Source: Bugula neritina (taxonomy: Eukaryota > Animalia > Bryozoa). Taken from it: a stretch of 64,000 nucleotides of DNA. A program made the translations under genes and the position numbers. A model generated the notes under the pieces. That model was not told the DNA's origin. It ran no database searches and saw only the letters and a list, made by a program, of their open reading frames with translations. Each line of letters starts with the position of its first letter. The first letter of the stretch is position 1. This document shows, piece after piece, positions 1 through 64,000 of the stretch. Where the stretch lies: positions 8,797,408 to 8,861,407 of the forward strand of contig OZ037771.1 of NCBI GenBank assembly GCA_964035545.1. Direction: 5' to 3'.

Positions 1-712
1 TGTGACTATATACTATGTGACTATGTACTATGTGACTATATACTATGTGACTATATACTATGTTACTATATACTATGTGACTATGTACTATGTGACTATA
101 TACTATGTGACTATATACTATGTTACTATATACTATATACTATGTGACTATGTACTATGTGACTATGTACTATGTGACTATATACTATGTGACTATGTAC
201 TATGTGACTATATACTATGTGACTATATACTATGTTACTATATACTATGTTACTATATACTATGTGACTATATACTATGTTACTATATACTATGTGACTA
301 TATACTATGTGACTATATACTATGTGACTACATACTATGTGACTATATACTATGTTACTATATACTATGTTACTATATACTATGTGACTATATACTATGT
401 TACTATATACTATGTGACTATATACTATGTTACTATATACTATGTGACTATATACTATGTGACTATATACTATGTTACTATATACTATGTACTATGTGAC
501 TACATACTATGTGACTATATACTATGTTACTATATACTATGTTACTATATACTATGTTACTATATACTATGTTACTATATACTATGTGACTATATACTAT
601 GTGAATATATATTATGTGACTATATACTATGTAACTATATACTATGTGACTATACTATGTTACTATATACTATGTTACTATATACCATGTGACTATGTGA
701 CTATATACTATA
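1..712. repeat. 15-bp minisatellite (TATATACTATGT[G/T]AC)n, probably intronic
   Basis: Direct tandem repetition; it generates the spurious YYVTI/CDYIL ORFs. Confidence 0.95.
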
Positions 713-818
713 TGAATTTAAAACGCTCTTAGTTTTAACTGGTAGCTAGAAGTGCCTTGACTACATGGAAGACCAGTGTATCTGTATGACTGATGATGGT
801 TGTATTATTTGTTTGCAG

Positions 819-954
819 CTGGCCTTGTACGTTCTCTCCTTTCTAAACCCCAAAGATCTGCTTAGAGCTGGCCAAACCTGCCAGTACTGGAGGATGCTGG
901 CAGAAGACACGCTGCTCTGGAAACAGAAGTGCAAGGAGAGCGGGGCTGACCTTG
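819..954 (+). CDS. FBXW7: FBXW7-like coding exon (F-box); gene continues upstream of the window; join 819-954,1359-1537,1989-2102,2833-3014,3689-3809,4234-4338,4495-4705,5264-5604
   Basis: ttgcag|CTG...CTTG|gtaaca; encodes LALYVLSFLNPKDLLRAGQTCQYWRMLAEDTLLWKQKC, matching the FBXW7 F-box. All eight exons join in frame with GT-AG introns. Confidence 0.92.
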
Positions 955-1358
955 GTAACATTACTCTCTCTGAGCTGCTAGCTCCTAAACTTATGTCAAT
1001 GAGGCTATAAATGCGTGCAGTATAGTTCAGTTTAGTTCATTGATTCCCTGTTCCAGTATTTATAAAATATGGTTTTGCTTCTTTGTTCTTTGAGTATGTT
1101 TTGTATAGTTTCTTGAAACATATAGCTATCTATTTAGTCATTTTCAAATACCCACTGTATCACATATTTCTATTCACAATCTAATGTAGTAGTTGAGCAC
1201 AGAAAGTTTTTGAATTATTACCTAAATATAGAGTAGGCAACTCTCATAGTATGGGAATAATTCAACTAATAGGAATTATTTTCAAGTGTTGACTATGTTG
1301 AAGATGTGTTATTGATTCATATTAAGTTTTAGTTTGGTTTATGTATTTTATTTAAAAG

Positions 1359-1537
1359 GTTTGATATACAAGATGCAGCCAACTGCAAGAGCCAGTAGTC
1401 CTTGTCGTGTGTCTGGTGAGATGACCCCAACCCTGGAGGTGACCTCCGCAGATGACACCATAGACTGGAAGAGCATGTACTTGAGAACTCACACTATCGA
1501 GCACCACTGGAGGTGTGGTGAGGTCAAGCCTACTAAG
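1359..1537 (+). CDS. FBXW7: FBXW7-like coding exon (F-box to WD40 linker)
   Basis: taaaag|GT...AAG|gtactt; encodes ...DWKSMYLRTHTIEHHWRCGEVKPTK; phase 1 to phase 0. Confidence 0.85.
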
Positions 1538-1730
1538 GTACTTGAAGTTATGTGGTACTTGAAGTTATGTAATGGGTACTTGAAGTTATATTGGTACTTG
1601 AAGTTATGTAATGGGTACTTTAAGTTATATGGGTACTTAAAGTTATGTAATGGGTACTTGAAGTTATATTGGTACTTGAAGTTATATGGGTACTTGAAGT
1701 TATGTAATGGGTACTTGAAATTATATAATT
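1538..1730. repeat. 18-21-bp minisatellite (GTACTTGAAGTTAT...G)n starting at a splice donor
   Basis: Tandem units begin exactly at the intron GT. Confidence 0.9.
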
Positions 1731-1988
1731 GAAGTTTTATGTTTACATAATTTATTTTGTTTTAGTATCTTTATTAGTATATGCAGAGCTGATTTAGTTT
1801 GCTTTAAATAAGTTTTTGAATATTTTTGACTTGACTGCTGTAATAGATTGCGAGAAAACTTTTATATTTGTTGTTTGCATCGGCTTATCTCGTTTCCAAA
1901 TATGCTTGCAGGAAAATTTGTGGTAAAAACTTTACAATATGATAATTGTTGTTCAGCACAATATGATACAACAAGTATGTTACTGTAG

Positions 1989-2102
1989 ACGCTGAGAGGT
2001 CATGATGATCATGTCATCACCTGCCTGGAGTTCTCCGGTAATAGAATAGTTAGCGGCTCCGATGATAATACACTAAAAGTGTGGGATGTAGAAACCGGGG
2101 AG
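1989..2102 (+). CDS. FBXW7: FBXW7-like coding exon (WD40)
   Basis: ctgtag|...|gtaact; encodes [38 protein letters not shown]. Confidence 0.95.
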
Positions 2103-2207
2103 GTAACTGCATACTTTTAATATTCACCTACAATTGAGAATGTCAAAATGAAATAGATTGGTAGTTAAGTTAGTTGGAGTATAGCAAATTCGGCCAGCTT
2201 TTAGCAG

Positions 2208-2383
2208 TGGTACACTGGTACACTGGTACACTGGTACACTGGTACACTGGTACACTGGTACACTGGTACACTGGTACACTGGTACACTGGTACACTGGTA
2301 CACTGGTACACTGGTACACTGGTACACTGGTACACTGGTACACTGGTACACTGGTACACTGGTACACTGGTACACTGGTACAC
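2208..2383. repeat. 8-bp tandem repeat (TGGTACAC)22
   Basis: Perfect tandem array inside an intron. Confidence 0.95.
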
Positions 2384-2832
2384 GTATCATTTTATTGTGT
2401 ACAGTCAAGAATAATAGTTGGGTCGTTTTACTTAATTTAATACACACTCAATATCTCTAGCTTTTGGCTATTTTTCACAGTTTCGCTGCTAATATAAATA
2501 ATGTTTCCCCTAATAGAATATTAGCAAATACAACTTAATAATTAAAGTTTTTCTCTAATTTTGCTTGATGATCTATACTTTTTTCCTAATTTTTTAGATT
2601 GCAAGCACATTTCAATTACCAATATGGCTATTAAATGCATTTTATTGTTGCAGGTTTCCCTCTCAACCTTTTTTCCTCTACATATTTGTAATAATCATAA
2701 AAAATACCACAACCTGTTAAATTTTTTATAACTAACCAATTTCAATTGTTGGTCCTAGTTTGATGATGCGTACTAAATAAAGTAAATTGATCCAGTTTTT
2801 ATGTAACAACACTCGTTTATAATTCTATTCAG

Positions 2833-3014
2833 TGTGTCAGAACATTGGTTGGGCACACGGGAGGAGTTTGGTCATCTCAGATGAGAGATAATATAGTCAT
2901 AAGTGGTTCTACTGATCGCACACTCAGGGTGTGGGATACCGATACTGGTCACTGCTTACACACCTTGCATGGCCACACGTCCACAGTGCGCTGTATGCAC
3001 CTGCATGGAGATGT
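2833..3014 (+). CDS. FBXW7: FBXW7-like coding exon (WD40)
   Basis: attcag|...|gtaagt; encodes [35 protein letters not shown]...[14 protein letters not shown]. Confidence 0.95.
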
Positions 3015-3688
3015 GTAAGTATGCCACTGCCCACTAGTACCAATTCTACTAGTACTATTTCTATACTGTTAGTACCAATTCTATTAGTACTATTTCTATA
3101 CTGCTAATACCGATATTATATGTCACTGATCAAGGGGTCATTTTAGCTGAATTTCCTGCCTGCAGGTCCAAACTTGTGAAAATCTGTTGAGCAAACAATA
3201 TACCACACACAGTGAATTTCCTGCCAGAGCCGATATTTACTAGTTAATAATATTTTCGTTAAAATGTATTGCTCGCTACAGGCTTTTGATATATAACTGT
3301 TATGCTATGCAGTGAGAAGATAACTAGATATAAACACAGAAAGTGAAAAAGCTCAATTGCTGAAACTCGAAAACTTGAAATTTAAAAAGTGTGCTCACTA
3401 AATGGTAATCAGCCTATTAGATTTGCACCAACTGTACTGGCTGTTCAGCATTTTGCCCATATGACTTTCACCTGAAATCTGTACACAGCAGCTCAATATT
3501 TGACCTGTGCGCATTTTCTGCCTGTGACTGGTTTGAGAAATTAGCATCTTATGGTCCCACGATAATACTAGTGCTACTTTCAACAGTCAACCATTTTACC
3601 ACTAATACTATTGATCCTTACACTTTCTGTCATCAACACCACTGCAGTAGTGATATTTGTTACACAAGAGAGGTGTATGACTATTTAG

Positions 3689-3809
3689 AGTGGTTTCTGG
3701 GTCACGGGACGCCACGCTGAGAATGTGGAACATCACCACTGGACAGTGTATCCATGTGCTGGTTGGTCATGTGGCAGCTGTTAGATGTGTACAGTTTGAC
3801 GGTCACAAG
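3689..3809 (+). CDS. FBXW7: FBXW7-like coding exon (WD40)
   Basis: atttag|...|gtgagt; encodes [40 protein letters not shown]. Confidence 0.95.
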
Positions 3810-4233
3810 GTGAGTTAGTCAGTTCCTCACCAAGTATTCTCTCACTGCATGGACATCTAATCGAGAGTGTGATTGTACCTACATTGTTCCATATTGGTAA
3901 TTTTGATGGAAGATTGTGCAAACTGCTCCATAGGTCATACTAGCTTCATATTTGAATATTTCTTTCTGTAAACATGGCTGAAGCAGCTCCTTTATCTTCT
4001 AGTTTAGACAGCATTTGAAACTCTGATGAATTGGATATACAATATTTCTATTTACTGGCCTTCTCTCTAATACTCTGGCATATAATTGAACTAGTGACAA
4101 TACTTCAAATTTAACAAAGATGTTTGCCCCTGTGTATTACTAGACATTATAACTACCTTGGCATCTCTACCATTTCTATTTGCTGCTTATTACAAAGTAG
4201 GTCATAATAACTGCTGCCTATGCTATGACGCAG

Positions 4234-4338
4234 GTTGTGAGTGGAGCTTATGACTACACTGTGCGAGTGTGGGACCCTGTTACACATGCCTGTATACACG
4301 TACTGCGCGGACACACTAACCGAGTCTACTCCCTGCAG
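4234..4338 (+). CDS. FBXW7: FBXW7-like coding exon (WD40)
   Basis: acgcag|...|gttagc; encodes VVSGAYDYTVRVWDPVTHACIHVLRGHTNRVYSLQ. Confidence 0.95.
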
Positions 4339-4494
4339 GTTAGCTCATATTCTCCATGGCTAGCTGGTTAATAAAACAGTACTCTGATGTGTATGCTCGT
4401 CAGCTCTTTGTTTGTGTTTATTTGCTGACTGAAGTTGACACTGGTCTCACTTGTGTCTTGCAGCTCGGTTCTCACTGTTGAACTGTTGTTGTAG

Positions 4495-4705
4495 TTTGAT
4501 GGAAAGCATATAGTCAGTGGTTCCCTAGACACATCTATCAGGGTTTGGGACGTAGACACGGGCACCTGCTTGCACACCCTCACCGGGCACCAGAGTCTCA
4601 CCAGTGGCATGGAGATACAAGATGGCTTGCTTGTTTCTGGTAATGCTGACTCTACAGTGAAGGTGTGGGACATTCATACAGGCACCTGCTTACAGACGCT
4701 TACAG
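4495..4705 (+). CDS. FBXW7: FBXW7-like coding exon (WD40)
   Basis: ttgtag|...|gtgtgt; encodes FDGKHIVSGSLDTSIRVWD...GHQSLTSGME...VSGNADSTVKVWD. Confidence 0.95.
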
Positions 4706-5263
4706 GTGTGTAACAGTTAGATGTGTGTGCGCCACTCTACTCTGTTTGAACTGCATTTTTCTTGAACTGTGTATTGCTAGGCTTGTTTGAACTTCTAGTA
4801 AGGACCAGTGCTAATTGTAATATTCTGGTAGTGTTTTATTTTATTGATATACACAGTGTTCTACTGGACATGTACAACACATGTCTACTCAATATTTTGT
4901 TACTCTCGCTGTGATAAGAGATGGCTGTATACCAAGCATTGGGACAATATTTTACATGATGAGGTCAGTGATTCACTCGACTTGTGGCCCGATATTCTGT
5001 CCTTGACCTTTTTTACTTTTAGTGACGTAGCTGATCTGCACTAGAAACACATTGGCCTGGTTGTAGTCATTGCTATAGGAACATTAGCACTTCCTTTCTA
5101 CATGCCTGCTATTTTATGCCATCTTTATTCAAACAGGTTCCTTGCTAATTATTTTGGTGCCTAATGTGGTTTTTATAGGAATTTATTGAAGCCCAATTTT
5201 GGTTAACCACACTTTCCCTGTCTGTCTGTCTATCTACATGTCTGTCTGTCTGCTCGTCTGTAG

Positions 5264-5604
5264 GTGCTCACAAACACCAGGGAGCCGTCACTTGCTTGCA
5301 GTTCACTAGAAAGTTTGTCATCACATCATCTGATGATGGAACAGTGAAGTTATGGTCCCTGCAGACTGGAGAGTTTATACGTAACCTTGTCTCTCTCGAC
5401 AGCGGCGGATCAGGAGGCGTGGTCTGGAGGGTGAAAGCCGACAGCACGCTTCTCGTCTGCGCGTCGGGCAGCAGAAATGGCACTGAAGACACAAAGCTCC
5501 TTGTACTTGACTTTGGATTGAAATCTTGTCAGAAAAACTTTTTAACTGCAACTAGTCACGTTACTCAGCCATTGACAGCCAACTCAAACTTTTCTACCAG
5601 CTGA
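5264..5604 (+). CDS. FBXW7: FBXW7-like terminal coding exon
   Basis: ctgtag|; encodes AHKHQGAVTCLQFTRKFVITSSDDGTVKLW...SGGSGGVVWR...GSRNGTEDTKLLVLDF, then about 30 extra residues and TGA. Confidence 0.95.
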
Positions 5605-6790
5605 TAGATGCCAGTTAGTCACAACTCTTCATAGAGCAGCAGATATTCATTGCTGACTCTTCAGCCTTCGTGATTTAACTCATCCTACAGTCTCTTCTTC
5701 ATACTTGTTACGTCTCCCCTCTCTTGCCACGCATATCCAATAAACAGTAACAGTATTACTCACTGCTTACTACTAGTCACACACAATATCGGCATACCTA
5801 TCGCCCGCTTGCTCTCTCATCTACCTTTTCTTTGCCTCTTATTGTTATCTTATTTTATAACTGCTGTCTGTGTATTCTGTAGTCATATTCCTTTGAAAAT
5901 TTCTCTGAAGTTATATCAACATTGGAGACAGAAAGTTTCTGGTGCTAGTCTATCACCCAATATCTTTTCTATTTTTAGCATGTCCCCAAATTTGTTTTCT
6001 TTTGCAATCCATCTTTTAGCATAATAAAATGACAACACAAGCTCTCGGTTTCTCTCAGCACTAATGTTTTATAATAGAGAGCAGTTATTTATGAATCTTA
6101 TTCGCCAAATTTGTTTCCGCACCGTAGTTCTGCCTGTTTTGAAATAAGCATTTTGTACTTTTTTATCAGTCAAATGATCCTAATAAATATACACCAAACA
6201 AATTAGTAAACGATAAATTTTGCAGAAACCACATGTTTTTAATCAAAATACCAAAGCAAAAGGAACTGGTAAGAAAGTTGCAGACTCACATATATAGGCA
6301 TATATTTTTGTCATAAAAAAGTCATTAAACCTAAAAATAACACTCTTGTACTAATAGAAAAAAAACTATGCTGTATTATTTTCACAGTTGTTTCTGTAAG
6401 TATTTGCTTTGAAATATGCATATTGATCAGCGGCTATATAAACTAAAGTAAATTCCTCAATTTAATGATTGCAACTACATGCTCAATACACTACAAATAT
6501 TTGTATGGAAACCATTAAAACAATATTTTACTGGCGAAGCAGCCAATTGTTGATTTTCTTATGGTAGTGCATGCATTTGGAAGACATGAATGCTTTTAGC
6601 ATCAACAATTGAAAGGATCACATTCTTGGGGTGATTCACATTGCTGAAAATCTTTAGCTGTTTTCACAAAGAGATAGAGCTGAGGCATTTGAGATCTACG
6701 ACAGCGTTTACTGTTATACTTTATTAGAGCCATATAATTTGCATATTTAAATTTAGCAGTCTGTGACTCTTGAAACATGTGACATACAGA

Positions 6791-6842
6791 ATGCTAACAT
6801 TTCTATTATATCTGCTGGCTTGTGTAACCACATTCTCAGTGG
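6791..6842 (+). CDS. Ig-superfamily gene, first coding exon (signal peptide)
   Basis: ATG...GG|gtaagt; encodes hydrophobic MLTFLLYLLACVTTFSV; phase 1 matches the next exon. Confidence 0.7.
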
Positions 6843-7377
6843 GTAAGTAAAATCTAATTTAGACACCTTATAGTCTAAATTACATATATTTACACAGTGA
6901 TGAACATTTCAAAAATATTCATATATGTATATTATATTACATAGAGTAGGCAACCTGTTCACTAAGGAGTGGCAGCTCCCCCCTTAACATTAGATGATAT
7001 AACATTTTACTTATTAGATCATTAATTGAGCATATGATGATAATTTTAAATAGTAGTTTGATCAATTAAACAATATCTTCACATGTCATTCAACTTCAAC
7101 TAGGTAGCCTACTGAAATTTATAGTGAAGCATTTTAATATCCAGTTGCTGAACTAGGTTTAACTTGTTTGGCTTGTTTAATATGCCGATGCAAAATTTAA
7201 CACAAATTATATCAACCACTGCTGTTATGAATCTCATTGGTTTTTTTTAAAGAGAAACGAAAATTTTTTTGTTAAATATAATTGGCAGCAGTAAATTGCT
7301 CAATTCACACAGCTCGCATTAGGATAATACAAGTATTTATTGTATGAAGATATAATTTTTTTACCATGTAAGGTAAA

Positions 7378-7634
7378 GATGTCACGGGTAAAAACGGCAC
7401 AAATGGAATAGTAAGTGAAAATGGTACATTTTGGAGATTTAGGTTTGAGGCAAGGGGTTGAGGACTTGGGACAGGGGTTTAGGTTTGAGAAAGGAGGCTG
7501 AGTTTGGGGTGGGGGTGTGGGATGATTATATTGGAGTTTGGGGGTGAGGTTTGGGAAGATTTAACATCATTGTTTTTCTTTACCTACTTTTCAATTTGTG
7601 CCATTTTTTTCTGCGCCATTTTTACTGGACACCC
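7378..7634. mobile_element. MITE-like insert with imperfect terminal inverted repeats and a G/T-rich core
   Basis: GGTAAAAACGGCACAAA at the left is mirrored by TTTGTGCCATTTTT...GCGCCATTTTTACTGGACA at the right; boundaries approximate. Confidence 0.45.
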
Positions 7635-7755
7635 ATCCTGAGAAGTGCCATTGTGGGGAAGGCTTTTGAACACAAAACATCATAAATAAACATGTGAAAA
7701 GCAGTTGTTGCTGGATTACTTTTGAATGTTGCTCTACTAAGCTTCTGTTTGACAG

Positions 7756-8163
7756 GACAACACCACGGATTGCCAGAGATACGCACATTTACCTTTATCC
7801 AATCTCAAGATTCAAAAGTAGAAATGAAAACGAGTTTAGATTTTTACCAGGTTCTCAAAAATCGACATGCGAACCTCAAAAAAAATAATGTGTTATCCTG
7901 TGGCGCTATAAATGCACACACTATTCGTTGGCATTTTAAAAGAAAGTTGGAAGACGAATTTAGTGATACGCTACCAGAAGGGTGGGATATTAAAGATTTA
8001 ATCCAAGTTAACACTGATGCTCAATTAGATATAGGATTACATAACATCAACGGACCCCAGTACCAGGATTTAGTTCCTGCTGAAGGATACTATAGATGCT
8101 CGGCATCATCAATAAATGGGAGTCACGTTGCCATATCTGGCACTGTGCATCTTGTAGCTCCAG
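7756..8163 (+). CDS. Ig-superfamily gene exon 2 (Ig domain 1, neuroglian/L1/contactin-like)
   Basis: tgacag|GA...CCAG|gtagtg, phase 1-1; carries the Ig C-W-YxC signature in LSC...IRW...EGYYRCSASSING...AISGTVHL. Confidence 0.8.
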
Positions 8164-8185
8164 GTAGTGTATTATAAACTTTATC

Positions 8186-8530
8186 TTGTAGTTGTACTGT
8201 AGTCGTGTTGTAGTTGTACTGTAGTCGTGTTGTAGTTGTACTGTAGTTGTGTTGTAGTTGTACTGTAGTTGTGTTGTAGTTGTACTGTAGTCGTGTTGTA
8301 GTTGTACTGTAGTTGTGTTGTAGTTGTACTGTAGTTGTGTTCTAGTTGTACTGTAGTTGTGTTCTAGTTGTACTGTAATTGTGTTCTAGTTGTACTGTAG
8401 TTGTGTTGTAGTTGTACTGTAGTTGTGTTCTAGTTGTACTGTAGTTGTGTTGTAGTTGCATTGAGATATATATTGTAGTTGTGTTGTAAATTTATGTTAC
8501 AGTTGTACTGTAGTTGCGTTTTAGTTGTAT
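8186..8530. repeat. 22-bp minisatellite (dimer of 11-mers, TGTAGTTGTAC/TGTAGTYGTGT)
   Basis: Direct tandem repetition just downstream of exon 2. Confidence 0.9.
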
Positions 8531-8927
8531 TGTAGTAGTATATATTGTAAAAGTAGCTGTTTACAATTGTATTTTAACTAATTTGTATGCATTTTTTATT
8601 CAATAGTTTTTGTTATACATTGCTCTGTTGTTAATTTAGAGTTATGCCCACTATGAATTCATATCCTTGAGCTTTATAAAAATATTGAAGTTGAACTGTG
8701 GTGTAAAACCCAGCTATATACTAAAAAGTTGCTACTTCAAATAATAAAAGTTTAAATAAAGACGCACATATTAGTATTGCTATGAACATCTTATAAGAAA
8801 ACGGAATTAAATTCTAAAAGATAAAAACGTTGAAACAAATTTATTTTGAGATATTTTATTTAGTGAGCAATGCTGCAGTCGTAGATAAAAACATACCCCA
8901 TTATTCAGAAAGCTCTTGCAAAGTTTC

Positions 8928-11503
8928 CACAGTTGGTTTAAGGTCATACTTTTCATTTTCTGGCTCTTTGCCAGGTGCTTTATGTTCTATATGAACAATG
9001 TTCCACTGATAGCTCGAACAGGTTGAATGTCACAGGAACAAAAAAAATATAAAAAGATAAAGAAACTTATGTTCTCCAATATACTTTTTTATTTTTTTCA
9101 AAAGCCAATTCATGTTTAAGTTATAGCTTGTTGAAAAACATAGTCCCCCTTCCACATTCTTTTCAATTTATACGCTCCTGACTTGTTATTGTGTCTCAAT
9201 ATGCCTTGTATTTGAGTGCTTGTTAGTCTCGCTTCACTAACTTTGCCTATACTTCACAAGTGCCAGTGCTGCTGGCTCAAAAGCTAAATGTTATAAACTG
9301 TCAGCTAAAACCCAATCTTGTATTCCTAGGTTGGTTGGCCTAAATAAAACAATAGTCAAATCATGATTTCATGTTTTAAAAATTTACTCTATTCTAACCT
9401 GCTGCCTAGCTAGTTCTATTTTTGATGTATAATTACAAAATTTGTGATACATTTTTTTGGCAACCATGTAATTTATAAAATGCAGTAATGGTACTTATAA
9501 TATTATATTATTATCATTATAATATATTATATAGTATTATGTGTGTTTTTATTATCCTGCATAATATCTAATTTATTATTGTTGTTGTGCAAACAAGTGC
9601 AATTAACCTAGTTTTCAAAATGTACCTCTAAATTATCAGAATATCAGTTTAGATATTTTCATGCTTTGTAAGGTAAACCTAAAAAAAGAGGCTGTATTCC
9701 CAAAGTAAAGGGTGTTGAACTATGAACTATATTAGATTAGCCACTCTGCTACCAAGTGCATCAGTATAATATTATATGAATAGCTCTGATGCTTTGTCTC
9801 CGGTGGCTGGCTGCGATATGATAACTTGGCCAACTTCCAAGAGTTTAAAATTGGCGCAATTATTCAAGAGGTTACATACTGCACAGAGCTAGCAGTGATA
9901 GTAACCTTGCTATTGGCAGTACTTATTACAACTGCCAGCATATAAGCTGCATTGTAGAATGCCGTTGGGGCAGGCTAGTAAAACCAAATTCTGCTCTCTA
10001 ATATACCTTAGACAAAATGCAGCAACATAATTTTTAGTTTCAAATTACATTTGCCACCCTTACATGAGCTGTGGGCTTCATAAAGATTCATATGATTAGA
10101 GATTTATGCTATAGGCCCTATCTGTGCTAGTGTATGATGAAAATAACACACCATTGTCAAAGTTAACTTCAAGTATGTTGTTTTCCAGAAACTCAGTAAT
10201 GTCCATTTATCTCTCGCATACAAATACTTATGTAATACCATACAGTTTAAGTTTTATTTTAGAGCACATCTGCAAACTCTACAATAAGAGCTTGCTTTAC
10301 CAGTCTATTTCAGACCTGTTTTTGTAGCTAGTAATACGCAAGCTACTTATTTTTAAACTTTTGGGTTATTTGTTCAAAACCATTAGCTTTGCTAGTAACC
10401 CGAGACTATTGCAACAGTTGACTGCTATCAACATGAATTGACAGCCTAATAATTATAACCCTTTTGCGCGCGAAATATTTATGTAATGATAGTTACTCAT
10501 ATAGGGCGCGTCTTATTAACGATGACTGCGTGGTCTAGAGGTTAGAGGCGTCGGCGAGGAGTTAGTAGGTTATGGTTCAACCCTGTTTTGTCACAATTTT
10601 TTTTTGTAAACTTATGCAAATCCTACGCATGTATAATAAATATGGCTATAATTGTAAAGTTTTTTTTAACTTTTGTTCAACAGTAAGACAACATACATGC
10701 ATAATAATTAGATACTGAACACTGGACTAAACCTTAAATTGATCTTATAGAATACAATGTACTTAAAATAATCATATGTGAATTAGAGAAACTGAAAGTA
10801 CACCTGCTGCTCTATAGACAGACCTTTACTGACAAGACTGCAAAGTGAAGTGATTTAGCTGAAATTAACTCTGCCAAACAAACAAAGAATTATGTTGTGC
10901 TGAGGCATTTTCAATATATTATTGTAACATAGTGAGATGATTCAGCTAAGTGCTAATGTAAAACAGGGAACATTATATTGGCAGAAATCCAATAGACTGC
11001 CAATTTGTGCGAGAGGGTACTATATGTTATTGTGATAGCGCAGAGCGGCAAACGTACTAGGAATGTTATAATTGGTCACAGGAGCGTAGCTAGAACCACC
11101 ATATGAAGAATTTAGAAAATTGCAGTGAAACTTGCAAAATGGTGTATGTTTTTACCAAATTGTGAAGAGCATAAACAGAATTTCAAAAAACAAAGAAAGT
11201 ATATTAGAGAAAACATATCAAGGAATGTCAAGTTTAACTTTTAGACTTTATAAAATGAATCCCCTGTGCTACAGCAGTGGAACATGGAGGGTGTAAAATT
11301 TTACTTATTATGCAACAACTTTCTCAAAAAAATTTTTATTGAAAAATTAAAAAAGTATATGAAAGAGGAATGCAAGAGCTATCTTTTCATGTAAAATTTG
11401 TTAATGTGAGACAAAAACTGTTCGAGCTATCCCCTGGAAACCGTTTATATATAACATAAAGCAGTGCCTGAATCTGGAAAGTAATGACCTTAAACCAACT
11501 GTG
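8928..11503 (+). mobile_element. Non-autonomous DNA transposon with CACAG...CTGTG termini (CMC/EnSpm-like), copy 1
   Basis: TIR CACAGTTGGTTTAAGGTCAT at 8928 and its reverse complement ATGACCTTAAACCAACTGTG ending at 11503; 2-bp TC duplication; no transposase ORF. Superfamily is inferred from termini and TSD length. Confidence 0.8.
10524..10605 (+). other. tRNA-derived Pol III-like unit (A box, B box, oligo-T) inside the DNA transposon
   Basis: TGGTCTAGAGG (A-box-like, 10531), GGTTCAACCC (B-box-like, 10574), T9 at 10597; cloverleaf not intact. Confidence 0.5.
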
Positions 11504-11619
11504 TCAGTTTTATCATCAATTAATCTTTTGTAACTTTGTTGGATTCACAATACGAGATTGTGAAAACAAAATAGATAACTTTGTGTATAGTGAAATTCGC
11601 ATGAGGCAGCTGTTAATAC

Positions 11620-11819
11620 TGTAGTGAAAATCCACATCAATAATATATAATATGAGAGATTTGTCTTTTCTAAAGTTTTTTTTATTTATTTTTCATGTTA
11701 ATAGAATGAAATTATGTAATTTGATCCTGTCTGAAAGTCGGAACAAAGTCCGATGTCGGGCTCCGAAGATTGGAATAAATTTCAATGTCGGAGTCCGATG
11801 TCGGAAGGAGTTGCAATAT
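11620..11819 (+). mobile_element. Solo LTR A, 5' part (split by the Gypsy-1 insertion)
   Basis: Starts TGTAGTGA after ATAC; U3 contains CCGA/TCGG repeats; resumes at 19403. Confidence 0.75.
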
Positions 11820-12091
11820 TGTAGTGAGGACGTAATACGCGCGTGCCCGCATTCCTTCAGCCTATCCAAGTGCGTCACGTGATAGGCCTTAGTTAGTAGT
11901 AGTTTTGCAAGAGAGAGAGCGTGCTAACTAAGCGAAGATGTAATCTCTAATCTGTGTACGAGCTGTATCTTTTATATAATTAGTAGTAAATAAACGTTGG
12001 AAGCTTTTACCTAAATACTTTATTGGTGTAGATAAATAGACATAATTACAAAGCTAGGAACCCACGCATAGTAGTTACACAAATTACTACA
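11820..12091 (+). repeat. Gypsy-1 5' LTR
   Basis: Direct repeat of 19127-19398 with TG...CA termini. Confidence 0.97.
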
Positions 12092-12092
12092 G

Positions 12093-12110
12093 TGGTGGCA
12101 GCAGTGGGAT
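12093..12110 (+). promoter_or_regulatory. Primer-binding site complementary to tRNA-Leu
   Basis: TGGTGGCAGCAGTGGGAT; near-perfect complement of the animal tRNA-Leu(AAG/UAG) 3' end. Confidence 0.9.
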
Positions 12111-12152
12111 TTCTAGCTACTGTATTAGAACAATGAGAAGTATTAGAACATC

Positions 12153-15100
12153 ATGGACGAGGGAGTAACTGCAATGGAAGGAGGTGAGCAGAACAATATT
12201 ATAGGCCCTCTCGGAGCTAGAGAGGAGGTATATAGGAACATGTTGGAGGTTCCCGTGTTCACAGGCTGCGAGGATATTGAACAATTCGTTCAAGAATTCC
12301 GTGAAACTGCCGCCATTGCAAGATGGCCGCCAAGAGTAACCCTTACAAAATTGCGGATGGCACTGACGGGAGAAGCCAAGCCGTACGGGTGGAAGCCTAG
12401 CATAAACGGGATCATTGCTACACTACGGGCCCGTTTTGGCATGCCCGTTGCCGTCGCCAAGTCCAGACTGCGAGGATTACTCCGCAAGACATGTACACCG
12501 CTTTCTGACCACGCCACTCTGGTGCAGAGACTGGCACGGACCGCGTATAGCGATCTGCCAGAAACACACAGACGGCACTACACATTCGAAGCCTTTGTAC
12601 AGTCTCTCAATTCCTTGGACTTCCACCACCAGTTACAAGCCAAGGGAGTGACCACGATTGAGGCTGCAATCCAAGAGAACAAGGCCTACGCTGGAGCCGA
12701 ACGACTCTATAAGACGGAAGAGGCCACACCCCAGCCCTCTAGGGAGCCAGACCATCCGGTCCGCATAGCTGCCGCGACCACGAAAACCCTCATAGAGACG
12801 GAGATAAGCCACTTGATGACTAGACTGGGAAAATTGGTGGCGACGATAACATACAACCACTCAAGGAAGAGTAAGAGGACGGCAACAAAACCCCCCAGAC
12901 CCATGATGCGACGCTGGGAAAACGGCAATCAGGGACACCGCCACCTGAGTGGCCCACGACTCAAATGGCAGCAGAAACCACAACCTCCCCGGAGACCCCC
13001 AGAGCTCCGCGGACACACACAGAGAGAAAAACGGGGTGGGTGTCGCCAGGAGCCCGTACGGGCCCAGCGACACAACCCCCGTCAATGGCAAACACCTCGC
13101 CGTACCAGCCAACCAGGTCGACCACGAGACCCCTTCTCTCTGCCTCTCACCAACCGCTTCGGTCCGTTACCAATAATGGAACAGACCAGCGAGGCCCCTC
13201 AGGGCATCGGGGAGGATCAGAACACCTCCCCGCAAGGAAACTCTCACCGGCCCCGCAAACCGCGGAACAAACGGGCACAGCCCCGTTCGGCCGAGACCGA
13301 GCACGCTGGGGGGATACGGGTACAACCTCACGGAGGCAGCTACTTCTTGCCAGGGAAGGTGGCCGGTAAAGCTGTCACCTTCCTGTTAGACTCCGGGTGT
13401 ACCACTAATATCCTCAGCCGTCGGGTCTTCGACACCCTCCCTCTCAAGGAGAGGGGAGCCTTAGCTCCCTATACCGGGGAACCGGGCACCCTAGCTGACG
13501 GGTCACGGATTCCTTTCTACGGTATCATAGAATTGGCTGGGCGCGTCCGCGACCAAGCCATTCAGGAAACCTTCATCATCAGCCCACTGGAGGAAGATGC
13601 CATACTAGGGATGCCGTTCTTGAAGAGACACGGGTGCCATATTGACTTTAGCAAGTCAGCCATGCTAATGGGCGGCAAAGAGCTCACCTGTGTCGACAAG
13701 TTCGGTCGTCCTCTAGCGGGAGGTGTGCAGGTAGTACGCAACTGTACTATACCCGGCCGCTCCCGGGCTACCGTTCACTGCAGAGTGAACAATAGCCAAC
13801 TCTCGGGGCTAGGGGTTGTCGAAGGTGCGCACTCTAGAATCCAACTCGCCAGCAGTCTTAACCGGCTGACTGACCGAGGAGAGATCTTGGTGCAGTGTGT
13901 CAACCCCTTCTCCGAAGCGGTACAATTACCGTCAGGATCCATGCTGGGTCGCTTCCACTCCATCCAGGAGGAGGATGTAGGGCCGTCGCTGGGAGCTGCG
14001 ACGGAAGGTCCCCAACAGAGCCCGTCAGTTAGGCGGGGGACCGTCCCATCACACGTCAAAGAGCTATACCAGGCAGCGTGTAACGGCTGCACGGGCAACG
14101 TGGAACGCCAGACTATGGCTCAGTTGCTACGTGATTATAGCGACGTGTTCAGCAGTGGGGACCATGACGTCGGCCTGACCACGGTCGTCCGTCATGAGAT
14201 ACCGCTGGCTGCAGGGACTACCCCTATCCGGCAACCCACCAGGAGGCTGGGACCCGAGAAGGAAAAGGAGGTAAGCCAACAAGTCCGGGATCTTTTGGAC
14301 CGCGGCCTCATCGAGCCAGCGCATAGCGCGTGGAGTTCACCGGTCGTTCTGGTCCGAAAGAAAGACGGCAGTTGGCGGTTCTGTGTGGATTATCGCAAGC
14401 TCAATAGCGTGACCATACAGGACGCCTACCCCTTACCCAGGATCGACGAATCTCTGGACGCCTTAGCCGGCAGCAAGTACTTCAGTACGCTAGACTTGTT
14501 GAGCGGCTATTGGCAGGTCCCCCTCAGCCCAGACGCCCAGGAGAAGGCGGCGTTCATCACGCGGGACGGCTTATGGAAGTGGAAAGTCCTCCCCTTCGGA
14601 CTGACTTCCGCCCCCGCCACGTTCCAGCGGCTCATGGAACAGGTCCTCAGTGGACTCCACTGGAAGACACTGCTAGTGTACCTCGACGACGTCATCGTGA
14701 TCTCCCCAGACTTTCAGACGCACGTCAGCCGTCTGCGGGAGGTCTTCGATCGACTCCGAGGCGCCAATCTGAAGCTCAAACCCTCCAAGTGCGCTCTCTT
14801 GCAGCCAGAGGTGAAGTACCTGGGGCACATCGTCGGCCGCCACGGCGTGGCGACGGATCCTGAAAAGGTACGAGCTATAGAAGATTGGGTAACCCCCCAG
14901 GATTTGACCGGGCTACGGGCTTTCCTGGGGCTGGTAGGGTATTACAGGCAATACATACCAGACTTTGCGGGGGTAGCGCAGCCGTTAAACCGGCTCACCG
15001 CAAAGGGGGTGACCTGGCAGTGGACTCCCGTCGAACAGAGAGCGTTCGACTGCCTCAAAGGCCGCCTGCTGGAGGCCCCTATCCTGGCTTATCCAGACCC

Positions 15101-17612
15101 TGCCCTGGAGTACATCCTCGATACTGACGCCAGTGACCAAAATGTCGGCGCTGTGCTGTCCCAGGTGCAGGAGGGCCGCGAAGTAGTCGTGGCCTACTAC
15201 AGTAAGTCTCTCTCGCCCACTGAACGAAATTACTGCACTACCCGAAAGGAATTGCTGGCAGTAATCAAGTCGGTGAAGCATTTCAGACCTTATCTATACG
15301 GCAGGAAGTTCCGCTTGCGGACCGACCACGCCTCCTTGATTTGGTTATGTAAGAGAGCAGAACCGTCCAGCCAGGTCGCCCGATGGCTCGAGGTCCTGGC
15401 CGAGTTCTCTTACCGGATCGAACACCGACCCGGTAAGAAACACGGCAATGCTGATGGACTGAGCCGGCGACCGGACGAGGGGTGTAAACAGTGCCTCAAC
15501 ATCGAGAAGAGGGACGGAGGTCCCCCAAAATCCGAGTTGAGAGCACTGAACCACTCTGAAACGGAGTATGACTGGGACCAGGGTCAACTCCTACAGAAGG
15601 CCCCTACGCCCCCGGAGGCTATCCAACGCCTCCGTGCCAATCCTGTCTTGGCTGATAACGTTAGGGAGCTACGAAGACTCCAGGAGGACCTCCCTGGAGT
15701 AGTAGCCGACGTATATCGTGCCAAAAAGGAGGGGCGACGACCCAGTGAAGAACAACTGCGGCAGGGATGCACCGAGTTACGGTTGTACTGCCAACGTTGG
15801 GATTCCCTGCGGATCGGGCCAGATGGTCTGCTGACCATCACAGTGGCTGCTCACAACAAACAACACGGCAGAAAAAGGGTGATCTGCCCAGCCGCCATAC
15901 GCCGGGAGTTAGTATGGGACACCCACAAGCAAGCCCACGCCGGGGTGAGCAGGGTTCTCTCCAAGTTACAACTCCGGTGGTACTGGCCCGGCATGGAGCG
16001 TGAGGTGCGGCGTAGAGTCAGACAATGCGAAATCTGCCAGGCCAGCAAGCATGGCCGTCTCCCTGGTGAAGCGGGACGGCGTCGGCTATATGCTGGAAGG
16101 CCATGGCAGGTGGTAGCTATCGACCTAGTCGGACCCATGCCCGTCACCCCCAGGGGAAACAGCTGGATCCTAGTATTAACCGACCACTTTACACGGTGGG
16201 CGGATGCCCTGGCTATTCCAGATGCGTCCGCCCCCACAGTGGCCAGGGTGCTGGACCAAAATGTATTCTGCTATCTCGGACTACCTGAGCAAATACATTC
16301 GGACCAGGGGGCTCAATTCCAGTCCCAACTGTTGAGTGACCTCTGCCGCTTCTGGGGAGTAAACCAAAGCAGGACCACCCCGTACCATCCTCAGGGCAAC
16401 GGGGTGGTGGAACGCAACAATCGCATGTTGGGCGATGCACTGCGCAGCCTGCTCCTCGGCCGGGGTCAGGAGGAGTGGGATACGGTACTACCGCAAGTCA
16501 TGCGGGCCTACCGTAGCACACCACATACCAGTACGGGGGAAACCCCTAACCTCCTGATGCTCGGTCGAGAGACGCGAGTGCCTGACCACCTCGCATACCA
16601 CATCCCAGAGCAGGACTATACCATCCACGAGTATGCCAGTAAATTGATAGAGGACCTGAGGGCCGCACACGAAATACTGCGGGCAAAGCAGTGGCAGGTA
16701 CGGCGAGAGGACTCTCAGGAACCACCCCTCTATCGAACTGGGGACTGGGTGTGGATGATCAACTACCGTAGGCGTCGAGGACAAGCGGCTAAGCTCCAGC
16801 CTAAGTTTGTGGGACCCTACGTAGTAGTTGAGGCTATGCCCAATCATACGTACAAGTTGGAGCGATCTGGACAGGTCTCTGTCCAGAACGAAACCCGCTT
16901 GAAACCGTATTGGGCTAGCCCAGGAGCAGCAGGAGCAGCCCCCCCGTTGTTGGAGCCCAGGAGGCAGACAGTAACGCGTGGGCGGCAACGGCATGGACCA
17001 GAATACGAAGTGGTTGTGCCGCGGGGAGAGGACTTAGTGAGGCAGAAAACGCCACTCCCACCAACGGAAGTGCGCCCACCGCCCCCAGTACCAAGTCTAC
17101 CCCCACCACTTCCGGTTCCGCATCCGCGTCCGGAAGTGCAAAACCCCCCCGTGGGAGGGGCTCCATCTGGAGACAACAGCAGAGAGGGGAACACCACCAC
17201 CAACGGCGGGCCAGAAACACCACAGGTGGAGCAAAATAGCCCACCAGTGAGTACGCCGCCCCAACCAACAGCTATAACTCCCTCTCCAGCTGATGCGTCA
17301 CCTCCCCTGGAACGGGGACAGCATACCAGACAACCCCCAGCATACCTTAAAGATTTCATTTGTGACCGTGTTACAAACGGCAGTTATGAAAGTCTAGCTG
17401 GGTGCCGTACGGAAAGACTGGCAACAAAGCGTGGGAGTTGTGAACACCACGGAAATCTCAACTTTTGCGAAGGCGGAGTAGTAAACAAAACTACTACGCC
17501 CGAGGCAAATAGTTCCAACCGTGCGCAACAACCACGCTGTCCAGTCTTTTCGTACGCTGACATTGTCAAGGGAAGACGCATTCAAACTCAATCCACGGAC
17601 ATCCAAGCTTGA
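12153..17612 (+). CDS. Gag-Pol polyprotein, single ORF of 1819 aa (Gag, protease, RT, RNase H, integrase)
   Basis: FLLDSG protease; RFCVDYRKLN, LPFGL and YLDD in RT; LDTDAS...NADGLS RNase H; H..AH...CEIC, DLVGP, HSDQG, VERNN integrase; GPY motif. Confidence 0.97.
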   Translation: MDEGVTAMEGGEQNNIIGPLGAREEVYRNMLEVPVFTGCEDIEQFVQEFRETAAIARWPPRVTLTKLRMALTGEAKPYGWKPSINGIIATLRARFGMPVAVAKSRLRGLLRKTCTPLSDHATLVQRLARTAYSDLPETHRRHYTFEAFVQSLNSLDFHHQLQAKGVTTIEAAIQENKAYAGAERLYKTEEATPQPSREPDHPVRIAAATTKTLIETEISHLMTRLGKLVATITYNHSRKSKRTATKPPRPMMRRWENGNQGHRHLSGPRLKWQQKPQPPRRPPELRGHTQREKRGGCRQEPVRAQRHNPRQWQTPRRTSQPGRPRDPFSLPLTNRFGPLPIMEQTSEAPQGIGEDQNTSPQGNSHRPRKPRNKRAQPRSAETEHAGGIRVQPHGGSYFLPGKVAGKAVTFLLDSGCTTNILSRRVFDTLPLKERGALAPYTGEPGTLADGSRIPFYGIIELAGRVRDQAIQETFIISPLEEDAILGMPFLKRHGCHIDFSKSAMLMGGKELTCVDKFGRPLAGGVQVVRNCTIPGRSRATVHCRVNNSQLSGLGVVEGAHSRIQLASSLNRLTDRGEILVQCVNPFSEAVQLPSGSMLGRFHSIQEEDVGPSLGAATEGPQQSPSVRRGTVPSHVKELYQAACNGCTGNVERQTMAQLLRDYSDVFSSGDHDVGLTTVVRHEIPLAAGTTPIRQPTRRLGPEKEKEVSQQVRDLLDRGLIEPAHSAWSSPVVLVRKKDGSWRFCVDYRKLNSVTIQDAYPLPRIDESLDALAGSKYFSTLDLLSGYWQVPLSPDAQEKAAFITRDGLWKWKVLPFGLTSAPATFQRLMEQVLSGLHWKTLLVYLDDVIVISPDFQTHVSRLREVFDRLRGANLKLKPSKCALLQPEVKYLGHIVGRHGVATDPEKVRAIEDWVTPQDLTGLRAFLGLVGYYRQYIPDFAGVAQPLNRLTAKGVTWQWTPVEQRAFDCLKGRLLEAPILAYPDPALEYILDTDASDQNVGAVLSQVQEGREVVVAYYSKSLSPTERNYCTTRKELLAVIKSVKHFRPYLYGRKFRLRTDHASLIWLCKRAEPSSQVARWLEVLAEFSYRIEHRPGKKHGNADGLSRRPDEGCKQCLNIEKRDGGPPKSELRALNHSETEYDWDQGQLLQKAPTPPEAIQRLRANPVLADNVRELRRLQEDLPGVVADVYRAKKEGRRPSEEQLRQGCTELRLYCQRWDSLRIGPDGLLTITVAAHNKQHGRKRVICPAAIRRELVWDTHKQAHAGVSRVLSKLQLRWYWPGMEREVRRRVRQCEICQASKHGRLPGEAGRRRLYAGRPWQVVAIDLVGPMPVTPRGNSWILVLTDHFTRWADALAIPDASAPTVARVLDQNVFCYLGLPEQIHSDQGAQFQSQLLSDLCRFWGVNQSRTTPYHPQGNGVVERNNRMLGDALRSLLLGRGQEEWDTVLPQVMRAYRSTPHTSTGETPNLLMLGRETRVPDHLAYHIPEQDYTIHEYASKLIEDLRAAHEILRAKQWQVRREDSQEPPLYRTGDWVWMINYRRRRGQAAKLQPKFVGPYVVVEAMPNHTYKLERSGQVSVQNETRLKPYWASPGAAGAAPPLLEPRRQTVTRGRQRHGPEYEVVVPRGEDLVRQKTPLPPTEVRPPPPVPSLPPPLPVPHPRPEVQNPPVGGAPSGDNSREGNTTTNGGPETPQVEQNSPPVSTPPQPTAITPSPADASPPLERGQHTRQPPAYLKDFICDRVTNGSYESLAGCRTERLATKRGSCEHHGNLNFCEGGVVNKTTTPEANSSNRAQQPRCPVFSYADIVKGRRIQTQSTDIQA

Positions 17613-17621
17613 ACGCTGAGT

Positions 17622-18767
17622 ATGATTACAAATACCGGGTTCTCAGGTAAGCTTGCTCTGAGCTAACATTTCCACTCATGGAAACCAGTCTACCATCAGT
17701 CAGTTCTGATTTAATCGCCTTGATTGAATCACAACTACTGGGGACTGAGTCCTACGTGAAAGGCGACGAGAACATAAAGATGGCCGACGATCTACTAGAT
17801 CTGGAGCTTGACACTATGTCTCTCTGTCAGTCTACACGACATGACTCAGTCCCGCGAGTGCTATCTGAAAAGATGTATGACTCTCAGACTAGTAACAGTC
17901 GGTTGTCATCAGAATTATGGTGTAAAGATCATATCCGATCTAACAGTAATTCTGCTCTTTTAGATACCGCTCTCTCTCCTCTATCTGGTGACATGCCGTC
18001 ACTAGAAATGGCTTGGAACGAGGAACCCGTTCCCACTACTCTTCCGGAGGCACTCCTACAACAATCATGCTGGGTTACAACAGATACAGAAACACTGATA
18101 CGAGAGCACAAAGGAGATGACCAATGCACCACCTGCCGTTTATGCCAGCTTCATTTCACTACCCCACGAAGACTCCGAGTTCATATTCCTCAACATTACT
18201 TCACCACCTTTTGTCCCTGTGGTGAATACAGTTACCACAGGGACTACATCCTCCGTCACCAACGAACCATGGGATGCCATATTGGACACCTATTCGAAGT
18301 CGACGAACCCTCCTTTCCACAATTCCTTAATCTCATCCGACCGTTCATATCAGACCCAATTCGATATGAACGGCTGCGCCAGGAGTTCCCCGCACCCAGG
18401 ACCATCACACAGGGACCCTGCCCTAAACCACCCGGATATAGGAAACCCCGCATATCCCATTCCTCACCCCCCGCACGCACAGTGCCTCGCCCCGACTCTA
18501 TACCAAGAGTCGTGTTACGACGCATCGATATACCACAGCGATGGCGTCCCTCCCCCCCTGTCTCCCCCAAGGCCGTCTCGTAAGCGGCGTTGGCCATCTT
18601 CATCCCCCAATCGACACTCTGCCCCCGCCAGGAATCTAGGCGAGGCAGAAGAGCGGATACGAGAATTAGAGAAAGAGGTGCAAAGACTGACACCGAGAAT
18701 CTCCGCCGCCGCATCAGAACTCCGGGCCCTCTCTGCCTCTGTAGCCCGAATGAAAGGAAGTGCTTGA
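17622..18767 (+). CDS. Spliced accessory gene of Gypsy-1: join 17622-17646,17964-18583; coiled-coil tail continues to 18767 in the +1 frame
   Basis: ATG micro-exon MITNTGFS then CAG|GTAAG; branch-like CTAAC and TCTGCTCTTTTAG| acceptor; in frame with CRLC-x12-HIPQH and CPC-x12-H-x5-C; the same structure occurs in two other copies. Confidence 0.8.
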
Positions 18768-19115
18768 AGGTGATGTCCCTCCTTTCCTATCCGTGATGGT
18801 ACAGCAGGTGGTGCCCCAGTACAGACCCTTCTCACGCTAGTGCTCACAGACAATTACTCAGTGTAACAATATAGTAACCTACCAGTATACAACTCTAACT
18901 CTACAAACTATTCCCTTATAGTGCCTCCCGCCGGTGCCATTGTACATTTACTGTTATATTTTTTTTATGTATGTACATGTTTCTTACTACTGTACATAGC
19001 CATGTTTTTTTCTTTGTGTGCCACACGCTCTCTCAGTTTTTATATATATATAGTTTTATAACATTTTATGTTTGCATTATCTAATCTGTGTTATCAGAAA
19101 GTAGGGCTTTCTGCT

Positions 19116-19126
19116 GGAGGGGGCGG
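19116..19126 (+). promoter_or_regulatory. Polypurine tract of Gypsy-1
   Basis: GGAGGGGGCGG directly before the 3' LTR. Confidence 0.9.
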
Positions 19127-19398
19127 TGTAGTGAGGACGTAATACGCGCGTCCCCGCATTCCTTCAGCCTATCCAAGTGCGTCACGTGATAGGCCTTAGT
19201 TAGTAGTAGTTTTGCAAGAGAGAGAGCGTGCTAACTAAGCGAAGATGTAATCTCTAATCTGTGTACGAGCTGTATCTTTTATATAATTAGTAGTAAATAA
19301 ACGTTGGAAGCTTTTACCTAAATACTTTATTGGTGTAGATAAATAGACATAATTACAAAGCTAGGAACCCACGCATAGTAGTTACACAAATTACTACA
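19127..19398 (+). repeat. Gypsy-1 3' LTR
   Basis: Direct repeat of 11820-12091, followed by the ATAT TSD. Confidence 0.97.
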
Positions 19399-19402
19399 AT
19401 AT

Positions 19403-19632
19403 TCAGGCTTCAGCTTTTGGACAGGATGATAACAAAGACTTTTCCCTGTATATAAAGAGGCGAGCTCACAGAGTAAACTCAGTTTACTACCACTGGAGCT
19501 CACCGGATAAAGACCACTTTCACTCGCTACCTATATTACAATAAATATTTTTACACTCAAGCTCACTACCTCATCTTCTATACTGGAGTTATGCTTTCCA
19601 CTTAATTGCATTCTACTCACAAAACTACTACA
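19403..19632 (+). mobile_element. Solo LTR A, 3' part
   Basis: TATATAAA (19449), TCAGT 30 nt later, AATAAA; ends CTACTACA followed by ATAC, matching ATAC before 11620. Confidence 0.75.
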
Positions 19633-19659
19633 ATACTACAAAACTTTTTTTGCATTGCC

Positions 19660-22600
19660 AATAAACCTTTTTCAGAAGTCTCAGTATCCCCCTTTACAAC
19701 TAAAAAAAGTGTGTCCTCCCAAAGTGAATAAGTTCAACCTTTTATAAAGAGCAACCTCATTAAAAATTTTAAGTTCGTCTGTTACTTAAAATCCCAATTA
19801 GGTTATAGAACTGTATACTCTTTTAGCAGGTAAATGTTTTGGTATAAGCCTGAATATTGGCAGTTTCCAAAAAAATTAAAAATATTATTAATATTAATAT
19901 TATATTTTCTTCATACAGTTGGTTTGAGGTCATGTTTTTAAGTTTTTGGCATGTTTCCAGCTGTTTTATGTGTTATATGAACAGTATTCTAATGCTAGCT
20001 CACACAGGATGCGCATGTCAGAAATACAAGAAAAAAAATCAAAAAATAGAGTAAATCATGATCTCTGATAGACTTTCTATTTTTTCTCAAAAATCAATTT
20101 CCCTTTAATTTACAGCAGGTTAAAATACACCCCATACCCCTATTTACATTCTTGCCCATTGAATGTTTTTGTTGTATTACAAAACTGGTATGAAATTTTT
20201 ATGATTGTCATCTAAGTTAAAAATTGTAAGAATGAGCAAGGGAGAAGTGTAGGAATAGCTGCAACGCCTAACTGTGCAGTTGCAGCTGTTGATATCTTAG
20301 CAAGCACCAATAGTTCTAATTTGGCGCAGAGGTAGCCATCATAGTGTACCAGTGTGAGTATGAGAACATGTTCCTTCCTAAATTTATAAACAACTTATTA
20401 TATAAGCAACTTATTTCATACAACTGCTACCTAGATACTGCATTATGTAATACTACAGTGGGGATAGGCTACCAAAATCAAATATTTCTCCATAATATAC
20501 TTTACTTTGTCTTATAATCCTATATTTAATTATGATGTAGTTTGAGTTATGCTTTGCAGCAGAACTACAAACTAAAGTAGATAGTATCATGCTTCTCTAG
20601 GCTATAATCACGAATTTCTGGGTTTTGTACCTTAGTAATATGCAAACTACTTATTTTTTGCACTCGGATAATTTATTTATTCAACATCATCAGCTTTGCT
20701 AGTAACACCAGTAGCCATTACCATCGACAACAGAGTCGTAGGCCATTGTAACAGGTTTAAGACAAAGTTGCTCATCTTCTGCTGGTCAACATCTTGACAG
20801 ACCAATGTAACCCATTTGCTCTTCTAACTATTGTTTATATTACTTATATAACATTGGCATAGATTGCAGCATTTGCGGTGTAGTGGTAGTAGGGCCATGA
20901 GAAAATTTGAAGAAATAAAATTGAAAGAATCTTTGTGGTTTTGGTTATTGAGCCGATGCTAAAGTGGCAGTTATGAAATAAGTCCCATTTATCATTTGTT
21001 TTGCTGGCTGTCATAACTGATCTATAGCTGTTGACTTCTCAACTCTTCAACGCTGTCTGTTACCTACAGCCCCGGAGCTAAATCTAGCATGTAATATAAG
21101 TTAGCTATATTTAGTATAAGTTTTAGAGTAGTGGTAAAGTTAATGTCGACTGGAAATGTCATTTTCAAGATATCTGAAATCCCAAAACCCGCACAAAATT
21201 CCTTATTCAACAGAATTGTTTAGGCATTCAACCTTAAAACAGTATGTAGATAAAAACTAGTATATGTATAAGAATATTTTAACACTGCATAAGTGAAATG
21301 TGTTAATAAGGATTTTTTAAACAGAATAAATTTGTATTATCAAAAAATTTAATTATGAAATGTGAATTAATACATAGCATTTTATTTGCTAGCAGGTGAT
21401 ACATCTATTACAATTGGAACAATTGTGCGGCCAATTTAATTAAAAGTCTATAAATAGTTCTCTTTATTTATTCCCAGCTATTAGCATTAAGGTCTTTGTG
21501 TTGCAGTTATGTTATTTCTCAATATTATTCTGGTGACTTGTAGCATTTAGGAGTAGTAGGGAAGAAATTGAGATAGCGTAGGTTCTTAAACATCTTTTAT
21601 AAATTTTGGTCTGGGCTCAGGTTGAAATTCTTGTGCAAACATAACTTCTTTTGCTACATTTCTAATCTAGAACACATTTCTTTATTACTACACCTTGCTC
21701 GCTTGTAGCAGTTATTCCCCCTCCCCAACACCTGCAGTAGACTCAAGATCCCATTTAATTTAGGTGATAAGTTGAATCAGTTGAATTTAGTCATATAATC
21801 AACTAAAAGTAAAATGACTGAACTAAGCCAATCACTATTGCACCTAAATGTCCAAGTTTCACAATTCATCAAACTGCGGCATAAACAAAATTATCTGAAA
21901 ATTCCACTTCAAAGGAAATTCTGGTTAAAAAGTATTAAACAGATTTTGACAAGTTAGGCTGCAAAATGAGGTTGCTAAAATTAGTTGTTTTTTTATTTTT
22001 GTTTGGGTTTTCAGTTGAACTATTTAAATTTATAGCTTCTCAACTTCTCATGCTCTGGATATCTATATCAGTTAGTGTTGTTGAAAAAATAGCAGTTTCA
22101 GAGCTGGCTTAAGGCTGATCCTGGGCCACAAAATGCTACAATACCTTTCTTTTATTTGAGACTCACATGCTTATAATTCACAACAGCACTAATAGATCCT
22201 TTTCAGAGGTCTCCAATGTTTTCCTTACAATTGAAAGTTGTGTCCTCCCAAAATAAAAATTTTTAAGCGAAATAGACAGTACTTGAACTCATTTTTGCTC
22301 AGTAACCAAACTCACAAAAATGCTTTCAAGTTTATTTTCGTCAGATTCCTTCATAGAAAAATGTTTTTAAAGTTTTTGTGAACTGCTATATTATGTCTGC
22401 GCTTATATCAAGATATTTATCCCTTAAAAGAACAATTCAATGGCATAATTAGAATTTCAAGTAGCAGCCAAACTTTAAAACTTTTAATGAGTTTACTCTT
22501 TATACAAAAGCTCAACCTATTCATTTTGGGAAGACACAACTGTTATTTGTAAAGGGGATATGAGGGATTTCTGAAAAAAGGTGTATTAAAATATTACAGC

Positions 22601-23220
22601 ACTTTTCTCAAAATAGGCATGAACATGGATAAGTTAACATCAAGTATAACATCGCAATTAAAACCTTTAATAAAAACTATTAGGCCTGTTTTAAAAAATG
22701 TGATGAAAATATAGAGCAAACAAATTATTTCAAAGTTATATTGAATGAGAAAAAATGCCTGCTTAAATAATATGAACTATTTTGAATTTCTTTTTGCATA
22801 AACTGCCTTCCTTAGCAATATTTTTGTTAAAAAAGTTTTAGCCATAACATGTAATTATGTAAAGCATTTGGGGGGGGGGGGTACCCTTTAAAAATTAACA
22901 TTATGTAGCACAAACTCTTCAAAGTGTAAATTTTACTTTAACATGCTAATACAGCTAAGTAAGCATGTTCATAAATACTGTAACTAGCAGTAAAACTCAA
23001 CCACAGAGTTGAAAGGTCAACAGCTATAAAGGCATGCATGGCCATAACAGCCAGTAGAATAAATGAATAATGGGACACTTTATGTCATAGTCGTCACTTT
23101 AGTATTGCTCAGCAACCAAAGTCACAAAAATGCATTCAAGTTAATTTTGGTTAAAAAATTTCATGTTGGGAGGACACAGCTCTTAATTTTAGGTGGGATA
23201 TCAAGAACCTCTAAAAGGAT
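19660..23220. repeat. Old dispersed-repeat fragments in both orientations
   Basis: About 19665-19815 is the reverse complement of about 22420-22585; about 20950-21050 of about 23000-23105; about 22200-22260 of about 23160-23220; about 20635-20710 resembles 10330-10400. Confidence 0.55.
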
Positions 23221-23257
23221 CGATTGCAGTGCAGTGTTTGATTTTACTTTATTGTAG

Positions 23258-23461
23258 GATTTGCAACAGAGAAGAAATTCCTAAGTGTCCCTGTAAAGGT
23301 CAGGGAAGATGAATCTATTGCATTACAATGCACTACTACAGAGCTTAGACCATTAAATTATTTACTTCGCAGACTCACAATTGATTCAGATCTTCTCGTA
23401 ATATGCACATGGAAATTTTTCCAGCAGATAAATAAAAAGACAAAGATCAACCCACATACAG
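23258..23461 (+). CDS. Ig-superfamily gene exon 3 (N-terminal half of Ig domain 2); not in the ORF track
   Basis: ttgtag|GA...ACAG|gtacaa, 204 nt, phase 1-1, open: FATEKKFLSVPVKVREDESIALQC...CTWKFFQQINKKTKINPHT(G), resembling the start of L1/neuroglian Ig2. Confidence 0.72.
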
Positions 23462-23649
23462 GTACAATATTTTGCCTATGTTTATTTTTCTAATCAGAGC
23501 GTCAATTGGTGTATTGTGATAATTCGGTGGATTTGGAAACCTCACCAACTCTACCTGTAGAGGCTGGGTGATAGTTGGTTAGGAGATGGTCGAAGTGGTG
23601 CCAGCTCTAATCAGCTGCATAAGCTGCGGGGGGGGGGGGGGGGGGGAGG

Positions 23650-26353
23650 GGGTATCATTTTAATAAGTTTAAAATCCAAACTTGACGTTCCTTGATATGT
23701 TTTCTCGAATATACTTTTTCTTCTTTTTGAAATTATGTTTATGCCCTTCACAATTTGGTCAAAACTTACAACATTTTACAAGTTTCATTGCAATTATCTA
23801 GACTTTTCATATGATAATTTTGGATATGCTCCTGTGACTAATTATAACTTCTCTAGTACATTTGCCACTTTGCGCCATCACATTAACAAAGTACCCTCTC
23901 GTGCCTATTGGCAGTCTATTGGCATTCTTCCAATATAATGTTCCCTATTTTACATTAGCGCTTGTTAGCATCTTCTCACTATGTATATAATATATCTATT
24001 GAAAATGCTTCAGCACAACATAATTATTGGTTTGTTTGGCAGAGTTAATTTCAGCTAAATTTTCCACCCACCTCACTTTACAGTCTTGTCAGCAAGTGTC
24101 TGTTTATAGTGCAGCAGGTGTATTTTCAGTTTCTCTAATGCATATATATTTTAAGAACATTATTTTCCATGAAATCAATTTAGGCCCTTTCATAGAGCAA
24201 AAAAAGGTGAAGCATTCCTTAGACATGTCAAAAATTGTTTTCTACAAAATTGTATAAAGGTAATTTCAACCTAAAGGGTAATGTGTTTTCCTGAGCAACA
24301 CCAATATCTGCCTGCAGGCATTTCACTATTACGAGAAGGAATAGGCTGCTAGCAGCTGCCTACAATCTTGATAATTGAGTGCAGTAATTGAAAAGCTTCA
24401 ATAACCTAAGCACTCTCATTTAGTTTCGGGCGCAGGTTAAGAATAGCACAAGAATGTAGCTTCTTCTATAAAAACCCAGGCTTTTCTTTATTTCTCTATT
24501 ACTGCACTTCTCTTGATATTGACTTATTAGGCCTAACTAAGGTTTAGCCCAAAGTTCAGTATCTAGTTGGTACGCATGTATGTTGTCTAACTGTTGAATT
24601 AAAAGTGTAAAAAATCCTACAGCTGTAGCCATATTTACCCATCATCATGATTACACATATGAATGTGTAGAATTTGCATAAGCTAGTGGAAAAAAATCTT
24701 TGCTGGGGCAAGAGGTGGAACCTTACTCTACAGTCTACAGTGTGCTAGCCGCACCCCTTACCTTTAGACCACACAAGCTTTGCCAATAGTGAAGCATTAT
24801 ATGAGTAACTATCATTATATAAATATCTGGAGGCACAGATGGGTATACAATTATTATTAGTTAGGCTGTCAATTAATGTTGACTGGCAGTAGATAGCTGC
24901 TGGTGATCTTGAATAACTAACTCAAAAGTTGAAAAATAAGTAGCCTGCATATTATTAGCTACAAAATTAGGTCTGAAATAGACCTTGTCTAGACAGTGTT
25001 AGAGTTTGCAGTTGTGCTCCAAAATATAAATTAAACTGTATGCTATTACATAAGCTTATGCATGCAAATATGTTATGACAATACTAAGTTTGAGGAAAGC
25101 AACATAGCCTACTTGAAGTAAACTTTGACAATAGTGTGTTATTTTCTTCGAATACAGTAGCACGCATAGGGCTTATACTCTAAAGCATAACTCTCTAATC
25201 ATATGAATCTTTATGAAGTTCACAGCTCATGTAAAGGTGACAATGTAATTTGAAACTAAAAATTCTGTTGCTGCATTGTGTTTAAGGTATATTATGGGGA
25301 AAAATTTGGTTTTGGTAGCCTACCCCAACGGCATTCCACAATGCAGCTTATAGGCTAGCCAGTTGTAATAAGTAATTATAATAGCAAGGTTACTATTATG
25401 GCTAGCTCTGTACAGTATGTAACCTCTTGAATAATTTCGCCACTTTTAAACTATTGGAAGTTTGCCAAGTTATCATATTGCAGCCAGCCACCGGAGACAA
25501 AGCATTGCAGCTATCCATATATCATACTGATGCACTTGGTAGCAGACTGGCTAATCAAGTAATCTAATTTAGTTCAATGCCCTTTACTTTGGGAAACAGC
25601 TTCTTTTTTTAGATTTACCTAACAAACCATGAAAATATCTCAACTAATATTTTAATAATTCAGAGGTACATTTTTAAAACTGAATTAATTGCGCTTGTTT
25701 GCACAACAACAATAATAAAATATATATTATGAAAAGTAATAAAAAACACATAATACGATATAGTATATGATATAATAATATAATATTACAGGTACCATTA
25801 TTGCATTTTATAACTCGGATGGTTGCCAAAGAAATCTATTACACCAATGCTATAATTACATCAAAAATTTTGATAAGAAGCAGGTTGAAATAGAATAGAT
25901 TCCTAAAACATGAAATCATGATTTGACAAGTGTTTTATATAGGCTAACCAACCTAGGAATACAAGATTGGGTTTTAGCTGGCAGGCCCTAGCATGTAGCT
26001 TTTGAGCCAGCAGCACTGGAACTTGTAATGTATAAGCAAAGTTAGTGAAGCGAGATTAACGAGCACTCAAATACAGTATATTGAGATACAATACAAGTCA
26101 GGGGCGTATAAATTAGAAAGAATGTGGAAGGAGGACTATGTTTTTCAACAAGCTATAACTTGAAGATTAATTGGCTTTTGAAAAAAAATTGAAAAAGTAT
26201 ATTGGAGAACATAAGTTTCTTTATTTCTTCATATTTTTTTTGTTGGCGTGATATTCAACCTGTTTGAGCTATCAGTGGAACATTGTTCATATAGAGCGTA
26301 AAGCACATAGCAAAGAGCCAAAAACTGAAAAACAAGACCTTGAACTAATTGTG
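23650..26353 (-). mobile_element. CACA-terminal non-autonomous DNA transposon, copy 2 (inverted, one end lost)
   Basis: Reverse complement of about 8928-11260 over more than 2 kb; retains a degenerate TIR ending GTG at 26353; truncated at the G-run near 23630-23650. Confidence 0.85.
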
Positions 26354-28230
26354 ACTGTTGAGTAGAGTCCGGGTGGTCTGTGTGTTTGAGGTATTATCCT
26401 CTACCCAGGCCAACACAACCTGGAGAGATTGGGTGGCTGTGGCCGGTTTGCAGGTTGTCGTCTTTGAAGTAGTCCTGCACTATCAGAGTTACTCGGTATT
26501 CGAGGCTTGGATTTTCACTTGTACTGGGTGTATCGCTCCCTTCGCTCTGTTCTTCTGTTGGTTGCAGCTCCAGATGCCCACAGTAATTATGGTGAGCTAG
26601 CTAGCCAGAAAGCCTTCTAACACACTAACCTCTTTCCAGACACAAGGGTGTTGAGGAGGCTGAGCGTCCTGTGGGGTCCATAGATGGGGTGACTCTACCT
26701 TGCCTACTCTGAGAGTGGGGATATTTTCTACCCCCAGAGCAGCCGGGTCTAATTGAACCATGGGTCTAAGCTGAGGAGGGGGCTCCAGTGCATCTCCCGT
26801 CTCATCCTGCCTAGGAATAAAGATCTCTCACTCCCTAGGTTGAGCTATCCTCCTGGTGACAGGTTGACGAGCTGGCTGCAGTAATAAATGTACTTGCATT
26901 GTGGCATCCGGGCTGCTCAGTGTGGCTTTAACCGTTGCTTACTCTAGTCCCAGACTTGCAAGGAGCACTTCACACAGACCTCCATTACACAGTAAGAGCC
27001 AGTGTACTTGTGCTAAAGCTTAGCCGACACTCTGTGACGCCTACGACCATACAGACCCAGTTCCTTACGTGATGCAGAATGGGATACTCCAAGTTTTCTG
27101 TTTATACTTTCTACTGCTTTTCTTGCAGGATTTTATTGGATGTCCTCATCCGCTTCCTCAGCTTTCCCACATACTCATGTACTGGAGCCTCGGGTGCTTG
27201 AACATGGTATTTCAGGTGCTCTGAAACCTTGATCTCCCCCCGGCTTAGAACTAGGAGGTTTGTGTTCTCCTGTGTGCTAGAGTGTAGTGCACTGTGGTAT
27301 GCCCACATAATTTGTGGCAGCACCACATCCTATTCTTTCTGACTTTGCTTAAAAGTAGACTCTCTAAGGTCACACCTAACATCCAGTTATTCGGCTCCAC
27401 AACTCTATTACCATGTAGATGATATGGTTAACCCCCATATCTGGCAAAAGTCACTCGTCAACTGAGATTGGAACTGGGCACCCTGGTTTATATAGACCTG
27501 TTCCGAAAACCCAAAATAACAAATCACATTATGATCAAGGGCCCAAACCGCGGTGGGAGCTGGTGTATCTGGAATAGCCAGGGCATCTGCCCACAGAGTA
27601 ATGGGGTCCATGAGCACCAGTGCCACGGTGTTGTCTCAAGTAACTAACGGCATACGCTCAACTAAGTTCACTGCCACCGCACCGCACCGCACCTGGTAGC
27701 ATCTCCTAAAGTCTGCACAACTCATGACATTTCAGTACAAATTAAGGCTAGTATGGAGGGCATTGACAGCATCTGAGTAAGCTTTGAACTAAAGAGCGCC
27801 ATGCTCCAAGTTAGAGGCGCTGCCCTCTTCCAACTGCTCATTGATGCTAAAGTGAACAGGTCCTCTGTTTTGTCTTTATATGTGCAGGCACCGCTTGCAA
27901 TTTTTCTCAAGCTCATGCCAACGGCCTTTCTGTGTTTCTTCCTAGCATGAAACTTTATGCTTCAAGAGAACTCGGCAAAAATTACCTGGCTCGAGAGTTC
28001 AGCAAGCTTACACAGCCATCTCAGTGATACTTAGTTTGTTTGCAATCTCAGCGTTCTCTCGTACAGATATGGCTAAAAGTGCTTAACTGCCTTGATTGTT
28101 GCTAGAGGCACCTTTTGCTGCTTCTCCTGCATCAACTGCCACCAGATCCATTTTGCAGTTAGCCAATTCAAAGGCTGTGCCACACCTGCAAACCCAGATA
28201 TGCATTTCCTGTAGTACCCTATCTTCTAAA
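26354..28230 (-). mobile_element. Degenerate Gypsy pol fragment (RNase H end, integrase, tail), close to Gypsy-4
   Basis: WADALAIPD, DHNVICYFG, NQGAQFQSQL, VLPQIMWAY remnants; tail DNA matches 62790-62840. Confidence 0.85.
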
Positions 28231-28320
28231 CATTGCAATCACAAATTAAATAAACACAATACTTAAATAGTGAGATTTTTATATTAATATCCAACAACAT
28301 GGTGTCAGTAGTGGAAGCAT
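28230..28320 (+). mobile_element. LTR 3' end plus PBS remnant of another LTR element
   Basis: ...CAACAACA|TGGTGTCAGTAGTGG (tRNA-Leu CAA/CAG-type PBS); a related LTR piece lies at about 51750-51818. Confidence 0.5.
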
Positions 28321-29051
28321 GATCTGGCTATATTCGGAGTGACTAGTTTGGAATAATTTGGACCACAATGAAACAGCTTTAAACACCCCAGAAAGATCAC
28401 AAGAAAAGGAATTTTCCTGTGTAAAGCAAAGAGTGCTCTTAATGTCACAAAAATAATCATTTTGAAAAAGTATAAAAAAAATGAAGGAGAAGAAAGAAAA
28501 TTGTCAAGCGATTGAGAATAAAACCAAAAATCTATATATAGAGCTATTCAATATGCAAAGCCATCACAAGGTAGAGAAACACAGAACAAGCCTGCTCACA
28601 ACACTTGAGGTGACTGCACACAGCATGACTTGTCGACAGAACATTGCTTCAGCTCGCAATATAATGTGTAGTAAAGACCATAAAAGACTTAGTAGGCATT
28701 TTTTAAAACTGATTCTAGTGACATGATGGGGTTGAGATGAAGATTAAATGAAGTGTAAAACTAGAATTTAAGCAAATTAAAAAGCCAATAACTTATTAAC
28801 TCGTTGACTCAGCTATGAAACCCTATTCACTTGTAGTGAAACTGTGCATTCACGAATTATCTGGGTATTTAAAGTAATGCAACACTGCCAAGTTAAAGTA
28901 GATTATATGTGTTTATTTAGTGCCAAGATACAGAAGTAAAACTATACATCAACAATGAAAAACACGTTACATAATACGGACATAGCGTACACAACCTAAC
29001 AATAACTAAACCACTGTCTGACTGCCGGCTATTCTATTCTGTCAGCTCTAA

Positions 29052-29737
29052 CCCCCTGTTCACACATTACCGCATCGTACGCCGTAACAGAACAAACAAA
29101 ATGGCGCCACTGTTACATTTTGTCAACGGGCGTTCACACATTGCCGTAGTAAGTACAACGCATGACGATGAGCTATGTCCAATCATAATTAAGCCAACTC
29201 TTGTCTGCGGTGACTTGTACGCTTTTGGATAGTATTTACAAATTATTCGCAACATTCTCATTAAAAGATGTTATATAAATGCTATTGACTAGATAAAAGC
29301 AATCACATAAAAATAATCTTTCTTTTAAATATAATCGTTTTTAAAATAATTGCGCCAACTAAATCAAATAATGAATATTTAAGCCGTCCAAATCAATTTT
29401 AAGTTTTTGGTTTTCGTGCTTTCGTGATTAGGGAAAGCTAGATTTCTAAGCTGATTTTAATTCAAACAAGCCTGATGAAAGATTTTTTAATCTTTTAAAA
29501 TTTTTGAATTAGTTAAATTAAATCAAAAATAAGCGATTACAATAAACTAGCGGAAACGTTCTTTAAATTTTAGTACCAGATCAACTCTACCCAATGGGAG
29601 TCCGCCGTAATTTTTTGAATCAAGCACTGCTTGATCAACGCCGCAGCGTATACCGGAGTACTATTCAACCCGGATGTTATCAAAGATGGCGCAAATTTGC
29701 TGTTGCGGCGTACGGTGCGGTAAGTGTGAATAGGGGG
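29052..29737. mobile_element. MITE with about 40-bp TIRs (PIF/Harbinger-like)
   Basis: CCCCCTGTTCACACATTACCGCATCGTACGCCGTAACAG is mirrored by CTGTTGCGGCGTACGGTGCGGTAAGTGTGAATAGGGGG; TAA on the left flank only. Confidence 0.75.
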
Positions 29738-30119
29738 AATATACTAAGCTCCTCCCATTGTCCATAGCGTATGTTAGTAGCGTAATAGGCAGGTACTAGC
29801 AAGCCGAGTAGATGATGGACGCTACGCATTACGATGATAGAGAAGTAACAGGAGAGTTGTTTTTTCGATACATAAGATAATTCCTTACACAAAATCCTTA
29901 CACACTGCTAGGTTGTGAAACGTGCTTAAACTTGAGTTTGGTGAAATTGGCAGATTTGACGTGTGCTATGGAGGAGGTAGAATTGTTTAGCAAAAAGAAG
30001 ATACTGACATAATATGATGAATTATTTTGTGAGCTAGGAGAGTGCCAGAAGAGTATCAGATAACAATGTAGGGCCTTTTCAACACCGATGACGTAGTGTT
30101 TTATTCTCTTGGTGACTAT

Positions 30120-30598
30120 TGTAGTAACTTTGTGAGTTGAATGAAACTCAAGTGCTGAACATAGCTCTTTATCAAAGAGAACAAGATAGAATGTATCCTT
30201 CAGTAGTAGCAATCTGTATTGTAGCGTAATAGAGTGGTCTTTAACAGGCAAGCTCCAGTGGTAGACTGACTACACTGGAGACTCGCCTGCTTTTATATAC
30301 ACAAAACAAAAGGATACATAAACAATAGCATTTTTTGTTGTCCAAAAATTGGAGGTCCGAAATGCTAATTTCCGGCAACAAAATTTAGTATAAAATTGTT
30401 ACATAACTTCAAATGCGTATTCAGTGTAATTACATTATGCTGGAAACTTTAACAATAATCACAATACTTAGGCATTAGAAAGCTACCTCGCTTAGTTATA
30501 ATTCCAGCATTTAAAACGATATGCAGCAAGTAATTACAATACTGATGCACGCAGTTACTAAAACTTTCCAGAACAATAGGGGATGAAAATCCATTACA
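30120..30598 (-). mobile_element. Solo LTR B inserted in the 3' UTR of Gypsy-3
   Basis: Minus strand TGTAATGGATTTT...TTACTACA, homologous to the Gypsy-4 LTR start; near-matching 4-bp flanks ATAA/ATAG; carries the TATA/TCAGT module. Confidence 0.7.
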
Positions 30599-30602
30599 TT
30601 AT

Positions 30603-33600
30603 TGTTGTAGTTTCGTGAATTACAACTACTTGTGGGTATTATTGTGTGATTGACTAGGTAGATGGGACCGAACTTAGATTTCCAGGCACAGAGTTCCTTA
30701 TTTATATGACCTACAGAGTCTTTCAGCTGGTTCAGCCCAGCCGTCACAGCTGGGGTGCCAATTGTCTGAAACCGACTTGCAGTCTTCTGAGCCTGTACTT
30801 CATACTATGCATAGCATTTATATGTCAGGGGGTGGAGGACGACACGGATGACGTCTTATCAGCCTCATGTTCTCCTCGCTTTCTATGTGACCGTGGACTT
30901 GGACGAGCATGATGATGTAGCGATAATCTTTGTGAGAAGATGGCCAAGATTAGTGCTTTGCAGACGAGGGGGCAAATAACATAAAAAAATCCTGAAAGCT
31001 GTATACATCAATCGTAAAGACAGCTCCCATATAACAGTCAGCTCGCAGCTGGTGAGCATTGATGACATGGGGTTAGCTATTATACTCCCCGCAAGGACAA
31101 AATGCTAAAAGATAGTGAGCGTCCACATGCGCCTTCAGTGACCTAATTGTTGCTAATGGCTCTTGGCATAGTTGGCATACGGTACTACCACTAGGGCCCC
31201 AGGCGGCCTCAATCTTTTGGGCCGTGGCTGGTGATACTTATCGCCATCGCCTGCAGAGTAATTTTGGAAACTCATCGTCTTTACACTCCATGAGGGGAGA
31301 AGGAGGTTTAGTTGGTAAGCCGTCCCCGTGCCAGGTGGAGCTCATAGCAATAGCAGGTTGAATAGCGCCTGAAAGAGCAGAAATAAGACTAGATCAAACT
31401 AGACCTATACACATAATCCTGGTGAAGCACGACCTTATAATAGCCTGGAAGTCACAACCCTCCCGGTAGAACACTCGCGAGACTAGTACTAGTAAGGTAG
31501 TCTGACAGAGAACAAGACAAGAACAAGACCTTCTATCATTTCATATTTTCACCACCCTTACTCACTAGTATTATCTCCTGTTAGAATATACTAACAGGAT
31601 GAGTCCAGTGACTGAGCTGACGTCAGAGTTGTTTCTGTACTAGAAGAATATTTTGTAAACTTACCCTGAAACCCGGTATTGCGTGGCATACTCGAATATT
31701 TGAGGATACGTATAATAGAAAACTACAAGTACGTCTACCCTTGACTGCATCAGCCTATGAAAAGATTGAGCAGCATGTTTGTTGTGTGTGACGGAAGCAT
31801 TTAACAGTTGGCAGATTATTTCTGCCTACTGCTCCTCCCTCACAAAAGTAACTTGTTCTAGTGATAGCACAACTCCTACGCTGAGTGGGACAACTCCCTG
31901 CGGAGCTTACCGTTTGACTAGTAAATCTGCCATTTTGCACACAGTTGCAGACAAAGTCTCGCAGGTAGGGCGGAGGTTGTCTAGAGCGTTGACAATTCTC
32001 TAAAAACAGCAAAGCCTCCACGGATGGACTCGCAAGTTCCACAGGTGAAAGATCCTGCTCCGCTCTTCCTCCATCTCCAAGAAAGAACATTCTTCTATTA
32101 CCGAGGTTCCCACTTCCAGACCGGGGTTAGGTTCCGGAAGTGACGGTACTAGGGCTGGAACAGTAGGCGGCAGACTCACTTCCGGTAGAGGAGGTGGTCG
32201 CTCGTCTGTTACCAGCTCCCGGTTCTACAGCACTACCACCTCATACTCGGGTCCATGCCGTTGCCGCCTGCACGTTACTGCCTGCCTCCTAGGCTTGAGC
32301 AACCGGGGAACTTTTTCTACCGCATTGGGGCTAGCCCAATACGGCTTCAAGCAAGCCTCATTTTGGATTGACACCTGTCCTGAGCACTCAACGTTGTACG
32401 TATGACTGAGCATAGTCTCGACTATCAAGTAGGGCCTCACGACCTTGGGCTGTAACTTAGCCACTTGTCTACAATGCCTGCGGTAGTTGGCCATCCAGAC
32501 CCAGTCCCCCACTTGATAGAGGGGAGGCTCCTCAAAGTCCTCAGTCTGCACCTGCCATTACTTCTCGCGAAGCATTTTGTGTGCGGTCCTCATGCACTCT
32601 ACCAACTCCCCCACATACTCGTGTACAGAGTTATCCTGGTCAAGAACATTGTAGGATAGGTGGTCAGAAACTCGAGTCTCTCGACCGAGCATCAAGAAAT
32701 TGGGGTTTCACCAGTACTAGTGTGTGGCATGCTGCGGTAAGCCCGCATGACTTGCGAGAGCACCGTATTCAATTCCTTTTGACCGCGGCTAAGGAACAGG
32801 CTCCGGAGCGCATCACCCAACATGCGGTTGTTACGCTCTATCACCCCGTTACCTTGTGGATGGTACGGGGTAGTCTTGCTCTGATTCACCTCCCAGAGGC
32901 AACAGAGGTTGCTTATCAGTTGAGACTGAAGCTGAACACCTTGGTCCAAATGTATCTGCCCAGGGAGACCAAAGTAACAAAATACATGTTGGTCTAGCAC
33001 ACGGGCCCCAGTCGAAGCCTACGCGTCTGAAATAGCCAGAACGTTGGCCCATCTTGTAAACTGTTCCGTGAGCACCAAGATCCAGCTGTTGCCTCAGGGT
33101 GTTGTGGGCATGGGGCTGACCAGATTGACAGCAAGCACTTGCCACGGCTGGCCAGCATATAACCTCCTCTGTCTCGATTTACCAGGGAAACGGTCATACT
33201 TAATAGCCAGGCAGATCTTGTCCTGTCTAACTTTGAGCCGCACATTATGCCCCATCCTTGGCCAGTACCACCGGAGTGACAACTTGGGGAACTTTTCTGG
33301 GCTCTTAGATGAGCCTTTTTGTGAGTGTCCCAAATTAACTCCCGGTGGATAGTGGTAGGGCAGACCACCCTCTCCCTCTCTGGGTGTCTACCATTGGCGG
33401 CCAATGTAATGGTTAGAAGTCCATCTTCGTTGACCTGTAAAGAGTCACAGCGTTGGCAGAATAGTTGTACCTCGGCCCATCCTTGCCTCAGTTGCTTCTC
33501 ACTGGGCTGCCTCCCTTTTTTTTGGCTTGGTATACGCTGGCTACCACTCCAGGAAGGGTTTTCTGAAGTTTACTAAGCTCCGAGACGTTATCAGCTACAA

Positions 33601-33645
33601 CGGGGTTAGCATGGAGTATCCGTACAGCCTCCGCATTTTTACCAT
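30603..33645 (-). mobile_element. Gypsy-3: 3' half of a degenerate relative of Gypsy-1 (integrase plus accessory gene)
   Basis: Frameshifted integrase pieces (ELIWDTH, LDQHVFCYFGLP, EEPPLYQVGDWVWM, RQPPPYLRDF). Confidence 0.9.
30650..31689 (-). pseudogene. Spliced zinc-finger/coiled-coil accessory gene of Gypsy-3 (exon 31689-31665, intron 31664-31369), disabled
   Basis: MPRNTGFQ then G|GTAAG; acceptor TCTGCTCTTTCAG|; in-frame CQLC-x12-HVDAH and CPC-x12-H-x5-C with two TAA stops; tail RLRRLQVGFRQLAPQL/GLNQLKDSVGHI. 3' end approximate. Confidence 0.8.
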
Positions 33646-34026
33646 TACACAATTTAATTAGTGGTTATAATTGGGTTGGTTATCATCTGCAAATTATTTT
33701 ATTCAAGCATTAGAATTTTTAAAACAGGAAGTGACTGTATTTTTAGAAACTGAATATAAATTTATCAGCTAAAACATTAGGGAAAAGTAACTTCAAGTTT
33801 GCATAAACTGTATAAATATTACAACATCCCCTCTTTAGTTTCAGGGCTACAAAAAAGACACAAAAGAAACGGTTTGACAATAGTAATTAAATCGATTACA
33901 ACTTATACTACAGGTGTGGATAATAAATTATGTGCAGTCAACATATGTTAAGTAGTGTGGCATTTTTCTTTTTTGCTCAGAAAATCATATTGGAACATTG
34001 GTTATATCAGCTCTGTTAAGTATTAA

Positions 34027-34473
34027 AGTTGCGTTTATACCTTCACGATTTTCGGTCAAAATTTCAATTTGGCCGGGTTGAAATTTCTCCGAGTTGCATT
34101 GCATTGTAAAAGCCACCCGTTGAAATTTTTGTACTGTGATAACTTAATAGGCCAATTTTAGAATAGGAGTAATAACTCCTTGTAAACATCGTTATTTAGT
34201 TATTACTTTGGCGATTAGACAACGTACTTATATGGTTATAATTATATAGCCTACGCCTTCTCAATTATTGCTTTTATGTTTTCCGCTTCACTAATTCACG
34301 ACATTTACAAAGGGCATCAAATAGCTATTATGCGAGTCAAATTTCAATTTCAGAAAGTGAGCAACCGCATCAATATGATTTCAACAAGTTTAAGTTTGAC
34401 TATAAAGGGGTACCCGGAATAGCGTTATTAACTTAAACTCGGTACTTTTTTCAGCAGAGGTATTAACGCAACT
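34027..34473. mobile_element. MITE with TTAA target duplication (Kolobok-like)
   Basis: TTAA|AGTTGCGTTTATACCT ... AGGTATTAACGCAACT|TTAA; 16-bp TIR with one mismatch. Confidence 0.8.
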
Positions 34474-36968
34474 TTAAGGTCTGGTGTCAGCCATGACATT
34501 TGTTTGACGAGTAATATTATCTGAAGAAAAGACAGCATAGCCTTCTTTTTGCATATCTCTTACCATCACTTTGTCTCCTTTTGTTTACTGGCAAAAAAGG
34601 GCGCACTTTAAATTTTTTTTTAGGATTTTCTTTCATTTTTTCTTTACAATTATCATCACTCCTTTTGAAATAATTATGGTTAGAAAGTTTAGGTTTAAAC
34701 TTATCCAGATGAATGGGTACAGTGGATCTCAATTTTCTACCCATTAATAATTCTGCTGAATAGTATGAACTAAACTGCGGTGAGGACCTATAGGCTAACA
34801 AAGCCAAACACAGATCTTTTTTTGCAAGTATGCTTTTGGTGGTCCTTACCTCTTGCTTGGCAGCTCCATTAGCTCTGTGATAATGTGGGCTGCTGGTCGC
34901 ATGAGTAAACCCATACTCAACAAAAAAATGTTTAAATTTTGCACTTGCATATTGCGGGCCGTTATCTGACAATAGGATTTCAGGTATGCCATGTCGTGGA
35001 AACATAAATTTCAGGTGTACTATTATTTTACTTGAGAAAAAGTCCGAGTTTGCCAGCAAGGCAACTTCAGGATACCTTGACCAAAACCAGAAGATATACT
35101 TGGCCTTTATAGGTCAATGAATCGATGCTAAGGTGTTGCTATGGTCTATCTGAAGTTTCAAAAGAACGCAATGGTTCTGTAACTTTAGCTGCATTGATTT
35201 TGCCTTTGGCAAAATTGCTGATCATAGATAGCCTCAATAGCCGTTGCCATCGAAGGCCACCACACACTCTCTCTAACCTGTGCTTGACATTTTGTAATGC
35301 CCAAGTGCCCCTATGTATACCTTGCAACACCTGTTCTCTTTGAGCTAATGGTATTACCAATCGATCGCCAAGTGTCAAAAATTGTTTGCTAATTGTTAAA
35401 AGATATCTTCTTTCAAAATATGGCTTCAGAAGAACATCTTTAGAGAACAAATACCCTTGCCATCAATTTTCTACTAATTAAATTACTTTCGACAGTATTT
35501 CATTTTTATGTTGTAAACGAAGCTGCACCAACCTGCGATCAGATCCATATTGGTGAATGTAATCAATATAGAGTTCAATGTCTCTTTTTCTTGCTATAAT
35601 TATCTCGTTTGCTTCAGCAGTGTTATACCTAGAGAAAGCATCAGCCGCAACATTCTTAGACTCGCTTACATGCCTGATAGTATACCGAAATGTTTGAAGT
35701 CCAAGTTTGAACCCTCAAATTTTTGGTGGAAGCCTGTCCAGAAATATATTCCCTAACAAAGTAACTAGTGGGCACTGCTCAATTTCAATAATCACGTTCT
35801 TCATACTTAGTATATATAAAGAAAACTTTTCCATAGCCGAAAACACTGCTAGACTTTCTTTTTCTATGGGTGCATAACGCTTTTTAGTCTCCATTAAAAA
35901 TTGACTCGCATGAGATATCAAACGCCGAGAGCCATTCTGTTAAATTTGTCAGAGTGTTACACTAAACCTGCACTGCTAGCGTCTGTTATAATTATGACAT
36001 CTTTGTCTACGTAATAGACTGCTAAAACTGGTGGATTTTGAAATATTTCCCTTATTCTCATAAAGGAGTGTTTTTTTTTGCTTGACCAGTGCCATGGAAC
36101 ATCTTTCTGCAACAGCATTCTAATGGGTTCACTCACAGCAGCCAATTCCTTAGAAAACTTAGCATACTGGTTAGCCATTCCAAGAAAACTTCGTACTGAG
36201 GTTACATTTTTTGGAGTAGGAAAGTCCACTATTCCTTGAACCCAAGGGCCAACATGTATACCAGACTGATCTATGACATAACCAAGAAAATTAACAGATG
36301 GTACTCTAAATTTACATTTGTTTTTATTGAGCGTAATGCCTGTAATGCGTAAGCATGTCATCCATATGTATAACCACACCATCAACATCCTTTAAAATAT
36401 TGTTTAATTCAGCAACAAAAATCTCTGGTGCACTGCAAAGGCCTTGAGGCGCAGTCACAAATAGCGATATCGTTCAGGATGAGTCAAAAATGTTGTTAGT
36501 TTGCTAGATTCTTTCCTAAAAGGAATCGGCCAGAGTCCACTGCTTACAACAATCTTGAAAAAGGATTGCATTTGTTCTAATTGAGCTAAGCTGCTATCTG
36601 CTGTTGTTATGAAGTGGAATTTTCTCAAAATATGCTTGTTTAGCCCTGTATAATCTCTGAAAATGCTCAAGTCATTTTGGCCAGGTTTATGAACTACTAC
36701 CATAGGTGCCACGCAAAGAGTAGGTTCATCAACTTCAACGATCACTCAATCTTCAATTATTTTCATCAATGCTTCATCTACCAACTGTCTTCAAGAAAAA
36801 CGTTTAGGTCTGGGAAAATGGATAGCAAATAGTTTAGCATTTCCTTTCAACGTAATGACATGCTCTGTATTTACTTTCCCCAATTCTTAAAACAACTTCT
36901 TACCAACACACACATTTTCTGTTTGGCATTGAGATGAATCTACAGAGATGAGGTTTTGTTTCTCATAT

Positions 36969-37918
36969 TGTGATAGTTTTGTGGGTTATGAGTGCAACTA
37001 GTGCTTTACATACTTGCTACAAAAAACAAGGCGAGAAAAAAGGTAGAAGATAAGGTAGCTTTATTGTAGTCGAATGATCCAGTAGTCCGTATCCAGCGAG
37101 CTCCAGTAGTAGACTGAATCTACACTGAAACTCGCTGGCTTTTATATACACGCAGGACAAAGACATTCCTTTGTTGCCGAGATCGAAGGCCCGAAATGCC
37201 GAATATCGGCATTTCAGGAATCCGAAATGCCGAATTGGCATCTCGGCACTTCGGTAGTCCGATATGCCGAAAATCGGCATATCGGTGTTTCGGCGGACCG
37301 AAGCGCCGATGTCGGCAACAAAGGACACACACACACAACATAAATCTACCACACACACCCCCCATCAGAAAGCATGCCTTCCGATAAAGAGGCGTACACA
37401 AACACAAAAACGTCAATCACACAATATAAACCATATGACACGACATGTAACACACATTTAACAAACAACACGAAAAAAAAACGAATATATGGTAGCCATA
37501 CAGTGATAAATAGATAGAAGGAAAGAAAAAATTGTGCACACATGAGTAGAAAACAGAGCAACGAACAGGTACATAACACTACGTGAAAGAATTCACACAC
37601 ATGAATTAGAAGGGAAAAAGAAGAAAGAAACAAAAAAACAATCAAGAAAACAGAATACAAAAATACAAACAGTTACATGCACCCAGGTGCTCATCGGCGG
37701 TCCCCACATCGGCTTTGTTCCAGGCAGCTCACACGTCTCCTTAGTTGCCCCAACTCCTCCTCGTATCTGCGGAGCCGCCTGCGTAGGTGTTGCACCTCTT
37801 CCTCCAATTGGGCCTTTTATACTTTTCATTTTCATTCGAGCCACACATATACCATACTTATTAATATAACTATATTACTGCAGGTCATCAAACTCTGCTT
37901 TGTAGACAGCAGAGATAT
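36969..37918 (-). mobile_element. Gypsy-5: 3' LTR (37353-36969), PPT and 3' internal remnant with a leucine-zipper-like frame
   Basis: CTTTCTGATGGGGGGTGTG|TGTGGTAG...CTATCACA|ATAT; the same CTTTCTG-PPT context as Gypsy-1 and Gypsy-2. Confidence 0.75.
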
Positions 37919-40900
37919 TGTTATAATTTCCAGAATTGTGGGTTGGTGTGCAATCAAGTGACTGTTATTTAGTATACTAGAGAAACTTCGCCAGTGTAAT
38001 CCGAGTTAATACTAATAAATTTTATACACAATGATGCATCACAAAAACTACAGTTATACAAATACATTCAGCTAATTGATACGGTCTATACAGTTCACCA
38101 GCCTAAACTCAACTAACTGAAACACGGGAAGCTATCACTACTAAAACTGTCAGTCATTCCGATTGGTTGTCTGCTGTCCCGGGTCATCCCAATGACCCCG
38201 TGCTGCACTCATGGGGGAAATAACATTTCCCCGTTATTACGCTGGTAGCTCTATGAGCCACAACACCGCCCCTACCAGCAGAAAGCCCTCTTTCTGATAC
38301 AAAAAAAATTACAATCAGCACACATAATGTCAGTAGAGCATAACATAAAAAAAGACAGGTATACACAACGACAGAAATAATCATTATAACAGATACGGCA
38401 TATACAATTGGTTAGCTACGGAGAGAGAAGTAGCACTAGCTGTGGTAGTGGCCAAGGAAGTTGAGCTGTTGAGCATTTACATGATCACAGTGTTGTAGTT
38501 AAGCACTTCCAAGAGGGTAAGGCTTACAAATCATTCCAGGAAGGAGAACCAGAGTCATGGCTTGGAGAGCCGGTGTTTGGCTTGACGGGCACGTAGCTTC
38601 CGTTTGATTCTGCCTACGAAGCCTTTCAATTGATCGAGTCCTGTCGTGGTGTTTAATAGATCTGGGGCTAGTTGGGTGAAATCGGCCTGTAGCCGAAGGA
38701 GCCGCTCTTCTACAGTAGCTAGGCGAGTATGATCTGGAAATGGGGTCGAGAACTTACGAGCGGGAGGTGCTATCTCTTTTTCCGCATTAGGGTAGGTGAG
38801 TTTTTCAGGGGTATATATAATCTGGGGTCTGTCCGATATCATCGATGATTGTTGTCGAGCATATTTCAGCACATGCTGGAACCCGGAAATCAAAACAGCC
38901 AGCACCATCGCTTTCTTCACCAAAGGCAGTATTAGTGGTAAAAATTCTGGGTATAGATCAGGGTCCACGACGTAGTTTTCTTCCGGGAAGCATTCAGCTG
39001 CTCGATGTCTAATGATTGGGTAGGGATAGACGTCGTGGTGTCCGTTTGGGCAGAATGTCAGTAGGAAATGGGCATCCACATTTAGTCTCAGTGAGCGGTG
39101 AGATGGGCTATCTTCATAACAAATTTGGCACTGCGTACTCCCTTTGGGTCCCCATGCAACCTCTATTTTCCTCTCCGTCTCTATTGACACCCACCGCCAG
39201 CGGCGGCGCAGTGGCCCTGGTAGTCCGCCATTGGTATTCTCCTCGTGGTGTGGTGCGGGGAATGCTCGGTTCCGTACCCTGGTTGTAGCGGGTCGAGTGT
39301 AACCTGAAAAAGTTCAACAGCGCTAGTGAAATACACTGTAGTGTCGCCGGCCTTAAACAGCCTGACAACTTTTCGTTTGGTTAACACTCGCAGAGATTAT
39401 TGTTAGTGAGTAGTTGGAAGAGAACACACACTGCAGTGAGATTGTGAAATCTCTGAGTCAATTTGTGTTTCTAACACTGTAGTTCACTAGCCTTTCTTCA
39501 GCTCAATTGACTCAGACGAGACGGAGCTGAGTGATGCAATCTAGTTTCCATACCAAGAACATAGTTAACTCACCCCCAGATCCGGTATTGTATGACATAC
39601 TGAATGTTTGAGAATGGTTTCTGTTTCTGTTTCCCCGGCAGTGATTATTTCTTCCTGTTCTCCGAATAGAGCCCTCCCTCCGTGGGGGTTGGCACTTCCG
39701 GAACTGGCTCGGTTTCTGGAAGTGAAGGTATCAAACTTGGCGTCGGAGGCGGCGGGCGCACTTCTGTGGATGGAAGTGGTTGCTCATCTCGTACCAAGTT
39801 TTCTTCCCGCGGGATGACTACTTCATACTCGGGTCCATGCCGCCGTCGCCCACGCGTTGTCGTCTGCCTCCTAAGCTCCAACAACGGGGAGGGGCTTTTT
39901 CCACTGCCTCTGGGCTAACCCAATACGGCTTCAAGCGAGTCTTATTTTGGATGGACACTTGTCCTGAGCGCTCGATCTTGTAGGTATGGTTGGGCATGGC
40001 CTCAACTACCACGTAGGGTCCCACGAACTCAGGCTGTAATTTAGCCGCCTGTACAAGACGCCTACGATAATTGACCATTCACACCCAGTCTCCTGTCTGA
40101 CAGAGGGGTGGCTTTTCGGAGTCCTTGCGCCACACCTGCCACTGCTTCTCTCACAGAATTCCGTGTGCGACCCTCATTCACTCTACTAGTTCACTGGCAT
40201 ACTCGTGAACTGAGCTGTCTTGCTTTGGACTGTGGTAGGTAAGATGGTCAGATACCCGAGTCTCTCTTCCGAGCATCAGGAAGTTTGGGGTTTCACCAGT
40301 ACTGGTGTGTGGGGTGCTGCGGTATGCACGCATGACTTGAGGCAACACCGTATCCCATTCCTTCTGACTGCATCCGAGGAGTAGATTCCGGAGCGCATCA
40401 GCTAGCATCCGGTTATTGCGCTCCACCACCCCGTTACCTTGGGGATTGTACGGAGTGGTCCTGCTCTGATTTACTCCCCAGAGGTGGCAAAGGTTGCTCA
40501 TCAGTTGAGACTGGAACTGAGCGCCTTGGTCAGAATGTATCTATTCGGGGAGGCCAAAGTAACAGAATACATGTTGGTCCAGCACCCTGGCCACTGTCGC
40601 AGCTGACACATCTGGGATCGCCAGAGCGTCTGTCCACCTGGTGAAGTGGTCGGTTAATGCTAAGATCAAACTGTTGCCTCTGGGGGTTAGGAGCATGGGT
40701 CAGCTACTACTTGCCACTGCCTTCCAGCATATAACCTTCACCGTCCCGCATCACCAGGGAGACAGACAGCCATGCTTGCTGGCCTGGCAGATTTCACACT
40801 GCTTCACTGAGTCAGACATCACGCTGCATTTTGGGCCAATACCACCGGAGTTGAAATTTGAAGATCACTCTCTGTACTCCTGCGTAAGCCTGTTTGTGAG

Positions 40901-43900
40901 TGTCCCAAATTAACTCACGACGTATGGCAGTGGTGCAGACCACCCTTTTCCTCTCTGAGTGTCTGCCATTGGCGGCTGAGGAAATGGTCAGCAGACCATC
41001 CTGCCCGATCCTCAGCGTTGACAGAACAGCCGAAACTCGGCGCATCCCTGCCGTAGTTGTTTCTCGCTGGGTCGTCGCCCTTCCTTTTTGGCCCGATATA
41101 TGGCCCGATATATGTCTGCCACTACTCCAGGCGGCTCCTCCTGAAGCTTCTTCAGCTCCCGGACATTATCGGCCAAAACAGGGTTGGCGCGGAGGTTTTG
41201 TACAACCTCCGGGGACTCATCAACCTTCTGTTTGAGTTGACCCTGGTCCCAGTCAAACTGTGCTACGTGGTGAGCCAGTGTCTCTAACTCACACCGCGGG
41301 GGACCTTTATTCCTCTTCTCGATGTTGAGACACTGTTTGCAACCTCCATCAGGTTGCCGGCTCAAACCATCCGCATTGCTGTGCCTCTTACTCGGCCGGT
41401 GTTCGATCCGGTAAGAGAACTCAGCCAGGATTTTGAGCCACCGGGCGACCTGACTGGACGGTTCTGCTCTCTTGCACAACCAAATCATGGAGGCATGATC
41501 CGTATGCAGCCGGAACTTCCTGCCATACAGATAAGGTCTGAAGTGCTTCACTGACTTGATAACTGCCAGCAAATCCTTGCGGGTAGTGCAGTAATTTCGT
41601 TCAGTGGGGGAGAGAGATTTGCTGTAGTAAGCTACTACTACTTCTCGGCCTTCCTGCACTTGGGACAGCACAGCGCCAACATTCTGGTCACTGGCGTCTG
41701 TGTCAAGGATGTACTCCAGAGCGGGGTCTGGGTAGGCCAAGATGGGTGCCGTCAGTAGGCAATCTTTGAGGCGGTCGAACGTTCTGCTGTTCGACCGGGG
41801 TCCCCTGCCATGTCACCCCCTTTGCGGTGAGCCGGTTTAACGGCTGTGCTCTTCTCGCAAAATCTGGTATGTACTGCCTGTAATACCCTACCAGACCAAA
41901 AAAAGCCCGAAGTCCGGTCAAGTCTTGGTTGGTGACCCAGTCCTCTATCGCCCGTACCCTCTCGAGATTCGTTGCCACGTCGTTTCGACCGACAACGTGC
42001 CCCAGGTACTTAGCCTCCGGCTGCAATAGAGCGCACTTGGAAGATTTCAGCTTCAGACTGGCACCTCTGAGTCTTTCGAAAACCTCCCGCAGGCGACTGA
42101 CGTGTGTCTCGAAGTCTGGGGAGATCAGGATGACGTCATCAAAGTGTTTTCTAGTGGAGTTCGCTAAGGACTTGCTTCATCAGCTTCTGGAAGGTGGCCG
42201 GGGCAAAAATAAACTTGAAGGGCAGCACCTTCCACTTCCACAGTCCGTCCCTTGTGATAAACGCCGCCTTCTTCTGGGCGTCGGGACTCAGAGGGACTTG
42301 CCAGTAACCGCTCAAAAAGTCTAACGTACTGAAGTACTTGCTGCCAGCTCGGGCGTCCAAGGATTCATCAATACGAGGTAGAGGGTAGGCGTCCTGTATG
42401 GTTACGCTATTGAGCTTGCGGTAGTCCACACAGAACCTCCAACTTCCGTCTTTTTTCCGAACCAAAATGACCGGCGAGCTCCATGCACTGTGAGCTGGCT
42501 CTATAAGGCCGTGGTCCAGAAGATCCTGGACTTGTCGACTGACCTCCTTCTTTGGCCCCAGCCTGCTATGGATTGCCGAATAGGGAGTGTCCCTGCAGTC
42601 AACAGTATCTCGTGCCTGATAGCTCCAGTCAGTCCCACGTCGTGATCTCCGCTGCTGAACACATCACCGTAGTCGCTTAGCAACTTCACCATGGCCTGAC
42701 GTTCCTCGTTGCTCGCACAGCCACCACAAGCGGTTTCATATAACTCCCGGATGTGTGTGGGGACAGTCCCCCCCCCTTGGATGAGCGTGGAGGAGGCTCT
42801 TCCGTCGCATTTCCTTGCGAGGGGCCCACGTCCTCTTCTTGGACAGAGTGGAACCAGCCCAGCATAGATCCAGCTGGTAGTTTAATGGACTCGGTAAAAG
42901 GGTTTACGCACTGCACCAAGATCTCTCCTCGCGCAGTCAACTGGTTCAAACTGCTAGCAAGTTGGATTCTTTTATGCGCGCCTTCTGCTACCCCGAGTTC
43001 AGAGATCCGGTTATTGTTCACCCTACAGTGGATAGTAGCCCGGAAGCGGCCTGGTACAGTACAGTTTCGTACTACCTGCACGCCTCTCACTAATGTGTGG
43101 CCGAACTTTTTGACACAGGCAAGTTCTCACCCAGACTTCACCATTGCAGACTTGCTAAAGTCAATGTGACATTCGTGCCATTTCAGGAATGGCATCCCGA
43201 GGATGGCGTCCTTTTTGAGCTAACTGACGAAAAATGTCTCTTGGATCGTTTGATCTCGGATGCGTCCCGTCATCTCAATTTTAACCATAGAAAGGAATGC
43301 ACGTCCCATCAGCCAGGGTGCCATACTCCCCCTTGTACGGTTCCATCTCGCCCCTGACCCTAGCGCTGAGGGTATCGAAGAGTTGGCGACTTATGAGGTT
43401 CGTGGTACAGCCCGAATCAAGCAGGAAGGTAACAGCTGTACCTTCTATTTTGCCGGGTAAGAAATAACTATTCCCATGGGGCTGTACCTGTACTCTCTTC
43501 GTGCCTTACTTTTGCAGGGAGCACCCCCCTCGCTTTAGGTCGCGAGAGTGGTCGTTTGGGATGGTGGTAGGGTATCCTCAGAGGTGGGGAGGGTAAGTTT
43601 CCAGTTGCCTGTACTGGTCCCCCTTCGGATTCTTGAGCCGGAAGCCCATCAAATCGGTTGTGGAGTAGCATAGAGAAGGTAACAGCGGGGCGGAACCCCT
43701 TACCTGTCTGCCGTGGCTGTCGCTACTCCTGGTTGTCAGCAGGTGGTACCCGTCTAGGTAACCTACGTTTCCTCTTCCCTGGGGGATTCATCATTGGCCC
43801 GCAGGAAAGGGCAATATCTGCGGAAATGTCCTTGGTTTCCGCATTCCCAGCAAAAACTGACTGTTTCCCTCGGTGGCGGCGCCGGTGGCCGCAGAGGCTT

Positions 43901-44894
43901 GTAGGCGGTACCTACTGAGGTTTGATGTGTCAGTGCTGCTACCAGTTGGGCAACCTTCGATGCGGCAGTTAACTGTCCCACGGCAGCGGTCGCGGGCGGC
44001 TCTGCCTCCAGATCGGTTGCTGCGTCTGTGAGCTCTATCTCCACTTAGCGGGAGTTCCCGCAATTTTTATGCATCTGGTTTGCCAGGAGATAAGCTTCTC
44101 TTTCCGCCAGAGCGCCTTCGACTGTGGTGACTCACCTAGCTAGAAATTTATGGTGGAGTCCCAAGTCCTTGACGAATTGCACAAAGGCATCAAAGGTATA
44201 CCTCTCACGGTTAGCTTGAGGCAGATCGCTAAACGCAATCTGCGCCAGCTTCATCACCGTGATGGCATGTTCTTGTAGCGGGGTGTTGGGATCACGCCGC
44301 AGCCTTTGTAGACGGGTCCGGGCGTCTATGGCAGAGATGCCAAAACGGGCCCGTAGAGAAGCAAAGATACTATCGATGTCTGGCCCTAACCCATAGGGCT
44401 TGGCCTTATCTATCAATGACATTCTGAGCTTCAGCAGGGCCACTCTAGGTGGCCACGGGGAGACGTCTATTACATTACTAAACTCTTGTATGAATTGTTC
44501 CACTTCTTCGCCCGAGAAGGTGGGTGCCTTTAACCGGTAACGGTCTTCATTCAGCTCCAGCGGAACTCTTCGCTCTTCTACTACATGATTCACAGGAATA
44601 ACATCATCTCTACGCTTACCTTCTATCGGCTGTGGTTGCGTTCCAGCATCTTCAGTTTTTATCGTTGACGTGCACAGTATCCCACTGCTGCCACCACTGT
44701 TATATTTTCCAGAATTGTGGGTTGCTGTGCAATCAAGTGACTGCTATTTAGTATACTAGAGAAACTTCGCCAGTGTAATCCGAGTTAATACTAATAAATT
44801 TTATACACAATGATGCATCACAAAAACTACAGTTATACAAATACATTCAGCTAATTAATACGGTCTATACAGTTCACCAGCCTAAACTCAACTA
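37919..44894 (-). mobile_element. Gypsy-2: near full-length degenerate relative of Gypsy-1
   Basis: 3' LTR 37919-38265; truncated 5' LTR 44698-44894 with about 4 differences over the shared ~195 bp; tRNA-Leu PBS 44679-44696; PPT; gag with CWEC...H...C knuckle; frameshifted pol. Confidence 0.93.
38555..39598 (-). CDS. Spliced accessory gene of Gypsy-2: join 39598-39574,39303-38555 (257 aa, open)
   Basis: MSYNTGSG then G|GTGAG; acceptor CTTTTTCAG|; continues in frame into the 38555-39190 ORF (CQIC..., coiled coil VEERLLRLQADFTQLAPDLL). Confidence 0.75.
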
Positions 44895-47800
44895 CAGAGT
44901 ATACACATTATACAAATTAATACAATAACATTGTAACAATAGAATGATGATGAGGAGGCCAAACATATTAGCGTGTTGGGTTATAACAGTTATAGGTTGA
45001 ATCGCTACGAAGTATTAGTATTAGGTATTTAGCTGATAGCCTAAGGTCTAAGTCAAATATAAGACGCCATCATCAACATCTCCTTTTCTTTTACAAAAGT
45101 TGATATAAGTTTGAGAATGCAATGAATAGATTATAATATATTAGGTTAATATAGTTTTAGTAGCTAAAGTGTAGATACGGTAAAAGCTTAGTTACTCCAA
45201 CATATAGTCCTGGTATTTCGGTAGCATTTTTCTTTCTCTCAAGTGTGTATGTTCAATTGCTCTAGATTTTTATCAGGGTCAGATCTGTTTAGAGTGTCTT
45301 CTGGTGGACTAGGTGATTGTTCCTCAGTAGAATTGGTTGGTGTAATTACTGGCTGAACATTGGCGGTTGTAGTAAGTTTTTCTCTGGGTAGCTGTTGTAG
45401 GTCTGTTCGAGTTCGTCTGATGTTTCCAGTTTCTTCATTAAGCACCGAGTAAGATCTGTCTGAGAGCATTTCCAGAACTTTGCCTCGGTTCCACTTGTTC
45501 TTCATGTTGGCTGTGTTTCTGATAAGCACAGGTAAACCCGTTGTTAGCGGCATGAGGTCTTTAGCAGATTTGTTGTAGCTCTTCTGCGTGATGAGTTTCT
45601 TTGCAGCCTTTTCTCTGAGAGCGTTTTCATTTTGTGTTTGCTTGGAGATGCTGTGACCAGTAGGCAAAAGTGAGCATGTAGGTCTTCTGGGAATCCGTTC
45701 TACTGGACTTGTGCACATGCCAGCTGTTGGATTGTTTCTAAGTTCCAGTAAGGCCAAAAAAGAATCTTTGGATCTTTGAAATAGTCTCTTTGTAACTTTG
45801 ACTGCTGCTTCCACCTTCCCATTGGATTGTGGGTGTCTTAGAGAACTAGTCGTATGGTGAAAACCCCATTCTTTACGAAACTGTGTAAATTCTGAGGAGG
45901 TGAATTGTGGGCCATTGTCTGAATGGACCACTTCTGAGATTCCAAATCTGGCAAAAGCTTTTTTGCTGGCTTTGATGACAGCTTTTGAAGTTGCTTCCTT
46001 TAATCCTTCGCATTCAAAGAAATAACTGGAGTAGTCCACAATTATCAAGTAGTTTTGTTGTTTGAAGGAGAACAAATCCATTCCGACTTTGCACCATGAG
46101 ATTGCTGGTATATCATGGTGTTGAATGGTTTCTTTCTGTTGACTAGGGGCATCATATGCCCAAGCTACACACTTGATTAATGTGACAGGTGATATCATTT
46201 GACATTTGTGGCCAGTATACACAAGACCGTGCTCTTCGAAGGGTAGCTGCTGTTCCTTGATGGCTGAGATGTAATTTCTTCAGTATGACTGGTCTGTAGG
46301 ATTTTGGAATTACTAATTGAGGTCCTCGATAGATGACTCCATCTAAAGTTGCTCGTTCATCTTTAACATGGTAGAATGCCTGCAAGTCTTCTGGTAGCTC
46401 AGTTGGCTTTACGGGCCATCCTTTGACAATTAACTGTTGGATTGCTTGAAGTACGTGGTCTCCAAGAGTAGCATCTTTGATATCTTGATAGGTAGGGTTA
46501 GACACTGGTAAGTCTTCCTGTGGATTTTTGATGTCTAGATCAGAAAGGAAGGATGATATTTGAAATATCTGATCTACGGGAGTATCTCCTTCCTCGGCTA
46601 TCTCGGTGGCTGACCTTGACAGCATGTCTGCAGTGACCTGTTGTGCTCCCGGTCTATGTTCAACCTTGGCTGGGTATCGCTGAAAAGCTAGCATCATTGC
46701 TTGCAATTGTTTGGGAGCCCGGAGCAAAGACTTTTTGAAAATTGGTATCAGTGGTTTATGGTCGGTGTGTATAGTTATATTAGGATTGCCAAACACATGC
46801 TGATCAAATTTTGTCATTGCAAATACGATGGCTAGTAGTTCAAGCTCAATAAGAGCATAATTTTTTTCACTCTCTGAGAGACTTCTTGATGCGTAAGCCA
46901 CCTTGTATTAGAGCTGCCCCTAATCCTTCAGTAGAGGCATCCACTTGTACAATTACCGGCTTGTTAACCTTGAAGTATTTTAGGGTAACAACTTCCACCG
47001 CCAATTGTTTGAGCTTTTTAAATGCCCTTTCTTGGTCTTCTCCACAGTTGAAATCGACTTTTGTCGTCATAATGAGTCTTCGTAGAGGTTCTGTTTTGGG
47101 CGAACAGTTAGGAATAAACTTTGACAGGTAGTTAATGTGACTTAGGAACCTGCGAACTCCCTCTCCGGGAGTTGGTGTGTTCATGTCCTAGATCGCGCTG
47201 GTTTTCTTAGGGTCTTTCTTCACACCCTCACTTGAAATGATGTGGCCAATGTATTGTAGTTCACTCAAGAAAATTCTGCATTTGTCTTTATTCAGTTTCA
47301 GGTTTGCTTCCCGAGCCCTCCCAAAATAGTTCCTCAAATTGTTGTTGTGATTTAGTTGGGCTTCTTCCATAGTGGCCCCCTTACCATATACAAGGATGTC
47401 GTCAGCCACTATCATGGTTCCGTCTAAGCCTGCAAGAGCGTCTGATAGCCGACGCTGAAATTCCTCTGGGCTTGAAGAAAAGCCAAACAGCATCCGTAAC
47501 CACTTGTATTTTCCGTACGGCGTCCAGAACGTAGTGAGATTACTTGATTCACTGTCCAGCTTGACTTGAAAGAAACTCTCCTTTGCAGCACATAGCGAAA
47601 ACAATTTGGCTCCATCTAATTTTGGCAGTACATCTTCCAATGTGGGCATTGGATAGTGGTTCCTCTTTATGACCTTGTTCAAGTTGGCAGTGTCGATACA
47701 TACTCGGAGCTTTCCATTGGGCTTTCTTTGGGCCAGTGTGTTGCTGATCCAGGTAGTTGGATAGTCTACTTTGGCTATAATCTTGTTGTCGGCCAACGAT

Positions 47801-49692
47801 TCCAGTTTGTTTTTTAGATCCTGTCTCATTGATGAGGCCACTTTTTTGTTAATTGACTGGGTGGGGGACACATTAGGGTCTACTTCAATGTGATATTCTC
47901 CCGGGAGACAACCAACACCCTCAGACATCAACCGATATTCCTGGATGAGCTGATCTACATTTGTGTGTTTAGATGGTGATATGAGGTTTACCCATTTGTT
48001 ATTGATGGATAGCAGACTAAGTTCTAAGCACGTGTCCAAAGAGAGTAGACTCATGTTGCCAGTCTTGACCACATAGAATCGAAATGTTTTGCCTGTTAAT
48101 CTCAGTTCGCAGAGCCCTGTAGTTCTGGTATGAGTGCCATCATAGAATGGAAGGTTGGGTAGTTTCTTTTGACTCAGTGCCGGTGCTCCACAAGCCAGAT
48201 AATATTTTTGATTTAATATGTTGCACAAGGCTCCTGTGTCTAGCTGATATTCTATTTTGGCACGCTTATTCCTAGATCTAGTATCGATGTTGGCGGTGAG
48301 TCGCTTTCCTTTCTTTACTACTTATATGTACATAAGAGATTCTGAATCACTGCTCTCTTCAGAAGCTATGTGTTCAGCAACTGCATTTATTCTGCCGTTT
48401 CTCTTGAATCTGCAGACCGCTCTGAATTAGTGGTTGAATTTCTTGCAGTTACGGCACTGTTTGCCATATGCTGGGCATTTGTGAGGAGGATGAGAATTGC
48501 CATAGTTTCCACAGTTAGATTTAGCAGGATTATTGGCTTCCTTGTCATTTGTGTGTAAGTACTGTTTGACACTTTTGTTTGCTTTAGTGGACTTGTGACC
48601 AAGCGTATGAATTAATTCTCCTTCTGCTTTAATAGCCCTCATATCTCGCTGAGAGCTTTCAGCCAATTTGCACTTAATAATAGCTTTTTCGAGGTCTATG
48701 TTTTCTGACTCCTCGAACAATTTTCTCCGCAGTTGTTCGTCGTTGATGCCAAGAAGTAAGGCCTGCATAAAAAGTCATTGTACATGTCACCAAGGTCACA
48801 TTCTCTGGCAATCCTATGTAAGTTGGTGACATACTCATCTATTGATAGGCATTCCTGTTTTGTCGATAGAAGTTGATGTCTTTTGATTATTTTGTTGAAG
48901 GTCTTTTTACAAAAGTTGTCAAATTTTCCTAGGACATCCTTGTAAACATCTTTAGATTTTCCTTCCCCAAACTTGAAATTTTTGAATATGTCTACACCTC
49001 TTGGTCCAATGGTCCACAGTAGAATGGCTGTTTTTATTTTATCCTTTTTGTCAGGTTTTTCTGCAGCTATTAGATAATAGTCAAACTCTTCTTTGAGGCG
49101 GGACCATTGGGTGGACAACTCTGCACCATCTTGCAGGGGTTTGGACACAAGAAAATTTTGTGCAGTTGCCATGTTTACGATAACTATTTCTTATCTTGTA
49201 TCAGGTATCAGGAACTAGCTGTAGTATAGGTGGCGTTCAGTGTGATAACTATCTCACTCGGGGCACCATGTTTATGTTAAGGAGTATTCCAATGTTTTGT
49301 AATTGTTATTGTAATTGTTTGTGGATAAACATATATTGAGATAAGAAAGTTTGTATTAGTTTCGAGGGGTAGGTAATTTTTAATCGGTCTCATACTATAA
49401 GGCAGAGAATGTACTACAAACACACAATAAAGTAATATTAGTATAAGTAATGCTTAGACACAAAAAGATTATATAACCGAGTACACGTAATTACTATAAC
49501 GTATGCTACAGAGTATACACATAATACAAATTAATATAATAACATTGTAACAATAGAATGATGATGGGGAAGCCAAACATATTAGCGTGTTGGGTTATAA
49601 CAATAATAGGTTGAATCGCTACGGAGTATTAGTATTAAGTATTTAGCTGATAGCCTGAGGTCTAAGTCAATTGTCAGATGCCATCATCAACA
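44892..49692 (-). mobile_element. Gypsy-6: Mag-type LTR retrotransposon, degenerate
   Basis: 5' LTR 49269-49692; truncated 3' LTR 44892-45078; PBS TGGTGCCCCGAGTGAG (elongator tRNA-Met-like); PPT AAAAGAAAAGGAGA; gag CPAYGKQCRNCKKFNH, RT VADD, integrase SDNGPQF. Confidence 0.92.
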
Positions 49693-50359
49693 TCAGTGAA
49701 TCTCATTAAACGCCAAATTCACAACCTTCTGCCAACCTTCGTAATTTCATTAAGTTTACATCAATTGTATCTTCACTTTGGCTACTGTTGTGAAATGGAA
49801 GTCTATTCAGCACAATCCCTGCAGTGCGATGATTACAGTACTCATGAAAACGCTTAATTACATCTTTTAGCTTTCTCTCAGCAACTTCTTCTTCAATTTC
49901 AGTAATTTCTCCGCTAACCCCTAGATTAAATTTCATTTGAGAATAAACTTTACGTACATTTTCACCACCACAATGTCTGAACAAGGCTAATTTACTTTTC
50001 TTTGCGGCTCTTGAGTTAGCAGGTCTATTGTTAGAAAATAATCCTCAAATGACCTAATATAACGGCGCCATTTTTTTGACAAATCTTTTGCCCTTAAATT
50101 CAATTCTCCAGGTGGTAAAATGCCTTCCATTTTTTAACTAACAATCAATATACGCTGCCACCATGTTTTATTCTTTTGATGTCTATTCAATTAGTAGTTA
50201 AAATTGGATTGGTTATCATCTGCAAATTATTTTAATCAAGCTCTAGAATTTTTCAAACAGGAAGTGACTATATTTTCCAAAATAAATATAAATTGATCAG
50301 CTAAAACATTAGGAAAAGGTAACTCCAAGTTTACATAAACTGTGTGAATATTACAAAAG

Positions 50360-51480
50360 ATTTTGCATTCAAGGAAGAAGATCTACTTGCATGGAAAAAT
50401 ATCAAGGAAGCTATCATCGAGAAGACATTATCAAGGTATTACGATCCATTTAAGCTAGCTGCTATAAAATGTGATGCAAATGGTAGTAGACCTGGGGCAG
50501 TGCTACCTCAGAAAAAAAATCAGTCTAATTTGCATCTAGGGCTTTTTCGGATGCAGAGAGTAGAAGGCGTCTCTTAGAACTTGAGTGTATAGCTGTGGTC
50601 ATTCCATGTGGGAGATTTTGTCAATACATTTATGGTAAAGAAGACATCATAATACTCTCAGATCACAGACTATTAGAGTCTATTATTAAAAAGAGAATGG
50701 AGAAATCACTAGTAAGACTCGAAAAGATGTTGCAACGCTATGGATATATATGACTTAAGATATAAGCCAAGAGAAGAGCAAGTAATAACTAATATGCTAT
50801 CAAGAATTGTTAACAGCAGATGCAACTTAAGAAATGATTAACAAAGTGAAGGTTTTCATGAGTGAGATTGATGACAGCAACTCTTCAATACATTAGAAGA
50901 CCCATGAAAAGCACTCATGGAATGGCATGCGACACCTAACTGGGATTTCCCAATTCTTAGTGAGCGGCTATATGACCAGAGGTTAATAACGTTAGTCCCT
51001 GAACCCCAAAAAGCATTAAGTGACGAGGATTTGAACTTGGAACAGAGAGCTAAAGCTAAAAGAGTTAGAAACTAGCAAATAACATAAAAATAACAGAAAC
51101 AAAAGCCAGCTAATAACACTACAACGTGAACAACCAGTGATGGTAAAACAGACCAATGACATAATTGCAAAGTGGTGGCCAGCAACAGGGGTGGAGTTGT
51201 TGAGTGATAGATCCTATATAGTGTAGAATAAAAAGGAGAATTTGGTAAGAAGAAACAGAATAGATTTGCAGAATGCTGCAATCAGTACGCCAACCGTCGA
51301 AAGTCAGCCAAAAGCTATCAGTAGAGAGAGGAAGGGTTTTCAATTAAACAAACTAGGGCTCAGGAAGCCAGAAGCGGTGATGGACTGGAAACCGGGCAGT
51401 TGAAGTACCTGAGAAAAGAACCTCATCAGGACGAGAATTCAAAGCGACTGCATACCTAATGAGAACTGACGGGGAGCTGG
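50360..51480 (+). mobile_element. Highly degenerate Gypsy RNase H/integrase remnant
   Basis: YYDP...KCDANG...GAVL and SDHRLLESI-like pieces; boundaries approximate. Confidence 0.55.
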
Positions 51481-52144
51481 ACAGCTCACATTCCCCTTTT
51501 TTTATTAAGATCCATGACCTTAATCCTGTATATACGCTAGTTATATTACTTTTCAGCCCTTTACATAATTAGATTATTATGCTTGACGACATCTTCATTA
51601 ACTCAAGATTTTAGGGCTAAGACTTTTTACGATCAGCCTGAATTATTACTCTACCTATCAGTTTGAAAAAAATAAGATGTTGGCAAATAAAATTGACTTT
51701 GAACTACGGAAGCCTTGTATTCATTCGCCAAGGTAGTTGACTTCTTCAAGAGATTGCAATCACTAACTACATCAACACAATACTTAAATAGTGAGTTTCT
51801 TATTATAATGTTAAACAACGCCAGTAGCCAAGTGTGGCTGAGCGCTTGGAAGGTCCTGTTTATAAAGACGAGCTTGATGTTGATTTGTCCGTAGGTTTTG
51901 GTGGTGGGACAGCAATGGGTCGTCACGACACCCAACACAGCTGTCTGTAAAGTGTGCAGCACAAAAGAATGCCATAATGTATTTTGATCATAATACAGTT
52001 GCTTGACACTGACGCATAAACATGGTTCAAAGTACAACATAAGAAAGGGGGGGTAGCAAAACATGTCTCACGGCCATCACACTACCAACCCTAAAACATA
52101 TACCAAACAATATCAACTATGTAGCACAAGACCGAAAAAAAATC

Positions 52145-55100
52145 TGTTGTATTTTAGTATAGAGAAATATTTATTGTGGCAGACTGAAATAAAGTAGCAA
52201 TGTGAAAAACGTTGAATCATAAATTATAAGCGTAGTTGCAAGTGTCAAGCAAGTGTAAGGATAAGTGAAAATGTTGGGTTTTTTATACCATTCAAAAATG
52301 TTAGTTTTTATGTAGTAGCTATAATGAATGTAGAAAAAGCATAATATAGCTGGCATAGCTGCGATGCTACACAAAAATCTATAATGCATTAGGGAAAAGC
52401 TTTCCTAACTCATGTAAAGTTCCAACACCTCCCGACTAGCTTAAAGTTCTTCTGAACGTTTGCTTTTAACTGGCTCCAACGTCATGCTGGTCCTCTAGGC
52501 TTGCTACAATTATACACATCACCATTGGGTAATCTAGAGGTCACGTGTTCTATGCGGTGGGGCTGCACATGGAGGATCCTGCTGAGTGTTTTCCTCTCCA
52601 GCTGTAGAAAGGTCTTCTGTTATGCCTATCTCCCCCAGAGGTACGGCATCTTCAGTATTGGTATGTCTTAGAGATGCTTCTTTTAAGCTTGATTTAACTG
52701 GATGAATGTCAACTTTATTTACTTCATCTTTGTTTTGTAGCAGGGCGTGCACCGAAACTCCAAGCTGGCGAATTTTATCTCTGCCAAGTAGGTTGAGGTT
52801 AGGTATTTTGTTGATGAGAAATTGAAGTTTCTTCTCCTGCCAATCTACCAGTTTGGTGCTGAGTTCGCAGGTTCCCAAGATTTCAATATTATGGTGGGTA
52901 GTGGATTCATAATAATATACTTTTGGTGATGGGAGAGTTGGTGATCGTAACGTTTTTTAACTTTCTAATGAAAGGACGTTGTCCTCAGTTCCTGTGTCAA
53001 CTTCTAGGAGTAATGGTTGATTTTAAAGTTGCAAACTCAGCTGAAGTTGTGGAAGTGTGTTTACCCCATTTAAGGCTCTCACAATCTTCAAGGGTTTGTT
53101 GTCTTCATACTTCTTCTTCCAGCATACCCATTCCAGGTGTCCATTGATTTTACAGTAATTACAATAGTGTTCTTGTGTCAGCAGTCACTGGATTGATGGT
53201 TTGATTTACCACAGCGATAGCAAAGATGTTGAATCGGTGATTCTTGTAATGTTGTACTTGAAGTCATCTCTGTTTTATGGTGTAGTTTATAAGAAGCATT
53301 AACTGGTCTATTAACTGTTTCTTTGGCTACCATTGCTGCTTCTTCAATTTCTACTGCAACTTCAATAGCTCGGTTAAAGTGAGGTCTTCATCATTAAGTT
53401 TGAAAAGTGCTTTCAGTATAGCTTCATTGCCCACTAAGCATATATATCTTGTCCTCAGTGTTTTGCCTTGTGGTTCATGGATAGAAGCAAAGTCACAAGT
53501 TGTTGCGTCATGTTGAGTTTTGACCACTATTTCAAGAATTGTCTTTCCTGGTTTTATTTTCATGTGACTCCAAAATCTATAGTTATAAATATTGTCTATC
53601 AAGGGTTCGTTGATCTGTGTCTTTGGTGTCTGGTGCTCTGCCCAATCACTCAACTGCTTGTAAATTGCTGTTGATTAAGTTTTCAAGAATACTTTCGATA
53701 TTTTGTCACTATGATGGAGTTGACTCCAACAAATGTCATAAACCTTTATCTGTAGTCAGTGTAGTTCAGTACTTGGGTTGAATTGGGTAAAACTTGGAAA
53801 GTCAGTTGCTGTTTTTTCCTGCTGACTGAGTGGTAGTTTGATCAGTTCCTGATCTTTGTTATTCTGCACTTGCATCTGCTTTTTCTGTAACTCCATCTGT
53901 TTTTTCTGTTGTTTTAGGCTGCTGAGTTAACAAGGCAATTAGCTAATCTGTAGGTGTAGGCATAATCAGGAATTATTTCTTGTTGATAAATGAAGGAGTC
54001 TCTGATGATACTTAAGAATTGATGGGACCTGTATAGTTGGCTAAAGTATTAAAGAAATCTTTCAAACTAATCCCATCCTCGTCGTCAATCTGTTGTTGTG
54101 TTTTAGTACCTATATAAAATATTTATTGTCGCAGATTGAAAAAAACCTGTACCAATGTGAAAAATGTTACATCATAAGTTATAAGTGTATTTGCAAGTTG
54201 CAAGTTGCAAGTGTCAAGTAAGTGAAGGATAAGCGAAAATGCTGGATTTTTTATACCAGTCAAAAAGGTTAGCTTTTATGTAGTAGCCATAAAGAGTGTG
54301 GAAAAAACATAATGTGTGTCAGCAATCCCTCGTGTGACGAGTATGATGTCTGCTTGCAAGCCCTGGTCTGTGCCGTGATCCGTAATCCGTTTCAGTTCGA
54401 AAATCCGTAAAAATCCTATTAGAGGTTGTGGGTTCTGAGGTGACTCACAGGCCCAATTCAAGATTGGCATAATTTGCCACAGTGAGCACAAATGTTACTA
54501 GAGTCAGTCACTGGTGGGTGTGTAACAGAGCATAACTCCTTGTTTTTCCTCAACAACCGCTTGTGCTCTTGTTTTTGGCGTTGTTGTTGTTCAAAAATCG
54601 CTGTCCCATGAAGCACAGCAGTTCTCCAATTTTTCCTGTCCAAGGCCTGAACTTTCCAGGTCTGTGGTCAAATGAAACCCTGCTTAAGGCTCTCGTGTAG
54701 AGTGTCTTTATACCTTTTCCTCTGACCACCCTGTGAGCGGTTTCCAGTGTTCAGCTCAGAGTACATGATCTTTTTTGGTAGCCGGTTATCATCCATTCTT
54801 ACCACATAGCCAGACCACTTCAGTTGTCTCTTCACAATCATGGTAGTAATACTTGTAGTTTGAGCTTTATCGAGGACACTGTTAGTAGTCTGCCTGTCTT
54901 GCCATTTGACTCCGAGGATTCGCCTGAGACTGCGGTTGTGAAATTTCTCGAGGGACAGCAGGTTGTGGCTGTAGGTTACCCAAGTTTCAGAGGCATAAAG
55001 TAGTGTCGGGAGAACAATGGCTTTGTATACTTTTAGTTTGATCTGTCTGTATATATCCTTGTTGTTGAAAACGCGTGTTTGCAACCTCCCAAATGCGGAG

Positions 55101-58100
55101 CTGGCGGCCTGGAGTCTTCGGTTTATTTCAGCATCAATGTTTGCTTTAGAGGATAGGCAGCTACCTAAATAGTTGAAGGTAGTGACTTGGTCTAATATTT
55201 GGTTTCCCACCTTGAGGGAAAAATCCTCATGCCTTTCAGTATTTGGGTGTGGTAGGTACATTACTTGCGTCTTCTTGGCATTGAGTGTTAGACCAAGAGA
55301 GGTGTATGCTGTATTGAATGTTGTGAGAGCAAGTTGAAGTTCCTCCTCGAAATGAGCCATGATCATGTTATCATCAGCATACTGCAGTTCATGGATAGCC
55401 TCGGTAGCTGTCTTCGTCTTAGCTCTGAGACGTCTGACATTGAAAATATCATTAAATCTATATCTGATCCTTACTCCAGATGGCATACATCCACTCACTA
55501 GTTGAAGTACAGCAGTGAGGAAAATCGAGAACAATGTAGGTGCTATCACACATCCCTGTTTTACTCATGTGTTCACAGGAAACTCCTTAGAGTGGTCTCC
55601 ATCAACTAATACTGATGCCTTTATGTCATCATGTAAGATGCAAATGATGGTAACTAATTTGTCGGGGCATCCAATCTTGCCTAGCACTTTCCACAGCGTT
55701 GGTCTGTGAACTGTGTCAAAGGCTTTCTTTAGATCGATGAATGCCATAAACAGATCACGGTGCTGCTCTAGGCATTTTTCTTGAATCTGCCGAGCAGCAA
55801 AAATCATCCACAGTTCCTTGGTAAGGTCTGAAGCCACATTGACTCTCTGGTAGGCATCTCTCTGTCAATTGGCCAAGTCTAAAACTAACTATTCTCGCCA
55901 GAAGCTTTCCGGCAATGGATAGCAGAGAGATACCCCTATAGTTTCCACAATTGGCTCTGTTACCCTTCTTGTAAAGAGTTACAATATTAGCATCCTTCAG
56001 ATCAGGATGAAGTGATTCTTTTTCTCAAATCAGCTGTAAGAGTTCCAGCAATTTTCTGTTCAGTTCTAGCCCACCACCTTTAAAAATCTCTCCAGGTATT
56101 CCATCCGGTCTGGCAGCTTTTCCTGACTTAGTCATGGATAATGCTTTCTCAAGTTCGTCAATCGTTGGGGGTTCGGCTAGGTGGGTCAGTATTGACAGTT
56201 GTGGCAGACATTCTAAGGTCTTCTCATCCACCATAGTGTCTTGGTTAAGCAGCTCTGAGAAATGTTCAGCCCATCTGCCCTTGATCTCATCTTTCTCCTT
56301 ATGTATTGTGGAACCATCTTTGGAAGCTATTGGCCCACATCCTCCAAGAATTGGGCCATACAATCTCTTCGTAGCGGAAAAGAACTCTTTGCTACTGTTT
56401 GTCTCAGCAAGTCTCTGAAGTTCCTCAGATTTTCAGATCCACCAGTCATTTTTATTGTCCTTATTCTCGCCTGTACTTTCCCTCTCATTTTATGATAATG
56501 CTCCCTTTTTTCCACATTTCTATAGTCTTGGTGCCATAAGCTGAAAGCATGGCGTTTCTCCCTCATGAGCTCGTTTATTTCTTGTTCGTTGTCATCAAAC
56601 CAATCTTCATGTTTTCGTTCTGGTTTACCCGGGGTTGAGTGGCATGTTTTCAAGATCGAATCTCTCAGAACTTCCCAGCTGCCATGAGTAGAATTTATGT
56701 CAATATCTTGAATATTCTCTGTGAGGTCACTTTGGAAGCTCTGCTTTATTTCTGGCTGGTTGAGCAGCGATAGATTTATTTTTGTCTGCTTTCTTTTCCT
56801 GTTCATTTGTTTGGGATGAATACATATGTTCATCTTTGCCAGAATCAGTCGATGGTCTGTCCAGCAAGCATCAAATAGGTCCATAGCTCGGGTTATACGC
56901 ACATCCTGCACATCCCATTGTTTGACAATGATGTAGTCGATAAGGTGCCAGTGGCCAGATCTGGGATGTCTCCATGAGGTCTTGCGTCGGTCTTTCTGTC
57001 TAAAAAGAATGTTTGTGATTGCCAAGGAGTGTTCAGCACATTTGGTGAGCAGCAATTCCCTATTGCTATTTAGCTTCCCAGTCCCATCTTTACCAATTAT
57101 CTTTTTCCACACATGGTGATCTTTTCCAACCCGAGCATTAAAATCTCCAAGGACTATGATTTTCGCACTCTTGGGGATCCCTGATAAAACCATATCTAGA
57201 TTGGAGTAGAACTGCTCCTTTTCCTGATGATCAGCAAGCAATGTCGGCGCATATGCTGAGATCAATGTTGCTTTCCTGTTGCGGCGTAGGTTTAGTTGGA
57301 GAGTCATCATCCTGTCGTTGATTCCCACCGGTAGCTAGTCGAGTTTCCTCACAACCTCATTCTTGATAGCAAAACCAACCCCATGAACTCTCTGTTCATC
57401 AGCTGGTTTCCCTTTCCAGAAAAAAGTGTACCCACCACCAATTTCCGTGAGCTGCCCTTCATCAGCTAAGCGAGTTTCCTGAAGGGCTGCTATGTCTACA
57501 TTTAGTCTTCTGAGTTTACGAGCTATGAAAGCCGTTCTTCTCTCAGGTCTGTTTGATTTATCATTGTCCATCATTGTCCGTACATTCCAGGTTGCTCTGT
57601 TCATTTGTATTTTCTGACCGCAAAGAGGTGAACCTGCTGGACGCGGTAATCCAGCCAGGTTGAGTTGGGAGCAGACTATGTTTGGGGCACCTTTTCTAGC
57701 CCTCTCCTCTGATTGAGGTGAGCAGAGTGGGTCCTAAAAAGGACTGCTCAGTCATAGAGATTACTACCGAACAACCATACTGCTCCCTGTCCTAAGTTGA
57801 GCGACTGATAAATCTCTACCGCCTACGTGCTGGTTTGTAACTGGAAACTTCCAGGCTTCACTTCCCTGTTCCCGTCGCTACGCCTCAATTGTCGCAGGGC
57901 TTGAGGAGGGTTGCAAGCAAAAGCTGTGCGTGGTATAGAGCATTGTCGCACAAAACGATACTCTCTAAGCTTGGCTAGGCATGTATGGATCCAGTGGCAA
58001 GGGAGCCTCGACGACTGGAAAACATGCCTAGTTGCAGTGAATGGCCGTTGATTCGTGGTATTCATTCGCCCTTTCAGTTTCCTGATGAGTATTTACAGGA

Positions 58101-58188
58101 AAAAACATAATATAGCTGGCATAGCTGTGCTGCTGCATGAAAAGCTATAATGTTTTAGGAGAAAGCTTTCTTAACTTATGTAAATTCA
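52145..58188 (-). mobile_element. Gypsy-8: internally deleted element (3' LTR 52145-52427; 5' LTR about 54094-54313 plus 58098-58188, split by the RTE)
   Basis: Homologous LTRs; PBS like TGGCGACGAGGATGGGA (tRNA-Ser); gag and protease (LEVDTG, NLLGRD) remnants; RT absent. Confidence 0.8.
54314..58097 (-). mobile_element. Full-length RTE-clade non-LTR retrotransposon (APE plus RT, with stops and frameshifts)
   Basis: 14-bp TSD GGAAAAAACATAAT (54300-54313, 58098-58111); ATWNVRT, IAALQETRL, LGDFNARVG, TDHRL, FIDLKKAFD, LQYADD; C-terminal CAHC finger. Confidence 0.95.
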
Positions 58189-58898
58189 GCTATCTTACCT
58201 GCTTTCAGTAAGATAGCTGAAAAGATTTTAAATAAGCAAATAGTAGATTTTCTAGAAAGCAAAAATTATTCAACTGATAAGCAGTACGCCTTTAGACAAA
58301 ATAGAAACACAAATACTGCCTTAATTAATTTAACAAAAAAGGTTTTAAATGCCATGAACAATGGTAATTCTGTAGCAGGAATTTTCCTCGATTTTAGTAA
58401 GGCCTTTGACACAATAAATCATGAAATCTTATTAGCTAAATTAAAAATGCTCCACTTTTCAAGTTACAGTGTGAAGCTAATTTAAAAATTATCTGTCCAA
58501 TCGTCAACAGTCTACTATTATTAACAACACATATTCTAACTTTATTCATATCACATGTGGAGTACCACAAGGATCCATACTTGGTCCCACACTATTCATA
58601 ATTTATATAAATGATCTTCCAGATGTAACTATGCATTTAGACCCTATATTATTTGCCGACGATACGAACCATTTCTTTGAATCAAAAAATCTATTAAACA
58701 ATATGGACATCATAAACTGTGAATTAAAGAAAATTGAAACTTGGTGCAATAAAAATAAATTAACTGTAAACATGAGTAAAACAAACTATATGATAATCAA
58801 AACAGCGCAAAATAAACAAGACTTAAGTGGCTTTGTCTTAGAAATGTTCAACAAAAAATTAGTGGAGGTAAAATCAACCACCTTCTTAGGTATTATAA

Positions 58899-61800
58899 GG
58901 GTGTGACTAAAATGGGTGGACACCCGGTGTCGCGGTCCGTGACACCCATTTTAGTCATAAGGGGGGGTTTTGACTAAAATGGGTGTCGCGAACACATTTC
59001 GTTTTATTTTCAGATTTTTAGACAGCTGTGACTGTTAAGATCATTGTTAAATAAATCTTCAGTAAATAACGAACATTTCACAATCGTTTAAACCAAAAAC
59101 ATGAACAAATTATGATTAAGTTAAATTAATTTTAACAAAAAACAAACTTATCAAGAGTTATCTTAATTTTACTGTTATCGTTATGATCATAGACATGCTA
59201 ACTTATGAAACATATTGTAATGGATTTTAACGTTCTAGTAATTATATCGCGTCACTATTATAATGGACTTGGCGTAACTTTGTAAATACTGTTAAATGTT
59301 GTAATTATAGCTAAGCTCCTTGCGTAGCTTTCTAATGCCTCAAACATTGTAATTATAGCTAAGCTCTTAGCGTAGTGAATAGCGTAATAATTGTGAATTG
59401 CCTTCCTATTTTGATTGTTGCTTTTAAGTTAATGTAATAGTTTTTGGAGTTATGTTTGCCTGCCACTTCTTTTTATAGTAATCTACAATAATTTATGTGA
59501 GCTGAGGTTCGACCGAAATCGGAACCCAGGGCGCGATTTCGGAAGGGGTATGTCCGATTTCGGATGGATTCTTCCGAAGTCGGCAACCGGAACTCCGAAA
59601 TCGGCAGCCGGAACTCCGAATTTGGCCGATTTTCGGATCCCCATAGTGGCCGGAACTTTTTGCAGTATATAAAGGCGAGCATTTCTAATATCAAATCAGT
59701 TTAACACTGGAGCTCGCAGAGCAAACTACTATATACATCAATAAAGGCTATTAGAATCGACATTTTACAAAGACTTTTATTCAACAATCACAAGTATTGG
59801 CATGCAGACTACTTGTCTATGTCATTAAACCCGCAAAATCAGAACATTGGTGGCAGCGGTGGGATGAAATAGATAAGTACGACAGGCAGTCATACTAGAG
59901 AAAGGAAGAAGGGGAAATGGAAGAAGAAGGAGAGGTAGAGATGGTTAGAGAAGAAAGAGAGGAGGATCGTCTCACCATGGAGACTCTCATCGCGGCCCTC
60001 CGGGAGGTAAGCAAGGCCGGGCAGGCAGCACCTGGAAACAGGTATCGCTTGAGGCCCCCGATTTTCGGAGGCGACGGGGACATCGAGCAATTCATTAGGG
60101 AGTTTGAAGAGGTAGCCACCCTCGCCGAATGGCCGGCACCGGTGCGCCTCCTTCACCTCCGTACCTGCTTGACAGGACAAGCAAAGAGTTATGCTCTCGG
60201 GCCTAAAATTGAAGCCCTCCAAGTGTGCACTCCTACAGCAAGAAGTCACGTACCTGGGCCATGTGGTTGGCCGTGACGAGGTCGCTACGGATCCGGAGAA
60301 GGTACAGGCTGCGAAGGAGTGGGCTGTCCCCCGGGACCTCTCTGAATTGCGGGCATTCCTCGGCCTGGTAGGGTACTACAGGCAGTACGTACCCGGGTTT
60401 GCTGGGGTGGCTCAGCCTTTGAATCGGCTAACCGCCAAGGGAGTCCGGTGGCAGTGGACACAGGAGGAGCAGCAGGCATTCGACCACCTTAAACAACGGC
60501 TAATAGAGGCGCCGATTCTGGCGTATCCTGATCCAGCCAAAGAATACATCCTGGACACCGACGCCAGCGACCACAGTGTGGGAGCTGTTCTGTCTCAAGT
60601 CCAGGGTGGAAGTGAGGTGGTCGTGGCTTACTACAGCAAGACTTTCGGGGCCGCCGAGAAGAACTACTGCATCACTAGGAAGGAACTCCTAGTAGTAGTC
60701 AAGGCGGTCAAGCACTTTCGGCCATATCTGTATGGGAGAACGTTCCGGTTGCGAACAGACCATGCATCACTGATATGGTTGTGTAAACGTGCAGAGCCCT
60801 CGAGCCAGGTGGCTCGTTGGCTAGAAATTCTTGCTGAGTTCTCCTATTGGATAGAGCACCGTGCCGGCAAGAAGCACGGGAACGCTGATGGCATGAGTGG
60901 CCGACCGGTAGAGCACTGCAAGCAATGCCTGCACATTGAGAAACGTGATGGGAGACCCACTCGCCTTGACGTCGAGGCACAGTTGGGGGACGGCAACATC
61001 CATCATTGGGAGCACGGCCATCTTCGGCCTGAAACCTACTCAGACGACGTCCAAGCACTTCGTGCTAACCCCACGCTGTACCAGAACATCAAGAAGCTAT
61101 GTCGGCTGCAAGAGACACTCCTCGGATCGGTAGCTGACATCTTCCGGGCCAAGAAAGAAGGCAGACGGCCTTCGGAAGAGCAGCAACAGCGGGATGACGC
61201 TGAGTTCCAGTTCTTCTGCCGCCGCTGGAATTCTCTCCAGATTCGTTCAGACGGTCTCCTGACGATGACATTCGCAGCAGACAACCGACAATAGGAGAGG
61301 GATCGCGTCGTATGCCCACGCGCTCTCCGTCGGGAAATCATCTGGGATACCCACAAACAGGCCCATGCTGGAGCCAGTCGCGTCATCAGATGCCTGCAGA
61401 TGCGATGGTATTGGCCCGGAATGACCAGGGATGTGCGACTAAGAATTCGGCAATGTGAAGTCTGCCAAGCCAGCAAACACGGGCGCCCCACCGAAATTAC
61501 GGGTCGGCGCCGGCTATACGCCGGCGGGCCCTGGCAGGTCGTAGCCGTGGACCTCGTGGGACCAATGCCTACAACAGACAGGGGGAATTCTTGGATTTTG
61601 GTCTTAACAGACCATTTCACGCGGTGGGCAGACGCCCTGGCTATCCCCGATGCATCGGCACCCACAGTAGCTCGGATCCTGGACCAACACGTGTTCTGTT
61701 ACTTCGGCCTACCAGAACAGATCCACACTGACCAGGGCGCCCAATTTCAGTCACAACTATTGAAGGACCTTTGCCAAGTATGGGGGGTGAATCAGAGCCG

Positions 61801-63957
61801 GACCACCACGTACCACCCACAAGGAAACGGAGTGGTAGAGAGGAATAACCGGATGCTGAGTGATGCCCTCCGGAGTCTTTTGTTGGGGAGGAACCAAGAA
61901 GAGTGGGACATCATGCTACCACAGATTATGCGAGCATATCAAAGTACCCCTCACTCCAGTACACAAGAAACACCTAATCTGATGATGTTGGGCCGTGAAA
62001 CTAGGGTCCCGGAGCATCTTGCTTACCATATTCCAACTCCCGAATTTCCCGTACACGAATATGTGAAGAAGCTGGTCGAGACCATGAGGAAAGCCCATGA
62101 CGCATTGAGAGAGAAACAGTGGACAGTGCGGACAGAGGACTCTGAGGAGCCTCCCTTATACCGAGAAGGGGACTGGGTGTGGATGGTCAGCTACCGTAGG
62201 CGGCGTGGACAATCGGCTAAATTACAGCCTATGTTCGTCGGCCCCTACTGCGTGGTAGAGGTTTTACCTAACCATACATATCGTGTGGAGCGCTCAGGAC
62301 AAATATCCGTCCAGAACGAGCAACGGTTAAAACCCTACTACGGGAGCCCAGAGGCTGCAGGACAAGCACCGCCGTTGCTGGAGCCAGCACGTCAACCCAT
62401 ATTCCGTGGGAGAAGAAATCGACCCAGGGACTGGGAAATATTCGTTCGGGATCCCGAAGAAGCCAGCAATGCCTTAGAGCCGCAGCCTCGGAATTCACCA
62501 CCAAACGCTCCCCTTCCAGATCCACCCTCAACTCCTTTCATTCCGGATCCACCACCCCAACCACAGCTAGAGGATCGGCCAATCCTGAGCTTGACCCCGG
62601 TGGCCCCTATGACAGAGGCACTCCCTCACCAGCAAGAAGTCAGAATGAAGCCCCTCCAAGTGACGAGCCCCACAGACAGTCCGATACATCAGTATCCGAC
62701 ACCCTGGGAAGAAGTAAAAGAGATAGAAGAGCCCCAAAATATTTAGCAGATTACCACGTGGGATGCTTAACCGACTCTGGGCCATTGAGTTGTTCACCCA
62801 GTACGGGTAAAGACTCCAAGCCTCGGATGCAGAGTAGCCCTGAAAGTGCAGGACAACTCCAGGTACAGCAACTCGCAAACCAGCCCAGACACGTAGTAAA
62901 CGGCCACCTACCTAGTTTTGACCTAAGTGGGCAACGGTGCCCTAGACCTGCCGACGACCTTGACCTCATCCAGGGAAGTGACTTAGACGGAAGGATCCAG
63001 CCTTATCCTGCCACCTCGATCAATGCACAAGGGAGATAGAGAGCCTGATATCATAAATCATAAAAACAAAACTAAGAACTAAAGAAAGGTAACTCTAGGG
63101 GGTGTCACTGATATTTTCGGTTTTTATCATATTTTATTATTATTGTAAATTATTATTTAATACTACTGTCATTTGGGGTGAAACAGTTATAATATATTTT
63201 GTGAACATTTTTTTGTTAGTATTGCTCTCAGTATTTTTACTAGTTTAAAGTATATGGTTCATTAATCAGTATGTCTAGAAACTGAAAAATAACCATGAAA
63301 TTAAATTAAAATATATGTATTGAACTTTTCGCGACACCCCCTAGTTTTTGACCCCAAGGGTTTTTACAATGACTTTAATCTTATTTATCTTATGAGGCAG
63401 TTTCGTAGCTTTTTAATTAGCTAAGTTAGTGTGAAAATGCGAAAGCAGTTTAATGATGTCAAGTGTAAAATTATATCTATCATCAATGCTAAATACAAAT
63501 AAAAAAATCTTGTGACACCCATTTTAGTCATTCTGGACTATAATGGGTGTCGCGAATATTTTTAGTTTTATTTTCACATTTTGTAGACATTTTTGTTTGG
63601 TAATATTGCTCAAAACGTTTTTAATAATTTAAAGTCTATGTTTCATAAGTTAGCATGTCTATGATCATAACGATAACAGTAAAATTAAGTGAAAATTGAG
63701 TTTTTGATGAGGAAAGATAACTCTCGATAAGTTTGTTTTTTGTTGAAATTAATTTAATTTAATCATTATTTATTCATGTTTTTGGTTTAAACGATTGTGA
63801 AATGTTCATTATTCGCTGAAGCTTTATTTAACAATAATCTTAACAGTCACAGCTGTCTAAAAATCTGAAAATAAAACGAAATGTGTTCGCGACACCCATT
63901 TTAGTCAAAACCTCCCCTTATGACTAAAATGGGTGGCCACCCATTTTAGGCAGACCC
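58899..63957. mobile_element. Long-TIR (over 300 bp) non-autonomous DNA transposon with 9-bp TSD (Mutator/foldback-like)
   Basis: GTATTATAA duplicated at 58890-58898 and 63958-63966; GGG...CCC termini; 58899-59214 mirrors about 63637-63957; repeated GACACCCATTTTAGTCA motifs. Confidence 0.9.
59216..63045 (+). mobile_element. Gypsy-4: 5' LTR (59216-59846), PBS, internally deleted and 3'-truncated relative of Gypsy-1
   Basis: Perfect tRNA-Leu PBS TGGTGGCAGCGGTGGGAT at 59848; gag start fused to the RT end; RNase H and integrase ORFs 60191-61294 and 61400-62746; no 3' LTR. Confidence 0.9.
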
Positions 63958-64000
63958 GTATTATAATAGATTCACATCTTTCTTGGCAACAACATTGCAG

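Follow-up and report, generated by a model that had tools for sequence, protein, structure and literature searches.

We describe here an accessory gene, located behind pol in a group of Ty3/Gypsy retrotransposons, that very probably consists of two exons separated by a sense-strand intron, both this structure and its splicing being predicted from sequence with high confidence. The stretch of 64,000 nt that was analysed (the window) is repeat-rich eukaryotic DNA, probably animal, and three of its Gypsy elements, E1, E2 and E3, were compared. E1 (11820-19398, + strand) is a young element with the features of a Ty3/Gypsy LTR retrotransposon, i.e., direct LTRs of 272 nt (11820-12091 and 19127-19398, both +) that are 99.6% identical, an 18-nt primer-binding site (12093-12110, +) common to E1 and E2, a purine tract just ahead of the 3' LTR, a target duplication of 4 bp (ATAT) and one single gag-pol ORF (12153-17612, +) with the order protease-RT-RNase H-integrase. 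E2 and E3, both on the minus strand, are older relatives in which pol is frameshifted and 73-76% alike to that of E1. An intron on the sense strand of a retrotransposon, which is copied through RNA, is expected to vanish quickly; here it has been kept across clades whose proteins are a third identical.

In E1, the first exon (17622-17646, +) is preceded by AGT and consists of eight codons, counted from the ATG, plus one base (MITNTGFS plus one G). It is followed by an intron of 317 nt (17647-17963, +) that runs from GTAAG to TTTTAG, with CTAAC shortly upstream of the acceptor, and that has a predicted conserved RNA structure. The coding part of exon 2 (17964-18583, +) contains a linker, a two-site zinc domain (about 18125-18410) and a Pro/basic linker, and it ends prematurely in this copy, as a frameshift in a C-rich stretch near 18550-18580 has left the basic cluster and the C-terminal coiled coil (18550-18767, +) in a different frame, that of 18099-18767. 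In the relatives P0002, P0010 and P0016 these parts are contiguous with the rest of the protein. E2 has an exon 1 of 25 nt (39574-39598, -; MSYNTGSG plus one G), an intron of 270 nt (39304-39573, -) with the donor GTGAG that is closed in all three frames, and a whole exon 2 (38555-39303, -) with zinc domain and coiled coil. The E3 gene has an exon 1 of the same 25 nt (31665-31689, -; MPRNTGFQ plus one G), a decayed copy of the intron (31369-31664, -; 296 nt, donor GTAAG) and an exon 2 (30682-31368, -) with several stops. The AGT-ATG starts at 17622 (+), 39598 (-) and 31689 (-), the three peptides, the donors, the intron lengths and the acceptors were all re-found as an earlier note on this DNA had given them, and so was the phase-1 join, which enters the zinc-finger frame in E1, E2 and E3, the remaining two frames closing early. 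The statement in the same note that the ORF track misses the gene entirely was too strong; only exon 1 is missed, and the E1 ORF at 17651-18583 covers the intron frame and exon 2.

The 33-nt pattern formed by exon 1 and the donor was found in three places only in the 64 kb, even with 3 mismatches allowed, and in none of 100 shuffles, which shows uniqueness and not independence, the pattern having been drawn from E1, E2 and E3 themselves. It had been suggested earlier that the splice signals be compared with the intron interior across copies. In a three-way alignment of E1, E2 and E3, conservation is highest in exon 1 with its donor, where 20 of 33 columns are invariant; the intron interior has 71 invariant columns out of 284, and the corresponding figures are 19/60 upstream, 9/28 at the 3' end of the intron and 14/90 at the start of exon 2, and conservation of the intron signals beyond the three elements was inferred from proteins. 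The conservation of exon 1 extends to third codon positions. On the sense strand of E1 (7.6 kb) the donor at 17647 is the sole 8-of-9 donor match and, as in other introns of the GT-AG type, a donor, a branch-like site, a pyrimidine tract and a YAG are conserved across copies.

Independent support for the splice comes from a protein, P0172, in which an initial MYPNTKFQ is followed at once by the D of the exon-2 start, with the exact phase-1 junction predicted. At this junction its cluster mate P0195, with 86% identity over 137 aligned residues, shows residues encoded by the intron. The chance of finding such a junction is about 9e-6 per protein, or 0.003 over 335 proteins, for a pattern that was taken from E1 and E3 and from which P0172 deviates at the glycine. 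Such a protein could come either from a copy made from spliced RNA or from an RNA contig. A search for intron-less copies, as the earlier note had advised, yielded nearly none: among the 70 E1-type proteins that show at least five residues ahead of the acceptor, 69 keep intron residues and P0172 is the exception. A peptide of exon-1 type is present at the N-terminus of P0172 and also of P0243.

The acceptor has left its signature in both clades. All 65 E1-type rows have L, S, V or I as the residue preceding it, F never occurring there, and 16 of the 17 E2-type rows have S or L, as expected from a conserved YAG. Of 78 proteins of the E2 clade, a single one has an open frame throughout the intron, and the frames in which members pass it differ, something that a coding region would not allow. 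The junction of P0172 and this signature, together with family and fold searches in which nothing env-like was found, uphold the central claim made before us, namely a two-exon, non-env accessory gene with a sense intron.

The product belongs to a zinc-finger family that lacks annotation, and whose members are cut wrongly by gene callers because exon 1 is missed. The E1 ORF retrieved 92 relatives among 881 candidates and E2 78 among 460; a joint profile gave 203 relatives (120 of them listed) and, among representatives of 50% clusters, 276 matches (150 of them listed), and no named protein appeared among the relatives listed with sources. The protein has about 250-365 aa. Its core is a canonical C2H2 finger plus a second CxC..H..C site, followed by the Pro/basic linker and the C-terminal coiled coil. 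The C2H2 pattern (CxxC-x3-F/Y-x5-L-xx-H-x3-H) is canonical in 102 of 227 core rows, E1 included, and loosely kept in 199, and the second site is found in 153. Scores against Pfam zf-C2H2 are mostly under cut-off, and no Pfam family and no family or fold match names the protein. The basic linker reaches a net charge of +13 in P0002, and a basic cluster was detected in 47 of the 164 longer rows. AlphaFold modelled the core and the helix with a pLDDT of about 85-98 and the intron-encoded part with 41-61. Exon 2 is under protein selection, as judged from the conservative amino-acid changes in its core and linker (z 2.8-4.4).

This protein is not env-like and has no conserved membrane segment. In four proteins from two clades (E1 and a third one) the best 19-residue hydropathy is 0.5-0.7, i.e., there is no hydrophobic segment, and the stretch that attains 2.19 in E2 and 1.53 in P0103 is folded by the model into a globular domain. 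Weak structural neighbours, none of them significant, include the DNA-binding fingers of Zif268, CTCF and SALL. Two read-through proteins, P0173 and P0203, end in translated purine tract and LTR start, which indicates that close relatives occupy the same position in the element. Among the distant relatives, P0209, P0240 and P0276 have two or more copies of the zinc domain, and some of these may be host genes.

The intron itself has the look of a conserved RNA element, perhaps with a coding role as well. The E1 intron folds with -102.7 kcal/mol (z -5.15, none of 100 shuffles as good), that of E2 less strongly (z -2.2, 5 of 200 shuffles as good) and that of E3 with a z of 0.16, and a consensus fold of the three copies fails to reproduce the main stems of E1. 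The pairs of the E1 intron were followed in 37 relatives (39 before removal of near-duplicates), these being related copies whose bases at codon positions 1-2 were deduced from the amino acids. Over 41 testable pairs, broken cells make up 8.6%; matched random pairs have 19.6 +/- 4.4%, with none of 300 such controls reaching so low a value, and the true register has 128 broken cells against 223-230 in slid registers. Pairs changed on both sides number 10, in comparison with 2-3 in slid registers, and 13 of 300 controls reach 10. An identical test on two exon-2 stretches gave no pair conservation. Within the E1 clade the intron frame is 72% conserved, as much as the zinc core and more than the exon-2 linker (50%), and in-frame indels are found in 1 of 39 rows versus 12 of 63, but amino-acid changes in this frame show no excess of conservative ones over the neutral expectation (z 0.04-0.08). 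Such high conservation with neutral-looking amino-acid changes points to a constraint on the bases. The intron is common to clades with zinc cores 33% identical. Judging from the inferred covariation, we predict that the intron of the E1 clade is a conserved RNA structure, weaker in E2 and absent in the decayed E3; a search of Rfam gave no match for it. Several pol windows of 317 nt (13100-16570) fold strongly too, with z from -4 to -7 at 12 shuffles each, and the genomic RNA of E1 may be structured along much of its length.

A donor near the gag start is likely to use the exon-2 acceptor as well, in a second splice like that of retroviruses. The E1 candidate (12181-12189, +, junction 12183^12184) matches fewer than 8 of 9 donor positions and the E2 candidate, at 44619 (44614-44622, -), matches 8 of 9, both being phase 1 in the gag frame. 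A protein of the E2 clade, P0101, departs from its relatives exactly at the acceptor residue, and its Met-started leader of 14 residues ends in E, like the E2 gag donor; this leader matches gag weakly. There is one such protein for each of the two kinds of junction, P0172 and P0101. For exon 1 we infer an internal start, because an acceptor directly upstream of it is unlikely. Three GGAAGT/ACTTCC-type words in the pol tail (17065-17138, +), which we take to be ETS-like, are aligned in E1, E2 and E3 and form a cluster that is a candidate internal promoter or enhancer; there are none in the tail of the related element E4.

Our preferred reading, a tentative one to which we give somewhat less than an even chance, is a switch between spliced and whole RNA of the type of Rev and CERV. 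The RNA would first be spliced by default, yielding the short zinc-finger/coiled-coil protein, which would then bind the structured intron, carried only by unspliced RNA; the unspliced RNA would be exported, Gag-Pol would be made and the RNA packaged, and intron-less genomes, devoid of the response element, would rarely spread. Exon 1 would be expressed from the internal start in the pol tail, and the gag-start donor would reach the same acceptor too. A sense intron in an element copied through RNA should be lost once packaging takes in spliced genomes; that such a loss can happen is suggested by P0172. The rarity of intron-less copies across clades with cores so divergent (33% identity) suggests that genomes without the intron fare poorly or rarely get packaged; rare intron-less copies (1 in 70) and long persistence point to an essential RNA element. 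A loop of the Rev type is the simplest link between a predicted structured element in the unspliced RNA and a small, basic, zinc-binding and probably oligomeric protein from the spliced form. What speaks against it is that a protein with a canonical C2H2 finger and a basic helix is at least as good a candidate for binding DNA. HIV-1 Rev is not known to have a zinc finger.

The earlier note did not recognise such a design from described Gypsy clades. There is a precedent, the CERV protein of Cer1, a Ty3/Gypsy element of C. elegans, which according to the accessible part of its description is needed for the export of unspliced genomic RNA (PMC10309623). In the same part of the source, CERV is a protein of 517 aa encoded by five exons; it is described with H, M and G domains, a G-protein-like fold and a C4-type loop, and no homologues are reported outside nematodes (PMC10309623). 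Compared with CERV by this description only, the present protein is different (about 250-365 aa, C2H2 plus CxC..H..C plus a C-terminal coiled coil), and so is its gene, which has its own 25-nt first exon after the pol stop and an intron of roughly 300 nt, predicted to be structured. Fold searches gave no G-protein-like match, but the coiled coil dominated their results. Complex retroviruses produce from spliced RNA a small protein that binds a cis element; for Rev this element is the RRE, located in the 3' part of the unspliced RNA, as told in the portion of the source available (PMC5035971). Like the HIV-1 Rev/RRE pair and the CTE of MPMV presented there, the E1 clade has a putative cis element in the 3' part of the unspliced RNA, for which a role in export is suggested by analogy (PMC5035971); the predicted structure is found only in unspliced RNA. 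The best inference is that the gene may work like CERV or Rev, and membership in either family is not claimed. Cer1 CERV is the only worked-out Gypsy case found in the literature searched, and a splice-switch design as such is already known in Gypsy from it; for the present zinc-finger protein family, without name or annotation, and for its layout no description was found there, and the elements offer a small, tractable system for the nuclear exit of unspliced retrotransposon RNA.

A second possibility, which we consider rather doubtful, is a switch like that of foamy virus Tas. An internal promoter in the pol tail would produce one pre-mRNA, from which a long acidic form would activate transcription and a short spliced form, retaining the zinc domain and the coiled coil without the acidic region, would damp it, the intron structure setting the rate of splicing. 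The E1 intron does contain an open frame of 95 codons (17678-17963, +), in frame with exon 2, that starts at ATG 17678 and could give a long form. It is acidic (net charge -12 over residues 1-50) and predicted to be disordered (residues 1-100), and both this acidic N-terminal region and the canonical C2H2 finger, with the conserved GGAAGT-type words as candidate promoter upstream in the pol tail, are in favour of a Tas-like arrangement. The frame is open to the position of ATG 17678 in 31 of the 76 E1-type core-covering proteins, versus 20 of 76 that reach the surely coding coiled coil, in a sample of proteins that favours open frames; the neutral expectation is about 21 stops among 375 changes. 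A frame homologous to it and in frame with the core exists in P0243, P0251, P0323, P0286, P0248 and P0225 (cores 44-52% identical), one distant open-frame clade being the sister of E1 plus E2 in a moderately supported tree, and in P0243 an exon-1-like peptide reads through the donor position into this frame. Prototype foamy virus is the precedent, with an internal promoter at the 3' end of env that drives tas/bet and a 301-bp intron that is cut from the Tas ORF to give bet, following the part of the account available (PMC13220597). As far as this account goes, the likeness lies in a 3' accessory unit before the LTR and in a coding intron of roughly 300 nt, the two forms giving different proteins. 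In contrast, foamy virus has env, a proven DNA-binding activator (Tas) and a proven internal promoter, where we have candidate motifs only and found no homology, and its bet continues in a second ORF; exon 2 of the present gene would be common to both forms. What weakens the Tas-like switch is that the amino-acid changes in the intron frame are neutral-looking, within the E1 clade and also in six of seven distant comparisons (p 0.10-0.92; p 0.048 in the other one), that the E2 clade has lost the frame (the one open protein in 78, with frame shifts between members), and that one high-depth contig has frame-breaking indels at 17671-17695. Besides this, with proteins sampled for openness, base-pair constraints alone could hold the frame open. 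On the available sequences, we regard the existence of a real retained-intron long form as a toss-up. Less probable than a Tas-like switch would be the union of both principles, in which an env-less Gypsy lineage would have independently evolved the logic of Rev/RRE and of Tas/Bet in one 1.1-kb unit, with two donors and one acceptor, an intron that would be response element and coding frame at the same time, a short export-licensing form and a long acidic activator form, and a protein unrelated to either.

The Rev/CERV-like switch has to be weighed also against a simpler use of the intron, as a cis element for export or packaging read by host proteins or by Gag, the zinc-finger protein having a separate job, e.g., anti-silencing or integration steering. 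This would explain the rare intron-less copies and the conserved structure without self-binding, and the presence of the zinc domain in many distant proteins (the 276 matches) is in line with a separate job; moreover, simple retroviruses export their unspliced RNA by a CTE bound by host Tap/NXF1, as stated in the accessible part of the source (PMC5035971). However, the location of the RNA element inside the intron of a zinc-finger gene is left unexplained, and no similarity to known anti-silencing or targeting domains was found; we consider this proposal improbable. Far more improbable is the absence of any splicing, in which case the gene would be one ORF that starts at ATG 17678, and exon 1 and the motifs resembling splice sites would be promoter or chance features. 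The E1 ORF is indeed open across the intron, gene callers give proteins of about 365 aa for many copies, and exon 1 is conserved at third codon positions as a DNA motif would be. But the exact junction of P0172, the join of P0101 at the same acceptor, the E2 intron closed in all frames in front of a whole exon 2, and the acceptor signature in both clades all speak against it.

Additional ORFs downstream of pol, which are often expressed from spliced messages, are described in rotifers, plants and insects in the parts of the sources available (PMC5408684, PMC7264820, PMC11952523). The present gene resembles the env, ORF3 and sORF2 of such LTR elements in lying behind pol, ORF3 being typically expressed from spliced messages, but those described in these parts are env-like, fusogenic or enzymes, whereas here no membrane segment is conserved and the intron lies within the accessory gene. 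The accessible parts of the literature searched (including PMC12440569, PMC8220671, PMC8556966, PMC6238403 and PMC13524379) hold no account of this two-exon zinc-finger gene.

Some other features of the window can be mentioned. A block at the end of pol (17526-17578 in E1, 31732-31784 in E3) is 77% alike in these two elements and missing in E2. Positions 11797 and 19420, on both sides of E1, are joined in a contig of run X1 with 39 other letters, in what looks like an empty site in a related repeat; E1 has inserted recently, and into a repeat. On both sides of E1 lie the arms of a long, much fragmented inverted duplication, 77-94% complementary (8928-11264 and 23649-26353). The 5' LTR of E2 contains a second LTR element (44892-49694, with 189-nt repeats 93% alike) that severs the first part of E2. 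Further related Gypsy pieces are E4 (60040-63090, +) and E5 (28222-26400, -), which have tail sequence in common; neither gave a match to the accessory gene, and both seem cut short. Around E4 there are inverted repeats of 222 nt, 95% complementary (58943-59164 and 63714-63935), which may belong to a DNA transposon that carries a Gypsy fragment or was interrupted by one. At 54668-57733 (-) there is a broken LINE that gave matches to endonuclease and reverse transcriptase, and tandem arrays occupy 1-742, 1533-1726, 2205-2380 and 8137-8539, with periods of 15, 18/21, 8 and 11/22, respectively.

Follow-up and report, generated by a model that had tools for sequence, protein, structure and literature searches.

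The retrotransposon Gypsy-1 of the bryozoan Bugula neritina carries, between pol and its 3' LTR, a conserved accessory gene for a protein with a predicted compact double-zinc domain, a basic linker and a predicted C-terminal coiled coil. From the sequence and structural models we tentatively propose, as a reading that is quite possibly correct, that the product is an element-encoded nuclear regulator that would bind the DNA of its own element and keep that element transcribed, by transactivation or local anti-silencing. Accessory regulators are a known kind of protein; this one belongs to no named family tested.

Gypsy-1 and its accessory gene

In the window, the 64,000-nucleotide stretch of contig OZ037771.1 that was analysed, Gypsy-1 and the three copies of the accessory gene comprise the following features.

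11820..12091, + strand: 5' LTR of Gypsy-1 with TG...CA ends, matching the 3' LTR at 99.6% identity; a target-site duplication of 4 bp, ATAT, lies just before it
12093..12110, + strand: primer-binding site, near-identical to those of Gypsy-3 and Gypsy-4, and presumably of the tRNA-Leu type
12147..17612, + strand: gag-pol, a single open frame of 1821 codons (PR-RT-RH-IN-SH3) with its first ATG at 12153
12184..12189, + strand: candidate phase-1 splice donor in early gag, which may supply an alternative first exon for the accessory mRNA
17622..17646, + strand: candidate micro-exon, putatively an ATG plus 25 nt and then a GTRAG donor in phase 1; length and phase are equal in copies 2 and 3
17647..17963, + strand: candidate 317-nt intron with a pyrimidine tract and AG end, conserved in subfamily A, not protein-like and predicted to be structured
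17964..18583, + strand: accessory gene (copy 1), first frame, with an acidic lead-in, the double-zinc domain and a Pro/Arg linker
18035..18400, + strand: compact double-zinc domain, 122 aa (AlphaFold2 pLDDT 96.0, pTM 0.86)
18134..18196, + strand: finger 1, C-x2-C-x12-H-x3-H, ligands kept in 71-73 of 74-75 subfamily-A rows
18212..18277, + strand: finger 2, C-P-C-x12-H-x5-C (CxC type), ligands kept in 76/76, 72/75, 70/74 and 69/69 rows
18560..18570, + strand: approximate place of the frameshift that breaks copy 1; the length differs here in six contigs of DNA run X1
18576..18593, + strand: basic patch SRKRRW in the second frame, a candidate nuclear localisation signal
18636..18767, + strand: heptad-repeat tail with a central Pro in the second frame, then a stop; 13/13 a/d positions are hydrophobic
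19127..19398, + strand: 3' LTR of Gypsy-1, with the polypurine tract just before it
30690..31689, - strand: decayed copy 2 of the accessory gene (candidate micro-exon 31689-31665, domain 31249-30968 and a remnant of the coil)
38555..39598, - strand: copy 3, a member of subfamily B, with a candidate micro-exon at 39598-39574 and a candidate second exon at 39303-38555

Gypsy-1 (11820-19398) is a young element with an LTR identity of 99.6%, and its assignment to the Ty3/Gypsy LTR retrotransposons is borne out by the LTR pair, the target-site duplication, the primer-binding site and polypurine tract, and the order PR-RT-RH-IN. The preliminary description had treated 17964-18767 as one gene frame. 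In copy 1 two ORFs share this stretch: 17651-18583 encodes the fingers, and 18099-18767 encodes the basic patch together with the coil. The elements that it listed, namely the LP..L..W motif, both fingers, the F.VD...F..F block, the Pro/Ser/Arg linker, SRKRRW and the heptad tail, are all found in copy 1. The frames split here are joined in relatives, with fingers and coil in one frame in 18/78 subfamily-A hits and 51/76 subfamily-B hits. As relatives hold a single frame and the six X1 contigs differ in length at this place, the frameshift near 18560-18570 looks specific to copy 1.

The accessory gene is also found in two older, minus-strand relatives, as copy 2 at about 30.7-31.7 kb and as copy 3 at 38555-39598. 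The likeness of the three domains is far beyond chance, with HMM scores of 87-137 bits and only 3 bits for the sole other match in the window. The fingers, previously taken to be conserved across the three copies, are intact in copy 1 only: the second exon of copy 3 is open through domain and coil with two zinc ligands substituted (Asn for the first His, and CPN-x12-H-x4-C), and copy 2 has stops and frameshifts. The domains of subfamilies A and B are about 29% identical (35/122), and blastn found no match shared between the LTRs of the two. The basic patch noted ahead of the coil is a trait of subfamily A (15/18 full-length members); in B it precedes the coil in only 2/71, and a basic run is placed after the coil in 63/71.

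A further element in the window, Gypsy-4 (59848-63040, + strand), has a pol 72% identical to that of Gypsy-1 over 770 aa, and an HMM search of the window found no copy of the zinc domain in it, so the accessory gene is dispensable in a close lineage. Its gag-pol has a large internal deletion and its early-gag donor is in phase 0. Gypsy-4 is the natural comparison lineage for the accessory gene.

Several other features of the window were recorded. The gag nucleocapsid knuckle of Gypsy-1 (about 12915-12965, + strand) lacks its three cysteines in an element that is otherwise young and open, and the gag of Gypsy-3 (within 43250-44700, - strand) has a canonical CCHC knuckle at the matching place. 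Pol RNA (13405-17525) is unusually structured, with z < -3 in 7/13 windows of 317 nt (20 shuffles each). An LTR-like repeat bearing TATA and polyA signals recurs at 19447-19518, 19586-19635, 30233-30301, 37081-37150 and 59664-59716 (74-79% over 50-75 nt); it adjoins the right side of Gypsy-1 and the end of copy 2 and lies near Gypsy-4, which suggests nested insertion into related LTRs. Two inverted copies of a repeat of about 2.4 kb (8928-11264 and 23649-26353), about 77-94% alike, flank Gypsy-1 at a distance, and tandem arrays with units of 15, 8 and 11/22 nt occupy 1-742, 2205-2385 and 8137-8510. Other reverse-transcriptase-like remnants and long ORFs, all on the minus strand (45239-48321, 35975-36709 and 54668-57733), are distant from Gypsy-1, at 25-33% identity.

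Candidate splice sites and the predicted zinc domain

In all three copies the candidate micro-exon lies just past the pol stop and is followed by a pyrimidine-tract AG acceptor in the matching phase 1. The early-gag donor is also in phase 1 in Gypsy-1 and in Gypsy-3 (44619), and in phase 0 in Gypsy-4, which has no accessory gene. Since GTRAG occurs 14 times in the element, the splice-site match gives modest support only; the accessory gene is likely to be expressed from spliced RNA. Reading 17651-17963 as a coding N-terminal extension is disfavoured by neutral-looking replacements and by its variants, 6/14 of which are synonymous (p 0.21). The frame is open to its start in 21 subfamily-A rows, compared with 57 rows covering position 110; one deep X1 contig has five single-base indels in it, and it is closed in copies 2 and 3. 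Subfamily A may nonetheless have a long unspliced isoform.

AlphaFold2 modelled the 122 residues of the domain as a compact unit with a pLDDT of 96 and a pTM of 0.86, and in the model of a full-length natural relative, P0032, the domain is accompanied by a disordered linker and one long C-terminal helix. Finger 1 is of the classical C2H2 type, with C-x2-C-x12-H-x3-H spacing and a beta-beta-alpha fold, and is joined by a 5-residue hydrophobic linker to finger 2, which is of the CxC type. No classical C2H2 array with TGEKP-type linkers was found at the Pfam cut-off. Among 209 near-complete domains a relaxed finger-1 pattern is present in 189 and CxC-x12-H in 192. The H-x5-C ending that had been given for finger 2 is true of copy 1, but across the near subfamilies the spacing from the His to the last ligand ranges from 3 to 5; that ligand is Cys in 159/209 domains and His alone in 31/209.

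The domain reaches the cut-off of no Pfam family, PF13894 matching below threshold in 49/95 members. Profile searches returned the fingers of SALL3 (E 5e-6) and HIC2 (E 9e-6), both over finger 1 only, and the Atlas feature matches were to unnamed clusters or generic C2H2 sets. Foldseek comparison of the protein models with PDB and BFVD, one of the checks that had been suggested, gave nothing at E <= 0.001, and a full-length structure search (VIA) was filled by generic coiled coils. A domain-only search of 48,161 chains gave none with Z >= 5, including for the N- and C-terminal helices that wrap the fingers, an absence that is no proof of a new fold. Residues 30-80 of the model do superpose on tandem C2H2 pairs solved on DNA, the matches including Kaiso (5vmu; Z 3.5, rmsd 2.8 over 57 residues) and ZBTB20 (9kh2; Z 3.4, rmsd 2.4 over 50 residues), with CTCF and SALL4 as further structural neighbours of the finger pair. 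Positions on the recognition helices are basic and conserved, and in finger 2 of the distant members Arg is found at +1 in 63/87 and Asp/Glu at +2 in 77/87. The helices differ between the subfamilies, being TPRRLRV and HRDYILR in A and SHRALRL and YPYPVIV in B.

The claim that the gene is conserved under protein-level constraint is upheld by the retention of the ligands, the conservative replacements in the domain and the mostly synonymous variants in domain and coil. In subfamily A the eight zinc ligands are near-invariant, from 69/69 to 76/76 rows at best to 70/74 at worst. Common replacements in the domain have a mean BLOSUM score of +0.21 (95% CI -0.18 to 0.62), compared with an analytical neutral value of -0.57; for the linker the CI of -0.70 to 0.14 just excludes the neutral -0.78, and for the coil the mean of +0.04 has a CI (-0.40 to 0.51) that overlaps the neutral -0.35. 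In the best-supported 40 of 222 rows of run X1, 8/9 variants in domain and coil are synonymous, with about 0.3 expected (p 0.0004), as are 18/37 in gag-pol. These replacement and variant measures are a rough proxy for dN/dS, with living and dead copies mixed.

Both of the heptad tails that had been quoted are present, with hydrophobic residues at 13/13 and 12/13 a/d positions (shuffle p <0.0002 and 0.0002); that of copy 1 spans 18636-18764. Prediction of a coil homodimer scored 0.03 against a mark of 0.32, which is evidence neither for nor against dimerisation. A bZIP assignment was rejected, as in A a Ser/Pro-rich stretch of about 14 residues lies between SRKRRW and the coil, and in B the basic run follows the coil. 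The stated absence of a transmembrane segment agrees with top Kyte-Doolittle 19-mer values of 0.42-1.51 in copy 1 and four intact relatives; the maximum of 2.19 in copy 3 is a Lys-containing helix inside the folded domain. With its zinc-finger fold and low hydropathy maxima, the protein is not an env or fusogen, as had been argued.

Range of the domain and host-annotated copies

A profile built from 47 sequences matched 303 clusters at 50% identity (E <= 0.001) among 1.84 billion representatives, and the analysis covered the best 150 of these 303. Species names were obtained for 5/30 clusters looked up, two from Watersipora subatra and three from Bugula neritina, all bryozoan. A search for longer proteins among 4270 candidates of 474-2000 aa found none, but was insensitive, missing P0155 (596 aa), and is uninformative outside bryozoans. 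A search of metagenome contigs returned a single locus (L001), which was discarded because its match, of 24 residues, is put down to chance and the contig is unrelated and looks bacterial.

In P0311 (1460 aa) RNase H, integrase, SH3 and the zinc domain share one frame, with about 500 low-complexity residues between the integrase SH3 and the zinc domain. P0303, P0279 and P0256 also have integrase-tail sequence, and in P0303 the domain is in frame behind integrase and/or SH3. From its in-frame position in P0311 and P0303, the domain is an old part of this Gypsy clade and is sometimes fused to pol. Being old, diverse and linked to pol in distant lineages, and reaching no Pfam cut-off, it is not a recently captured fragment of an ordinary host C2H2 protein, one of the findings that the preliminary description had named as fatal to its proposal.

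The domain also occurs in bryozoan proteins annotated as host genes (XP_067940963/4, XP_067944745, KAF6040922/3 and KAF6037488), some of which have host-like traits: annotated isoforms, tandem paralogues, duplicated domains and an N-terminal region common to two genera. This region is shared by Watersipora P0227 and Bugula P0292 (E 7e-20 over 291 columns). An unrooted domain tree was made by a quick method from 84 rows and 100 columns, without most of the subfamily A/B rows and the near-duplicates. On it the domains from host-annotated proteins branch among element-linked ones at three or more separate points, and one of them, P0298, lies inside a clade with 97% support that also contains copies 1 and 3 of the window. 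The tree is poorly resolved, with 41/81 branches open, and no direction of transfer is claimed. Repeated domestication of the domain by the host is plausible from these sequences, and some host-annotated copies may be mis-annotated elements.

Two further observations concern these proteins. The N-terminal region before the zinc domain in P0227, P0291 and P0292 has no Pfam match, and KAF6040922 and KAF6040923 are neighbouring genes. P0296 and P0298 (KAF6037488) have a near-identical N-terminal stretch and different copies of the domain, a pattern that would result if a single first exon of the host could be joined to different domain exons.

Possible functions of the accessory protein

The proposed DNA-binding regulator would be made by splicing onto the acceptor at 17963, from the micro-exon or the early-gag donor, and would enter the nucleus by means of its basic patch. 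There the protein is predicted to oligomerise through the C-terminal coiled coil; the two fingers would read about 6 bp each, and oligomerisation would double them and give specificity. The acidic N-terminal stretch may recruit host co-activators, and the element to whose DNA the protein was bound would stay transcribed. We favour a DNA-binding regulator for the geometry of the finger pair, the basic helix residues that switch together with unrelated LTRs, and the acidic N-terminal regions. In proposing a nuclear regulator of the element itself this agrees with the preliminary description, which had named a transactivator, an RNA-export factor or an anti-silencing protein. A net-acidic stretch precedes the domain in 49/55 distant members and follows it in only 7/55; an acidic region ahead of the domain is the layout of a transcription factor. 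The difference between the recognition helices of A and B, whose LTRs are unrelated, is as expected if each lineage had its own targets. Against this, the structural similarity is low (best Z 3.5) and would be expected of any tandem beta-beta-alpha pair, the acidic lead-in of the window subfamilies is short if the intron is spliced out, and a retained, conserved and possibly structured intron fits RNA export at least equally. C2H2-type fingers bind RNA and proteins too.

The main rival is an export factor of the Rev or CERV kind, in which the spliced product would bind unspliced RNA, perhaps at the 317-nt intron directly ahead of its own exon, oligomerise and license nuclear export of the genomic RNA. 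It seems to us a serious but rather doubtful explanation. The genomic RNA must keep its consensus-like donors and acceptor, all in phase 1, and none of the 5 joints listed for X1 is a precise intron loss. Conservation in subfamily A is higher in the intron than in the zinc domain (minor-residue fractions of 0.17 and 0.22), but the replacements within the intron appear neutral (-0.50 vs -0.38). The intron of copy 1 folds at a z of -5.15, and 12/14 listed variants are compatible with the fold, compared with 0.56 expected (p 0.02). Comparable folding was seen, however, in two of 23 control windows from coding sequence of the element (z -4.75 and -5.26), and the corresponding stretches in copies 2 and 3 gave no significant fold (z -0.02 and -1.53). 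The 14 variants include no compensatory pair, and Rfam gave 0 matches over 17300-19400. The tested precedent is CERV of the C. elegans Ty3/Gypsy element Cer1, which in the available text of PMC10309623 is a spliced, Cys-rich protein with a zipper and KRKK that is needed for gRNA export, and the distant members are in frame with pol as in Cer1. The finger arrangement here is instead that of DNA-bound pairs, and the CERV domains, a helix hairpin, a ring-forming M domain and a G-protein-like domain, are absent from our models, which have one zinc domain and one long helix.

The integrase sequence in P0311, P0303, P0279 and P0256 recalls another possibility, that the domain originated at the C-terminal end of the polyprotein, as an add-on comparable to a chromodomain or GP(Y/F) extension, and acts either as a chromatin tether that guides the integration complex or as an adaptor that binds a host silencing factor. 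The right flank of Gypsy-1 does resemble the 3' end of copy 2 (79% over 75 nt), but in the three copies of the window's clade a stop, micro-exon and intron separate the domain from pol, the low-complexity stretch of about 500 residues intervenes after SH3 even in P0311, and a coil and basic patch are atypical add-ons to integrase, so that we regard this as unlikely. Less probable still is a captured host transcription-factor module, kept as a passenger or put to use as a dominant-negative decoy for a zinc-finger repressor of the host. Its occurrence in host-annotated proteins, with the N-terminal region common to P0227 and P0292, would suit capture, as would the spacing of finger 2, which resembles that of ASCIZ and BIRD/IDD fingers; such fingers do appear, below the naming bar, in the Atlas structure rows. 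Neither family (PF24759/PF24761 and PF22995/PF23115) is among the best 25 of 68 families for 95 members. Purifying selection and retention over many element lineages speak against a passenger, and the host-annotated domains are scattered among element-linked ones in at least three places, P0298 being in the clade of the window copies.

Extra genes other than env are already known in LTR retrotransposons. CERV is described in the available text of PMC10309623 as a 517-aa protein that combines a C4-type loop with an H domain, a ring-forming M domain and a G-protein-like domain, and as having no homologues outside nematodes; compared by description, the accessory protein is shorter (about 230-360 aa), pairs a C2H2 finger with a CxC..H..C/H finger and carries a C-terminal coil. 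Splicing of the kind seen for CERV and Rev would use the conserved candidate phase-1 donors and acceptor of the three copies. The aORF-3R genes of plants and fungi (Grande gene23, RIRE2, Retand and Boty brtn) are antisense in the available text of PMC7264820, and membership among them was rejected, as the accessory gene is on the same strand as gag-pol in all three copies; it also differs in being from an animal and in its C2H2-type fingers. The non-env ORF3s of bdelloid rotifer LTR elements are sense third ORFs of an invertebrate, typically from spliced messages and with a coiled-coil class; the classes given are env-like, GDSL, DEDDy, TM and CC, and neither 'zinc finger' nor 'finger' appears in the main text (PMC5408684). 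A zinc-finger ORF of this kind is likewise unmentioned in the available text of PMC13524379, on bryozoan genomes, and of PMC13269885, and no description of the domain family appeared in the openly accessible article texts that were searched.

The finger pair superposes on those of Kaiso, ZBTB20, CTCF and SALL4 with an rmsd of 2.4-2.8 over 50-57 residues, but compared with tandem C2H2 modules the protein has two fingers only, no TGEKP linker and a finger 2 of C-x-C-x12-H-x(3-5)-C/H, and its fingers form part of a 120-residue domain that has additional helices at both ends. Tat, Tax, Tas and Rev are self-encoded regulators of complex retroviruses made from spliced messages. The role proposed here is like theirs by analogy only, with no detectable relation in sequence or fold (BFVD, no E <= 0.001).

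In the literature searched, CERV is the sole extra protein of an animal element whose regulatory function has been tested. The present domain family is large, old and unannotated, with 303 clusters, a confident model and pol-fused, split and host-annotated forms, and in its two subfamilies the predicted recognition helices differ together with the LTRs. It would be tempting, though we hold it as a speculative and fairly doubtful extension, to see here an independent circuit in the style of complex retroviruses, in which a sequence-specific zinc-finger transcription factor, from a new domain family, recognises and co-evolves with its own LTR and bryozoan hosts have repeatedly domesticated that factor. 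The system makes testable how a retrotransposon may activate itself or escape silencing in an animal germline, and whether hosts recruit such regulators. If the factor is indeed self-encoded and LTR-specific, the usual picture, in which the zinc fingers of the host silence transposons, would be inverted.
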